Shown here piece by piece: positions 1 through 30,000 of a stretch of DNA of 30,000 bases. Source of the stretch: Actinomycetota bacterium (GTDB lineage: Bacteria; Actinomycetota; UBA4738); NCBI GenBank assembly GCA_013817655.1, contig JACDCJ010000001.1, positions 1 to 30,000 of the forward strand, in the 5' to 3' direction. Each line of letters opens with the position of its first letter. Positions within the stretch are counted from its first letter, which is position 1. Made by a program: the position numbers and the translations under genes. The notes below the pieces were generated by a model, which saw nothing but the letters and a program-made list of their open reading frames with translations, did not search any database and was not told the origin of the DNA.

Positions 1-1080
1 CTGCAGGGCCTTCGCCTCGCGCATGTAGCGCTCGACCGGATACTCCTGCATGTAGCCGTACCCCCCGTGGATCTGGACGGCGTCGGTCGTAACGCGCATG
101 GCGACGTCGGACGCGAAGAGCTTGGCCATCGACGCCGCGATGGAGAAGTCGCCGCCCCCGTCGCGAAGCCGCGCAGCCTCCCGGTACAGGCGACGGGCCG
201 CCTCGATCTGGGTCGCCATGTCGGCCAGCATGAACTGCAGGCCCTGGAAGTCGATGACCGCGCGGCCGAACTGCGACCGCTCCTTCGCAAACTTCACCGC
301 CGCGTCGAACGCCGCCTGGGAGAGGCCCACCGAGCAGGCGGCGATCCCCAGGCGCCCCCCGTCGAGGGCCGCGAGGGCGATGGGGAACCCCTGCCCCTCC
401 TCCCCCACCAGGTTCTCCACGGGCACCTCGCATCCCTCGAAGATCAGCTCGCGCATCGGGGAGGCGTTCCAGCCCATCTTCTCCTCGAGCTTTCCGAACT
501 CGAATCCCGGGCGGTCCGGTTCGACGGCGAAGGCGGAGATGCCGCGAGGACCCTCCTCTCCTGTCCGCGCCAGCACGAGGTAGAGCTCCGCCTCTCCCCC
601 GTGCGTGATGAATCGCTTCGACCCGGTAAGCCGGTAGCCGCCTTCCAGGCGCTCCGCGCGCGTACGCAGGGAGGCGGCGTCCGAGCCGCTCGAGGCCTCC
701 GAGAGCGCGTAGGCGCCCAGCCACTCGCCCGAGAACAGCCGCGGCAGGTACCTCTCCTTCAGGGAGTCGGACCCGTACTGGGAGATGCCGAACGCGGACA
801 GGTGGTGGACGGAGAGCGTCACGGCCAGGGAAAGGAACCCCGTCGCGATCTCCTCGAGGACGGTCACGTATGTCAGATACGACTGCGCTCCGCCGCCGAA
901 GCGCTGCTCGTACGGGATTCCGGCGAGCCCCATCTCCCCGAGCTGGGAGAACAGCTCGCGGGGGAACTCCTTCTTCTCCTCGAATGCGGCGGCGGCGGGA
1001 GCGACCCGTTCGGCGACGAACTCGCGGACCGCGCCGACGATGTCTCGCTGGTCTTCGCTCAGGCCGAAGTCGCGCTCCAC
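1..1080 (-). CDS. Acyl-CoA dehydrogenase (3' end runs off the window start; missing from the ORF track)
   Basis: Manual translation from GTG at 1080: MERDFGLSEDQRDIVGAVREF...GAYALSEASSGSDAASL...QIHGGYGYMQEYPVERYMREAKALQ, with ACAD motifs. TACGCT -10 hexamer lies 7 nt upstream (1088-1093). Confidence 0.92.
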   Translation of the reverse strand, partial: MERDFGLSEDQRDIVGAVREFVAERVAPAAAAFEEKKEFPRELFSQLGEMGLAGIPYEQRFGGGAQSYLTYVTVLEEIATGFLSLAVTLSVHHLSAFGISQYGSDSLKERYLPRLFSGEWLGAYALSEASSGSDAASLRTRAERLEGGYRLTGSKRFITHGGEAELYLVLARTGEEGPRGISAFAVEPDRPGFEFGKLEEKMGWNASPMRELIFEGCEVPVENLVGEEGQGFPIALAALDGGRLGIAACSVGLSQAAFDAAVKFAKERSQFGRAVIDFQGLQFMLADMATQIEAARRLYREAARLRDGGGDFSIAASMAKLFASDVAMRVTTDAVQIHGGYGYMQEYPVERYMREAKALQ

Positions 1081-1158
1081 CGAGGGAAGCGTAGCATCGG
1101 CGCTCAGCGATGCCGCCTCTCGCGGGGCGTCCCACGCCGCCGGTATCCTTTCCTGGTC

Positions 1159-2556
1159 ATGCGCCTCTACAGCTCCCTGTCGCGCCAGATCGAAGAGGTC
1201 AAGCCGTTGGACGGCCAGACCGTGAAGATCTACTCGTGCGGTCCCACCGTGTACCGCTACATCCATATAGGAAACTTCCGCTCCTTCATGCTCGGCGATC
1301 TCATCCGGCGGATCCTTCGGTTCGAGGGTCAGGACTCCCGTCTGGTCATGAACATCACCGACGTCGGCCACATGACCGACGACCTAAGGGACACGGGGCT
1401 CGACAAGATGGAGCTCGCCCAGTCGGACGAGGGCCTCTCCGCGATGCAGATCGCGGAGAAGTACACCGAGGCGTTCCTCAAGGACGGCGACGCGGTCGGC
1501 ATCGGGCGTGCCGACCTGTATCCGCGGGCGACCGAGCACATCCCCGAGATGATCGAGATCACGAAGCGGCTGGTCGAGAAGGGCCACGCGTACGTGGTCG
1601 ACGGAACGGTGTACTTCGAGGTCCGCACCTTCCCGGACTACGGGAAGCTCTCGGGCAACACCCTCGAGGCGCTTCAGGCCGGGCACCGACAGGACGTGGA
1701 GGTCGACCCGAACAAGCGAAGCCGAGAGGACTTCGGGCTCTGGAAAAAGGCAGGCGCGCATCGCGTCCTAAAGTGGCCGAGCCCGTGGGGGGACGGCTTT
1801 CCCGGGTGGCACATCGAGTGCTCGGCGATGTCGATGAAGCACCTGGGCGAGCGCTTCGACGTCCACACCGGCGGCAACGACAACAAGTTCCCCCACCATG
1901 AGGACGAGATCGCGCAGTCCGAAGCCGCCGTTGGCCATTCGGTCGTCTCGGTGTGGGTGCACGGCGGTTTCCTACGCCTCTCCGGACAGAAGATCGCGAA
2001 GTCGGCGAAGAACGTCGTGCTGGTGCCGGAGATCGTGGAGCGGGGACTGGATCCGCTGGCGTTCCGGTTGGTGTGCTTCGGCACCCGTTATCGCAGCGAG
2101 ATGGATTTCAGCTGGGAGGCCTTCGAGGCGGCGAACACCCGGCTCACCGGCCTGCGGCAGCGGATGGCCGACTGGTCCGAGTCGCCGGCCGTGGCGACGC
2201 GCGGTGAAATGGCCGAAGACCTCGACCGCCGCTTCAGGGACGCGGTCGCGGACGACATGGACATGCCGGCCGCACTCGTGGTGCTCAACGAGGCGGTCTC
2301 CTCCCCCGCGGTTGGCCCGGCTGAGAAGTACCGGCTCCTCTCCTCGTGGGACGGCGTCCTGGGTCTGGACCTCGAGCGGCTGGCCCGCGAACGATACGAG
2401 GCGCCGCCCGAGGTCCTCGAGCTGATCCGCCGGCGAGACGAGGCCCGGGCCGCCAGGGACTTCGGAACGGCCGATCGGATCCGAGATCAGCTCGGCGCGA
2501 TGGGCCTCGAGGTCATGGACACGCCGGCGGGAACGAGGGTCCGCCCCCGCCTCTAG
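1159..2556 (+). CDS. cysS: Cysteine--tRNA ligase
   Basis: CGPTVY..HIGN, GWHIECSAM, HTGGNDNKFPHHEDE, KIAKS (KMSKS-like) and a C-terminal anticodon-binding helix. Start reassigned to ATG 1159 (MRLYSSLSRQIEE). Confidence 0.95.
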   Translation: MRLYSSLSRQIEEVKPLDGQTVKIYSCGPTVYRYIHIGNFRSFMLGDLIRRILRFEGQDSRLVMNITDVGHMTDDLRDTGLDKMELAQSDEGLSAMQIAEKYTEAFLKDGDAVGIGRADLYPRATEHIPEMIEITKRLVEKGHAYVVDGTVYFEVRTFPDYGKLSGNTLEALQAGHRQDVEVDPNKRSREDFGLWKKAGAHRVLKWPSPWGDGFPGWHIECSAMSMKHLGERFDVHTGGNDNKFPHHEDEIAQSEAAVGHSVVSVWVHGGFLRLSGQKIAKSAKNVVLVPEIVERGLDPLAFRLVCFGTRYRSEMDFSWEAFEAANTRLTGLRQRMADWSESPAVATRGEMAEDLDRRFRDAVADDMDMPAALVVLNEAVSSPAVGPAEKYRLLSSWDGVLGLDLERLARERYEAPPEVLELIRRRDEARAARDFGTADRIRDQLGAMGLEVMDTPAGTRVRPRL

Positions 2557-3731
2557 AGGCCGAGCGTCTTGGCGATGTTCGTCCGAAGGATCTCGCTCGT
2601 CCCCTCGTATAGGCGCATGGCCCGAACGTCCCGGTACCACGCCTCGAGGCCGAGCTCTGTCATGAAGCCCGTGCCTCCGTGGACCTGGATGGCCCGGTCG
2701 GCCACCCGCCCCACCATCTCCGTGGCGACGAGCTTTGCAAGCGCCGCCTCCCGCCGTCCATCGGCGCCCTCGTCGATCCGCCGGGCGCACTCGTAGACCA
2801 GCAGCCGGGCCTGCTCGAGCTCCGCGTGGGAGTCCACCAGCATCCCCTGGATGTACTGGTTCGAGCCGATCGGCCTCTCGAACGCCACCCGGCTCTTCGC
2901 GTATTCGAGGGACCGGCGCAGCAGGTTCTGCGCGATCCCGAGCGCGCTCGCGGCGATCTGCAGCCGCGCGCCGTTGATCCCCCTCACCGCGGAATAGAAG
3001 CCGAAGCCGACCTGCCCCAGGACCTGCTCCTCCCCCACCTCCACATCTTCGAAGGTGAACTCGACCGGGTTCTGGTAGGGCGACATCGTCCGCTGGACTC
3101 GGGTGACGGAGAACCCGGGAGTGCCCGCATCCACGAAGAAAGCGGTGATGCCGCCGTGGGCGCGTCGCTCGGGGTCGGTCACCGCGAAGACGAGGGCGAA
3201 GTCGGCGGACTCGCCCGCCGTGATGAAGTGCTTGCGACCGTTCAGGACCCATGTCCCGGACCCGGTCGAGGCGGCGCGCGTACGGATTCGTGTGGCGTCC
3301 GAGCCCGCCTCTGGTTCCGTGAGCGCGAAGCACGTCACCTTGTCCCCGGACATCAGCGGAGCGAGATACTTCTCGCGCTGCGGCTCGGTGCAGTCCAGAT
3401 GGATGGGACTCGGCCCGGTGACCACGGGGAATATCGATTCGAACTGAGCGAGGACCAGCCCATGACTGGAGGCCTCCTCGTGAAGGACGACCTGGCCGAG
3501 ATACTCAAGTCCCCCGCCGCCGACGGACTCGGGCATGTGCAGCGTCCAGAAGCCTACCTCTGCCGAGCGCTTGCGCATCTTGAGCTGCTCCTCGCGCAGA
3601 GCCGCGAACGTGCCCGTCTCCTGGATCTCCTCGCGGTACGACTCCTCGGTAGGGCGCACCTCACGATCGATGAACTGCGAGAGCGACGCCCGCAGCTCTG
3701 CAACCTCCTCGGGGATGCTCGGACGCGACAT
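2553..3731 (-). CDS. Acyl-CoA dehydrogenase
   Basis: CFALTEPEAGSDA, LNGRKHFIT, AIQVHGGTGF, RLYEGTSEI. Start ATG 3731 follows a GGAGGGAG RBS. Confidence 0.93.
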   Translation of the reverse strand: MSRPSIPEEVAELRASLSQFIDREVRPTEESYREEIQETGTFAALREEQLKMRKRSAEVGFWTLHMPESVGGGGLEYLGQVVLHEEASSHGLVLAQFESIFPVVTGPSPIHLDCTEPQREKYLAPLMSGDKVTCFALTEPEAGSDATRIRTRAASTGSGTWVLNGRKHFITAGESADFALVFAVTDPERRAHGGITAFFVDAGTPGFSVTRVQRTMSPYQNPVEFTFEDVEVGEEQVLGQVGFGFYSAVRGINGARLQIAASALGIAQNLLRRSLEYAKSRVAFERPIGSNQYIQGMLVDSHAELEQARLLVYECARRIDEGADGRREAALAKLVATEMVGRVADRAIQVHGGTGFMTELGLEAWYRDVRAMRLYEGTSEILRTNIAKTLGL

Positions 3732-3772
3732 GTCTCCCTCCGCAGGCTTGCTGGACCCTGAGGTCAGCGGCC

Positions 3773-3792
3773 AACCTACCGCCCAGTAGGTT
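3773..3792 (-). promoter_or_regulatory. Inverted repeat AACCTAC-N6-GTAGGTT overlapping a TAGGTT -10-like hexamer upstream of the acyl-CoA dehydrogenase
   Basis: Perfect 7-bp arms at 3773-3779 and 3786-3792, seen directly. Operator role is inferred. Confidence 0.45.
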
Positions 3793-4888
3793 ACATCACA
3801 CTCGCGAGCTCGCGGTTGGCGGAGTTGAGGCGCAGCCCGCCATCCGGCGTGACCGTCACGATGTCCTCGATCCGCACGCCGAAGCGCCCCTCCAGGTAGA
3901 TGCCGGGCTCGATGGAGAAGCACATTCCTACCTCGAGTGGTTCGGCGTTGCCGGCAACCAGGTACGGATCCTCGTGCTCCTCCAATCCGATCCCGTGGCC
4001 CGTGCGATGGAGGAACGCGTCTCCGTAGCCGGCATCATCGATGACCCCGCGAGCCGCCGCGTCGACCTCCTCGGCGGGAACCCCTGGCCGCACCGCGGCG
4101 AACGCCGCCTGCTGCGCCTCCCGCACGATCTCGTGAACCTCACGAAGCTCCTCCGTGGGCGTCCCGACGCAGACCGTGCGGCTGACGTCCGAGCAGTAGC
4201 CGCCCACCCGCCCGCCAAAGTCCAGCACGACCGCATCGCCTTCCCGGATGCCGCGGCTGCCCGGCTCGTGGTGTGGCGAGGCCCCGTTCGGACCGGAGGC
4301 CACGATAGTGAAGGCGGCGGCGTCGTGCCCGGACTCGGTGATGTGTCGCGCGAGCGACCGAGCGACATCCTCTTCGGCCCGGCCCTCGAGCCCCTCCCTG
4401 CAGATCCGGCGGAACGCCTCGTCGGCGCTCCGGGCCGCGCGAGCGAGCAGCGCCACCTCCGACTCGTCCTTGCGCGCGCGAAGCCGCGAGAGCGTTCGCG
4501 AGGCCGGAAGGAACCGCGCGCCCGGGAGCGTTCCTTCAAGGCCGAGGAGATGCGACGCCCACATCCGGTCGGCGACGCCGTAGGTCCCCGCTGCGGAGAC
4601 GATCCGCCGAACCGCTTCGTACGGGTCCTCCCCGTCCCTCCACGATCGGATGTCCAGCAGATCCGCGCCGGGCGAGTTGAGGGCCCGCGGTCGTTCCAGC
4701 TCGGGGACGAGGAGCACCGGCTCGCCGGCCGGCCGGACGATCAAGGCCGTCAAGCGCTCGAGGGGAGGCGGATCGTAGCCGGTCAGGTACAGCAGGTCGG
4801 CCGATGGAGCAATGAGGAGCGCCTCCAGCCCGGAGGCGGCGGCCTCCTCGGCGGCGCGCTTCAGTCGCGTGGCGTGATCGTGGGACAC
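3791..4888 (-). CDS. Xaa-Pro peptidase family protein (M24B, creatinase N-domain)
   Basis: DFGG..GGYCSDVSRT, HRTGHGIGLEEHEDP, SIEPGIY, GVRIED metal-ligand motifs. TATGAT lies 6 nt before the GTG. Confidence 0.92.
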   Translation of the reverse strand: MSHDHATRLKRAAEEAAASGLEALLIAPSADLLYLTGYDPPPLERLTALIVRPAGEPVLLVPELERPRALNSPGADLLDIRSWRDGEDPYEAVRRIVSAAGTYGVADRMWASHLLGLEGTLPGARFLPASRTLSRLRARKDESEVALLARAARSADEAFRRICREGLEGRAEEDVARSLARHITESGHDAAAFTIVASGPNGASPHHEPGSRGIREGDAVVLDFGGRVGGYCSDVSRTVCVGTPTEELREVHEIVREAQQAAFAAVRPGVPAEEVDAAARGVIDDAGYGDAFLHRTGHGIGLEEHEDPYLVAGNAEPLEVGMCFSIEPGIYLEGRFGVRIEDIVTVTPDGGLRLNSANRELASVM

Positions 4889-4921
4889 GGCGGCATCATA
4901 CCGGCGGGCCCTCGCCGCCCC

Positions 4922-6343
4922 TCAGGGCTGAGTCCGCGGAGCGATCAGCTTGCCCGGGTTCATTACCCCCTTCGGGTCCAGGGCGTCCTTGACCCGGCGA
5001 AGCAAGGCGATGCCGGGTTCCCCGTTCTCGGCGACGAGGTGCGGCGCCAGGTGCAGCCCGATCCCGTGGGAGTAGCCAATCGTCCCCTCGGCCGCGATGC
5101 ATGCCGTTAGGGCGTCATCCCAGGCGCGGGCGTACCCGAGCTCGGCCTCCTCGTCGCTGCTCGCGCGGAGGAGGAAGGGGAACATCAGGGAGGCTCCCGA
5201 TGTGTGGACGTGCCCGACGACGCACCCGACGGACTCCGCGTGCTCGAGGAGCGCGCCGCGGACCGCCTCGTAGAGGCCGGGCAGCCTGCGCCAGAGCCCC
5301 GTGGCCTCCACCGTGTCCGCGATCACGCCCGCGCCGAGGCTCCGTTCCGATCCCATGACGGACTCGTACCGGGCGACCGGCTCGAAGCGCTGATCCCACC
5401 AGCGCTCCGCTAGGTCCCTGACGGCTGGCCTGGCACCGAGCTCCCGCGCGAGCTGCCCGAACTCGAAGCGCTCGGCGTCGCCGGCAGGAGCGCCCGCATC
5501 GAAGCCCACGAGCAGCGCCGCCCCACGCGACGCGCCGGGGGCGTCGAACAGCTCCCCCGCTCGCGTCTCGTCGAACAGCCGGGCGACGAGTGGCCGGAAC
5601 GGCCGCTGCACGAGTTCTCGGAGCAGTGCCAGGCCCGATTCGAACGAGTGGGGGCGAAAGGCCGCCCACGCGAGGGCCGCCGCCCGAGCCGTTGCGAAGG
5701 TGACCTCGGTGATCACACCGAGGGTGCCTTCCGAGCCCACGAAGAGGCGGCGGATGTCGGGGCCGGTGGCCGACCTCGGCACGGCCTTCAACTGAGCCAC
5801 GTCCCCATCGGCAAGCACGACGGTGATACCGAGGAGGGCGTCCTCGATCCCTCCGTACCCCGCCTGCGTCAGGCCCGCGGCGGCCGTCGCGACCCAGCCG
5901 CCGACGGTCGAGATTCCCATCGAGACGGGCGCGTGCCCCAGCGAGAAGCCCTGTCGGGCAAGGGTGGTCTCCAGGGTGGACCCGCGCACTCCGGCCTCGG
6001 CGCGTACGGTCTGCGAGACCTCGTCGACCTCCAGGATCCGATCCATGTGGGTTAGGTCCAGCACGAGGGAGCGCTTCACGGCCTGCGCGCCGCCGCACCT
6101 GCCCGATCCCTCGCCGCGCGGGACGACGGGTATGCCCTCCTCGTGTACCCAGGCGAGGATGGTCGACACCTCCTCGGTGCTCGACGGGAAGGCGACCGCC
6201 GCCGGATGGGCGACATGGGCTCCTCGCGCCTCCTGCAGCATGGCGAGGGCCCACCGGTCCCTCGCGTGCGCCGCGAGCTCTCCGTGGTGCGTCGTGACCC
6301 TCCCCGCCGGCAGCCGCTCGACCAGGGAGGCGAACTCGTCCAC
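4922..6343 (-). CDS. FAD-binding oxidoreductase (FAD_binding_4/FAD-oxidase_C; alkyl-DHAP synthase/GlcD-like)
   Basis: VVPRGEGSGRCGG, STVGGWVAT, FVGSEGTLGVIT, SHGIG, LDPKGVMNPGK. Confidence 0.85.
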   Translation of the reverse strand: MDEFASLVERLPAGRVTTHHGELAAHARDRWALAMLQEARGAHVAHPAAVAFPSSTEEVSTILAWVHEEGIPVVPRGEGSGRCGGAQAVKRSLVLDLTHMDRILEVDEVSQTVRAEAGVRGSTLETTLARQGFSLGHAPVSMGISTVGGWVATAAAGLTQAGYGGIEDALLGITVVLADGDVAQLKAVPRSATGPDIRRLFVGSEGTLGVITEVTFATARAAALAWAAFRPHSFESGLALLRELVQRPFRPLVARLFDETRAGELFDAPGASRGAALLVGFDAGAPAGDAERFEFGQLARELGARPAVRDLAERWWDQRFEPVARYESVMGSERSLGAGVIADTVEATGLWRRLPGLYEAVRGALLEHAESVGCVVGHVHTSGASLMFPFLLRASSDEEAELGYARAWDDALTACIAAEGTIGYSHGIGLHLAPHLVAENGEPGIALLRRVKDALDPKGVMNPGKLIAPRTQP

Positions 6344-6345
6344 GC

Positions 6346-9000
6346 CTACAGGCCCGTGTACGAGACGACGCTTCGGTTCACGGCCTCGGAGGCCGCGCGA
6401 GCGATCGCCGACACCTCGGCCTCCGCGACGTCCTCCACCTGGCGAAGAAGGTCCAGAACCTGCTTGCAGTTCCGCACGAAGTCGCCCGCCTGCAGGCCCG
6501 AGGCGCTAAGGACATCCTCGAGCGATTTTCCCTCTGCCCAGTCGAACAGCGTGGGCACGAACCCCGGATCGAGCTCGCGACAGAGCTCGACCTGGTGCGC
6601 GCCCTCGACGCGCCGGATGTCGGTCCAGAGCTCCGAGAGCCGGCGGTACCGCTCGCGCAGGGTAGCGGTCGGTATCTCGGTCCGAACCGGCATGCGCTCA
6701 CGGGATTCGTAAACCAGCGTGGAGACCAGGGCCGCGAACTCGGCGGGATGCAGGCCGTCGAACAGCCCCGCCGAGAGCCCCCCCGCGACGAGGATGTCTC
6801 CTTCGGCGTAGATCCGCCGGAGGCGCCTTCCCATGTCGGTGAGCGCGAAGGCGCGCACGTACCCGAGCTCTTCGAGCACGTCCACGACTCGATCGAACTG
6901 CCGTCCAAGGGTCTCCGTTCGAGATCGGATACGACGATCGAGGCCCGCGATGTCGCGCTCCAGTTTCGAGGCGCGAACGGCCCATCGCTCGTGCTTCGGC
7001 CGGTCGGGACAGGAGTGGCACGGGTGTCGTCTGGCCCGTCGCTCTAGGTCCGCGGCCCGCGTCTCCGTCTTGGGGTCGACCGAGCTCCCGGGGCGCGATC
7101 TCGGCTGCCGGACGGTCAGGGTGGCCAGCCGGGCGGCGAGATCCCGTCGGTACCGAGCGCTGCGGGCGCTCCCGGTACGGGGGAGGTCGATGCGGGCCAC
7201 CGGCCGGACGGCGTCCTCCACGTCGTTCGACGCGAGTCGGAAGTAGCGGCGATCCTGCGTGAGGACGGTCGGACGCCCCTCCCGGGTCGAGAGCACCACC
7301 GCGAGGCCGCGCCGGCGGGCCGACGGCAGGAAGATCACGTCGCCGGGCCGCAGGCTCGCCATGGCGTCTCTCGTCTGGTCCTTGCGGTTCCGCTGAACGT
7401 TCCTTCGTGCGTCCTCCCGGATGCGCTCGGCTCGCTCGCGCATCGACCAGTAGGCGGCGAAATCTCCGGCGTCGCAAGCCATCGACTCTCGATACCCCTC
7501 CAGGTATGCGCGGTCCCGCTCCAGCTGGCGTTCCAGCGCGACCACGCCACGGTCGGCCAGGAACTGCGCGAACGACGAGTTGAGGAGGTGATGAGCCTCC
7601 TGAGGCGTGTAGTTCTGGACCAGGTTGACCGTCATGTTGTAGGAGGGCCGGAACGAGGATCGGAGCTCGTAGGTTCGCGTGGAGGCCAGCCCGGCGACCC
7701 GCTCGAAGGGAACCTGCCTCTGGTACAGCACCACGGCGTTCCCCAGCTCGTCGATCCCCCGGCGCCCAGCGCGCCCCGTGAGCTGCGTGTACTCTCCCGG
7801 CCGAAGAAACTCGTGGCGCTCGCCCGAGAACTTCCACAGGTCTTCAATGACGACCGTCTTCGCCGGCATGTTGATCCCCAGGGAGAGGGTCTCGGTCGCG
7901 AAGACGACCCGGACGAGCCCCGCGGCGAAGAGCTCCTCGACGGTCTCCTTGAAGACGGGCAACATGCCGGCATGGTGGGAAGCGATCCCGGCGGAGAGCG
8001 CCTCCCGGAGGTCGAAGTAACCGAGCGCGGCAAGCTCGTCGTCGTCGATCCAGCCGACCCGGCGATCGGCCTCCTCGCGGATGCGGTCGGCTTCCTCCCG
8101 CGAGGTCAATCGGATGCCCGAGTCCAGGAGCATCCGGACGCTTCGGTCGCATCCGGCCCTGCTGAAGACGAAGTAGATCGCCGGCAGCATCCCTTCTTCG
8201 TCGAGGAGCTCCACGACCTCCTCCCGGCGAGGGGCGTATACCCGGCGATGGCCCTCGCGCGGCCTGGACATGGCCGCGGTCTGGAGGCGCCGGTCCGACC
8301 GCCGCCGGTAGGTCCGAACGCGAACCTCGCGCTGCTCGAGCGACACCAGGTACGGGTTCGGCAGGGGGTGTCCGTCTCGGTCGACGTGCATGGCGTGCAG
8401 CTCCGAGCCGACCAGGTAGAGGTTGCGGAGCGGCACGGGACGGCGTTCCTCGATAACCACCCGGGTCGGGCCGCGGAGGACGCCGATCCACTCGCCGAAC
8501 TCTTCCGCGTTAGATACCGTTGCGGACAGGCACACGACGGAGACGGACAGCGGCAGGTGGATGAGAATCTCCTCCCAGACGGCTCCCCGGTACGGATCCT
8601 GGAGGTAGTGGACCTCGTCCAGAACGACGGTCTCGAGGCCCTCGAGAGTCTTGCTGTTCTCGTAGAGCATGTTTCGCAGCACCTCGGTGGTCATGACGAC
8701 GATCGGAGCCTCCGAGTTGATGGAGTTGTCTCCGGTGAGGAGGCCCACGCGGCTCGAGCCATGCCGCGCCGTCAGATCACCGAACTTCTGGTTGGAGAGG
8801 GCCTTCAGTGGAGTCGTGTAGAAGGCTTTGGCGCCGGCGGACAGCGCCCGGTCGACGGCGAACTCGGCCACCACCGTCTTCCCCGACCCCGTCGGTGCGG
8901 CAACGAGGACCGACTCCCCTGCGTCGAGCGCGTCGATGGCCCGGAGCTGGAAGTCGTCCAGCGGGAACGGATAGGTCTCGGCGAAGCGGCGGAGGTCCAT
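6346..9000 (-). CDS. helY: Ski2-like DEAD/DEAH helicase HelY
   Basis: APTGSGKT, PLKALSNQK, DEVH, ATETLSLGINMPA, GRAGRRG and a DSHCT C-terminus. Usual position downstream of tatC. Confidence 0.92.
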   Translation of the reverse strand: MDLRRFAETYPFPLDDFQLRAIDALDAGESVLVAAPTGSGKTVVAEFAVDRALSAGAKAFYTTPLKALSNQKFGDLTARHGSSRVGLLTGDNSINSEAPIVVMTTEVLRNMLYENSKTLEGLETVVLDEVHYLQDPYRGAVWEEILIHLPLSVSVVCLSATVSNAEEFGEWIGVLRGPTRVVIEERRPVPLRNLYLVGSELHAMHVDRDGHPLPNPYLVSLEQREVRVRTYRRRSDRRLQTAAMSRPREGHRRVYAPRREEVVELLDEEGMLPAIYFVFSRAGCDRSVRMLLDSGIRLTSREEADRIREEADRRVGWIDDDELAALGYFDLREALSAGIASHHAGMLPVFKETVEELFAAGLVRVVFATETLSLGINMPAKTVVIEDLWKFSGERHEFLRPGEYTQLTGRAGRRGIDELGNAVVLYQRQVPFERVAGLASTRTYELRSSFRPSYNMTVNLVQNYTPQEAHHLLNSSFAQFLADRGVVALERQLERDRAYLEGYRESMACDAGDFAAYWSMRERAERIREDARRNVQRNRKDQTRDAMASLRPGDVIFLPSARRRGLAVVLSTREGRPTVLTQDRRYFRLASNDVEDAVRPVARIDLPRTGSARSARYRRDLAARLATLTVRQPRSRPGSSVDPKTETRAADLERRARRHPCHSCPDRPKHERWAVRASKLERDIAGLDRRIRSRTETLGRQFDRVVDVLEELGYVRAFALTDMGRRLRRIYAEGDILVAGGLSAGLFDGLHPAEFAALVSTLVYESRERMPVRTEIPTATLRERYRRLSELWTDIRRVEGAHQVELCRELDPGFVPTLFDWAEGKSLEDVLSASGLQAGDFVRNCKQVLDLLRQVEDVAEAEVSAIARAASEAVNRSVVSYTGL

Positions 9001-9061
9001 TCGTGTCCAGTGTAGGTGCGCCGCCCTGCCGAGCTAGCCCTCGGCTGTGGACCTTCGCGGT

Positions 9062-9805
9062 CTACCCGGAGAGCACCCCGCAGGTTGCGAGGTGTCCGCG
9101 GAGCAGCCGGTTGAAAGCCTCCGGCGCCTCCAGGCTCGAGAGGTGCCCTGCCCCCTCGATAGTCTCGAGCGCGGCCCCCGGAATCGCCTCCGCCAGTGGC
9201 CGGGAGGCATCCGGTGGAATGAGCGTGTCGCCCGTGGACGTGATGACCAGGGTCGGCACGCGAATCTCGTTAAGCAGGTCTGTGAAGTCCGGCCTGGCGG
9301 CCATGCCCAGCGATGCCGCGGCGATGGCCTCCGCCGACTGAGCGCGGATGATGTCCTTGACCCGGCTCCAGAGCTCCGGGGGTGCGTTCGCGGAGAGCAA
9401 AGGCGGAGGGTCCTCGACGAGGAACTCGCTCCCCTCCTGCCGCAATCGCCTGGCCAGCGCTCGCCTCCGGTCCTTCCCCGCCTCGTCGTCGGCGCCGGCC
9501 CGCGTGTTGGCGAGCACCAGACCGGCCGTGCGGTCGGGATTGCCTCGCCAGAAGGCCAAGGCGGCATAGCCTCCCATCGACAGCCCGCAGACCACCGCTC
9601 GCTCCACCCCGGCGTCCGTGAGGGCCGCTTCGGCGACGGCGGCCGCGGCCTCCATCTCGGTGGTCTCCGGCGGGGTGGTTCCCCCGCCGAAGCCTGGGAA
9701 GTTCGGAGCGACGACGATGATCTTCCCGGACAGGGCCGAGACCTGCGGTTCCCACATGGTGCTGTCCAGTGGGAACGCGTGGAGGAGGAGGAGCCCGTCC
9801 GTCAT
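9062..9805 (-). CDS. Alpha/beta fold hydrolase
   Basis: LLLHAFPLD, GLSMGG nucleophile elbow, Asp (GDTL) and GAGHLS. Confidence 0.9.
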   Translation of the reverse strand: MTDGLLLLHAFPLDSTMWEPQVSALSGKIIVVAPNFPGFGGGTTPPETTEMEAAAAVAEAALTDAGVERAVVCGLSMGGYAALAFWRGNPDRTAGLVLANTRAGADDEAGKDRRRALARRLRQEGSEFLVEDPPPLLSANAPPELWSRVKDIIRAQSAEAIAAASLGMAARPDFTDLLNEIRVPTLVITSTGDTLIPPDASRPLAEAIPGAALETIEGAGHLSSLEAPEAFNRLLRGHLATCGVLSG

Positions 9806-10605
9806 CCCGTTGGGCTCGCCGACGGGCTGGGCTCAGGGGAAGGGCTTGGAGTGGCGGAGGCGCTCGGCGTGGGGCTCGGCGGCAGTGTCGGCACGGGGAC
9901 GCTCGACTGCGGGACGGGGTTCGGGTTGAACGGTGGAGCTATCCCCAGCCGGTCCCGGATGTTGTTGAGCTTCGTCCATCCCCGGTCGAACAGCGTGCCC
10001 GCCTGTGTCGCGAGCTCGGCGGCCTCGTCCGTGATCGCCGTCCGCTGCGCTCCGGTCTCGGCGATCGCCGCTTTCATCAACCCGCCGACGCGCTCGTACG
10101 TCCGAAGGCCCTGGGCCATCATGAACTGGGCGTCCAGAAGCTCGAGCCTCGTCTGCGGGAACTCGTCCGGGATCGTCCGGCGAACGATGATCTCCTCCAT
10201 GCCGTCGGCCCCCTCGCGGGCCGCCCGTGTGAGCTCGTTGGCCTTGCGGGTGGCGGCCGGCGCCTTCAGATCGCCCGCCCCCAAGCTCGCGAGGTCCTGG
10301 AGCACCGTCGGGAAGACCAGGTTGCTGGCCGAACCGAGGGACTGCGCGCCGGCGGGGATGTTCGCCTGGATCAGGTTCGCGAAGACCCGAACCGCCGTAC
10401 GCTCACGATCTTCCTTTGCCTCCGCTCTGCTCGAGCGCAGTGCGAGGAAGACGAGGAGGCCGATCCCCGCGAGCAGGACCGCCCCTGCCCCGATCCACGT
10501 CGAGCGCCGCAGGATGAAAGGCTTCTTACGGATCATCAACTGCGGTCGGGGCGGCGCCGCAATGACGCGGCGACTGCGGGTTCTGCCCTTTCCCTTGATG
10601 GCCAT
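9802..10605 (-). CDS. Hypothetical membrane-anchored protein with helical extracellular domain and Pro/Ser tail
   Basis: Basic N-terminus, one hydrophobic helix (WIGAGAVLLAGIGLLVFLAL), PSPTPSASATPSPSP tail. GAGG RBS; stop overlaps the next start (ATGA). Confidence 0.7.
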   Translation of the reverse strand: MAIKGKGRTRSRRVIAAPPRPQLMIRKKPFILRRSTWIGAGAVLLAGIGLLVFLALRSSRAEAKEDRERTAVRVFANLIQANIPAGAQSLGSASNLVFPTVLQDLASLGAGDLKAPAATRKANELTRAAREGADGMEEIIVRRTIPDEFPQTRLELLDAQFMMAQGLRTYERVGGLMKAAIAETGAQRTAITDEAAELATQAGTLFDRGWTKLNNIRDRLGIAPPFNPNPVPQSSVPVPTLPPSPTPSASATPSPSPEPSPSASPTG

Positions 10606-10617
10606 GGCGAACCTCGG

Positions 10618-11397
10618 CTACCTCTTCATGATCCGGGAGAACAAGATGGCGAGCTCGTAGAAGATTAGCAAAGGGATCATCATCGCAATCATGGTGAACG
10701 GATCGGCGCTCGGGGTGATGACCGCCGCGAACACTGCGATCACGAGAAGGACGTAGCGGCGCCAGTCGCGGAGCTGCCGGCTGGTCAGGACGCCCACCAT
10801 CGTGAGCGATATCAGGACGATCGGGAACTCGAACGACGCTCCGAACGCGAGGACGATGAGCATCACGAAGCCCACGTACTTGCCGATCGACAGCACCACC
10901 TCGATGCGCTGGTCCCCGGCGAATCCCAGGAGGAAGTTCAAACCGCGCGGGAGCGTGAAGAAGGCGAACCATCCGCCGAGGGCAAACAGGAGCACCGAGA
11001 TGAACACGAACGGAAGCGAGAACTTGCGCTCGCGCTCTGTGAGACCCGGCGTGATGAACGCCCAGAGCTGATACAGCACGACGGGGAGCGCGATCAGCAG
11101 CCCGAGAAAGAGCGTCAGCTTCAGCCGGAGCACAAAGGCCTCCGTGATGCTGAAGATGGCTAGGTCACAGGGGTCCTTCGGGTCGCGCGCGAACTGCGGA
11201 TGGGATCGCATGAAGTCGCAGAAGGGGTTCGTCAGCAGGCGGAACACCGGCCAGTAGAGGAACCACCCGGCGAGCGATCCCCCGACGATGGCGAGCGCCG
11301 AGATGACCAGGCGCTTGCGAAGCTCGCCGAGGTGTTCGACGAGGCTCATGTCGCCGGACCGCTCGCGGCGGCGACGCCGTCGCGGGATCACGGCCAT
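10618..11397 (-). CDS. tatC: Twin-arginine translocase subunit TatC
   Basis: MSLVEHLGELRKRL, YQLWAFITPGL, FEFP, TPSADPFTM. Confidence 0.95.
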   Translation of the reverse strand: MAVIPRRRRRRERSGDMSLVEHLGELRKRLVISALAIVGGSLAGWFLYWPVFRLLTNPFCDFMRSHPQFARDPKDPCDLAIFSITEAFVLRLKLTLFLGLLIALPVVLYQLWAFITPGLTERERKFSLPFVFISVLLFALGGWFAFFTLPRGLNFLLGFAGDQRIEVVLSIGKYVGFVMLIVLAFGASFEFPIVLISLTMVGVLTSRQLRDWRRYVLLVIAVFAAVITPSADPFTMIAMMIPLLIFYELAILFSRIMKR

Positions 11398-11442
11398 TCG
11401 TCAACCTCTGGACGGAGTCCGGCCCGGCGCAGGACCGCCTGC

Positions 11443-11700
11443 CTAGTCGCCGGGAGCCGGCGCCGGAGGTTCGGGGCGCTGCTCCTTCTCGGCTTTGGGT
11501 TCCCCCGCGCTCCCCTTCCGGGCGAACGAGTCGTCGTCGAGGTCGGTCTCGAACTGGTCCCGGAGGTCCATCCCCGCGCGCCTCACCTCGCGGAGGCTCT
11601 TTCCCACCGTGCGCCCGATCTCTGGCAAGCGGCTGGGTCCGAAGACGATCAGCGCGAGCACCAAGATGACGATCAGTTCAGTGGGACCGATGTTGAACAC
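11443..11700 (-). CDS. tatA: Twin-arginine translocase subunit TatA/TatB family
   Basis: MFNIGPTELIVILVLALIVFGPSRLPEIGR. GGGGAG RBS; lies upstream of tatC. Confidence 0.9.
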   Translation of the reverse strand: MFNIGPTELIVILVLALIVFGPSRLPEIGRTVGKSLREVRRAGMDLRDQFETDLDDDSFARKGSAGEPKAEKEQRPEPPAPAPGD

Positions 11701-11729
11701 GCCACTCCCCGAGGCCGGACGGCTGGCGG

Positions 11730-11972
11730 CTACGTGCGGAGTCTAACACCGGCCCCCCGCTCGGACCTGCGCTCTTCGAGCGTCTGGAGCTGTTTCTGCG
11801 CCCGCTCTCCCGCTCGCCGGATCTCCTCGAGCGAGGGCTCCAGGGCGCTCTGAAAATCGCGTGCCGCCCCGGCGAGGATCTTCACGTGGCGGACCAGGGC
11901 GATCACGAGGACCGTCATGATGCCGGCGGTTGCGATGCCGACGACCAGCAGCACGAGGACGACGGCCGACAT
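11730..11972 (-). CDS. Small membrane-anchored coiled-coil protein (80 aa)
   Basis: N-terminal TM helix plus amphipathic helix. TATTCT -10 (11979-11984) lies 6 nt upstream of the ATG. Confidence 0.7.
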   Translation of the reverse strand: MSAVVLVLLVVGIATAGIMTVLVIALVRHVKILAGAARDFQSALEPSLEEIRRAGERAQKQLQTLEERRSERGAGVRLRT

Positions 11973-11984
11973 GGCCGCAGAATA

Positions 11985-12989
11985 TCAGCCGCCTCGCCGG
12001 TACAGGGCGAGGGTCGCTGCGGCGGTCTCGCGGACCATCGATTCGAGTTCGGGAGGCCCGAGGACCTTCGCCTCCCCGCCGAGACGCAGGATGAGCTTGG
12101 CCACCCAGGGGAGATCCTTGACCGGCATCGTGACTTCGAGCGCGCCATCATCGCGCTCGAGGGCGCGTTCGGTCGCGTAATACTCCGCAACCCATCTGGC
12201 GGCCGGTCCGAGAAGCAGCCGAACGGAGACGTCCCTGTCGGAGCGGCTGTACAGCGGCCGGCCCAGCCCCGCCAGCCCCCGTGGCACGAATGTCTCGCCC
12301 GTAGGTTCGGCGGATCGCATGCGGTCGACTCGGAAGAGCCGCTCCTCGTCGGACTGGTGGTCCCATGCGACGACGTACCAGTTCCCGATCGCCGAGAAGA
12401 CATGCTCGGGGTCGATCTCCCGAACGCTCAGATCGTCGCGTGCGGCCGAGTAGTACTCGATGCTGAGCCGCTCCTGACTCTCCACGGCGCCGCGGACCGC
12501 TGCTAGGGCCTCTGCCACGTGGCCGCCCGTTCCCACCTGGACCAGTCCCGCAAGGCTGCCGAGCGTCTCCTGGCCCAGACCCTCCTCCAGCTTGGCCAGC
12601 GCCGAGGCCAGGAGGGGAGCCTCCTCCAGGCCGGGCGCGCCCAGCAGCGCCTTGCCCCGAAGGTACAGCGCGAGCGCTTCGGAACGGCTTAGCCGGACGG
12701 GACGGGAGAAGTACTCCGCCATGTCGATCCACACCCTTCCCTCCTCCACCTGAACGTCGATCAGGTCGCCGGGGCCATACGGCGGCAGCCCAGAGACGAA
12801 AAGGAGGTTCAGGTCGTCCAGGAGCTCGCCCTCGGGGACGCCGAAAAGGCTCGATAGGTCGGCCACGGGGGTACCCGGATGGCGGACGACGTAGGGGACG
12901 ACCACCAGTAGACGCTTCAAACGTTCGGCCGCGCGAGCCGGCGGGCGCGGGGCAATCTTGGAGGCCCCCCCCCCCCGCCCCTCAGGCAT
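11985..12989 (-). CDS. pafC: WYL-domain transcription factor PafC
   Basis: AERLKRLLVVVPY wHTH, GLPPYGPGDLID, WYL domain (WYVVAW...RLFRVDRM), WCX tail. Follows pafB. Confidence 0.88.
   Translation of the reverse strand: MPEGRGGGASKIAPRPPARAAERLKRLLVVVPYVVRHPGTPVADLSSLFGVPEGELLDDLNLLFVSGLPPYGPGDLIDVQVEEGRVWIDMAEYFSRPVRLSRSEALALYLRGKALLGAPGLEEAPLLASALAKLEEGLGQETLGSLAGLVQVGTGGHVAEALAAVRGAVESQERLSIEYYSAARDDLSVREIDPEHVFSAIGNWYVVAWDHQSDEERLFRVDRMRSAEPTGETFVPRGLAGLGRPLYSRSDRDVSVRLLLGPAARWVAEYYATERALERDDGALEVTMPVKDLPWVAKLILRLGGEAKVLGPPELESMVRETAAATLALYRRGG
12965..12976 (-). repeat. G12 homopolymer inside the pafC 5' coding region
   Basis: 12 consecutive C on the + strand, seen directly. Confidence 0.9.
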
Positions 12990-13935
12990 TCCCCACCAGC
13001 GCCTCCAGGCGCGCTGTCACCTGGTCGCGAAGGGTTCGGGGTGCGCGGACCTCGGCGTCCTGACCGAAGGAGAGGACCCACGAGACGAACGCGTGGCTCT
13101 CGCCGGCGGGCACCTCGACCTCGACCCACCCATCGGGCTCGGTCCGCACGACCCTCGCCCCGGGCGTCGATCCGGTCGCGAGCCAGGCGACCTTCGGGCT
13201 GAAGGCGACCCGCGCCGTCGACCTCGGCCGTCCGAGGCCCCAGGGACCGGCCTCCAGCTGCGCAGCGGCGTCGAAGTCCTCTGGCGGCGAGGACGCCGGC
13301 CCGGCCTCCCGCACGCGCGACGCGACCCTGGAGAGCCGAAACGACCGAACATCGCCCCGCGACGTGTCCAGGCCGACGACGTACCAGTTGCCGGCCCGAA
13401 AGACGAGGGCGTACGGGTCAACCTGCCGCTGCCCCACCTTTCCGCTCGCGGACCGGTATCGGAAGCGCAGTGAGCGGCGTCTCGCGAGCGCGTCCGCCAC
13501 GACGCCCAGGTGCGGTCCGGAGACATCCAGGCCGGGGGCGACCGGCCCCTTGGCCACCGTCGCCAGCAGGCTTTCCTCGGTGCCGGAGGAAAGCTTCAGG
13601 AAAGCCTGCTCGGCCTCGCCGTCCTCGCCGGGCGCGTGCGCGGCCACGAACAGCGCCCACACCTCGTCGCGGGAGAACCCGAGCTCGGGCAGGTAGTACC
13701 GCTCCTTCGGAATGCGGTAGCCCTGTTCTACGTCCCACACGTCCGTGGCCTCGGTCTCCACCGGAACGCCGATCTCCCTGAGCGTGTCCTTGTCTCGCTC
13801 GAACATGCGCTTGGCGGAGGAGATGTCCTCCTGTTGGTAAGCGGGAAGCACCTTCCGGATGTCCTCGAAGGTCAGAGGCCGCCGGGCATCGAGCAGGAGC
13901 GCAACGAGGTTGATGAGGCGTTCGAGGGGATGCAT
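12982..13935 (-). CDS. pafB: WYL-domain transcription factor PafB
   Basis: MHPLERLINLVALLL, RMFERDKDTLREIG, WYVVGLD...FRLSRV. Start ATG 13935. Confidence 0.9.
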   Translation of the reverse strand: MHPLERLINLVALLLDARRPLTFEDIRKVLPAYQQEDISSAKRMFERDKDTLREIGVPVETEATDVWDVEQGYRIPKERYYLPELGFSRDEVWALFVAAHAPGEDGEAEQAFLKLSSGTEESLLATVAKGPVAPGLDVSGPHLGVVADALARRRSLRFRYRSASGKVGQRQVDPYALVFRAGNWYVVGLDTSRGDVRSFRLSRVASRVREAGPASSPPEDFDAAAQLEAGPWGLGRPRSTARVAFSPKVAWLATGSTPGARVVRTEPDGWVEVEVPAGESHAFVSWVLSFGQDAEVRAPRTLRDQVTARLEALVGNA

Positions 13936-13943
13936 CCGGCCCG

Positions 13944-13951
13944 ATGATAAT
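13944..13951. promoter_or_regulatory. Overlapping divergent -10 elements (TATCAT for pafB, GATAAT for the nitroreductase)
   Basis: Only 22 bp separate the two divergent start codons. The hexamers lie 8 and 6 nt from their ATGs. Confidence 0.5.
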
Positions 13952-13957
13952 GGCTGC

Positions 13958-14311
13958 ATGGATCCCGGCCTCCCCTTCTGCTATGTCACAAGCACCGGGC
14001 GCCGCACCGGCCGCGCCCATACCATCGAGATCTGGTTCGCGTCGAGCGGCCGAACCCTGTATCTGCTGTCCGGGGGCGGCGATCGGTCGGATTGGGTCCG
14101 CAACATCCGCAAGAACCCGAGTGTTCGCGTCCGGATCGGCGAGGAGACCCACGACGCGCTGGCGAGGATCGTCGAGGACCCCGCCGAAGACGCGATCGCT
14201 CGGCCGCTGCTCGCATCCAAGTACCAGGGATGGCGGGAGGGTCAGCCGCTCAGCTCGTGGGCCCGGACCGCCTTGCCGGTCGCGATCGACCTGCCGGAGG
14301 CGCCGCGATGA
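13958..14311 (+). CDS. Nitroreductase-family deazaflavin (F420)-dependent oxidoreductase
   Basis: VTSTGRRTGRAHTIEIWF and SDWVRNIRKNPSVRVRI split-barrel motifs. Start ATG 13958. Confidence 0.85.
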   Translation: MDPGLPFCYVTSTGRRTGRAHTIEIWFASSGRTLYLLSGGGDRSDWVRNIRKNPSVRVRIGEETHDALARIVEDPAEDAIARPLLASKYQGWREGQPLSSWARTALPVAIDLPEAPR

Positions 14312-15426
14312 TCCGGCTACGGCGAGGCCGGGTCCTTCGGATCGTGGAGCAGCGGGCCGGCGCCGTGGAGCTGGCCGTCGAGGTGGAGGGGCATGAGGCG
14401 CGAGCCCTCGCCTATCCCGATCTGGTGGGTCCCGTCCCGGTCGGAAGCCGTGTGGTGCTGAACACGACGGCCGTCGCCCTCGGCCTGGGTACGGGCGGGC
14501 TGCACTTCGTGGTCGCCGTCGAGGACGGACCGGATGTGGACTCGCCGTCGCGGGGTCGAACCATGAAGCTCCGGTACACGCCGTTGCAGCTGCAGACCGA
14601 GGTGGTCGAGGAGACCAGCGGCGCGCGGGAGGCTATGGCCGGCGGCGAGAGCCTGGCCGGGACGCCGGTGGTGTGGGTGCCGCTGCATTCCCTGTTGGGC
14701 CCGGTAGCCGCCGGAGCGGTCGCTGCAGGGGCGAAACGGGTGGCCTACGTCATGACCGACGGAGCCGCCCTGCCGGCGGCGCTCTCCCGCCTCGCGGCCG
14801 CTCTCCGCTCCACAGACCTCCTCGGGGTGGTCGTCACCGCCGGGCAGGCCTTCGGCGGCGACCTCGAGGCCGTGAACGTGTTCTCCGGGCTTCTTGCCGC
14901 TAGTCACGTGACCGGTGCGGACGTAATCGTCGTCGGCGACGGACCCGGCAACACCGGAACGGACACGAAATGGGGCACGACCGCCGTGGCGTCGGCCATG
15001 TCGCTGAATGCCGCCGCCATTCTCCTCGGGCGGCCCGTCGCCGCGCTGCGGATCAGCTTCGCCGATCGCCGCCGGCGCCACCGGGGCGTGTCACACCATT
15101 CCCTGACGGCTCTCCGGAGCGTGGCGCTCGCTCCGGTCCATGTCGCCATCCCCGCCCTGGACGACGCCGATCAGCGGGAGGCCGTCTGGAGCGCGCTGAA
15201 GGACGCGGCCCTCGAGGACCGCCATCAGTTGGTGGAGGTCACCGGACACCCGGCGCTGGAGGCGCTCGAAGGCGCCGGGATCGAGCCGGAGTCCATGGGC
15301 CGGGGCATCTCCGAGGACCCCGCGTTCTTCCTGGCCGGTGGCGCGGCCGGCGTCCTTGCCGGCAGGATGGCCGCTCGCAGCGCGGGCTGGCAGCCGGATG
15401 CCCCCACAGCGGATCCGGCAGGATAG
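14308..15426 (+). CDS. DUF3866 family protein
   Basis: VVLNTTAVALGLGTGG, MKLRYTPLQ, LHSLL, YVMTDGAALP, GQAFGGDLEAVN, RRHRGVSHHS. ATGA overlap with the upstream stop. Confidence 0.82.
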   Translation: MIRLRRGRVLRIVEQRAGAVELAVEVEGHEARALAYPDLVGPVPVGSRVVLNTTAVALGLGTGGLHFVVAVEDGPDVDSPSRGRTMKLRYTPLQLQTEVVEETSGAREAMAGGESLAGTPVVWVPLHSLLGPVAAGAVAAGAKRVAYVMTDGAALPAALSRLAAALRSTDLLGVVVTAGQAFGGDLEAVNVFSGLLAASHVTGADVIVVGDGPGNTGTDTKWGTTAVASAMSLNAAAILLGRPVAALRISFADRRRRHRGVSHHSLTALRSVALAPVHVAIPALDDADQREAVWSALKDAALEDRHQLVEVTGHPALEALEGAGIEPESMGRGISEDPAFFLAGGAAGVLAGRMAARSAGWQPDAPTADPAG

Positions 15427-15438
15427 CCCCGAGTCGTC

Positions 15439-15804
15439 TCATCCCCGCCCCAGCTCTTCGAGGCGCTCGTCCGAGATGCCGAAGAAGTGGGCGAACTCGT
15501 GGATCAGCGTGTCGCGAACCGCTTCCTTGAGGGTCGTCTCGTCGGCGCCGGCCTCCCGCTCGATGTTCCGGCGGAAGAGCGTGATTCGATCCGGCAGCAC
15601 CCCCGAGTAGTTCATGCCGCGCTCCGTAAGCGGAATGCCTTCGTAGAGCCCGAGCAGGTCGCGGCGGCCATGCGGGGGGTCGTCCTCGATGAGCACCTCG
15701 ACGTTGTCGAGCCGTTGCTGCACCCAGTTCGGGAGGGAATCGACGGCCTCCCCGACCAGGTCTTCGAAGCGTTCGCGCCGATCGCGTATGACGAGACTCC
15801 TCAC
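15439..15804 (-). CDS. Zinicin-like metallopeptidase family protein
   Basis: [30 protein letters not shown] (HExxH). GTGA overlap with the pafA stop. Confidence 0.88.
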
Positions 15805-17159
15805 ATGTGGGCGATCAGTTGCTCCACGCGTTCGTCCACGGATTTGAACGGGTCCTTGCAGAGCACCGTCCGCTGGGCCTGATCGTTCAGCTTCAGGTGC
15901 ACCCAGTCGACCGTGTAGTCGCGCCGCTTCTGTTTTGCCGAGCGGATGAACTCGCCCCGGAGCCGCGCCCTCGTGGTCTGCGGGGGTTCGCGCATGGCCT
16001 TCTGCACGCGCCGGTCCGAGATGACGCGTTCCATGAGTCCTCGTCGCTCCATGACGTAGTAGAGGCCCCGGGAACGGTTGACGTCGTGATAGGCGAGGTC
16101 CATGAGGGCGATCCGGGGATGGGACAGCGGGAGGCCGTGCATCGACCTGTACCGGTCGATGAGAGTCCGTTTGGCGACCCAATCGACCTTCCTCGCCAGC
16201 CGGTGCGACTCCCCGGCGGCGAGCGCTTCGAGCGCGCTCCCCCACTCCGCGAGGACCCTCGAAGACGTCTGGTCGGCACCCCGGCGTTCGATGAAGCGCA
16301 CCGCGCGGTCGTAGTACTCCATCTGTATTTCGATCGCGGAGAGCTCCCGCCCCGTCGCCAGGCGGACCTTCTTCTTGCAGGCCACGTCGTGAGACACCTC
16401 GCGGATGGCGCGGATGGGGTTCTCGAGAGTGAGATCCCGCATGACCGTGTTCTCCTCGACCATGCGGACCACGAGGTCCGTCACGCCGATCTTGAGGAAC
16501 GTCGTGAACTCGCTCATGTTCGAGTCGCCCACGATGACGTGCAGGCGGCGGAAGCGCTCCGCATCGGCGTGCGGCTCGTCCCTGGTGTTGATTATCGGAC
16601 GTGACCGCGTGGTCGCGGAGGAGACCCCCTCCCAGATGTGCTCCGCGCGCTGTGAGATGCAGAACTGAGCGCCGCGAGGGCCCAGTAGGACTTTCCCCGC
16701 TCCGCAGTAGATCTGGCGGGTCACGAAGAAGGGAATCAGGACGTCGGCGATGCGCGCGAACTCCCCCTGCCGGGCCACCAGGTAGTTCTCGTGGCATCCG
16801 TACGAGTTGCCCGCCGAGTCCGTGTTGTTCTTGAAGAGGAACACGTCGCCGGAGATGCCCTCCTCGTGGAGGCGAACCTCGGCCGCGGCCAAGAGCGCCT
16901 CGAGGATCCGCTCACCGGCCTTGTCGTGCGCGATCAGGTCGAGGACGGTGTCGCACTCGGGCGTCGCGTACTCGGGGTGCGAGCCGACGTCGAGGTAGAG
17001 GCGGGCGCCGTTCTCCAGGAACACGTTGGACGACCGGCCCCAATGGACCACTCGCCGGAACAAGTAACGGGCCACCTCGTCCGGCGAGAGACGGCGCTGC
17101 CCGCGAAACGTGCAGGTGACGCCGTACTCGTTCTCCAGGCCGAAGATCCGGCGGTCCAC
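15801..17159 (-). CDS. pafA: Pup--protein ligase
   Basis: [52 protein letters not shown]. Confidence 0.97.
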
Positions 17160-17165
17160 GAGGCC

Positions 17166-17171
17166 AGTCTA
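17166..17171 (-). promoter_or_regulatory. -10 element TAGACT, probably giving a leaderless pafA transcript
   Basis: TAGACT-GGCCTC-GTG with no SD sequence. Confidence 0.6.
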
Positions 17172-17208
17172 GGCGGCCCCGTGCGACGACCGAACGGGAG
17201 TCGCCTAG

Positions 17209-17400
17209 TCAGGCGGCCAGCCCCACCAGGAGGTCGCCCTTCATCCTGATTACGTGGGTTGTTGAGAAGAAGAAGTATTCACCTTCGGGAAGCCCGTCGA
17301 CCTCGTAGGTCATCATTCCGAGCCGCCGATCGTGTCCCCGTCGAAGAGGAAGTCATCGAAATCGGGGTTGGGCGGCCAGGAGGACGAGCAACGATACAGC
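17209..17400 (-). pseudogene. Decayed cupredoxin/plastocyanin-like gene remnant
   Basis: Two frame-shifted segments: ...PDFDDFLFDGDTIGG and, from 17316 to 17209, MMTYEVDGLPEGEYFFFSTTHVIRMKGDLLVGLAA*. This resembles the cupredoxin C-terminal GxYxFxCxxHxxMxGxLxV motif with Cys replaced by Ser. Confidence 0.4.
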
Positions 17401-17417
17401 GGCGGCGCCGCTCCGTG

Positions 17418-18131
17418 TCATGGCGGCGGCTTCCCGCCTTCGACTGAGCTCGACGACAGTATCTCGGCAACCTCCGAGTCGTCCAGCCTCCGGAACTTGC
17501 GGCGCCCTCGCGTCCGGTCCATGACGGCCGCTTCGAGCTTCGGCGCGTCGATCGGCCGGTCCTCGGTGTCCGACAGCGCCTTCGCCGCCAGCCGGACGGC
17601 TCCCTCCAGGGATTCGCCGGCTCGGTAGGAGTCGCGCAGATGGCCGGTGAGCTCATCGGAGCGGCCGCCCATGCCGACGAACCCCTTCTCGTCTGCGACG
17701 CTGCCATCGAACAGGATGTGGAACAGCTCGTTCTCCTCCGGTCGTTCTCCCACCTGGCCCACCAGGATCTCGACCTCATACGGCTTCATCTGCGTGGTGA
17801 AGATCGCGGAGAGCGCCTGTGAATAGGCGTTGGCGAGCGTCTTGGCCGTCACGTCCTCTCGCCCGTAGGAGTACCCCCGAAGGTCCGCGAGGCGGACGCC
17901 GGAGATGCGCAGGTCCTCGAACTCGCTGTACTTGCCCACCCCCGCGAAGGCGATCCGATCGTAGATCTCCGAGATCTTGTGCAGGGTCGAGCTGGGGTTC
18001 TCCGCGAGGAACAGCAGCCCGTCCGCGTACTCGAGCGCGACGACCGACTTGCCCCTGGAGATGCCCTTTCGGGCGTACTCGGACCGGTCCTTCATGAGTT
18101 GCTCGGGCGGCACGTACGGCTGAAACGACAT
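17418..18131 (-). CDS. prcA: 20S proteasome alpha subunit
   Basis: YVPPEQLMKDRSEYARKGISRGKS, KISEIYDRIAFAGVGKYSEF. ATG 18131 overlaps the prcB stop. Confidence 0.96.
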   Translation of the reverse strand: MSFQPYVPPEQLMKDRSEYARKGISRGKSVVALEYADGLLFLAENPSSTLHKISEIYDRIAFAGVGKYSEFEDLRISGVRLADLRGYSYGREDVTAKTLANAYSQALSAIFTTQMKPYEVEILVGQVGERPEENELFHILFDGSVADEKGFVGMGGRSDELTGHLRDSYRAGESLEGAVRLAAKALSDTEDRPIDAPKLEAAVMDRTRGRRKFRRLDDSEVAEILSSSSVEGGKPPP

Positions 18132-18988
18132 CAGTCGGGGTCTTCCTTCGCCTGGCTTCCCCCGCCAACGACGCCCTCGTGGGTCTCGCCGACGATGGTC
18201 TGGAAGGCCGCCCGAACCTCGTCTTCGGGCACGATCTCGACGCCGGCGGCGGTCATGGCCTTGACGGACGGGTAGATGCCTCGAAGGGGGTTCGGGCCGC
18301 CCGTGGCAACGTCCTCCTGCGAGGCGTCGTAGAGGGCCTCTACGGCGAGCTGGACCGCGGCGGTGCGCTCGAGCCCCCGCCGCCATCCCTTCTTCAAGGT
18401 GCCGCGAGCGTGAAGCGATCCCGACCCCGTGGAGTGGTAGTCCGCCTCCTCCCACCTCCCCCCGGTCACGTCGTAGCGGAACAGGCGTCCCTCGGCGCGT
18501 CGCTCGTCGAACCCGCCGAACAGGGGCACGACCACCAGCCCCTGCAGGGCCATTGGGAAGTTCCCGCGGATCATCTGGGCGAGGCGGTTGGCCTTGCCCT
18601 CCATCGACAGCCTCTCGCCCTCCACCTTCTCGTAATGCTCCAGCTCCGTCTGGAACAGACGGACGATCTCGGTGGCCTGCCCGGCGGCTCCCGCGATGGC
18701 TACCGCCGAATGCTCGTCGGCGGGAAAGACCTTCTCGATTCGCTCATCGGCGATCGTGAACCCCTCCACCGCGCGCCGGTCGCCGGCCATGATGACGCCG
18801 TCGGCGTACTTCAGGGCCAGCACGGTCGTCCCGTGCGAATAGGTCGCCGCGGGCTGCTCCCCGTGGCTCTGGACGGGGGGGGGCGATCCCGGGGCGTCCG
18901 GGGCAGAGCCGGCCACCAGGTCGGCGAAGCTCGGGTTGGATCCAAAGAGGAAGGGGCGGCCACCCGGCCCGGCGCCGAGCCCCGTCAC
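18131..18988 (-). CDS. prcB: 20S proteasome beta subunit (propeptide plus catalytic Thr)
   Basis: HG|[22 protein letters not shown] overlap with pup. Confidence 0.96.
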
Positions 18989-19185
18989 TCCCCGCCCTTC
19001 TGGACGTAGGACTTCACGAACTCCTCGGCATTCTCCTCGAGGACGGAGTCGATCTCCTCGAGGATGTCGTCCATCTCCTCCTTGAGCTTCTCGCCCTTCT
19101 TCGTCGCCTCGACCTGGCCCCCTTGATTCCCGGCCTCACCGCCGGACTTCCGCTGGACGCGTTTCTGTTCGTGTTCTTGAGGCAA
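18985..19185 (-). CDS. pup: Prokaryotic ubiquitin-like protein Pup (ends in GGE)
   Basis: [31 protein letters not shown] start after a GGAAGGAG RBS. Confidence 0.96.
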
Positions 19186-19230
19186 CCGCTCGCTCCTTCC
19201 GTCGTCCCGCCTTCGGCGCGGGGCGAACCC

Positions 19231-19236
19231 ATTCTA
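19231..19236 (-). promoter_or_regulatory. TAGAAT -10 element for pup-prcBA
   Basis: Near-consensus hexamer in the dop-pup intergenic region. Confidence 0.55.
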
Positions 19237-19249
19237 TTGCCCGCAGGAG

Positions 19250-20734
19250 CTACGCCTGGAGCGCGGCGATGAGTGCGGGGGCGTCGGCCGAGGCCTCCAG
19301 GATGTGTTCCACGTGCGCCTTCGTCCCACGCAGTGGCTCCCGCAGCGGGATCCGTTGCAGGGCATCCTTGCCGGTGTCGAAGATTATGGAGTCCCAAGAC
19401 GCGGCGGCGATCGAGTGCGCGTAGCGGGCGACGCACCGTCCCCGGAAGTAGGCGCGCGTGTCCTCCGGAGGTTCGACGACGGCTCGCTCGATCTCCTCGT
19501 CCGTCGTGAGACGTTCGACCTTTCCCGCTCCGGCCAGGCGGTGGTAGAGCCCCCGGCCACGGCGGACGTCGTGATACTGGAGGTCGATCATGGCGAGTTT
19601 CGCATCGCGCCAGTCAAGCCGGTCGCGCTCGCGATAGGCCTCCAGAAGCCGGAACTTCGCCACCCAGTCGAGCTCCCGGTGGAGGGAAAGGGGCTCCTCC
19701 TCGATGCCGGCGAGGACCGCCTCCCACCAGGCGAGCACCTCGGCGTTCTCGGGGGTCGCCTCGGCCTCCTTGACGAACTTCTTCGCGTGGTCCAGGTACT
19801 CCCACTGAAGCTCCAGGGCACGGATCCGACGCCCGTCTCGGAGGCGCACGAGCTCCCGGCAGGAAGGGTCTCTCGAGACGGCGTGCAGCGCCGGCACCGG
19901 CTCCTCCAGTGAAAGGTCGGGCAGGAGCTCGTCCTCGATCATCTTGAGGACGATGGCGGTGGTGCCGACCTTCAAGAAGAGGGCGACCTCGCAGAGGTTC
20001 GCGTCGCCCCCGATGCAGTGGAGGCGCCGGTACTTCTCAGGATCGGCGTGAGGCTCGTCGCGCGTGTTGATTATCGGCCGCTTGAGCGTCGTCTCCAGGC
20101 CGACCTCCGCTTCGAAGAAGTCCGCTCGCTGGGAGATCTGGAAGGGAATCCGGCCCCCGTCCGCCCGGGAACCTTCCGTGCCAACCTTCCCCGCACCCGT
20201 GAAGATCTGGCGTGTCACGAAGAAGGGAGTCAGGTCACGCACGAGCCGGGCGAACGGCAAGCTGCGAGCCACCAGATAGTTCTCGTGGCAACCATAGGAG
20301 TTTCCCTTGCCGTCCGTGTTGTTCTTGTAGATGGACAGGCGCTCGCCGGGTGGCAGGAGATCGGCCACCGATGCGAGGGACCGCTCGAGGATCCGCTCTC
20401 CGGCCTTGTCGTGCACGACGAGCTCCCGGGGCGTCGCACACTCCGGCGTTGAGTACTCCGGGTGCGCGTGGTCGACGTAGTACCGAGCTCCGTTCGTAAG
20501 GATGACATTGGCCAGCCCGAGATCCTCTTCCGTCGGCTGGCGCTCCTGCACCGGCTCGAAGCCCCGTGCATCGCGAAGCGGCGATTCCTGCTCATAGTCC
20601 CACCGGATGCGGCGCAGGTCGCCCGCGTAGGAGTTGATCAGCATGGAGGAGGCGAGGACCGGGTTGAAGTCGCCGTGAGCCGAGCTCGAGATGCCGTACT
20701 CGGTCTCGATGCCCATCACTTTGGGAATGGCCAC
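19250..20734 (-). CDS. dop: Depupylase/deamidase Dop
   Basis: [51 protein letters not shown]. Confidence 0.96.
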   Translation of the reverse strand: MAIPKVMGIETEYGISSSAHGDFNPVLASSMLINSYAGDLRRIRWDYEQESPLRDARGFEPVQERQPTEEDLGLANVILTNGARYYVDHAHPEYSTPECATPRELVVHDKAGERILERSLASVADLLPPGERLSIYKNNTDGKGNSYGCHENYLVARSLPFARLVRDLTPFFVTRQIFTGAGKVGTEGSRADGGRIPFQISQRADFFEAEVGLETTLKRPIINTRDEPHADPEKYRRLHCIGGDANLCEVALFLKVGTTAIVLKMIEDELLPDLSLEEPVPALHAVSRDPSCRELVRLRDGRRIRALELQWEYLDHAKKFVKEAEATPENAEVLAWWEAVLAGIEEEPLSLHRELDWVAKFRLLEAYRERDRLDWRDAKLAMIDLQYHDVRRGRGLYHRLAGAGKVERLTTDEEIERAVVEPPEDTRAYFRGRCVARYAHSIAAASWDSIIFDTGKDALQRIPLREPLRGTKAHVEHILEASADAPALIAALQA

Positions 20735-20788
20735 GACCCTCGGTCCCTTCCGTTGGGGCCGCCGGCGTCCTGGCGCCGGCCATGGAGC

Positions 20789-22555
20789 CTAGAGGTACTG
20801 TCCGGCGTTGATCCGCTCCACCTGACGGCCTTCCGCGTGTCCCTGGCCGAGAAGGGTTCGGACGAAGACGATCCGCTCGCCCTTCTTTCCCGAAATGCGG
20901 GCCCAGTCGTCCGGGTTCGTCGTGTTGGGGAGGTCCTCGTTCTCTTTGAACTCGTCGCGGATCGCGCTCAGGAGGTCCTCGAGCTTCAGCCCCTTCTCGC
21001 CGTGCTGGAGGAACCGCTTGATCGCCATCTTCTTCGCCCTGGCGACGATGTTCTCGATCATCGCCCCCGAGTTGAAGTCCTTGAAGTAGAGGATCTCCTT
21101 GTCGCCGGAGGCGTAGGTGACCTCGAGGAACCGGTTCTCGTCCGACGCCGCGTACATCCTCTCCACCGTGGTATCGATCATCCTCCGAACGACGCGGTCC
21201 GGTCCGCCACCTGCTCGAACGTCCTCATCGTGGAGCGGGACGTCGGAAGTCAGGTACCGGCTCATGATCTCCTGTGAGGCCTGCGCGTCGGGCCGCTCGA
21301 TCTTGATCTTCACGTCCAGCCGCCCCGGACGCAGGATGGCCGGGTCGATCATGTCCTCGCGGTTCGATGCTCCGATCACGATGACGTTCTTGAGCGTCTC
21401 CACACCGTCGATCTCGGAGAGCAGCTGCGGAACGATGGTGTTCTCGACGTCGCTCGAGATGCCGGAACCGCGCGTGCGGAACAGAGAGTCCATCTCGTCG
21501 AAGAACACGATCACGGGGAAGCCTTCCGCCGACTTCTCCTTCGCGCGCTGGAAGATCAGGCGAATCTGCCGCTCGGTCTCGCCGACGTACTTGTTCAGGA
21601 GCTCCGGTCCCTTGATGTTGAGGAAGTACGAGTGCGCCTGCTTCTGGCCCGTCTTCTCCGCCACCTTCTGGGCGAGCGAGTTGGCGACCGCCTTAGCGAT
21701 GAGCGTCTTCCCGCAGCCGGGCGGACCGTAGAGCAGGACGCCCTTGGGTGGCTTGAGGCGGTGCTCCTCGAACAACTCGGCGTAGAGAAACGGGAGCTCG
21801 ACCGCGTCGCGGATGTCCTCGATCTGGGAGGACAGGCCGCCGATGTCGTCGTAGGTGATGTCGGGGATCTCCTCCAGGATGGCCTCCTCGACCTCCTCCC
21901 TGGGGAGCTTCTCGAGAGCGTAGCCGGAGCGCGGGTCGAACAGCACCGGGTCTCCGGCGCGCACCTGCCCCCGGACTGACATCGAAAGGAGGGCCACCGC
22001 CTCCTCGTCCCCTCGGCCAACGACGACGGCTCTGTCCTCCCCGAGCAGCTCCTTGACCGCCATGACCTCGCCGGTCACCTCCTCGTCGAGAACAGCCACC
22101 ACGTTGAGTGCCTCGTTCAGGATGACCTGGACGCCCTTTCGGAACGTGGAGCGGTCGAGCGTGGGATCGGCGTTCACCCGCATCTTCCGCCCGGCGGTGA
22201 CCACGTCGAGCGAACCGTCGTCGTTCCCCTCCAGGAAGACACCGAACGTCGCCGGTGGTCGGGTGAGCTTGTCGACCTCCTCCTTGAGGGCCTCGAGCCT
22301 TTCGCGCTCGGCGCGAAGGACGCTCGCGAGCTTCTCGTTCTGGCCCACCGCCCGCGCCAGGTCGGACCGAGCCGCCTGCAGCTGGTCCTCGAGCACGCGC
22401 ACATGACGCGGCGAGCTCGAGAGCCTGCGCCGAAGCAGCGCGATCTCGTCCTCGAGGAACTTGATCTGCGTTTGCAGCTGATGGATGTCTTTTTCGTAGC
22501 GCTCGAGCAGCTCCTCAGAATCCCGAGCACCCGGGTCTCGCGCCATGACTACCAC
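20789..22555 (-). CDS. arc: Proteasome AAA+ ATPase (ARC/Mpa)
   Basis: N-terminal coiled coil, [22 protein letters not shown] and the C-terminal GQYL docking motif. Confidence 0.97.
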
Positions 22556-22614
22556 ACCCTTCTTCGACAGACTCGTCCAATATATCCCCCGCCGGCGCCA
22601 TTCCCCGGGAAGGC

Positions 22615-23397
22615 TCAGTCCCTCCCCTTGCGGGCGATGATCACGAACCCGGTGTGTGCGACCATCCGATGGTCGGGGCGTACGCTGCGCTCGGTGACGT
22701 GCCAGGTACGGCTCAGCGTCTCGACCGTCTCGATCTGCGCGAATCCGCCCCGCTCGAGCGCGAGGACAGCTTCTTGCGTCTGGTTCGTGGTCGGAAGGTA
22801 GGTGACGACGATTCCGCCTGGGCGAAGGGCGGTTCGAACCTCCGGAAGGACTCCCTCGGGCTCCGGGAGGTCGAGAACCGCCCGGTCGAAGGCTTCCCCC
22901 GTGGCGGCGGCCTCCCGGACGTCACCCAGCCGAAGCTCCAACCAGGACGGCGCCGTTCCGAAGAAGGCCTCCACGTTGGCCGCGGCCTTCTCGTGGAAGT
23001 CGGCACGGACCTCGTAGGAGACGACCAAGCCGTCGGGTCCGGTGGCGCGGCAGAGGGCGAGAGTTGTCGCGCCCGATCCGCTTCCCGCCTCAAGCACCCG
23101 CATACCGGGCGCGATGTCGCCGCGGATGACAATCGTCCCGAGGTCCTTCGGGTAGATGACCTGCGCCCCCCGAGGCATCTTCAGGATGAAGTCCGTGATG
23201 GTCGGCCGCATGCACGCGAGCCGGGCGCCGGTCTGAGAATGCACGACGGTCCCCTCCTCGGACCCGAGGATCAGCGCGTGCGGCACGGCTCCGCCGTGGA
23301 AGTGAAAGGTCGCGCCTGACTGGAGGCGTAAGAGGAAGCGCCTGCCCCGATCGTCGACGAGCAGGACCCGTTCGCCCGGCTCGAAGGGCCTCCTCAC
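22615..23397 (-). CDS. trmI: tRNA (adenine-N1)-methyltransferase TrmI (GCD14 family); start uncertain
   Basis: [42 protein letters not shown]. Usual position upstream of arc. Confidence 0.92.
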
Positions 23398-23474
23398 CGC
23401 GAGCTGGGTGTGCGCAACCGGCCCTTCACCCGGCAAGGCTATCGCACGCCCCCGAGGGGACACCTACGCGACGA

Positions 23475-24629
23475 TCAGCCGGTTGTGGGAAGGGGGCGGG
23501 TCCCAAGCGTGACCGAGACCGCGAAACGACCGCGGGCGTCGTTCACCAACTCGATCTCGACCTCGTCGTCGGGCTCTCGGGCGAGGATGAGCTCGCCAAG
23601 TTGCTCGGAGCCCTGGATCGACTCACCCTCAAAGGCCACGATCACGTCCCCCGGTTCGATGCCCGCGCCCTGCGCCGGCCCGCCCGGCGCCACATCGATC
23701 ACATAGGCACCGCGATCGACGGGCAGTCCGAACTGGGCGGCGACTCCGGCGTCGACGGTCGTGGTGGTCACGCCCAGGTAGGCGGCCGGCGCCTCCGGAT
23801 CAGCGATGGCACGCTCGATGAAAGGCCTTGCGGCGTTGATGTCGATGGCGAAGCCGATGTTCTCGGCCTCCCCAGCCCCGGCCGTGTTGATACCGACCAC
23901 GTTGCCGGCGAGGTCGACCAGTGGGCCACCGGAGTTTCCGGGATTGATTGGCGCATCCGTCTGCAGGACGTCCTCGAGCGTTCGGACGATCCCCTGTCCG
24001 TCCTGCCCGCCGCCCGGGTCCTGGATCTGAACGGTGCGCGCCAGGGAGCTGATGATCCCGGACGTGACGGAGGGACCACCCGGCAGGGCGAGGGCATACC
24101 CGAGGGCGACCACGCGCTCGCCGAGGGCGACCGAATCGGAGTCCCCGAGCGGCACCGTGGGGAGGTCCTGCTCGTCCACCTTCAGGACGGCCAGGTCGTG
24201 GTCGGAATCGCCGCCGATCACACGCGCCTCGAAGTTCCTGCTGTCCGGCGGCGGGAGGGTGACCATGATGCTGGTGGCTCCCTCGACGACATGGAAGTTG
24301 GTCACGATGATTCCGTCGGACCGGATGATGAATCCGGTCCCCACCCCCTCACCCCCATCGCCGCCGAAGATGGCGTCCCGGCTCTGGGTACGGGTGGTCA
24401 CGTTCACCACGGACGGGGCGACGCGATCCACCACGGTCACCACGGGGTCCTGCGACGGATCGTAAGGGTTGATCGACGGAAGGAGGGGAGTGCTCCTCGG
24501 CTCGGCCACGCGGGCCACCCGGGCGGCGGCGCTGCAGCCGGAGAGGATCAGCGCGGCGACGATGGAGGTCGCAACCAGCCTTGCCGAGCGCCCGGAGGCT
24601 CCCACGGTGCTCGTTCCATCCACCTTCAT
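23475..24629 (-). CDS. htrA: HtrA/DegP-like trypsin protease with PDZ domain, predicted lipoprotein
   Basis: VTNFHVV, DHDLAVLK, INPGNSGGPL triad plus PDZ domain. LSGC lipobox. TATGAT lies 7 nt before ATG 24629. Confidence 0.9.
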   Translation of the reverse strand: MKVDGTSTVGASGRSARLVATSIVAALILSGCSAAARVARVAEPRSTPLLPSINPYDPSQDPVVTVVDRVAPSVVNVTTRTQSRDAIFGGDGGEGVGTGFIIRSDGIIVTNFHVVEGATSIMVTLPPPDSRNFEARVIGGDSDHDLAVLKVDEQDLPTVPLGDSDSVALGERVVALGYALALPGGPSVTSGIISSLARTVQIQDPGGGQDGQGIVRTLEDVLQTDAPINPGNSGGPLVDLAGNVVGINTAGAGEAENIGFAIDINAARPFIERAIADPEAPAAYLGVTTTTVDAGVAAQFGLPVDRGAYVIDVAPGGPAQGAGIEPGDVIVAFEGESIQGSEQLGELILAREPDDEVEIELVNDARGRFAVSVTLGTRPLPTTG

Positions 24630-24637
24630 AGCATCGA

Positions 24638-24657
24638 TCATACGAAGGCACGTATGA
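24638..24657 (-). promoter_or_regulatory. Inverted repeat TCATACG-N6-CGTATGA overlapping the htrA -10
   Basis: Perfect 7-bp arms, seen directly. Operator role is inferred. Confidence 0.5.
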
Positions 24658-24764
24658 AACGCGGCTGAGGAAGTTCGGCGGGGTGTTGCGCTCCTGTGAC
24701 GACGGACGCTCGGTGGAACCGGTGACCGTTTCGTGGTGGATGCAGCCGCTCGGCGATGCCCGCC

Positions 24765-24983
24765 TCAGCGGCGGATGACGGCGGCCCACAGCTGCAGGGC
24801 GAACCCGACGAAAAGCAGGCTCGAGCCGATCAGGTACGCGACCTTCTCGCGTCGGTGAGCGGCATCGCTCGGCCCCGAATAGTCGCGATTGCCCCTGACG
24901 ATCGACAACGCCCCGAGGGCGAAGGCGGCGGCCCCGGCAAGGGCCAGCCCGAGGCCGATCAGCGTTAGTTGGTGGGCGTTCAC
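24765..24983 (-). CDS. Small two-helix membrane protein (72 aa)
   Basis: MNAHQLTLIGLGLALAGAAAFALGALSI...YLIGSSLLFVGFALQLWAAVIRR. TAGTGT -10 lies 7 nt before the GTG. Confidence 0.7.
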   Translation of the reverse strand: MNAHQLTLIGLGLALAGAAAFALGALSIVRGNRDYSGPSDAAHRREKVAYLIGSSLLFVGFALQLWAAVIRR

Positions 24984-25005
24984 GCCGCGAACACTACACG
25001 GTCCG

Positions 25006-25027
25006 TGCGGTCGCACGCGAAACCGCA
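25006..25027 (-). terminator. GC hairpin after the MauA-like gene (possible terminator)
   Basis: UGCGG(UU)UCGC-GU-GCGA-CCGCA stem. No U-tract. Confidence 0.3.
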
Positions 25028-25062
25028 AGCCAACCGGTGCATGTCCGTCTGATGATCCTCCG

Positions 25063-25467
25063 TCAAACGCCTTCCGCCGCGAGCTCCGTGAGCGTCGGCG
25101 CACAACTGCGGGTGGTTCGGCAGCCACACACGCAGAGCGTGCCGCTCGTGTCACTGACGCAGTCCCTGCACAGGAAGAGCCGGTCACCCTCCAGGCAGCA
25201 GCCCCACGTGTACCCGTTGTACGACCACCCGTCGGGACACAGCTGCCTCGCCCCCCCGTCGCAGTTGCAGGTGACGCCGATGGATCGGCAGGCCGTGCCG
25301 ATGCAGCACTTTGGGTCGGCCGAGGCCGTTTGCGCAAGTACCACCTGCCCAACGCCCAGGCCCGCGAGAACCGCCGACATCTTGGCAAGGAAGCCCCTGC
25401 GTGAGGTCTTTCGATACACGATGCCGGTGCCCTTCTCCACGAGGTCCCGGGTCTGCCGATCGTCCAT
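25063..25467 (-). CDS. Tat-exported, 14-Cys methylamine dehydrogenase light-chain (MauA)-like small protein
   Basis: SRRGFL Tat motif, ASA cleavage site, then C-x5-C-x6-C-x-C-x-GG-x4-CP-x-G-x7-W and RDC, matching the MauA N-terminal half as I recall it. GGAGAG RBS. Confidence 0.72.
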   Translation of the reverse strand: MDDRQTRDLVEKGTGIVYRKTSRRGFLAKMSAVLAGLGVGQVVLAQTASADPKCCIGTACRSIGVTCNCDGGARQLCPDGWSYNGYTWGCCLEGDRLFLCRDCVSDTSGTLCVCGCRTTRSCAPTLTELAAEGV

Positions 25468-25524
25468 GTCCTCTCCATTCTCTCCGCGTTCCGATCAACG
25501 AATGAGCGGCGCTCAGGCCGCGGC

Positions 25525-26283
25525 TCAGGCTCCCACCGCGGCTGCGACGGCGGCACCAAGCACCGCGAAGGTGAGCGTGGTCGAGAGCGCACGCCAAAGC
25601 GGGCCCCGATCCAGACCCCAGAGGACGGGGCCCAGAGAGCCCTCTGTGCCCGCGTTAGCCAGAATCACGGCGGACAGCCCGCGTGCCGCGCCGTACGTCC
25701 CAAGGACCGCAGCGCCGGTGGCCGCGTCGCCGAGGAGTGCGGCCCCGGCCAGGACCACCACGTACCCCGCGTTCGCCACGCGAGTGCCCACCCCCGGCCC
25801 GAGAAGCGCGCCGTAAAGGGCGGCAGTGACCACCGGAGGGTACCGGTAACGCCATGCAGCGGGTACCTGGCGCCCCGATCGGGGCAGGGGAAGGCGGACG
25901 AGCCCGAGCTCCATCGCGCCGTAGCAGGTGGTGACCAGGGCGAGCAAGAGAAGCCGATCCGGCCCGGCCAGCACCAGCAATCCCCCGACGGATCCCACCG
26001 CGAGGCCGGTGAGAGCCCCCGCGAGCGTGGCCGCGACGGCGTGCGCGATGCCCGCGCCCGCTCTGGTCGCCGCGGAACCCCGGACCAGGGTCCCCACCAT
26101 GGACGCCCCTCAGGGCGACGCCAGACTGATGAGGCCCTGGGCGGCGGCGCTCACCGCAACGGCCACCGGCACGAGGGACACCGTTCCAGCGCCGACGGCC
26201 AGAGCGCCCGCAAAGGCGCCCGCCCCGGCGAGCAGCATCATCGCGGGGACGATCCGCCGGCGCGCGACAACCGTGGCGCTCAT
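25525..26283 (-). CDS. MauF/CcdA-like membrane protein with predicted selenocysteine (in-frame TGA at codon 58, 26110-26112)
   Basis: ATG 26283 overlaps the mauD stop (ATGA) and is in frame with the track ORF 25525-26100. Reads ...GLISLASP-TGA-GASMVGTL..., against the MauF STWSPCGYSS motif. C-terminal YGALLGPGVGT. Confidence 0.78.
26072..26097 (-). promoter_or_regulatory. Candidate bacterial SECIS element
   Basis: Stem GGGACCC/GGGUUCC (26094-26088 paired with 26080-26074) closes the loop UGGUCCG, which begins 22 nt after the UGA and contains GGUC. Confidence 0.65.
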
Positions 26284-26876
26284 GACGCCGAGCTCACGGA
26301 GTCGCCCTCCACCCAGACCGCACCCTCTCCCGTTCGAACCCGCCCCTGGATGAGGGAGGAGACCATCTCCCGGTTGTTAACCACTCCACGGCTCCGGACG
26401 ACCCCTGCGGTGTCGACCAGGATGGCCCGCGGCGTGGTGACGATGCCCACCGCTCGCATCGCGGCCCCATCGTCTTGCCACGCCTGGCCGGCGAACCGGG
26501 ACCGGTCGAGCATCGCTCGGGCCTCCTCCGCCGGCCCGGACAAGACCGGAACGATGGCGTGGTCGGGCCAATCCTTCACGACCCCGTCGAGCTCCGAGAG
26601 GAGGTCGGCACACAACGTGCACCGGGTGGACATGAATAGCACTACGGCCGGGCGGCTCCCGAGGTCGGGCGACGAGGGCCGGCCCGATCTGGCATCGGCC
26701 AGGCGCAAGGCCGGGAGGGTCGCCCCCGGCTCCATTCCCTCGAGCGACTCCAGCGCAGGGGCTGCCGGCAGGCGGCGACTGAGCAGACCCACCTCTCGAG
26801 CCAGGGCGAGGATCGCGAGCGCCTCGACGATCGCGAGGATCGCCAGCGCGGCGACGGCGATCCACAGGGCGGTCAC
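26280..26876 (-). CDS. MauD-like membrane-anchored thioredoxin-fold protein
   Basis: N-terminal TM helix, REVGLLSRR, CTLC (CxxC), TPRAILVD, RSRGVVNNREMVSSL. GTG 26876 overlaps the mauE stop (GTGA). Confidence 0.82.
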   Translation of the reverse strand: MTALWIAVAALAILAIVEALAILALAREVGLLSRRLPAAPALESLEGMEPGATLPALRLADARSGRPSSPDLGSRPAVVLFMSTRCTLCADLLSELDGVVKDWPDHAIVPVLSGPAEEARAMLDRSRFAGQAWQDDGAAMRAVGIVTTPRAILVDTAGVVRSRGVVNNREMVSSLIQGRVRTGEGAVWVEGDSVSSAS

Positions 26877-27457
26877 GCGTGCTCCTCGTGAGCGCGGATC
26901 CCGGTCTCGACAGTCGTCAAGAGACGGAGCGCGGCCACGGCAAGGGCGCCCGTGGCGAGGGCGGCAGCGGAGACGATGGCCACCGCGGTCGCCTCGGAAC
27001 CGGAAATCGAAAGAGGTAACGTCGAGCCCCGATCGGTGCCCAGGTGGAAGACGAGCGCCACTGCCGCTAGGCCGAGCAGCCCGATGGTTCGGGCCACGGC
27101 CGCGCCATCGATACGCTCGCCGCGGGAGGCGCCGAAGCACGCACAGGAGGCATCCAGACGGAGGTGTAGGGCCCGGATCAGGACGAGTGCGAACCCAAGG
27201 AGCAGCAACACTGCGGTCGCAAGCCCCACCGTGAGGAAGCGCGACAGCATGGCCGCGGCGGAAGCGATCTCGAGCACCGGCAGAGCCCGTGCCCCCGCCG
27301 GAACCGCCCACCTGAGCCGGACCGGAACTAGGTTACGGGCGGTTTCGACGAAGCCGGCCATATCCCTGAGCTTCGCGATTCCCGCAAGGCCGAGCACCAC
27401 GGCGAGGATCAGGCGAGCGGCCTGCAGAAGCAGCCGATCGACCTCCGACACTTCCAT
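26873..27457 (-). CDS. MauE/DoxX family redox-associated membrane protein
   Basis: LGLAGIAKL, LPVLEI, SCACFG (CxCFG motif), four hydrophobic helices, GGAGG RBS. Confidence 0.87.
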   Translation of the reverse strand: MEVSEVDRLLLQAARLILAVVLGLAGIAKLRDMAGFVETARNLVPVRLRWAVPAGARALPVLEIASAAAMLSRFLTVGLATAVLLLLGFALVLIRALHLRLDASCACFGASRGERIDGAAVARTIGLLGLAAVALVFHLGTDRGSTLPLSISGSEATAVAIVSAAALATGALAVAALRLLTTVETGIRAHEEHA

Positions 27458-27482
27458 CCCAACCTCCCACGAGGCGCCCCCG

Positions 27483-27517
27483 CTCCGCGCGCGGAGAGGC
27501 GGACGGAACTATATCCT
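27483..27517. promoter_or_regulatory. Divergent promoter region (TATAGT for the mau-like operon, TATCCT for the LLM gene) with a 14-bp palindrome
   Basis: Overlapping hexamers at 27508-27513 (-) and 27512-27517 (+). CTCCGCGCGCGGAG at 27483-27496. Confidence 0.45.
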
Positions 27518-27543
27518 GGCCCCTTCCGTTCTGGAGGTCGCTC

Positions 27544-28377
27544 GTGCGATTCGGCCTGGACGTCGCGCAACACCAGCAGGCGTGGGGAGGGATACTCGAG
27601 CGCGCTCGTTTCGCGGAGGATGCCGGGTTCGACGGCTGCTGGGTCTTCGACCACTTCAAGGCCCTCTATGGCGACCCCGTGGGTCCGTGTCTGGAGGGAT
27701 GGTCACTGCTCGCCGGGCTCGCCGCGGGAACATCGAGGATCCGCCTGGGCGCCCTGGTGACCGGGGCGACCTACCGGCATCCCTCCATCCTCGCGGCCCA
27801 GGCGGTGACCGTCGATCACATCTCGGGTGGGCGGCTCGAGCTCGGCATCGGCGCCGCCTGGTTCGAACGCGAACACGTCGAGCTCGGCATCGACTTCCCC
27901 GGGGTCCGCGAGCGCGGTGAGCGGCTCGACGAAGCGGTCCAGGTCATCCGGTCTCTGATGACCGGTGAGCCCGCGTCGTTTCAGGGGAGGCACTACCAAC
28001 TCCGCAACGCCGTATACCGGCCCCAACCAGTCCAGCAGCCGACGCCTCCGATCTGGATCGGCGCGGGAGGCGAGCGGATGATGCTTCCCATCGTCGCTCG
28101 CCGGGCGGATGTGTGGCACGGGTTCGGGCCCGCAGCGGAGATGCGGCGCAAGTCGCTGATAATCGACCGCCACGCCGAAGCGGCCGGTCGAGATCCCTCG
28201 GAGATCGGGCGCTCGTCGTCCCTGTCCATATCGGAGCCGTGGCACGCCGTCCATCGCAGGGCCGAGGACCTCGCCGGCTCGGGCTTCAACTACCTGATCG
28301 TGTCCTGGCCGTCGGAAGGCCGGGCGCGACTCGAGGAGTTCATCTCCGACGTCATGCCCGACCTCGGTGGCCTGTAG
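27544..28377 (+). CDS. LLM-class (probably F420-dependent) oxidoreductase
   Basis: WVFDHF, LGALVTGATYRHPS, TVDHISGGRLELGIGAAW, PPIWIGAGGE. GGAGG RBS. Confidence 0.9.
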   Translation: MRFGLDVAQHQQAWGGILERARFAEDAGFDGCWVFDHFKALYGDPVGPCLEGWSLLAGLAAGTSRIRLGALVTGATYRHPSILAAQAVTVDHISGGRLELGIGAAWFEREHVELGIDFPGVRERGERLDEAVQVIRSLMTGEPASFQGRHYQLRNAVYRPQPVQQPTPPIWIGAGGERMMLPIVARRADVWHGFGPAAEMRRKSLIIDRHAEAAGRDPSEIGRSSSLSISEPWHAVHRRAEDLAGSGFNYLIVSWPSEGRARLEEFISDVMPDLGGL

Positions 28378-29060
28378 GCCGTAACGAAGAACCCCCGGAC
28401 GCGCCGCTCCCCCTCCACATAAGCGATCTCCCGGTGAGCGGGTGGCTCGCCAGGGTCGAAGGCCAATCGAATCGAGTCGTCGTCGGGGTGGTTCGGGTCG
28501 TATACCAGGACATGAACCCACCCGCTGGCCTCGTCGAGGTCGTACCCGTAGGCGAGCGCCTGGTGGTTCCGCGCCATCGTCCATGGGCTGATCGAACGAA
28601 CGCGGACCAGCCCGAGGGGACAGAGGCGGCCGGCGTCGACCTCATTCCGCACCCGCGGCCACTCCCTCCGGATCGTTCTCGAGGTCGCGCCACGGACAAC
28701 CCAGGCGTCCCCATCCGGGAGCATCGACCACGCGAAGTAGCGCAGGACGCCGAAAGGGAGACCCCAGCTCGAGAACAGCCGGCGGACCAGGTAGGGGAAC
28801 AGTGGCGTGCCCCGGGTTGGGGCCGTGGCGACCGCCGGAGGCAGACGTCCCGCTTCGAAGATGTCTCGGGCCGCGAAGACCATGCCGCCGCACAGGCCCC
28901 TAGAGGCGTTCCCGACCGGCAGGCGCAGCCCGGCCAACCTGAGCTCGGCGACCGGTGCCTTGGAGAAACGGTTCGGAAAATGGAACCCCGAACGGCTGGG
29001 GAGGAAGCCCGGCACCCGCGCGCTGACCACCTCCGGAAGTATCTCGCGTGGAGATTCCAT
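28290..29060 (-). CDS. Hypothetical protein with papain-like Cys-His-Asp motifs (start uncertain)
   Basis: GLCGGM, NHQALAY and VYDPNHP occur in catalytic-triad order. Overlaps the 3' end of the LLM gene by 88 nt. Confidence 0.62.
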   Translation of the reverse strand: MESPREILPEVVSARVPGFLPSRSGFHFPNRFSKAPVAELRLAGLRLPVGNASRGLCGGMVFAARDIFEAGRLPPAVATAPTRGTPLFPYLVRRLFSSWGLPFGVLRYFAWSMLPDGDAWVVRGATSRTIRREWPRVRNEVDAGRLCPLGLVRVRSISPWTMARNHQALAYGYDLDEASGWVHVLVYDPNHPDDDSIRLAFDPGEPPAHREIAYVEGERRVRGFFVTAYRPPRSGMTSEMNSSSRARPSDGQDTIR

Positions 29061-29122
29061 GAGAAGGATGGGGCCTGCGGCGATCCTCGGACGGTTCTGT
29101 CGCTCCGATCCCATAATGTCCC

Positions 29123-29809
29123 ATGGAATTCGAGATGCGGACTGGCGGCTCAGCCCGCGGGAAGTGCCGATGGATGGCTGCTGCGGGCATGGCCGTCGCC
29201 GTCGTTCTCGCCTCATGCGGAGGGACCAGCGGATACACCTTCGTGCGCAGCTCCGAGACCGACGCGTTCTTCAAGGTGCCGAGCGATTGGGAGCGCTTCA
29301 ACAAGAAGGAGATCCTCGTGGCGGTGGATCTGAGCGATTCGCCGGGGGCGAACGAGGGCTTCAAGTTCCTGGAGGCCTACGACGCCGCGCCGGATCCCTC
29401 GATCGACCACGTTATTGGAGCGGAGCTACCGAATTTCCCGGTCGTTCGCGCAGAGGTCCGCCAGCTCACCCCGGTGACACGCGACCGGATGTCGCTCCAG
29501 TCCATCCGCAACGCGCTGTTCCCGATCGACGAGCTCTTCCAGAACGACCAGGTAGACGTCCTTGCCGAGGAGGACGTGGTGCTCGATGGGGGGGTCCATG
29601 GGCTGCGGCTGGACTACAACCTCTCCCTCGCGGGAAACCTCACGGCGGTGGCCGGCAACCAGATCCTCCGGGTGACCCAGATCGGCCTGGTGGACCCCGC
29701 CACGAACCTCTTCTACCTCTTCTGGGTTCAGTGCACGGCGGACTGCTTCCAGCAGCATCAGCGCACGATCGACCAGATCGTGGATTCCTACACCGTGAAG
29801 GAGCAGTGA
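29123..29809 (+). CDS. Hypothetical lipoprotein
   Basis: Basic n-region, hydrophobic h-region, LASC lipobox and a well-formed globular remainder. Confidence 0.75.
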   Translation: MEFEMRTGGSARGKCRWMAAAGMAVAVVLASCGGTSGYTFVRSSETDAFFKVPSDWERFNKKEILVAVDLSDSPGANEGFKFLEAYDAAPDPSIDHVIGAELPNFPVVRAEVRQLTPVTRDRMSLQSIRNALFPIDELFQNDQVDVLAEEDVVLDGGVHGLRLDYNLSLAGNLTAVAGNQILRVTQIGLVDPATNLFYLFWVQCTADCFQQHQRTIDQIVDSYTVKEQ

Positions 29810-29810
29810 G

Positions 29811-30000
29811 ATGAGCTCGAACGGAGAGGACCAGCCCGGGCTGTCCTGGCCGGACCACGACACCGGTCCGACCCCGCCTCCCGAGTACAAGAGCAGGCTG
29901 CGAGACGAGGAGCGGATCACGCGCAAGCCACTCGCGTGGTGGGATCGCATCAAGCTCCTGCTCCTGCTCCTGGGCGCCTTCATGGTGCTCGTCTGGAGCA
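29811..30000 (+). CDS. N-terminus of a membrane protein, possibly an FtsH-like AAA ATPase (truncated)
   Basis: ATG 2 nt after the lipoprotein stop: MSSNGEDQPG...WWDRIKLLLLLLGAFMVLVWS. Family guess from memory only. Confidence 0.5.
   Translation, partial: MSSNGEDQPGLSWPDHDTGPTPPPEYKSRLRDEERITRKPLAWWDRIKLLLLLLGAFMVLVWS

What the first reader, a model, noticed from the sequence alone, without database searches (positions are those of the whole stretch)
25063..27457. Mini-mau operon (mauE-mauD-mauF[Sec]-mauA-like) with no dehydrogenase heavy chain or TTQ maturase
Seen: three translationally coupled genes (GTGA and ATGA overlaps) encode thiol-redox membrane proteins (CxCFG, CxxC, SPUG), followed by one Tat-exported Cys-rich small protein with its own RBS. 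Established: canonical mau clusters (mauFBEDACJG...) include mauB, mauC (amicyanin) and mauG; MauD and MauE are needed for processing of the disulfide-rich small subunit. None of mauB, mauG or mauC is adjacent here. Inference: this is a dedicated selenium-assisted oxidative-folding or electron-transfer module for a single disulfide-rich exported protein, probably not a methylamine dehydrogenase and possibly an undescribed actinobacterial system.
Basis: partly seen in the sequence, partly recalled or inferred. Interest (0 to 1): 0.85.

Follow-up and report, generated by a model that had tools for sequence, protein, structure and literature searches.

The report
Orphan mau-like operon with selenocysteine MauF
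An uncultured actinobacterium carries a compact operon in which relatives of the three helper proteins of methylamine dehydrogenase (MauE, MauD, and a MauF that uses selenocysteine) sit beside a tiny, cysteine-packed, exported relative of that enzyme's small subunit, with no large subunit or cofactor-making enzyme, so it is probably a self-contained folding machine for a new kind of small protein.

Summary
On the minus strand, 24765-27457, lie five genes. They are MauE-like (CxCFG), MauD-like (CxxC), a MauF homologue with an in-frame UGA at the invariant Cys (SP-U-G), a Tat-exported 14-Cys "mini-MauA", and a 72-aa membrane protein.

- **MauF:** identity rests on a fold match (TM 0.83-0.85 to all five Swiss-Prot MauF) and on alignment to Paracoccus MauF, which has WSPCG where the window has SPUG.
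- **Selenocysteine:** the UGA is kept in about 70 of 401 sampled Actinomycetota genomes. Cys forms exist, selA co-occurs, a covarying hairpin follows the UGA, and this genome's SelD itself contains Sec.
- **Mini-MauA:** it is a remote homologue of the TTQ light chain. It keeps the equivalents of the quinone Trp57 and of Asp76 but has lost the loop carrying Trp108.
- **Missing partners:** no MauB or MauG was found in this genome (74% complete), in five near-complete relatives, or in 14 related loci.

Best reading: a MauE/MauD/MauF thiol-redox relay that matures the co-encoded disulfide-rich client, not an amine dehydrogenase. Whether it serves only this client is open. MauE is the only disulfide generator detected here.

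This scan has already met Sec-MauF cassettes on other DNA (at least 35 genomes). I found no paper describing them.

The parts
26873..27457 (-). MauE-like membrane protein (194 aa) with a C105-x-C107-F-G motif
   Evidence: Pfam PF07291 at 74.3 bits against a cut-off of 27. It is the only MauE match in the genome. The CXC-F-G motif is the active site reported in bioRxiv 10.64898/2026.03.05.709764.
26280..26876 (-). MauD-like membrane-anchored thioredoxin-fold protein (198 aa) with C86-T-L-C89. Its GTG start overlaps the MauE stop (GTGA).
   Evidence: TIGR02661 matches over positions 6-181 of 189 at 46.5 bits, below the cut-off of 188.6. Pairwise comparison with Paracoccus MauD gives 25% identity over 177 aa, E 4e-16. 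Weak Thioredoxin_2 and AhpC-TSA hits.
25525..26283 (-). MauF homologue (252 aa) read through one UGA. Its ATG overlaps the MauD stop (ATGA).
   Evidence: AlphaFold2 model has pLDDT 84.8. The five best Swiss-Prot fold hits are all MauF (TM 0.83-0.85), and the next hit is below 0.41. It is 29% identical to Paracoccus MauF, with S-P-C/U-G-x-S, R74, Q139-V140, G158, T167 and R201 invariant. Databases hold only the 191-193-aa piece after the UGA.
26110..26112 (-). UGA read as selenocysteine (U58)
   Evidence: It aligns with Cys in Paracoccus MauF and in actinobacterial Cys forms. The same in-frame TGA occurs in about 70 matches among 401 genomes and in L018, L022, L054, L055, L056, L058, L060, L061 and L110.
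26074..26101 (-). SECIS-like hairpin region, starting about 9 nt after the UGA
   Evidence: In the consensus structure of 20 loci, 11 of 13 pairs show compensatory changes. In the window the stem is GGGACCCUG / CGGGGUUCC with loop GUC. The folding energy of the single sequence is not above shuffles, z 0.45.
25063..25467 (-). Mini-MauA (134 aa). The Tat leader is residues 1-50 (25318-25467). The mature part is 84 aa with 14 Cys (25066-25317).
   Evidence: The family profile hits the MADH light chain 3c75_L at E 2e-4. In an exhaustive structural search the top two of 48,161 chains are the AADH and MADH light chains, Z 5.2 and 4.8, with the next at 3.3. Aligned to Paracoccus MauA, W88 matches Trp57, D102 matches Asp76, and the Trp108 loop is deleted. 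There is no Pfam hit, and the only NCBIfam hits are weak, sub-threshold ones to the leader.
24765..24983 (-). 72-aa predicted two-helix membrane protein, conserved downstream of mini-MauA in close relatives
   Evidence: 62% identical to the gene at the same position in L018 and 93% in L092. No Pfam hit. Not present in L022.

Best explanation
This is an orphan mau-type maturation operon. MauE, a quinone-linked membrane protein with a CXC site, generates disulfides. MauD, a membrane-anchored thioredoxin-fold protein with CxxC, carries them to the client. MauF, whose single redox residue sits at a helix break and is here selenocysteine, works physically together with MauE. It acts either as a selenylsulfide relay or as a reducing, proof-reading arm.

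The client is the co-encoded, Tat-targeted mini-MauA. It is a truncated relative of the TTQ-dehydrogenase small subunit, and its 12-14 cysteines are all paired into disulfides. The product is a small, highly cross-linked extracytoplasmic protein, not a methylamine dehydrogenase.

Shown: the gene identities, the Sec/Cys pair, the conserved gene order, and the lack of MauB and MauG. Inferred: the direction of electron flow, the role of MauF, and the function of the product.
For: - **Family assignments:**
- **Gene order:** E-D-F-A is conserved in L018, L022 and L110 at 40-62% identity, with the UGA kept.
- **MauF and MauE as one polypeptide:** natural MauF::MauE fusions occur in the same order of bacteria (P0013, P0015-P0018; L074:1564-2694).
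- **Disulfide chemistry:** all 20 mini-MauA family members have an even number of Cys (10-16) in the mature part, and 12 positions are conserved, the same number as in MauA.
- **MauE function:** MauE replaces DsbB in E. coli through its CXC site (bioRxiv 10.64898/2026.03.05.709764).
- **Selenocysteine:**
  - About 67 of 73 genomes with the UGA form have selA, against 3 of 12 genomes with only the Cys form (hand count).
  - All 5 cassette genomes tested have selA and a tRNA-Sec match over the gathering score, the G144 one only marginally so.
  - The own SelD reads GAG-U-ACK.
- **No MauB or MauG:**
Against: - Nothing here is experimental.
- The genome is 74% complete, and its selA, selB and tRNA-Sec were not found.
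- The PF06433 (MauB) search had no positive control among the control genomes.
- MauE is the only disulfide generator detected in the genome, and VKOR is rare in the order (4 of 31) while MauE is near-universal (28 of 31). The trio may therefore be the lineage's general pathway.
- A Tat signal usually means folding before export, which fits awkwardly with extracytoplasmic disulfide formation.
- The hairpin energy in this single sequence is unremarkable.
- The link of MauF to the CcdA/DsbD family is weak. One relative hits DsbD_2 at 5.8e-5, and no solved structure matches.
Confidence: 0.7

Rival explanations
1. MauE, MauD and MauF are the organism's general extracytoplasmic disulfide system, the counterpart of DsbB/DsbA plus a reducing arm. 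Mini-MauA is then just one client that happens to be encoded next to them.
For: There is a single MauE and no VKOR in the genome. In the order, VKOR is found in 4 of 31 genomes and MauE in 28 of 31, mostly one copy that lies inside the cassette. The 2026 preprint argues that MauE is a generalist.
Against: In 24 of the 30 surveyed MauF loci a MauD-like gene and a Cys-rich protein with the same MauA-type leader lie within 1.5 kb of MauF. The mature domains differ between lineages while the leader is kept. Two 94%-complete genomes of the window's own family lack MauF. Some genomes carry up to four MauF copies. In Paracoccus, MauE and MauD are needed specifically for the small subunit (van der Palen 1997, as cited).
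Confidence: 0.2
2. It is a split but conventional TTQ amine dehydrogenase, with mauB, mauG and amicyanin encoded elsewhere.
For: The genome is 74% complete, so genes could be missing. Weak cupredoxin (amicyanin-like) matches exist on four contigs. Mini-MauA keeps the Trp57 and Asp76 equivalents.
Against: - No MauB or MauG was found by HMM or by tblastn with the Paracoccus proteins in this genome.
- No MauB or MauG was found by HMM in five 93-100% complete relatives.
- No MauB or MauG lies in 14 related loci of up to 20 kb, by tblastn with the Paracoccus proteins.
- The loop with Trp108, without which TTQ cannot form, and the C-terminal third of MauA are deleted in the whole family.
Confidence: 0.03
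3. The small protein is a secreted bioactive or signalling peptide, that is a RiPP-like, knottin-like product. Its conserved leader is recognised by the MauDEF proteins acting as tailoring enzymes.
For: The leader, including the stretch before the RR motif, is shared by canonical MauA, mini-MauA and the unrelated 'bigA' family, while the mature domains differ. A RiPP-mining study flagged Streptomyces clusters with mauE/mauD and precursors with at least 8 Cys as candidate RiPP clusters (PMC7794033).
Against: The leader is an ordinary Tat signal with an AxA cleavage site. The mature part is homologous to an enzyme subunit and keeps its active-site Trp and Asp, which are lost together in the only two members that lack them. 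No protease, transporter or immunity gene lies in the operon.
Confidence: 0.1
4. The TGA is a true stop, so the locus encodes a 57-aa peptide and a separate 191-aa membrane protein, as gene callers annotate it.
For: Public records hold only the 191-193-aa piece. The Sec machinery other than SelD was not found in this incomplete genome.
Against: The TGA lies exactly at the invariant Cys of MauF. Coding sequence is conserved on both sides in about 70 genomes, Cys forms occur where selA is lacking, and a covarying hairpin follows it. The own SelD needs Sec decoding.
Confidence: 0.03

Closest known systems
mauRFBEDACJGMN methylamine dehydrogenase cluster of Paracoccus denitrificans PD1222 (plasmid 1, NC_008688; locus L108)
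   Same: Homologues of MauF, MauE, MauD and MauA are all present. E comes directly before D. MauA has the same long Tat leader and the same count of 12 conserved Cys. The SPCG motif of MauF is kept.
   Different: There is no MauB, amicyanin, MauJ, MauG, MauM or MauN. The order is E-D-F-A rather than F-B-E-D-A. MauF uses Sec instead of Cys. The MauA relative is 84 aa when mature (about 131 in MauA) and lacks Trp108 and the C-terminal third.
MauE as a DsbB-like disulfide generator (Gonzalez et al., bioRxiv 10.64898/2026.03.05.709764)
   Same: It has a CXC-F-G motif in a four-helix membrane protein. It has a thioredoxin-fold partner. It occurs without a MADH.
   Different: That work treats MauE as a stand-alone generalist and does not mention MauF, selenocysteine or co-encoded clients. 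Here MauE is operonic with, and in relatives fused to, a Sec-MauF.
CcdA / DsbD membrane thiol-disulfide transporters
   Same: It is a multi-helix membrane protein with a Pro-Cys-type motif at a helix break. One family member hits Pfam DsbD_2. DsbD is among the weak fold hits.
   Different: It has only one redox residue instead of two. The window's protein has no Pfam hit. TM-scores are 0.41 or lower. No solved structure matches.
Candidate RiPP clusters with mauE/mauD in Streptomyces (decRiPPter, PMC7794033)
   Same: mauE and mauD occur without the rest of the mau cluster, next to a small Cys-rich precursor.
   Different: The passages of that paper that I read mention no MauF, no selenocysteine and no homology of the precursor to MauA. 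I did not compare the sequences.

Membership tests
MauE (Pfam PF07291) | HMM score over the gathering threshold | tested here: met
   74.3 bits against a cut-off of 27; 75.4 bits in the genome search.
MauE (Pfam PF07291) | CXC active site followed by F-G (per the 2026 preprint) | tested here: met
   C105-A-C107-F108-G109; motif as described.
MauE (Pfam PF07291) | Can replace DsbB and is re-oxidised by quinone | not testable with these tools
   Needs an E. coli dsbB complementation assay.
MauD (NCBIfam TIGR02661, equivalog) | Score over the curated cut-off | tested here: not met
   46.5 bits against 188.6, although the alignment spans positions 6-181 of 189.
MauD (NCBIfam TIGR02661, equivalog) | N-terminal membrane anchor, thioredoxin fold with CxxC, and a gene directly after mauE | tested here: met
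   C86-T-L-C89; 25% identity over 177 aa to Paracoccus MauD, E 4e-16; GTGA overlap with mauE.
MauF (Swiss-Prot family; no Pfam or NCBIfam model matched) | Same fold as characterised-cluster MauF | tested here: met
   The top five Swiss-Prot fold hits are all MauF, TM 0.83-0.85 and 24-28% identity.
MauF (Swiss-Prot family; no Pfam or NCBIfam model matched) | Conserved S-P-C-G motif at the end of the helix before the first cytoplasmic loop | tested here: met
   SP-U-G aligns with WSPCG of Paracoccus MauF.
TTQ dehydrogenase light chain (PF02975 / TIGR02659) | HMM score over threshold | tested here: not met
   No Pfam hit. TIGR02659 scores 12 bits against 196.85, on the leader only.
TTQ dehydrogenase light chain (PF02975 / TIGR02659) | Homology of the mature domain | tested here: met
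   The family profile hits 3c75_L at E 2e-4. Structural search gives Z 5.2 and 4.8 as the top two of 48,161 chains. Alignment to MauA is 28% identical. 29 language-model hits carry PF02975.
TTQ dehydrogenase light chain (PF02975 / TIGR02659) | Trp57 (quinone) and Asp76 equivalents | tested here: met
   W88 and D102 are each present in 18 of 20 members and are lost together in the other two.
TTQ dehydrogenase light chain (PF02975 / TIGR02659) | Trp108 (the cross-link partner needed for TTQ) | tested here: not met
   The loop is deleted in all family members.
TTQ dehydrogenase light chain (PF02975 / TIGR02659) | Heavy subunit MauB and maturase MauG in the genome | tested here: not met
   Not found in this genome or in five relatives. 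The own genome is 74% complete.
Bacterial selenoprotein | In-frame UGA aligned with Cys in homologues, with coding conserved on both sides | tested here: met
Bacterial selenoprotein | Hairpin (SECIS) just downstream of the UGA | tested here: inconclusive
   Conserved hairpins show compensatory changes in 11 of 13 pairs, but the energy in this sequence is not above shuffles. SelB binding is not testable.
Bacterial selenoprotein | Sec machinery in the genome | tested here: inconclusive
   A Sec-containing SelD is present. selA, selB and tRNA-Sec were not found in the 74%-complete assembly. selA was found in 5 of 5 relatives with the cassette; all five also have a tRNA-Sec match over the gathering score, the G144 one only marginally so.
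CcdA/DsbD | Pfam DsbD_TM or DsbD_2 match and two membrane-embedded Cys | tested here: not met
   The window's protein has no hit. One relative scores 5.8e-5. Only one redox residue is conserved.

The most novel reading that the evidence does not exclude
Mini-MauA may be a stand-alone tryptophan-derived redox mini-protein. Its conserved Trp, the Trp57 equivalent, would be oxygenated or cross-linked to a cysteine without MauG. The Sec-containing MauF, together with MauE and MauD, would be the unknown machinery for this MauG-independent first step, a step that to my knowledge is also unexplained in canonical TTQ biogenesis. That would give MauF a function after 30 years and define a new minimal quinoprotein.
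Probability: 0.1. Interest if true: 0.9.

Novelty: new variant of a known kind. Interest (0 to 1): 0.7.

Why it matters
MauF has had no known function since the mau clusters were sequenced. In this lineage its only invariant cysteine is replaced by selenocysteine, which marks that residue as a catalytic redox centre. Gene callers cut the protein in two, so the family is invisible in databases, although it occurs in roughly a fifth of the sampled Actinomycetota genomes.

The window adds the clearest link yet between these orphan cassettes and their origin. Its client is a recognisable but radically shortened MauA that keeps the quinone Trp and catalytic Asp and has no heavy chain and no MauG. 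This gives three things:

- a minimal system for working out what MauE, MauD and MauF each do
- a new membrane selenoprotein family
- a candidate new small redox or structural protein

Tried and rejected
- Foldseek of the mini-MauA model against the PDB gave nothing (best E 0.5). The exhaustive aligner was needed.
- The exhaustive structural search with the MauF model gave only generic helical matches, Z 6.7 or lower.
- tblastn of the window's MauD and MauE against plasmids found nothing. The MauD of L074 was needed to reach the Paracoccus cluster.
The narrower A1 and A8 found only 1 close genome and 3 metagenome loci.
- The promoter and terminator scan of 24400-27700 found no sites.
- Complex prediction:
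  - The job with the window's MauE and MauD returned 'no answer', score 0.01, which is neither support nor evidence against.
- 'bigA', the common 175-aa client in related genomes, shares only the leader with mini-MauA by profile-profile comparison and has no PDB match. I do not call it a MauA homologue.
- Literature searches for a selenoprotein MauF or MauE returned nothing relevant.
- L059, from the unpublished genome G001, shows the WSPUG motif but an apparent frame problem further on, and was left out of alignments.
Full report
**Anatomy**

The minus strand of 24765-27457 carries five genes.

- MauE-like, 26873-27457, 194 aa, with C105-A-C107-F-G.
- MauD-like, 26280-26876, 198 aa, with C86-T-L-C89. 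Its GTG start overlaps the MauE stop as GTGA.
- A 252-aa membrane protein, 25525-26283. Its ATG overlaps the MauD stop as ATGA, and it has one in-frame TGA at 26110-26112 (S-P-U-G).
- After 57 nt with a purine-rich GGAGAG..GGAGAGG tract, a 134-aa protein at 25063-25467. It has a twin-arginine leader (RR at 23-24, ASA at 48-50) and 14 Cys in its 84-aa mature part.

The flanks are a divergent luciferase-like oxidoreductase and, downstream, an HtrA-type protease followed by the Pup-proteasome genes. The window is contig C43 of a 1.79-Mb, 74%-complete actinobacterial MAG.

**What each gene is**

- **MauE.** It passes Pfam (74 bits).
- **MauD.** It aligns full-length to TIGR02661 but far below the equivalog cut-off. 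It is 25% identical to Paracoccus MauD over 177 aa, E 4e-16.
- **The third protein (MauF).** It has no Pfam or NCBIfam hit.
  - Its AlphaFold2 model (pLDDT 84.8) matches all five Swiss-Prot MauF proteins at TM 0.83-0.85, and nothing else above 0.41.
  - I fetched the canonical cluster from P. denitrificans PD1222 (L108). Its MauF is 29% identical and reads WSPCG exactly where the window reads SPUG.
- **The small protein (mini-MauA).** Three independent methods point to the TTQ light chain.
  - The family profile hits the MADH light chain at E 2e-4.
  - An exhaustive structural search ranks the aromatic-amine and methylamine dehydrogenase light chains first and second of 48,161 chains, Z 5.2 and 4.8, with the next at 3.3.
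  - Language-model features retrieve Me-amine-dh_L clusters.
  - Aligned with Paracoccus MauA (28% identity), W88 falls on Trp57, the residue that becomes the quinone, and D102 falls on Asp76.
  - The loop with Trp108 and the C-terminal third are deleted in the whole family, so canonical TTQ cannot form.

**Selenocysteine**

- **UGA conserved.** The TGA is kept, with conserved coding on both sides, in every close cassette (L018, L022, L110) and in distant ones (L054, L055, L056, L058, L060, L061).
- **Phylum sample.** In a sample of 401 genomes of the phylum, 90 have a MauF-like match. About 73 genomes carry the in-frame TGA, and about 12 have only stop-free copies.
- **Cys forms.** Six of those 12 stop-free copies were read, and all six carry Cys at the site.
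- **selA co-occurrence.** By my hand count, selA is present in about 67 of the 73 TGA-form genomes but in only 3 of the 12 Cys-only genomes. These genomes are related, so this is a pattern and not a statistic.
- **Relatives with the cassette.** All five tested have selA and a tRNA-Sec match over the gathering score, the G144 one only marginally so.
- **Own genome.** It lacks detectable selA, selB and tRNA-Sec. Its SelD, however, reads GAG-U-ACK, so the organism must decode UGA as Sec.
- **Hairpins.** Two hairpins follow the UGA. Across 20 loci, 11 of 13 pairs show compensatory changes. The energy in this sequence alone is not above shuffles.
- **Public records.** They hold only the truncated 191-193-aa piece.

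**No dehydrogenase**

- **This genome.** MauB (PF06433) and MauG (PF03150) were not found. tblastn with all Paracoccus Mau proteins found only the window's MauF in this genome.
- **Relatives.** MauB and MauG were also not found in five 93-100% complete relatives with related cassettes.
- **Related loci.** tblastn found no MauB, G, J, M or N in 14 related loci.
- **Control.** The PF06433 search had no positive control.

**Distribution**

The mini-MauA family is rare:

- 3 word-based hits among 5.8 billion proteins
- 17 clusters among 1.84 billion representatives
- one close genome among 185,579 species
- 3 metagenome loci

The MauF(Sec) cassette is common. Among the 30 best MauF loci, 24 carry a MauD-like gene, a highly conserved 175-aa, 10-Cys Tat protein ('bigA'), and then MauF(Sec). 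MauF is often fused to MauE. BigA shares only the leader with mini-MauA. The same leader, including the stretch before the RR motif, is shared with canonical MauA.

**Mechanism**

- **MauE.** It was recently shown to replace DsbB through its CXC site (bioRxiv 10.64898/2026.03.05.709764).
- **MauD.** It has the architecture of a carrier.
- **MauF.** The natural MauF::MauE fusions argue that the two act as one unit.
- **The client.** All 20 family members have an even number of Cys, which argues for an all-disulfide product rather than a metal site. W88 and D102 are lost together in the only two members that lack them, which hints at a joint function.
- **Proposal.** I therefore propose a thiol-redox relay that folds the co-encoded client. 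The role of Sec-MauF, whether relay or reducing arm, is inferred and not shown.

**Main rival**

The trio may be the lineage's general disulfide system. This genome has one MauE and no VKOR, and in the order VKOR is found in 4 of 31 genomes and MauE in 28 of 31. Against this stand the constant pairing with a leader-bearing client, the absence of MauF in two genomes of the window's own family, and the multiple MauF copies in some genomes.

**Prior knowledge**

- **Literature.** I found no paper on a selenoprotein MauF. A RiPP-mining study noted mauE/mauD next to Cys-rich precursors in Streptomyces (PMC7794033).
- **This scan.** It has reported Sec-MauF cassettes before on other DNA: 37 notes in at least 35 genomes. 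Those notes gave me the lead to the PD1222 plasmid.

**Unpublished genomes**

The counts include the unpublished genomes G001, G048, G120, G088, G318 and G336. No conclusion depends on them.

Noticed in passing
L074:959-1483 (and L063-L091): 'bigA' is a 175-aa Tat-exported protein with 10 invariant Cys and motifs HICGH, GGGWSRCC, DCCS and RINGD. It is 58-80% identical across two bacterial families and always lies between MauD and MauF(Sec). It has no Pfam or PDB match. Its only NCBIfam hits are weak ones to the leader, and it shares only that leader with MauA.
   Followed up: partly
L074:1564-2694; P0013, P0015-P0018: These are natural MauF::MauE fusion proteins of about 375 aa. Database entries all start at the Met just after the UGA, so they too are truncated selenoproteins.
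   Followed up: partly
G000:C13 (L001:1441-1680): The genome's SelD is itself a selenoprotein (GAG-U-ACK). selA, selB and tRNA-Sec are missing from the 74%-complete assembly.
   Followed up: yes
L055:9855-11246: In G338 a Tat-leader Cys-rich domain is fused to a 463-aa protein with no Pfam hit. It lies between MauD and MauF(Sec).
   Followed up: no
L102, L103, L104, L106, L107: The Cys-form MauF genes in these loci have no MauE or MauD detectable by tblastn within about 5 kb. They may therefore work in another context.
   Followed up: no
window 67-2556 (+): An 829-aa open frame holds a cysteinyl-tRNA synthetase domain that starts only at residue 378. Either the start is overcalled or there is a long N-terminal extension.
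   Followed up: no
window 28290-29216 (-) and 29123-29809 (+): Two sizeable open frames (308 and 228 aa) near the cassette have no Pfam match.
   Followed up: no
G000 contigs C77, C154, C32, C225: There are weak amicyanin-like (cupredoxin) tblastn matches, E 4e-6 to 2e-4. These are probably ordinary cupredoxin domains.
   Followed up: no

Follow-up and report, generated by a model that had tools for sequence, protein, structure and literature searches.

The locus considered here raises the question of what a protein does when it keeps the Trp and Asp of a quinone site and lacks the Trp to which the quinone Trp is cross-linked. The gene, at 25063-25467 of the window (the whole stretch of DNA that was analysed, 30,000 nucleotides long), encodes a small Cys-rich protein, P0001, that resembles MauA, the TTQ small subunit. 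An earlier note, made from the sequence, had called it MauA-like. It had suggested either a non-canonical cofactor, from a Cys-Trp or a W81-W88 cross-link, or a cofactor-less, disulfide-stabilised secreted or RiPP-like product. We asked whether P0001 is related to MauA, and which of these readings best fits the gene, its relatives and its neighbours.

The gene and its product

The following features belong to the gene, its product and its likely export:

25063..25467, minus strand: MauA-like gene, an ATG-started ORF whose translation is P0001 (134 aa)
Residues 1-50 of P0001: Tat leader, with RR at 23-24 and the ASA cleavage site at 48-50
Mature domain of P0001: 84 aa, with 14 Cys, Y86-T87-W88 and R101-D102-C103
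Residues 125-129 of P0001: C-terminal TxTEL tail
10618..11397, minus strand: TatC (PF00902, E = 2.8e-65), outside the operon

A ribosome-binding site (GGAGAGG) is located 3 nt 5′ of the ATG, and the GC3 of the gene is 0.84. Compared with the copy at L002 in a soil Actinomycetota MAG, which is 95% identical, the gene differs synonymously at 22 codons and non-synonymously at 7 (pN/pS = 0.11). The gene is real and purifying selection acts on it; the ORFs that overlap it on both strands are the usual artefacts of high GC content. A scan of 24500-27700 revealed neither a sigma-70-like promoter nor an intrinsic terminator. The public sequencing runs listed for the locus were all DNA, from soil and sediment; none was RNA.

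The leader has TSRRGFLAK, then a hydrophobic stretch and ASA, followed by DP, and so shows the features of a Tat signal (S/T-R-R-x-F-L-K, hydrophobic region, AxA cleavage site). Its score with TIGR01409 was 15.9 bits, slightly below the cutoff of 16.7. TatC is a component of the translocase that is required for exporting proteins with twin-arginine leaders. Translation confirmed the earlier count of 14 Cys after ASA. They are at positions 54, 55, 60, 67, 69, 77, 90, 91, 100, 103, 112, 114, 116 and 122. The core stops at C122, 8 residues past the equivalent of C86-x-C88 of MauA.

Some observations concern the surroundings of the gene. A Pup-proteasome neighbourhood (10618-22555) adjoins the cassette and comprises an ARC/Mpa ATPase, a Dop/PafA-like protein, WYL regulators of the PafB/PafC type and TatC. 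At about 24765-24983 on the minus strand, the C-terminal 70-odd residues of a spurious ORF (24765-25592) resemble a genuine small membrane protein with two helices (VNAHQLTLIGLGLALAG...LLFVGFALQLWAAVIRR). This candidate sits between the MauA-like gene and a gene for an HtrA-like protease (23475-24641). The 308-aa ORF at 28290-29216 had no family match.

Sequence likeness to MauA

In the HMMER alignment of P0001 with the MauA precursor of Paracoccus versutus (3c75_L), CRSIGVTCNCDGGARQLCPDGWSYNGYTW pairs with CSIDGNICDCSGGSLTNCPPGTKLATASW without gaps and CRDCV pairs with YRDCC. The gapless register up to Trp57 that the earlier note had drawn was thus reproduced from C60 to W88, and so was the match of R101-D102-C103 to R75-D76-C77. 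W88 and D102 align to Trp57 and Asp76 in phmmer, hmmsearch and hhalign alike, and they are the only residues other than Cys and Gly that are conserved with MauA. The spacing from D102 to C112-x-C114 equals that from D76 to C86-x-C88.

The alignments with MauA end at C86-x-C88. Equivalents of Trp108-Cys109 and Tyr119-x-Cys121-Thr122 are absent from P0001, and no Trp occurs downstream of W88, as the earlier note had stated for Trp108. Among true MauA proteins, the W, C, Y, C and T of this C-terminal segment are invariant. In MauA, C78 is the partner of C109; Val104 replaces C78 in P0001, a change in keeping with the loss of the stretch that holds Trp108-Cys109. The position of Asp32 is also changed, being occupied by Ile63. 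This replacement, too, had been seen before. However, most of the true PF02975 proteins retrieved have Gly or Ser there, and the loss of Asp32 is therefore not diagnostic.

Searched alone against the PDB, P0001 matched 3c75_L with E = 0.034, and a profile of 20 family members matched it with E = 8e-5 (leader included). The second PDB match of the profile was tachycitin, a chitin-binding peptide (E = 0.043). In a database of 5.8e9 proteins, the profile picked up P0029, which is a true PF02975 protein (E = 7.6e-4). By hhalign, 27 family members aligned with 22 MauA proteins over 98 columns (probability 97.8%, E = 1e-12), with W88 in register with the TTQ Trp, D102 with the Asp of DCC and C112-x-C114 with CxC. 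When the mature proteins were compared without their leaders, the probability was only 1.8% (E = 0.028, 18 columns), still in the correct register (CPxG...W). The MauA signal at the sequence level thus sits almost wholly in the leader, and the score of the full-length proteins is not usable as evidence for the mature domain. The leader that the family shares with MauA is itself unusual, and the sharing extends upstream of the RR motif.

The established family models gave the same picture. No match to PF02975 was found for P0001 and 20 relatives, and with TIGR02659 P0001 reached 12 bits (cutoff 197), all of it from the leader. Neither the Pfam nor the NCBIfam MauA model reached the mature part in any of these proteins. 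A PF02975 scan of the genome did not match the 25063-25467 ORF either. A weak match elsewhere in the genome (L001) was rejected as spurious, as it lies inside an NhaA-like membrane gene. A feature-based search of a protein atlas with P0001 returned no usable match. The HMM search against the light-chain family, which had been suggested as a check, was therefore negative, and by these profile comparisons P0001 falls outside PF02975.

Predicted fold

Two template-free AF2 models of P0001 were built from alignments that held no MauA sequence. The mature part of the full-length model had a pLDDT of 73-93, and the mature-only model had a pLDDT of 78.6 and a pTM of 0.65. Each model was aligned against all 48,161 PDB representatives. 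For both, rank 1 was 2agl_D, the small subunit of aromatic amine dehydrogenase (Z = 4.7 and 5.0; 3.0-3.1 A; 63-67 residues; 19-21% identity), and rank 2 was 3c75_M, the MADH light chain (Z = 4.1 and 4.4). Both are TTQ small subunits, to which the structure-based identity was 17-21%; the next row had a Z of 3.2-3.4 and an identity of 2-9%. A Z of 4-5 is low in absolute terms. Still, going by the predicted models, it is very unlikely that the TTQ small subunits topped the list twice by chance. This ranking is evidence for MauA relatedness that is independent of the leader.

Other structure searches were less clear. Foldseek found no match below E = 0.1 in the PDB for either model, and in a search of 2.3 million AFDB clusters rank 1 was a 'methylamine dehydrogenase light chain' at E = 0.02. 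The structural comparison that the earlier note had proposed is thus divided, with the top two ranks in favour and the small Z values (4.1-5.0) and the Foldseek result against. Its description of P0001 as MauA-like was supported by the family profile and the fold ranking, and not by the mature sequence alone, whose score is not significant. In the models, strands predicted at 81-92 and 96-105 pair up as a hairpin. By the strand register of the predicted secondary structure, Y86, W88 and D102 would lie on one face of it.

These data also bear on the idea that P0001 is not homologous to MauA at all, and is a Cys-rich secreted or RiPP-like peptide with a convergent Cys pattern that borrowed a MauA-type leader for a shared MauE/MauD/MauF machinery. 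The mature-only probability of 1.8% and the lack of any match from Pfam or Foldseek would fit this idea. Other Cys-rich proteins encoded at the position between MauD and MauF have only the leader in common with MauA, and Streptomyces clusters with mauE/mauD and unrelated peptides of at least 8 Cys have been proposed to be RiPP-like (PMC7794033). However, two independent models from alignments without MauA both placed TTQ small subunits at ranks 1-2 of 48,161, with an identity well above that of the other rows (17-21% against 2-9%), and W, D and the CxC motif are in register. We thus regard convergence as quite unlikely, and homology of P0001 to MauA as probable, with good confidence.

Residue conservation in the family

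The family is rare: 1.84 billion proteins yielded 17 representatives (at 50% identity), and a word index supplied a few more. A search from a 4-sequence alignment revealed one true relative (L002) and three proteins with fused lectin or repeat domains. A profile search of 401 Actinomycetota genomes found matches in 51 of them, most of which involved nothing but the leader. Two unpublished genomes, G001 (the source of locus L021) and G048, are counted in these figures, and no claim made here rests on these two alone. Three stretches of a 3465-aa protein, P0012, also match the family profile (E = 2e-10).

In 27 members, C55, C90, C100, C103 and C122 are invariant and C54, C60, C67, C77 and C91 are nearly so. 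W88 was kept in 25 of the 27 relatives and D102 in 23, with Glu in two more, so that the proposed correspondence to Trp57 and Asp76 was borne out both in position and in conservation. The position of Y86 has Tyr in most members and Trp in six. Comparatively, W81 is Trp in only 12 of the 27. The suggested test of conservation in homologs therefore favoured W88 and D102 but not W81, and a W81-W88 cross-link is unlikely.

The number of Cys is even in all 27 mature domains (10, 12, 14 or 16), which fits complete disulfide pairing as far as sequences can tell. This parity, together with cassettes that carry no maturase, disfavours the proposed Cys-Trp cross-link. C69 and C116 were gained or lost together across the relatives, and their co-occurrence suggests a disulfide that is absent from MauA. 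Two members, P0014 and P0015, lack Y86, W88 and D102, all three together. They form one subclade, and their loci lack MauF. The co-loss is a single phylogenetic event and provides a single contrast.

The length of the C-terminus varied among the members. About 11 of the 27, all of them long forms, have a TxTEL motif after the last Cys that is predicted to be helical. The short forms end at the last Cys, and the core ends at C122.

The MauE/MauD/MauF cassette

The MauA-like gene is the last of four minus-strand genes in the order MauE, MauD-like, MauF-like, MauA-like. The three upstream genes are as follows:

26873..27457, minus strand: MauE-like membrane protein (PF07291, E = 1.5e-20, 74 bits), with a CxC-F-G motif (CACFG)
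26280..26876, minus strand: MauD-like membrane-anchored thioredoxin-fold protein with C-T-L-C (TIGR02661, E = 1.3e-11, below cutoff; also Thioredoxin_2 and AhpC-TSA)
25525..26283, minus strand: MauF-like or DsbD_2-like membrane protein, with an in-frame UGA at 26110-26112 (SP-U-G), recognised by read-through translation and tblastn

The MauD-like gene overlaps both of its neighbours, the stop of MauE with its own GTG start (GTGA) and the start of MauF with its own stop (ATGA). MauF is also split in relatives, into gene pairs of 48-61 aa and 189-221 aa (L006, L008, L012, L013 and the P0009 contig), and the pairs at the first four of these loci give weak DsbD_2 matches.

The order E-D-F-A of the window was also found at L013, at L012 and on the P0009 contig, E-D-A-F at L008 and D-A-F at L006/L007. 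The P0014 and P0015 operons have the order ABC_tran-MauE-MauD-A-FtsX, without MauF. The synteny of the cassette thus recurs around relatives that are only 25-40% identical, and we count it as evidence both for relatedness to MauA and for a client relation between P0001 and the other three proteins. The canonical order, found on plasmid pNL2, is large subunit-MauE-MauD-light chain (B-E-D-A).

Additional genes were seen beside some of the cassettes. At L010, L011 and L014, the family variant without Y86, W88 and D102 is located between a gene for an ABC ATPase and a gene for an FtsX-type permease of 914-917 aa; these loci have MauE and MauD and lack MauF. A further conserved gene accompanies the cassette at L008 (2991-3575), L012 (840-1343), L007 (3376-3855) and L030 (4392-4772, minus strand). 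Its product has the motif CVxTRFxL...YRRxR...CYxLSxW...HVxAxR and no Pfam or PDB match; with one query, it was not found in G000. We also considered the luciferase-like monooxygenase at 27544-28377 (plus strand) as a maturase and rejected it, since it is divergently oriented and, at the other loci inspected, does not neighbour the cassette. One such monooxygenase occurs about 7.7 kb from the cassette at L008.

Searches of G000 (74% complete) and of four genomes that carry relatives, G122, G176, G094 and G144 (92-99% complete), revealed neither MauB (PF06433) nor MauG (PF03150). As a positive control, the PF06433 search recovered the heavy chain of pNL2 (E = 1.8e-42). No gene for a flavoprotein maturase or for another Trp-quinone maturase was found in any cassette examined.

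A signal-peptide beta-propeller of the YVTN type, P0032 (1l0q, E = 2e-5), is encoded at L006 (9924-11021) and L007 (3989-5086). It lies directly downstream of the cassette of a distant member, P0028, and an ECF sigma factor gene lies upstream. P0032 is possibly an analogue of the heavy chain, in the P0028 lineage only, and no homologue of it was found in G000. It could be supposed from this propeller, and from the incompleteness of G000, that P0001 still works as the smaller partner in a two-subunit enzyme whose large subunit is encoded elsewhere or has diverged too far to be recognised. We consider this highly improbable. PF06433 was unmatched in five genomes with a working control, the propeller was seen in only one of about nine contexts and not in G000, and the C-terminal third of MauA is missing from P0001.

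Could W88 alone carry a new cofactor, such as 7-hydroxy-Trp or a tryptophylquinone that is not cross-linked? It would be installed by MauE, MauD and a selenocysteine-containing MauF without MauG, with D102 helping as Asp76 does in MADH. W88 and D102 are conserved at 25-40% identity, where little besides Cys is kept, and P0014 and P0015, which have no MauF at their loci, have jointly lost Y86, W88 and D102. Cofactor proteins are typically exported by the Tat pathway. In addition, preMADH already has 7-OH-Trp57 before MauG acts, and the source of this hydroxyl is unknown (review PMC11951088). The co-loss with MauF would indeed fit a functional modification of Trp. However, it represents one phylogenetic event, and an Asp-Trp pair that is hydrogen-bonded for structural reasons predicts the same pattern. 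All known tryptophan quinones are cross-linked and require MauG, QhpG or LodB/GoxB (PMC11951088), and no such gene was found in the cassettes or the five genomes. No gene for an electron acceptor is present either, and the same W...DC hairpin occurs in the lectin-fused relatives, which are unlikely to be enzymes. A cofactor made from W88 alone is therefore unlikely.

In its boldest form, this idea would make the four-gene module the minimal machinery for MauG-independent biogenesis of a Trp cofactor. MauE, MauD and the selenocysteine-containing MauF would both fold the knot and hydroxylate or oxidise W88, aided by D102, to give a mini-quinoprotein or a 7-hydroxy-Trp protein. We regard this form as distinctly improbable. 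If it were true, the first oxygen on Trp57 of MADH, whose source has long been unknown, would be traced to this module, and a function could be assigned to MauF.

Relatives with a shared leader or fused domains

Three loci encode Tat-exported proteins of Acidimicrobiales with an N-terminal Cys-rich domain (L003, 7740-9008; L004, 7818-9332; L005, 7017-8771). In hhalign, this domain scored 94% with MauA and 96.6% with the P0001 family (leader included). It retains GGWW...IDC and occurs in fusion with ricin-type lectin domains or with repeats of other kinds. Downstream of it, L003 and L004 have a weak MauF-like tblastn match.

A second group of Cys-rich proteins, about 175-185 aa long, was found at L026 (1486-2022), L027 (544-2073) and L028 (1144-2013), and also at L022 and L025. 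Only the MauA-type leader is common to them and MauA (hhalign, 34 columns), and they carry a W-x-x-CC...I-x-DCC motif. The gene lies between MauD-like and MauF-like genes at L022 and L028 and has a MauD-like gene upstream at L025 and L026; at L027, neither neighbour is present.

Patches of aromatic residues and Asp are typical of sugar-binding sites. The Tyr-Trp-Asp patch of P0001 might accordingly be an exposed, putative binding site, and P0001 a small module that binds carbohydrate or the cell wall, or a disulfide-rich antimicrobial peptide. Besides the composition of the patch, the fusion of related domains to ricin-type lectin domains, the tachycitin match (E = 0.043) and the subclade between ABC_tran and FtsX genes seem to agree with such a role. 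However, the tachycitin match does not rise above noise and reflects Cys content, and the subclade beside the transporter genes is the very one without the Tyr-Trp-Asp patch. We find this specific role very doubtful.

Proposed role of P0001

Taken together, the reading that we favour, with a confidence only a little better than even, is that P0001 belongs, in shortened form, to the fold superfamily of MauA, the TTQ small subunit, and no longer works for a dehydrogenase. It would be a cofactor-less client, with seven disulfides, of its own thiol-redox cassette. The cofactor-less, disulfide-stabilised secreted or RiPP-like product that the earlier note had listed last is thus a better reading than its cofactor proposals. 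The C-terminal third (Trp108-Cys109, Tyr119 and Thr122) is absent and C78 has become Val104, and therefore TTQ cannot form and P0001 is not a subunit of an amine dehydrogenase.

MauD is a thioredoxin-fold intermediary. MauE complements DsbB and acts as a DsbB-like disulfide generator, with a CxC followed by Phe-Gly (bioRxiv 10.64898/2026.03.05.709764). In our proposal, the precursor of P0001 would be targeted by its twin-arginine leader of the MauA type, of which the conserved stretch before RR is a part, and cut after ASA. The co-transcribed module would then oxidise the 14 Cys to form seven disulfides. MauE (CxC), as a disulfide generator linked to quinone, would hand disulfides to the membrane-anchored MauD (CxxC). 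The CcdA/DsbD-like MauF, with a putative selenocysteine at the single conserved Cys position, may provide reducing power for proofreading or isomerisation. We infer these roles on P0001, as well as the pairing of its Cys.

The product would be a three-stranded beta-sheet knot of roughly 72 residues, equivalent to the MADH light chain without its C-terminal third. Y86, W88 and D102 would form a hairpin face inherited from the TTQ site. The patch could serve as a structural Asp-Trp pair, bind a ligand or be a site of MauG-independent Trp modification. It is most likely a structural or ligand-binding keystone of an extracytoplasmic protein that presumably bears no cofactor.

If this is right, the MauA fold is not confined to amine dehydrogenases but also occurs by itself, in an exported mini-protein overlooked by current family models. 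MauE has been judged a generalist, as MauA detectable by InterPro occurs in only 10% of MauE-bearing species (bioRxiv 10.64898/2026.03.05.709764). Cryptic MauA-like clients beside MauE, MauD and MauF weaken this inference for Actinomycetota. With one small client and three helpers, the family is also a minimal system for probing how MauE, MauD and MauF act, and it could reveal a role of the Trp57 and Asp76 equivalents that is independent of TTQ.

Comparison with known systems

Small Cys-rich proteins are also found in quinohemoprotein amine dehydrogenase, whose CTQ gamma subunit, QhpC, has a modified Trp. Its cysteines form thioethers through a radical-SAM enzyme. We found no sequence or fold match between QhpC and P0001. 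Unlike QhpC, P0001 has an even number of Cys, and its locus has no QhpD, QhpE or QhpG.

In Streptomyces, decRiPPter identified mauE/mauD clusters with peptides of at least 8 Cys as candidate RiPPs (PMC7794033). They are similar to the present locus in that MauE, with or without MauD, stands beside a small Cys-rich precursor (at least 8 Cys); no other mau genes occur there. However, those precursors are 57-66 aa long and have no twin-arginine motif, and no relation to MauA was shown for them (PMC7794033).

The closest comparison is with MauA/AauA (PF02975, TIGR02659; 3c75 L/M, 2agl D). Like them, P0001 has a long twin-arginine leader in which conservation extends upstream of RR, as well as CPxG...W and xDC in register with Trp57 and Asp76, and CxC at the spacing of C86-x-C88. 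Its gene likewise sits beside mauE, mauD and mauF, and going by the models it may share their disulfide-knotted beta-sheet fold. On the other hand, P0001 is about 45 residues shorter, without Trp108-Cys109, Tyr119 and Thr122, and has Val in place of C78. Its 14 Cys are probably paired differently (C69 with C116) from those of MauA, whose disulfides include 23-88, 29-61, 36-121, 38-86 and 46-77. Its locus has no mauB, mauG or amicyanin gene, and the Pfam and NCBIfam models fall short of it. What is new here is that a minimal Cys-rich client is tied to the TTQ site at the level of both residues and fold.

What the first reader, a model, noticed from the sequence alone, without database searches (positions are those of the whole stretch)
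25525..26283. Hidden selenoprotein: MauF-like membrane protein with an in-frame UGA at the conserved Cys (SP-U-G)
Seen: an ATG at 26283 overlaps the mauD stop (ATGA coupling) and reads 57 hydrophobic codons (MSATVVARRRIVPAMMLLAGAGAFAGALAVG...GLISLASP), then TGA at 26112-26110, then continues in frame (GASMVGTL...) to 25525, for 252 aa. The ORF track starts the gene at 26100 and loses this. Established: MauF carries STWSPCG (recalled) and CcdA/DsbD-beta transmembrane electron transporters carry a redox-active SPC/PC cysteine; redox Cys-to-Sec swaps are typical of selenoproteins. Inference: this is a Sec-containing transmembrane electron relay. I do not know of a characterized Sec-MauF, but cannot check whether the family has already been catalogued.
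Basis: partly seen in the sequence, partly recalled or inferred. Interest (0 to 1): 0.93.

Follow-up and report, generated by a model that had tools for sequence, protein, structure and literature searches.

The report
Selenocysteine-containing MauF-like membrane protein
The "stop codon" that splits this gene almost certainly encodes selenocysteine, at the one invariant cysteine position of a MauF-type membrane protein; this selenoprotein family is common in Actinomycetota, is cut short by gene callers, and is missing from a 2026 catalogue of prokaryotic selenoproteins.

Summary
Observation confirmed. ATG 26283 overlaps the mauD-like stop (ATGA). It opens 57 codons, then TGA (26112-26110), then 194 more in-frame codons to 25525.

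- The 252-aa read-through protein is a true MauF homologue. hhalign against Paracoccus denitrificans MauF gives 99.6 % probability, and U58 aligns to the Cys of STWSPCG. The five best Swiss-Prot fold matches are all MauF (TM 0.84-0.86).
- The same TGA stands at the same column in all 43 distinct Sec-type sequences examined, with both flanks conserved. Other relatives carry WSPCG.
- The window's genome has a SelD gene with its own in-frame TGA (SHGAG-U-ACK).
- Sec-MauF genomes nearly always have selA (27 of 29). Five of five high-quality ones have SelB and tRNA-Sec.
- A hairpin 19-39 nt after the UGA pairs better than its codons require.

Weak points:
- selA, selB and tRNA-Sec were not found in this 74 %-complete MAG.
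- Classical covariation in the window-type hairpin is weak.
- There is no protein-level evidence.

The redox-relay mechanism is inferred. The family keeps only one redox residue, unlike CcdA/DsbD. The family is absent from a May 2026 list of 119 selenoprotein families, from Pfam and from NCBIfam. This scan has noted the same family before, on at least 11 other genomes.

The parts
25525..26283 (-). Full Sec-MauF-like gene (252 aa: 57 codons, UGA = U58, 194 codons, stop TGA 25527-25525)
   Evidence: Homology to MauF. AlphaFold2 model has mean pLDDT 90.2 and pTM 0.87.
26110..26112 (-). In-frame TGA read as selenocysteine (U58), in the motif LASP-U-GASM
   Evidence: TGA stands at this column in 43 of 43 distinct Sec-type sequences. 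Cys stands there in Cys-type relatives and in P. denitrificans MauF. It is an invariant column of alignment A4.
26074..26094 (-). SECIS-like hairpin, positions +19 to +39 counted from the U of UGA. The stem is 8 bp (GGGACCCU / GGGGUUCC) and the loop is GGUCC.
   Evidence: 8 of 8 standard pairs in the window and 96 % of cells paired across 7 window-type sequences. Only 5 of 1000 synonymous-codon resamples of the window sequence reach 8 pairs. None of 1000 reaches the summed 54 of 56. Covariation proper is weak.
26098..26100 (-). Conserved internal Met codon (M62) that gene callers take as the start. UGA-GGN just upstream gives an SD-like GAGG.
   Evidence: In one search, 123 of the 149 nearest cluster representatives begin at this Met motif. 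The Met is also conserved in Cys forms (SPCGLSM).
26280..26876 (-). MauD-like membrane-anchored thioredoxin-fold protein (C-T-L-C). Its GTG start overlaps the mauE stop (GTGA) and its stop overlaps the mauF start (ATGA).
   Evidence: BLASTP to P. denitrificans MauD gives E 1e-16 over the full length, with CxxC aligned. TIGR02661 scores 46 bits, below the cut-off. Pfam Thioredoxin_2 match is weak. Start codon read.
26873..27457 (-). MauE-family membrane protein with a C-A-C-F-G motif
   Evidence: Pfam PF07291 MauE, E 1.5e-20, 74 bits. The CxCF motif aligns with P. denitrificans MauE.
25063..25467 (-). Probable client: a Tat-signal, 14-Cys exported protein, distantly MauA-like, starting 57 nt downstream of mauF
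   Evidence: weak TAT signal match; 14 Cys. BLASTP to the P. denitrificans MauA precursor gives E 5e-7 over the leader and first Cys block. There is no Pfam Me-amine-dh_L hit. An orthologue sits in the same position in L018.

Best explanation
Window 26283..25525 (minus strand) is one gene for a 252-residue polytopic membrane protein of the MauF family. Its single invariant cysteine (the Cys of MauF's WSPCG) is replaced by selenocysteine. The UGA at 26112-26110 is recoded by SelB and tRNA-Sec with the help of a stem-loop 19-39 nt downstream.

The gene is the third of a translationally coupled mauE - mauD-like - mauF(Sec) set, followed by a Tat-exported 14-cysteine protein.

Shown here:
- homology and fold;
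- Sec/Cys alternation at this column;
- the Sec trait in the genome;
- the hairpin;
- the operon layout.

Inferred:
- U58 sits at the start of a short helix after a break in the first core transmembrane helix, as the Pro-Cys motifs do in CcdA/DsbD.
- It acts as the nucleophile of a thiol/selenol-disulfide exchange relay with the C-x-C of MauE (fused to MauF in many relatives) and the C-x-x-C of MauD.
- This relay forms or reshuffles the many disulfides of the exported Cys-rich client.
For: Sequence.

TGA conserved at the same column, with conserved flanks:
- relatives at 50-56 % identity;
- MauF-MauE fusions;
- 30 of the 30 best loci from a search of 401 genomes of the phylum;
- 5 of 5 metagenome loci.

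Cys forms WSPCG.

MauF homology: fold search; hhalign 99.6 % with U58 on the Cys of STWSPCG.

Sec trait:
- own selD carries TGA at SHGAG-U-ACK;
- selA is present in 27 of 29 other genomes with Sec-MauF;
- tRNA-Sec and SelB are above cut-off in 5 of 5 high-quality Sec-MauF genomes;
- family f19, which has no selA (0 of 7), carries Cys forms.

Hairpin.

Operon partners.

TGA is an ordinary stop elsewhere in the window: it ends 28 of the 52 open frames of at least 250 codons.
Against: - selA, selB and tRNA-Sec were not found in the window's own genome. The genome is only 74 % complete, in 227 contigs.
- The whole-segment folding energy after the window's UGA is no better than that of shuffles or synonymous recodings (z +1.28; z about 0).
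- Covariation in the window-type hairpin is not significant: one double change, and 77-84 of 500 shuffles do as well.
- There is no protein-level evidence for Sec insertion.
- For the mechanism, the family has only one conserved redox residue, and nothing here shows which partner it exchanges with or in which direction electrons flow.
Confidence: 0.85

Rival explanations
1. The Sec is genuine, but it serves as a ligand or carrier rather than in disulfide exchange. It might bind or pass a metal or chalcogen species across the membrane, as in the transporter branches of the same superfamily.
For: There is only one invariant redox residue, unlike the two-Cys carriers CcdA/DsbD. Weak fold and family echoes to MntP, GDT1, TauE-like and MerT-like transporters and to ArsG appear.
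Against: Those echoes are far weaker (TM below 0.45) than the match to MauF. The constant partners are a CxxC thioredoxin-fold protein, a CxC membrane protein and a Cys-rich exported protein, which points to thiol chemistry on a protein client.
Confidence: 0.1
2. UGA terminates translation. The locus makes two products, a 57-aa two-helix peptide and a 191-aa protein started at the conserved AUG, which has an SD-like GAGG upstream. This could happen always or only when selenium is scarce.
For: UGA-GGN plus AUG four codons later gives a start-like context in every member. Gene callers use it: and 123 of 149 representatives.
Against: Cys-form relatives and authentic MauF are single polypeptides across this point and keep the same Met. 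The stop is always TGA, never TAA or TAG, in 43 of 43 sequences. Sec-form genomes have the Sec machinery. The structure model is confident across the junction.
Confidence: 0.04
3. The TGA is a nonsense mutation, a sequencing error, or a sign of another genetic code.
For: The window comes from a fragmented MAG.
Against: The TGA is conserved across dozens of independent genomes and metagenomes. TGA ends most long ORFs in the window, including this gene and its upstream neighbour.
Confidence: 0.01

Closest known systems
MauF (methylamine utilization protein F) of the mauRFBEDACJGMN cluster, e.g. Paracoccus denitrificans PD1222 plasmid 1 (NC_008688, WP_011750949.1; Swiss-Prot P29897)
   Same: Same fold (TM 0.86). 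Profile homology of 99.6 %. The same motifs: WSP-C/U-G, P-x-P-Q-x2-(R/A)-Q-V-P and LYG-x2-LG. A single conserved redox residue. The gene sits next to mauE and mauD.
   Different: Sec replaces Cys. Identity is only about 25-27 %. The gene order is E-D-F rather than F-B-E-D. No methylamine dehydrogenase heavy chain (PF06433) was found in the genome (the genome is incomplete). The neighbouring Cys-rich protein is only distantly MauA-like.
CcdA / DsbD transmembrane thiol-disulfide carriers (Pfam PF02683 DsbD_TM, PF13386 DsbD_2; CcdA structure 5VKV)
   Same: Both are polytopic membrane proteins with a Pro-Cys/Sec motif in the first core helix. Some Sec-MauF relatives reach or pass the Pfam threshold: L029 scores 34 bits against a 24.9 cut-off for PF13386, and others hit PF02683 weakly.
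   Different: The window protein itself hits neither model. The second conserved Cys (the TM4 Pro-Cys motif) is absent from the whole family. Structural similarity to DsbD and CcdA is low (TM 0.27-0.42).
Catalogued membrane selenoproteins, e.g. the rhodanese/DsbD fusion-like TsoB (NF045694) and the SO_0444 family Cu/Zn efflux transporter (NF033936), listed in PMC13188914
   Same: Both have Sec in a membrane protein of, or near, the DsbD-like superfamily.
   Different: The motifs differ (UxxxxU and UxC against SP-U-G). No A4 member hits those NCBIfam models. MauF is not in the list of 119 families.

Membership tests
Bacterial selenoprotein | In-frame UGA aligned with Cys in homologues, with conserved sequence on both sides | tested here: met
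   U in 43 of 43 Sec-type sequences. C stands there in L062, L063, L065, L067-L069, P0014, P0054, P0056, P0166 and P. denitrificans MauF.
Bacterial selenoprotein | SECIS stem-loop shortly downstream of the UGA, with G in the apical loop | tested here: inconclusive
   The hairpin is present at +19..+39 with loop GGUCC. Pairing exceeds synonymous-codon resamples: 0 of 1000 reach the observed total in all three hairpin sets. Divergent members keep hairpins with different sequences (L029, L053, L074, L079). However, covariation in the window-type set is not significant, and the overall folding energy is not unusual.
Bacterial selenoprotein | selD, selA, selB and tRNA-Sec in the same genome | tested here: inconclusive
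   selD is present and is itself Sec-containing. selA, selB and tRNA-Sec were not found in this 74 %-complete MAG. Both other genomes searched from the same family have selA. Five of five high-quality Sec-MauF genomes have selA, SelB and tRNA-Sec.
Bacterial selenoprotein | Selenium shown in the protein (75Se labelling or mass spectrometry) | not testable with these tools
MauF | Sequence and fold homology to characterised MauF, including the WSPCG motif | tested here: met
MauF | Encoded next to mauE and mauD | tested here: met
   The overlapping start and stop codons GTGA and ATGA link the three genes.
MauF | Part of a methylamine dehydrogenase cluster (mauB heavy chain, mauA light chain, mauG) | tested here: not met
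   No PF06433 match in the genome (incomplete genome, and no control genome matched either). PF02975 gives only 13 bits, on another contig. The neighbouring Cys-rich protein has no Pfam light-chain hit and only a partial BLASTP match to MauA. mauG was not searched for.
DsbD/CcdA transmembrane domain (PF02683 / PF13386) | Match to the Pfam models | tested here: inconclusive
   The window protein has no hit. Of 28 family members, 6 hit PF13386 and 5 hit PF02683 at E up to 1. One of them, L029, is above the cut-off.
DsbD/CcdA transmembrane domain (PF02683 / PF13386) | Two conserved redox cysteines (Pro-Cys motifs in TM1 and TM4) | tested here: not met
   Alignment A4 has one invariant C/U column and no second conserved Cys. 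P. denitrificans MauF likewise.

The most novel reading that the evidence does not exclude
Sec-MauF and MauE together form a split transmembrane redox module; they are fused into one protein in many relatives. In it a selenocysteine and the MauE C-x-C replace the two-cysteine core of DsbD/CcdA. With MauD, this module is a selenium-dependent folding machine for a widespread, uncharacterised family of exported Cys-rich MauA-like proteins that work without any dehydrogenase heavy chain. In small genomes such as this one, where SelD is the only other selenoprotein seen, it may be the main reason the Sec machinery is kept.
Probability: 0.3. Interest if true: 0.85.

Novelty: new member of a known kind. 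Interest (0 to 1): 0.72.

Why it matters
It adds a large, systematically mis-annotated family to the bacterial selenoproteome:
- Family matches occur in 103 of 401 sampled genomes of the phylum.
- All of the 30 best matches are Sec forms.
- Of the 149 nearest cluster representatives, 123 start at the false internal Met.

It is a selenocysteine inside a polytopic membrane protein, which is rare among known selenoproteins.

Because Sec replaces only catalytically important cysteines, it points to the WSPCG cysteine as the active residue of MauF. To my knowledge, MauF's role in methylamine dehydrogenase maturation has never been defined.

It also gives annotators a simple rule: join the short upstream ORF and the 'MVxTI...' ORF across the TGA.

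Tried and rejected
- Pfam and NCBIfam scans of the read-through protein and of its two halves found nothing.
- A PDB sequence-profile search found nothing useful. Foldseek against PDB gave no match at E up to 0.001, and CcdA 5VKV reached only TM 0.27.
- The search for related loci on genome contigs gave a single locus, cut at the contig end. The first attempt, with the broad alignment, had no conserved stretch to search with.
- tblastn of P0166, of P0002 and of the window's MauE against plasmids found nothing. I reached P. denitrificans MauF instead by reading the plasmid record directly.
- A whole-segment folding-energy test against shuffles and synonymous recodings was not informative for the window.
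- Rfam found nothing in the window.
- FdhA was not found in the genome.
- The selB-model hit on contig C227 (181 bits, below the cut-off) lies about 1.7 kb from another translation-GTPase-type match on the same contig. I read it as an elongation factor, not SelB.
- Literature searches for MauF or MauE together with selenoprotein returned only noise.
- A guessed PMC id for the 1994 mau paper is not held.
- P0004 (the nr 'hypothetical protein') is truncated by a contig end, not by the TGA, so I did not use it as evidence of mis-annotation.

Full report
**Observation**

On the minus strand, ATG 26283-26281 overlaps the TGA stop of the upstream gene (ATGA). It opens 57 hydrophobic codons ending GLISLASP. 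TGA follows at 26112-26110. The same frame then continues (GASMVGTLVRG...) for 194 codons to the stop at 25527-25525. Mechanical ORF calling gives two pieces, 26110..26283 (57 aa) and 25525..26100 (191 aa). The description is exact.

**Conservation of the TGA**

- Database relatives of the protein are almost all about 190-200 aa long and begin at the Met that lies four codons after the TGA.
- Of the 149 nearest cluster representatives, 123 start at that motif and only 3 are full-length Cys forms.
- Reading the DNA upstream shows why. Metagenome relatives at 56 % and 50 % identity have the same in-frame TGA in SLASP-U-GGSMVGTL.
- Five further window-type loci have it too.
- A more distant group, often fused to MauE, has STLF(S/G)P-U-GLSMVETITP.
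- A profile search of 401 genomes of the phylum found the family in 103 of them. All of the 30 best loci carry the TGA at the same column.
- In total this makes 43 distinct Sec-type DNA sequences, the window included.
- One of the 30 loci (L047) comes from genome G120, which is flagged unpublished. No conclusion depends on it. The tallies include unpublished genomes G001, G048, G088, G120, G318 and G336.
- Other relatives have Cys at this position: GTWSP-C-G(L/F)SM in L062, L063, L065, L067, L068 and L069, and in P0014 and P0166. P0054 has YWSPCGASM, and P0056 has a Ser-Cys variant (WSSCGCSM).
- In a 28-sequence full-length alignment, the C/U column is one of only seven invariant columns, and it is the only conserved redox residue.

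**What the protein is**

- The read-through protein hits no Pfam or NCBIfam model.
- With the alignment, AlphaFold2 gives a confident all-helical membrane model: mean pLDDT 90.2, pTM 0.87. A helix break comes just before U58, and a short helix runs over residues 57-66.
- Against Swiss-Prot AlphaFold models the five best matches are all MauF. They come from Paracoccus versutus, P. denitrificans, Methylophilus methylotrophus, Methylobacillus flagellatus and Methylorubrum extorquens, with TM 0.84-0.86 and 25-27 % identity over about 250 residues. DsbD, MntP and similar proteins follow far behind.
- I read the P. denitrificans mau cluster from plasmid 1 and translated mauF. A profile-sequence comparison gives 99.6 % probability, E 1.6e-24. 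LLSTWSPCGYSSISLL aligns to LISLASP-U-GASMVGTL, and the P-Y-P-Q-R-R-A-Q-V-P and LYG-x2-LG motifs align as well.
- Some relatives also reach the Pfam DsbD_2 or DsbD_TM models. L029 scores 34 bits against a cut-off of 24.9. The family is therefore a distant branch of the DsbD/CcdA superfamily. Unlike those carriers, it has no second conserved cysteine.

**Does the organism decode Sec?**

- The genome is a MAG of 1.79 Mb in 227 contigs, 74 % complete.
- selA, selB and tRNA-Sec were not found. The best tRNA-Sec model hits are tRNA-Ser and tRNA-Leu.
- selD is present at 385 bits and itself contains an in-frame TGA at SHGAG-U-ACK, the classical Sec position. That is only viable in a Sec-decoding cell.
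- selA is present in both other genomes searched from the same family, and in 27 of the 29 other genomes whose Sec-MauF locus I read. The exceptions, G174 and G235, are draft assemblies (50 and 130 contigs) rated 96 % and 94 % complete.
- Five high-quality Sec-MauF genomes all have tRNA-Sec (71-83 bits, cut-off 47) and SelB (283-329 bits, cut-off 242).
- Family f19, with selA in 0 of 7 genomes, carries Cys forms.
- TGA is an ordinary stop in the window.

**SECIS**

- Positions +19 to +39 after the U (window 26094-26074) form an 8-bp hairpin, GGGACCCU / GGGGUUCC, with loop GGUCC.
- Across the seven window-type sequences, 54 of 56 cells are standard pairs. Sliding the partner by one column drops pairing to 66-71 %.
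- Only one pair shows a double change, and shuffles do as well in 77-84 of 500 cases. Covariation proper is therefore inconclusive.
- I ran a test that respects the protein. It resamples synonymous codons using the genes' own usage.
  - Window-type hairpin: resample mean 35.8 pairs, maximum 45, against 54 observed; 0 of 1000 resamples reach the observed value.
  - First hairpin of the larger group: 206 of 216 pairs observed, resample mean 169; 0 of 1000 reach it.
  - Second hairpin of the larger group: 261 of 288 pairs observed, resample mean 188; 0 of 1000 reach it.
  - Window sequence alone: 5 of 1000 resamples reach 8 of 8 pairs.
- Divergent members (L029, L053, L074, L079) keep hairpins at these places with different sequences.
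- Whole-segment folding energy is not unusual for the window.

**Context**

- The gene is the third of a coupled set:
  - MauE family, 27457..26873 (PF07291, E 1.5e-20, motif C-A-C-F-G);
  - MauD-like, 26876..26280 (GTGA overlap with mauE; C-T-L-C; BLASTP to P. denitrificans MauD E 1e-16);
  - Sec-MauF, 26283..25525 (ATGA overlap with mauD).
- After a 57-nt gap comes a Tat-signal protein with 14 Cys (25467..25063). Its leader and first Cys block resemble the MauA precursor (E 5e-7), but it has no Pfam light-chain hit.
- No dehydrogenase heavy chain was found.
- In the larger group, the same module recurs with a 10-Cys Tat protein and a CxxC thioredoxin-like protein. There, MauF is often fused to MauE in one ORF of about 400 aa.

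**Mechanism**

Shown:
- a MauF homologue with Sec at the family's only invariant redox position;
- constant association, and frequent fusion, with MauE (C-x-C), with MauD (C-x-x-C) and with an exported Cys-rich protein.

Inferred:
- U58 lies after a helix break in the first core helix, followed by a positively charged segment that is probably cytoplasmic. It acts as the nucleophile of a thiol/selenol-disulfide relay, with the resolving thiol supplied in trans by MauE or MauD. The relay serves the oxidative folding or isomerisation of the client.
- From my own knowledge of the mau literature, not checked here: mauF, mauE and mauD mutants of Paracoccus and Methylobacterium fail to accumulate the six-disulfide light chain.
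- The direction of electron flow and the partner are not established. A carrier or ligand role for the Sec is a minority alternative.

**Novelty**

- A May 2026 review lists 119 prokaryotic selenoprotein families and subfamilies. It has no MauF, MauE-associated or SP-U-G entry. The nearest items (TsoB, SO_0444) have other motifs and their models are not hit.
- Two other selenoprotein papers, a 2022 review and the 2025 deep-Sep methods paper, do not mention MauF, DsbD or CcdA.
- This scan's own notes show the same family flagged, and followed up with the same conclusion, on at least 11 other genomes. I re-derived the points used here independently.
- I class it as a new member of a known kind: a Cys-to-Sec redox selenoprotein in the known MauF family.

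Noticed in passing
L009:1474-2500 (own genome, contig C13): selD carries an in-frame TGA at SHGAG-U-ACK (L009 1531-1533), so it is a Sec-containing SelD. Plain ORF calling starts it only at 1612.
   Followed up: partly
L022:3635-4843; also L023, L024, L027, L033, L035, L040, L042: In many relatives, Sec-MauF is fused in frame to a MauE domain (with C-G-C-F-G) as one protein of about 400 aa. This argues that the two act as one unit.
   Followed up: partly
window 26098-26112 (-): UGA-GGN followed by the conserved Met four codons later makes an SD-like GAGG-N7/8-AUG. This explains the systematic false start. It leaves open whether a truncated protein is made when selenium is lacking.
   Followed up: no
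window 25063-25467 (-): A Tat-signal protein with 14 Cys has a leader and first Cys block resembling the P. denitrificans MauA precursor (E 5e-7), but it has no Pfam light-chain match. A near-identical arrangement is present in L018 1331-1753.
   Followed up: partly
alignment A4 (window residues 132-145): An almost invariant, positively charged loop, P-x-P-x4-(R/A)-Q-V-P-x2-W-R, is shared with authentic MauF. Its function is unknown.
   Followed up: no
L074 (G164) and L079 (G305): Divergent Sec forms (LWSP-U-GLSVTETV and U-GESMLASISP) keep two hairpins after the UGA, built from quite different sequences.
   Followed up: partly
window 20789-22555 (-), 23475-24641 (-), 27544-28377 (+): The neighbours are an AAA ATPase that looks like the actinobacterial proteasome ATPase (it ends ...GQYL; judged by eye only), an HtrA-type serine protease with a PDZ domain, and a luciferase-like monooxygenase (the last two from Pfam).
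   Followed up: no

What the first reader, a model, noticed from the sequence alone, without database searches (positions are those of the whole stretch)
26072..26112. SECIS-like hairpin directly downstream of the UGA
Seen: UGA-GGGGCGUCCAUG-GU(G)GGGACCC-UGGUCCG-GGGUUCC-GC. A 7-bp stem (one G-U pair), extendable past a bulged G, closes a loop that begins 22 nt after the UGA with G at loop position 2 and a GGUC core. Established: the E. coli fdhF SECIS has a GGUC apical core about 18 nt past the UGA, and bacterial SECIS models need a G early in the loop at roughly this spacing. This supports recoding independently of the protein motif.
Basis: partly seen in the sequence, partly recalled or inferred. 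Interest (0 to 1): 0.75.

Follow-up and report, generated by a model that had tools for sequence, protein, structure and literature searches.

The report
SECIS hairpin of hidden MauF selenoprotein
The hairpin is real and is very probably the RNA signal that makes the ribosome read an in-frame UGA as selenocysteine in an unannotated MauF-like membrane protein; the signal is an ordinary bacterial type, but the selenoprotein family is not in current catalogues.

Summary
Observation confirmed. On the minus strand, UGA (26112-26110) is followed after 15 nt by an 8-bp stem (26094-26087 with 26081-26074) closing a GGUCC loop.

The UGA is almost certainly a Sec codon.
- It joins a 57-aa and a 191-aa ORF into one protein that folds with pLDDT 90. 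Its five best Swiss-Prot fold matches are all MauF (TM 0.83-0.86).
- It sits at the family's invariant Cys (SP-C/U-G-x-S-M).
- 209 of 294 genomes of the class carry the gene. All but one of the 150 listed matches hold an in-frame TGA, and none of the 54 distinct sequences read has TAA or TAG there.
- The same genome's selD is also a UGA selenoprotein gene.

Stability alone does not single the hairpin out in this GC-rich RNA. Comparison does.
- RNAalifold picks it in 11 clade members.
- One pair shows G-U, A-U, G-C and C-G.
- A rare GGU Gly codon is kept in 9 of 11.
- All 8 pairs form against 4.6 expected from the peptide (P about 0.003).
- Its 13-nt apex equals that of the selD hairpin.

Caveats:
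- selA, selB and tRNA-Sec are missing from this 74%-complete MAG.
- The apex lies 9 nt nearer the UGA than in selD.
- No Cys form of this clade was available.
- There is no experimental evidence.

This scan had noted the Sec-MauF family before on other DNA.

The parts
26110..26112 (-). In-frame UGA, read as selenocysteine (residue 58 of the 252-aa protein), in the motif LASP-U-GASM
   Evidence: It aligns with the invariant Cys of Cys-form homologues (WSPCGxSM). TGA at this column was seen in all 54 distinct Sec-type sequences read.
26095..26109 (-). 15-nt spacer (GGGGCGUCCAUGGUG) between the UGA and the base of the hairpin. It holds the conserved Met codon that gene callers take for a start.
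   Evidence: UGA+GG makes a GAGG Shine-Dalgarno-like word 5 nt before the AUG, which explains the truncated gene calls.
26087..26094 (-). 5' arm of the hairpin, GGGACCCU (codons Gly-Thr-Leu)
   Evidence: The third base of the Gly codon covaries with its partner (G, A or C).
26082..26086 (-). Apical loop GGUCC, with G at positions 1-2 and a GU step
   Evidence: The same apex is found in the selD hairpin of this genome.
26074..26081 (-). 3' arm of the hairpin, GGGGUUCC (last bases of Arg, then Gly GGU and Ser UCC)
   Evidence: The GGU Gly codon is kept in 9 of 11 clade members, against 10% use elsewhere in the same genes.
25525..26283 (-). Full MauF-like selenoprotein gene (252 aa plus stop). 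Databases hold it as a 57-aa ORF (26283-26110) and a 191-aa ORF (26100-25525).
   Evidence: AF2 model pLDDT 90.3. The five best Swiss-Prot fold matches are all MauF, TM 0.83-0.86 over residues 7-250.
26280..26876 (-). MauD-like thioredoxin-fold gene. Its stop overlaps the start of the selenoprotein gene (ATGA).
   Evidence: TIGR02661 MauD, E 1.3e-11, below the cut-off. Thioredoxin_2 weak hit.
26873..27457 (-). MauE gene, first of the operon
   Evidence: PF07291 MauE, E 1.5e-20, 74 bits.
25063..25467 (-). Small Cys-rich protein with a twin-arginine signal, the likely client of the MauE/D/F-like proteins
   Evidence: ORF. The TAT signal hit is weak. The same gene order is seen in relatives.

Best explanation
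The hairpin is the bacterial selenocysteine insertion sequence (SECIS) of an unannotated selenoprotein gene. The gene (26283-25525, minus strand) encodes a MauF-like polytopic membrane protein whose one invariant cysteine is replaced by selenocysteine, encoded by UGA at 26112-26110.

Inferred mechanism, by analogy with fdhF and other bacterial selenoprotein mRNAs. When the ribosome reaches the UGA, the hairpin 15 nt downstream is still outside the mRNA channel. Its GGUCC apex is bound by the C-terminal winged-helix domains of SelB carrying Sec-tRNA(Sec) and GTP. The tethered complex delivers Sec to the A site before release factor 2 can terminate.

Shown here:
- the hairpin exists and is under selection at synonymous sites;
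- the UGA sits at a Cys/Sec column of a large family;
- the lineage has the Sec machinery;
- the apex matches that of the selD hairpin in the same genome.

Inferred only: SelB binding and actual Sec insertion.
For: (1) The UGA is a Sec codon.
- The read-through protein is one fold (pLDDT 90.3, pTM 0.88). It matches five Swiss-Prot MauF proteins over residues 7-250, TM 0.83-0.86.
- U58 aligns with the only invariant Cys in a 55-sequence alignment.
- Of the 150 best representatives of the family, 81 start at the Met four residues after the U and 53 are full length with WSPCGxSM.
- 209 of 294 genomes of the class carry the gene. All but one of the 150 listed matches hold an in-frame TGA, and the exception is cut by a contig end.
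- All 54 distinct Sec-type sequences have TGA at this column, never TAA or TAG.

(2) Sec trait.
- selD of this genome has TGA at the known GAG-U-xCK site.
- In the same taxonomic family selA is found in 24 of 26 genomes, selB in 24 of 26, tRNA-Sec in 17 of 26 and selD in 25 of 26.

(3) The hairpin is selected.
- RNAalifold finds it as the consensus structure of 11 distinct clade members.
- 92% of cells pair, against 64-69% when the partner is slid by one column. Pair 30-46 takes four pair types.
- The competing hairpin over the AUG reaches only 73% and has an invariant U.C mismatch.
- Gly GGU is kept in 9 of 11 against 10.4% background, binomial 6e-8 if the sequences were independent.
- In the window 8 of 8 pairs form against 4.6 expected from synonymous recoding, P 0.003. 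All 11 members are at or above expectation.

(4) Cys controls.
- At the window's hairpin register the Cys forms make 3.3 of 8 pairs.
- In sister clades, Sec forms exceed expectation for their hairpins and Cys forms do not.
- With the identical peptide SMLSSI, the Sec form L073 uses Ser AGC, which pairs; Cys forms L109 and L110 use UCG, which does not. All 12 Sec forms of that clade use AGC at this Ser.

(5) Same apex as selD.
- CCCNGGUCCNGGG with N-N pairing occurs 4 times in 3.58 million positions of the assembly. Two of the four lie 23 and 32 nt after the two candidate Sec codons.
- A fair prior test (selD apex with at most 2 mismatches) gives about 0.002 for a 30-nt window.
- The selD hairpin is itself kept in 17 TGA forms and absent from most of the 8 Cys forms in the family.
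Against: - selA, selB and tRNA-Sec were not found in this assembly or in its only congener. The two are 74% and 61% complete, and selA and selB are adjacent in relatives, so one missing contig would explain it. Loss in the genus is not excluded.
- The GGUC apex starts 24 nt after the UGA here but 33 nt after it in selD of the same genome. In E. coli the spacing is known to be strict.
- Folding energy is no better than shuffled or synonymously recoded controls.
- Two of the 11 clade members carry an internal A.G or A.C mismatch (L113, L115).
- Four clade members have a CGGGA loop (and L113 CGGGC), without a GU step.
- No Rfam family matches.
- No Cys form of the window's own clade was available.
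- The 11 sequences are related, so the P values are overstated.
- There is no expression or protein evidence.
Confidence: 0.78

Rival explanations
1. The UGA is a Sec codon, but this hairpin is not the element SelB uses. The true signal would be another structure. One candidate is the imperfect hairpin over the AUG (CCAUGGU-GGGG-ACCCUGG), which corresponds to the well-kept first hairpin (H1) of the sister clades. Another is a larger fold. Under this reading the reported hairpin is kept for another reason, such as ribosome pausing or mRNA stability.
For: Sister clades keep a perfect first hairpin 8 nt after the UGA, with a G-C to C-G compensatory swap between clades. The window clade retains 73% pairing in that register. 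The 111-nt MFE uses a different pairing. The reported hairpin's spacing differs from selD by 9 nt.
Against: In the window clade the first-hairpin register has an invariant U.C mismatch and is broken in L111 and L115. The reported hairpin reaches 92% pairing with covariation, and RNAalifold chooses it. It shares the 13-nt apex with the selD hairpin. The two structures overlap, so both cannot form at once.
Confidence: 0.1
2. The UGA is an ordinary stop. A 57-aa membrane peptide and a 191-aa protein are made separately. The hairpin and the GAGG word before the AUG at 26100 would serve termination-reinitiation coupling.
For: Gene callers annotate two ORFs in every database copy. UGA+GG creates a Shine-Dalgarno-like GAGG 5 nt before an AUG. 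The Sec machinery was not found in this assembly.
Against: The break falls exactly on the invariant Cys codon of single-chain homologues, and the Met is conserved in those too. The stop is always TGA in 54 distinct sequences. The joined protein folds as one MauF-like unit in which the first 57 residues are integral. selD of the same genome shows the same UGA-plus-hairpin arrangement at a proven Sec site.
Confidence: 0.05
3. The genus has lost selenocysteine decoding, and both UGA genes (MauF-like and selD) are recent relics. On this reading the hairpin is an inherited SECIS that no longer acts.
For: Both genomes of the genus lack selA, selB and tRNA-Sec in their assemblies.
Against: The assemblies are 74% and 61% complete. 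selA and selB are neighbours in relatives, so they would be lost from an assembly together. The downstream frame is intact. The hairpin is fully paired in the window and in an 86%-identical metagenomic copy that differs in the loop and at silent sites. selD with a UGA would be useless without the machinery, yet it is intact in both genomes.
Confidence: 0.05
4. The hairpin is a chance by-product of a GC-rich coding sequence and a conserved peptide (G-T-L ... G-S), with no RNA-level function.
For: Energy z-scores are unremarkable. Several stem bases are fixed by conserved amino acids: expected pairing from the peptide alone is already 4.6 to 5.5 of 8.
Against: Synonymous positions are constrained. 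GGU is kept in 9 of 11 against 10% background, and ACY in 11 of 11 against 56%. A non-synonymous change is matched by a synonymous one (L111). Cys forms show no excess pairing.
Confidence: 0.02

Closest known systems
Bacterial SECIS element, type example E. coli fdhF (minimal upper stem-loop with GGUC-containing apical loop bound by SelB)
   Same: It lies in the coding region directly after an in-frame UGA that aligns with Cys in homologues. It has a short GC-rich stem and a small apical loop with G at the first positions and a GU step (GGUCC). The base of the stem is far enough from the UGA (15 nt) to stay outside the ribosome.
   Different: No bulged U was seen. The apex begins 24 nt after the UGA; I recall about 18 in fdhF, which was not checked here. 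The sequence is unrelated, and no Rfam family matches. SelB binding is untested.
selD SECIS-like hairpin of the same genome and taxonomic family (GGCCCAG-GUC-CUGGGCC after SHGAG-U-ACK)
   Same: The 13-nt apex CCCNGGUCCNGGG is the same. It follows a UGA at a Cys/Sec site. It is kept in TGA forms, with A-U/G-C covariation, and is absent from most Cys forms.
   Different: The selD apex starts 33 nt after the UGA, and a first small hairpin fills the gap. Here the apex is 9 nt closer and there is no room for a first hairpin.
Two-hairpin arrangement of the sister Sec-MauF clades (MauE-fused GPUGLSMVETITPVVHGG and STWSPUGxSMLxSITPLGERG)
   Same: Same gene family and same UGA column. Their second hairpin (CCCCCGUG-GUC-CACGGGGG, or CCCCGCU-CGGGG-AGCGGGG) carries the same two loop types, GGUC and CGGG, that are seen in the window clade.
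   Different: Those clades have a first hairpin 8 nt after the UGA and a second with its apex at +33. The window clade has a 3-codon deletion in this stretch and a single hairpin whose 5' arm reuses the ACC codon that forms the 3' arm of their first hairpin.
MauF, methylamine utilisation protein F of Paracoccus, Methylophilus, Methylobacillus and Methylorubrum (Swiss-Prot Q56463, P29897, Q50230, Q50418, Q49123)
   Same: Full-length fold match (TM 0.83-0.86, 25-28% identity). The gene is in an operon with MauE and a MauD-like thioredoxin-fold protein.
   Different: It carries Sec instead of Cys. No Pfam or NCBIfam model recognises it. The neighbouring client is a small Cys-rich Tat protein with no Pfam match, and no dehydrogenase heavy-chain gene lies beside it in the operon.

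Membership tests
Bacterial SECIS element (functional class) | Stem-loop within the coding sequence immediately 3' of an in-frame UGA | tested here: met
   UGA at 26112-26110; hairpin at 26094-26074 on the same strand, 15 nt downstream.
Bacterial SECIS element (functional class) | The UGA corresponds to Cys in homologues, with conserved flanks (the Sec/Cys pair criterion described in PMC1976440) | tested here: met
   SP-U-G-x-S-M against WSP-C-G-x-S-M. 53 Cys forms and 81 forms truncated at the Met after the U among the top 150 representatives. It is an invariant column in a 55-sequence alignment.
Bacterial SECIS element (functional class) | Apical loop at a suitable distance from the UGA, with a G among its first bases (the bSECISearch model. 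The paper was not held, so the figures of 16-37 nt and a 3-14 nt loop are recalled. [quoted passage not shown] | tested here: met
   The loop GGUCC begins 24 nt after the UGA, with G at loop positions 1 and 2. All 11 clade members have G at loop position 1 or 2.
Bacterial SECIS element (functional class) | Structure conserved with compensatory change in Sec forms and not kept in Cys forms | tested here: inconclusive
   Covariation and synonymous-site constraint are met. Cys forms of other clades lack it and lack the sister-clade hairpins. No Cys form of the window's own clade could be fetched.
Bacterial SECIS element (functional class) | The organism has selA, selB, selC and selD | tested here: inconclusive
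   selD is present and itself UGA-containing. selA, selB and tRNA-Sec were not found in the 74%-complete assembly. They are present in 24, 24 and 17 of 26 genomes of the same family.
Bacterial SECIS element (functional class) | Binds SelB and is required for UGA read-through | not testable with these tools
   This needs reporter, binding or 75Se experiments.
Rfam curated SECIS or other RNA families | Match to a covariance model at or near its gathering score | tested here: not met
   No family reaches its gathering score in the window. Only chance-level hits (E of 1.9 or more) appear around the site. Bacterial SECIS elements are specific to gene family and lineage, so this does not count against the functional class.
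MauF protein family | Full-length fold and sequence likeness to characterised MauF proteins | tested here: met
   The five top Swiss-Prot fold hits are all MauF: TM 0.83-0.86, 25-28% identity, residues 7-250. The next hits are DsbD membrane domains at TM about 0.4.
MauF protein family | Encoded with mauE and mauD | tested here: met
   MauE (PF07291, 74 bits) and a MauD-like protein (TIGR02661, E 1.3e-11, below the cut-off) lie directly upstream with overlapping stop and start codons.
MauF protein family | Part of a methylamine dehydrogenase cluster (mauB heavy chain, mauA TTQ light chain, mauG) | not tested
   The operon as read holds only a Cys-rich Tat protein with no Pfam match. I did not search the genome for mauB or mauG.

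The most novel reading that the evidence does not exclude
Two points together.

(a) One SelB and ribosome serve two SECIS spacings in a single cell: apex 24 nt after the UGA in the MauF-like gene and 33 nt in selD. The shorter spacing would have been created by a 3-codon deletion that fused the two hairpins of the ancestral gene into one. That would be a natural experiment on SECIS spacing tolerance, which is strict in E. coli.

(b) The element serves a membrane-embedded selenoprotein family (Sec-MauF) that is absent from Pfam, NCBIfam and the searchable literature. The Sec marks MauF's single invariant Cys as a redox-active residue.
Probability: 0.5. Interest if true: 0.65.

Novelty: new member of a known kind. 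Interest (0 to 1): 0.5.

Why it matters
The hairpin is the RNA-level evidence, separate from the protein alignment, that the UGA is recoded. That turns two "hypothetical protein" calls into one MauF-like selenoprotein.

- The family is widespread in uncultured soil Actinomycetota: 209 of 294 genomes of the class.
- Gene callers truncate it everywhere, and it has no Pfam or NCBIfam model. Selenoproteome surveys and annotation pipelines therefore miss it.
- Selenocysteine at MauF's only invariant cysteine argues that this long-obscure helper of methylamine-dehydrogenase maturation does thiol/selenol redox chemistry in the membrane. That can be tested.
- The conserved hairpins, with Cys-form controls, give a clean data set for defining what actinobacterial SelB recognises and how much UGA-to-SECIS spacing it tolerates.

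Tried and rejected
- **Folding energy as a test.** Dinucleotide shuffles and synonymous recoding of 48 nt do not separate the hairpin from background. They also do not separate Sec from Cys forms (Mann-Whitney P 0.11). I replaced this with position-specific pair counts.
- **Rfam.** No family at gathering score, only chance hits.
- **Genome-wide scan for new selenoprotein genes.** I searched for TGA, open frames on both sides and a GGUC-topped hairpin. It gave 86 hits, nearly all out-of-frame noise typical of GC-rich DNA, so it is not usable for finding further selenoprotein genes.
- **The other two copies of the apex motif.** Both are chance. One lies inside a normal gene ending ...PGSWGPPEADALLGPVR; the other is not preceded by a TGA.
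- **The search for related loci.** With the wide alignment it failed for lack of a conserved stretch. With the close alignment it found only one genome locus and no metagenome locus, because a pattern with Cys cannot match TGA. A DNA pattern search then gave three more clade members and one chance match, L072.
- **tblastn against plasmids.** Queries with a Cys form, MauE and the MauD-like protein, meant to reach an annotated proteobacterial mau cluster, gave no usable match. The MauF relation rests on the fold search.
- **Literature.** Searches for MauF or MauE with selenocysteine or selenoprotein found nothing relevant.
It is not conserved in the clade.
- **Unpublished genomes.** G032, G182, G183, G283, G294 and G405 are marked unpublished.
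  - They contribute to the tallies.
  - L099 (G294) is one of the sequences behind.
  - L131 (G283) is one of those behind.
  - No conclusion depends on them alone.

Full report
**1. What is there**

The finding lies on the minus strand. Reading 5' to 3': UCG CCC UGA GGG GCG UCC AUG GUG GGG ACC CUG GUC CGG GGU UCC GCG. The UGA is at window 26112-26110.

It extends inward by a U-G pair, which gives:
- 8 bp (26094-26087 with 26081-26074);
- a 5-nt loop GGUCC (26086-26082);
- a 15-nt spacer after the UGA.

RNAfold draws the same hairpin with one more closing pair.

**2. The UGA is in frame and sits on a conserved cysteine**

A 57-aa ORF (26283-26110, ending ...LISLASP) and a 191-aa ORF (26100-25525, MVGTLVRG...) are in the same frame. 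Read through, they give a 252-aa protein with the motif LASP-U-GASM.

- **Operon context.** The gene is third in an operon: MauE (PF07291, 74 bits), a MauD-like thioredoxin-fold protein (TIGR02661, E 1.3e-11), this gene, then a Cys-rich Tat-signal protein.
- **Closest database homologues.** They are all called at 191-193 aa and start at the same Met. Their contigs show the same 57-aa ORF, an in-frame TGA and 9 nt before the ATG.
- **Exhaustive profile search.** It finds 3953 representative clusters. Of the best 150, 81 start at that Met and 53 are full length with WSPCGxSM at the same column.
- **Invariant column.** In a 55-sequence alignment this Cys/Sec column is invariant.
- **Spread in genomes.**
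  - 209 of 294 genomes of the class have the gene.
  - All but one of the 150 listed matches hold an in-frame TGA. The exception is cut by a contig end.
  - In an even sample of the phylum, 48 of 301 genomes have it.
- **Only TGA.** Every one of 54 distinct Sec-type sequences I read has TGA, never TAA or TAG, at this column.
- **Fold.**
  - An AlphaFold model of the read-through protein is confident throughout (pLDDT 90.3, pTM 0.88).
  - Its five best Swiss-Prot matches are all MauF (TM 0.83-0.86 over residues 7-250).
  - The 57 N-terminal residues therefore belong to the same protein.
- **No family model.** No Pfam or NCBIfam model covers the family.

**3. Sec machinery**

The assembly is a 1.79-Mb MAG, 74% complete. 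selD is present and is itself a UGA gene at the classic SHGAG-U-ACK site. selA, selB and tRNA-Sec were not found, nor in the one congener, which is 61% complete.

In the other 26 genomes of the same family:

| Gene | Genomes with it |
|---|---|
| selA | 24 of 26 |
| selB | 24 of 26 |
| tRNA-Sec | 17 of 26 |
| selD | 25 of 26 |

selA and selB are neighbours there, so one unassembled contig would remove both. This point remains open for the window's genome.

**4. Is the hairpin more than chance?**

Energy does not say so. The z-score is +1.25 for 61 nt and -1.6 for 111 nt against dinucleotide shuffles. Against synonymous recoding of the same peptide it is about -0.3. In 70%-GC RNA almost anything folds.

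Comparison does say so. I collected 11 distinct members of the window's clade (SLASP-U-G-x-S-M-x-G-T-L), at 40-86% protein identity.

- **Consensus structure.** RNAalifold, given no hint, returns this hairpin as the consensus structure after the UGA.
- **Pair counts.** 92% of cells pair, against 69% and 64% when the partner is slid by one column.
  - Three pairs never vary.
  - Three vary on one side only (C-G/U-G, U-A/U-G, G-C/G-U).
  - One pair (the third base of the Gly codon against the first base of the Ser/Pro/Ala codon) takes G-U, A-U, G-C and C-G.
  - The C-G case (L111) joins a Ser-to-Ala replacement (UCN to GCU) to a synonymous GGR-to-GGC change. This is what RNA-level selection predicts.
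- **Rare codon kept.** The Gly codon of the 3' arm is GGU in 9 of 11, although GGU makes up 10.4% of Gly codons in the rest of the same genes. Its U pairs with the A of Thr ACC.
- **Synonymous resampling.** I resampled synonymous codons from the family's own usage. The window forms 8 of 8 pairs against 4.6 expected (P about 0.003). All 11 members are at or above expectation.
- **Competing hairpin.** The hairpin over the AUG reaches only 73% pairing, with an invariant U.C mismatch.
- **Exceptions.** Two members (L113, L115) have one internal mismatch.

**5. Cys controls and sister clades**

No Cys form of the window's own clade was available. Nine Cys forms of other clades make 3.3 of 8 pairs in this register.

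The two large sister clades (MauE-fused GPUGLSMVETITPVVHGG, and STWSPUGxSMLxSITPLGERG) keep two hairpins.
- H1 lies 8 nt after the UGA: GAUGGU-NNNN-ACCAUC in one clade, GAUGCU-NNNN-AGCAUC in the other. That is a G-C to C-G swap.
- H2 has its apex 33 nt after the UGA.

| Hairpin | Sec forms, observed vs expected | Cys forms, observed vs expected |
|---|---|---|
| H1 (6 pairs) | 5.8 vs 4.4 | 3.1 vs 3.1 |
| H2 (7 pairs) | 6.7 vs 4.9 | 3.8 vs 3.0 |

The identical peptide SMLSSI gives a direct comparison. The Sec form L073 encodes the second Ser as AGC, which pairs. The Cys forms L109 and L110 use UCG, which does not. All 12 Sec forms of that clade use AGC at this Ser. In this family, structure after the codon goes with UGA and not with UGC/UGU.

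**6. Link to selD in the same genome**

selD of this assembly carries GGCCCAG-GUC-CUGGGCC after its UGA. In the taxonomic family, 17 TGA-type selD genes keep this hairpin, with an A-U/G-C compensatory change in two. Most of the eight TGC/TGT forms lack it.

Its apex and the window's share CCCNGGUCCNGGG.
- With N-N pairing, this word occurs four times in 3.58 million positions of the assembly.
- Two of the four follow the two candidate Sec codons. The other two are chance.
- That pattern was chosen after the fact. I therefore also counted the selD apex with up to two mismatches: 228 positions, or about 0.002 for a 30-nt window.
- H2 of the MauE-fused clade has the same G-GUC-C top and the same +33 register as selD.

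**7. What remains odd**

- The window's apex is 9 nt nearer the UGA than selD's. The window clade has a 3-codon deletion in this stretch relative to the fused clade. The single hairpin looks like their H2 moved up, reusing the Thr ACC codon that forms the 3' arm of their H1.
- Whether one SelB tolerates both spacings is unknown.
- Several clade members, and some genomes whose selD has GGUC, use a CGGG-type loop without a GU step.

**8. Verdict**

- It belongs to a MauF-like selenoprotein family that I could not find in Pfam, NCBIfam or the searchable literature.
- After I had formed this reading, the scan's own notes showed that the Sec-MauF family had been reported several times on other genomes. 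I treat those as leads and re-tested the claims here.
- SelB binding and Sec insertion are inferred, not shown.

**9. Unpublished genomes**

Genomes marked unpublished (G032, G182, G183, G283, G294, G405) enter only the tallies and two of the many sequences (L099, L131).

Noticed in passing
Own genome, contig C13:8076-8999 (locus L015, TGA at locus position 1531-1533): selD of this MAG is itself a selenoprotein gene (SHGAG-U-ACK). It has a hairpin GGCCCAG-GUC-CUGGGCC whose apex begins 33 nt after the UGA. 17 of 25 selD genes in the taxonomic family are TGA forms with this hairpin, and 8 are Cys forms, most of which lack it.
   Followed up: yes
Loci L025-L057, L095-L102 (MauE-fused clade) and L060-L094 (STWSPUG clade): Sister Sec-MauF clades keep two adjacent hairpins after the UGA, not one. 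H1 shows a G-C to C-G swap between the clades. It is maintained by Ser AGC in Sec forms, where Cys forms with the same peptide use UCG.
   Followed up: partly
window 25063-27457, minus strand: The four genes are translationally coupled: MauE, a MauD-like thioredoxin, the Sec-MauF-like protein, and a 134-aa Tat-signal protein with many Cys and no Pfam match. No dehydrogenase heavy-chain gene lies beside them. In the sister clade, MauF and MauE are fused into one protein of about 400 aa (P0017).
   Followed up: partly
window 26100-26112, minus strand: UGA followed by GG makes a GAGG Shine-Dalgarno-like word 5 nt before a conserved internal AUG. This is probably why every gene caller starts the gene there and why databases hold hundreds of N-terminally truncated entries.
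   Followed up: partly
Own genome G000 and congener G281: Both assemblies of the genus lack selA, selB and tRNA-Sec while keeping UGA-type selD and MauF-like genes. Incompleteness (74% and 61%) is the likely reason, but it is not proven.
   Followed up: partly
window 23475-24641, minus strand: Downstream of the operon lies an ORF of 388 aa. Its counterpart in a relative's contig carries trypsin and PDZ domains (HtrA-like protease; L023).
   Followed up: no
window 27544-28377, plus strand: An ORF of 277 aa begins MRFGLDV and diverges from the operon. I did not scan it against any library.
   Followed up: no
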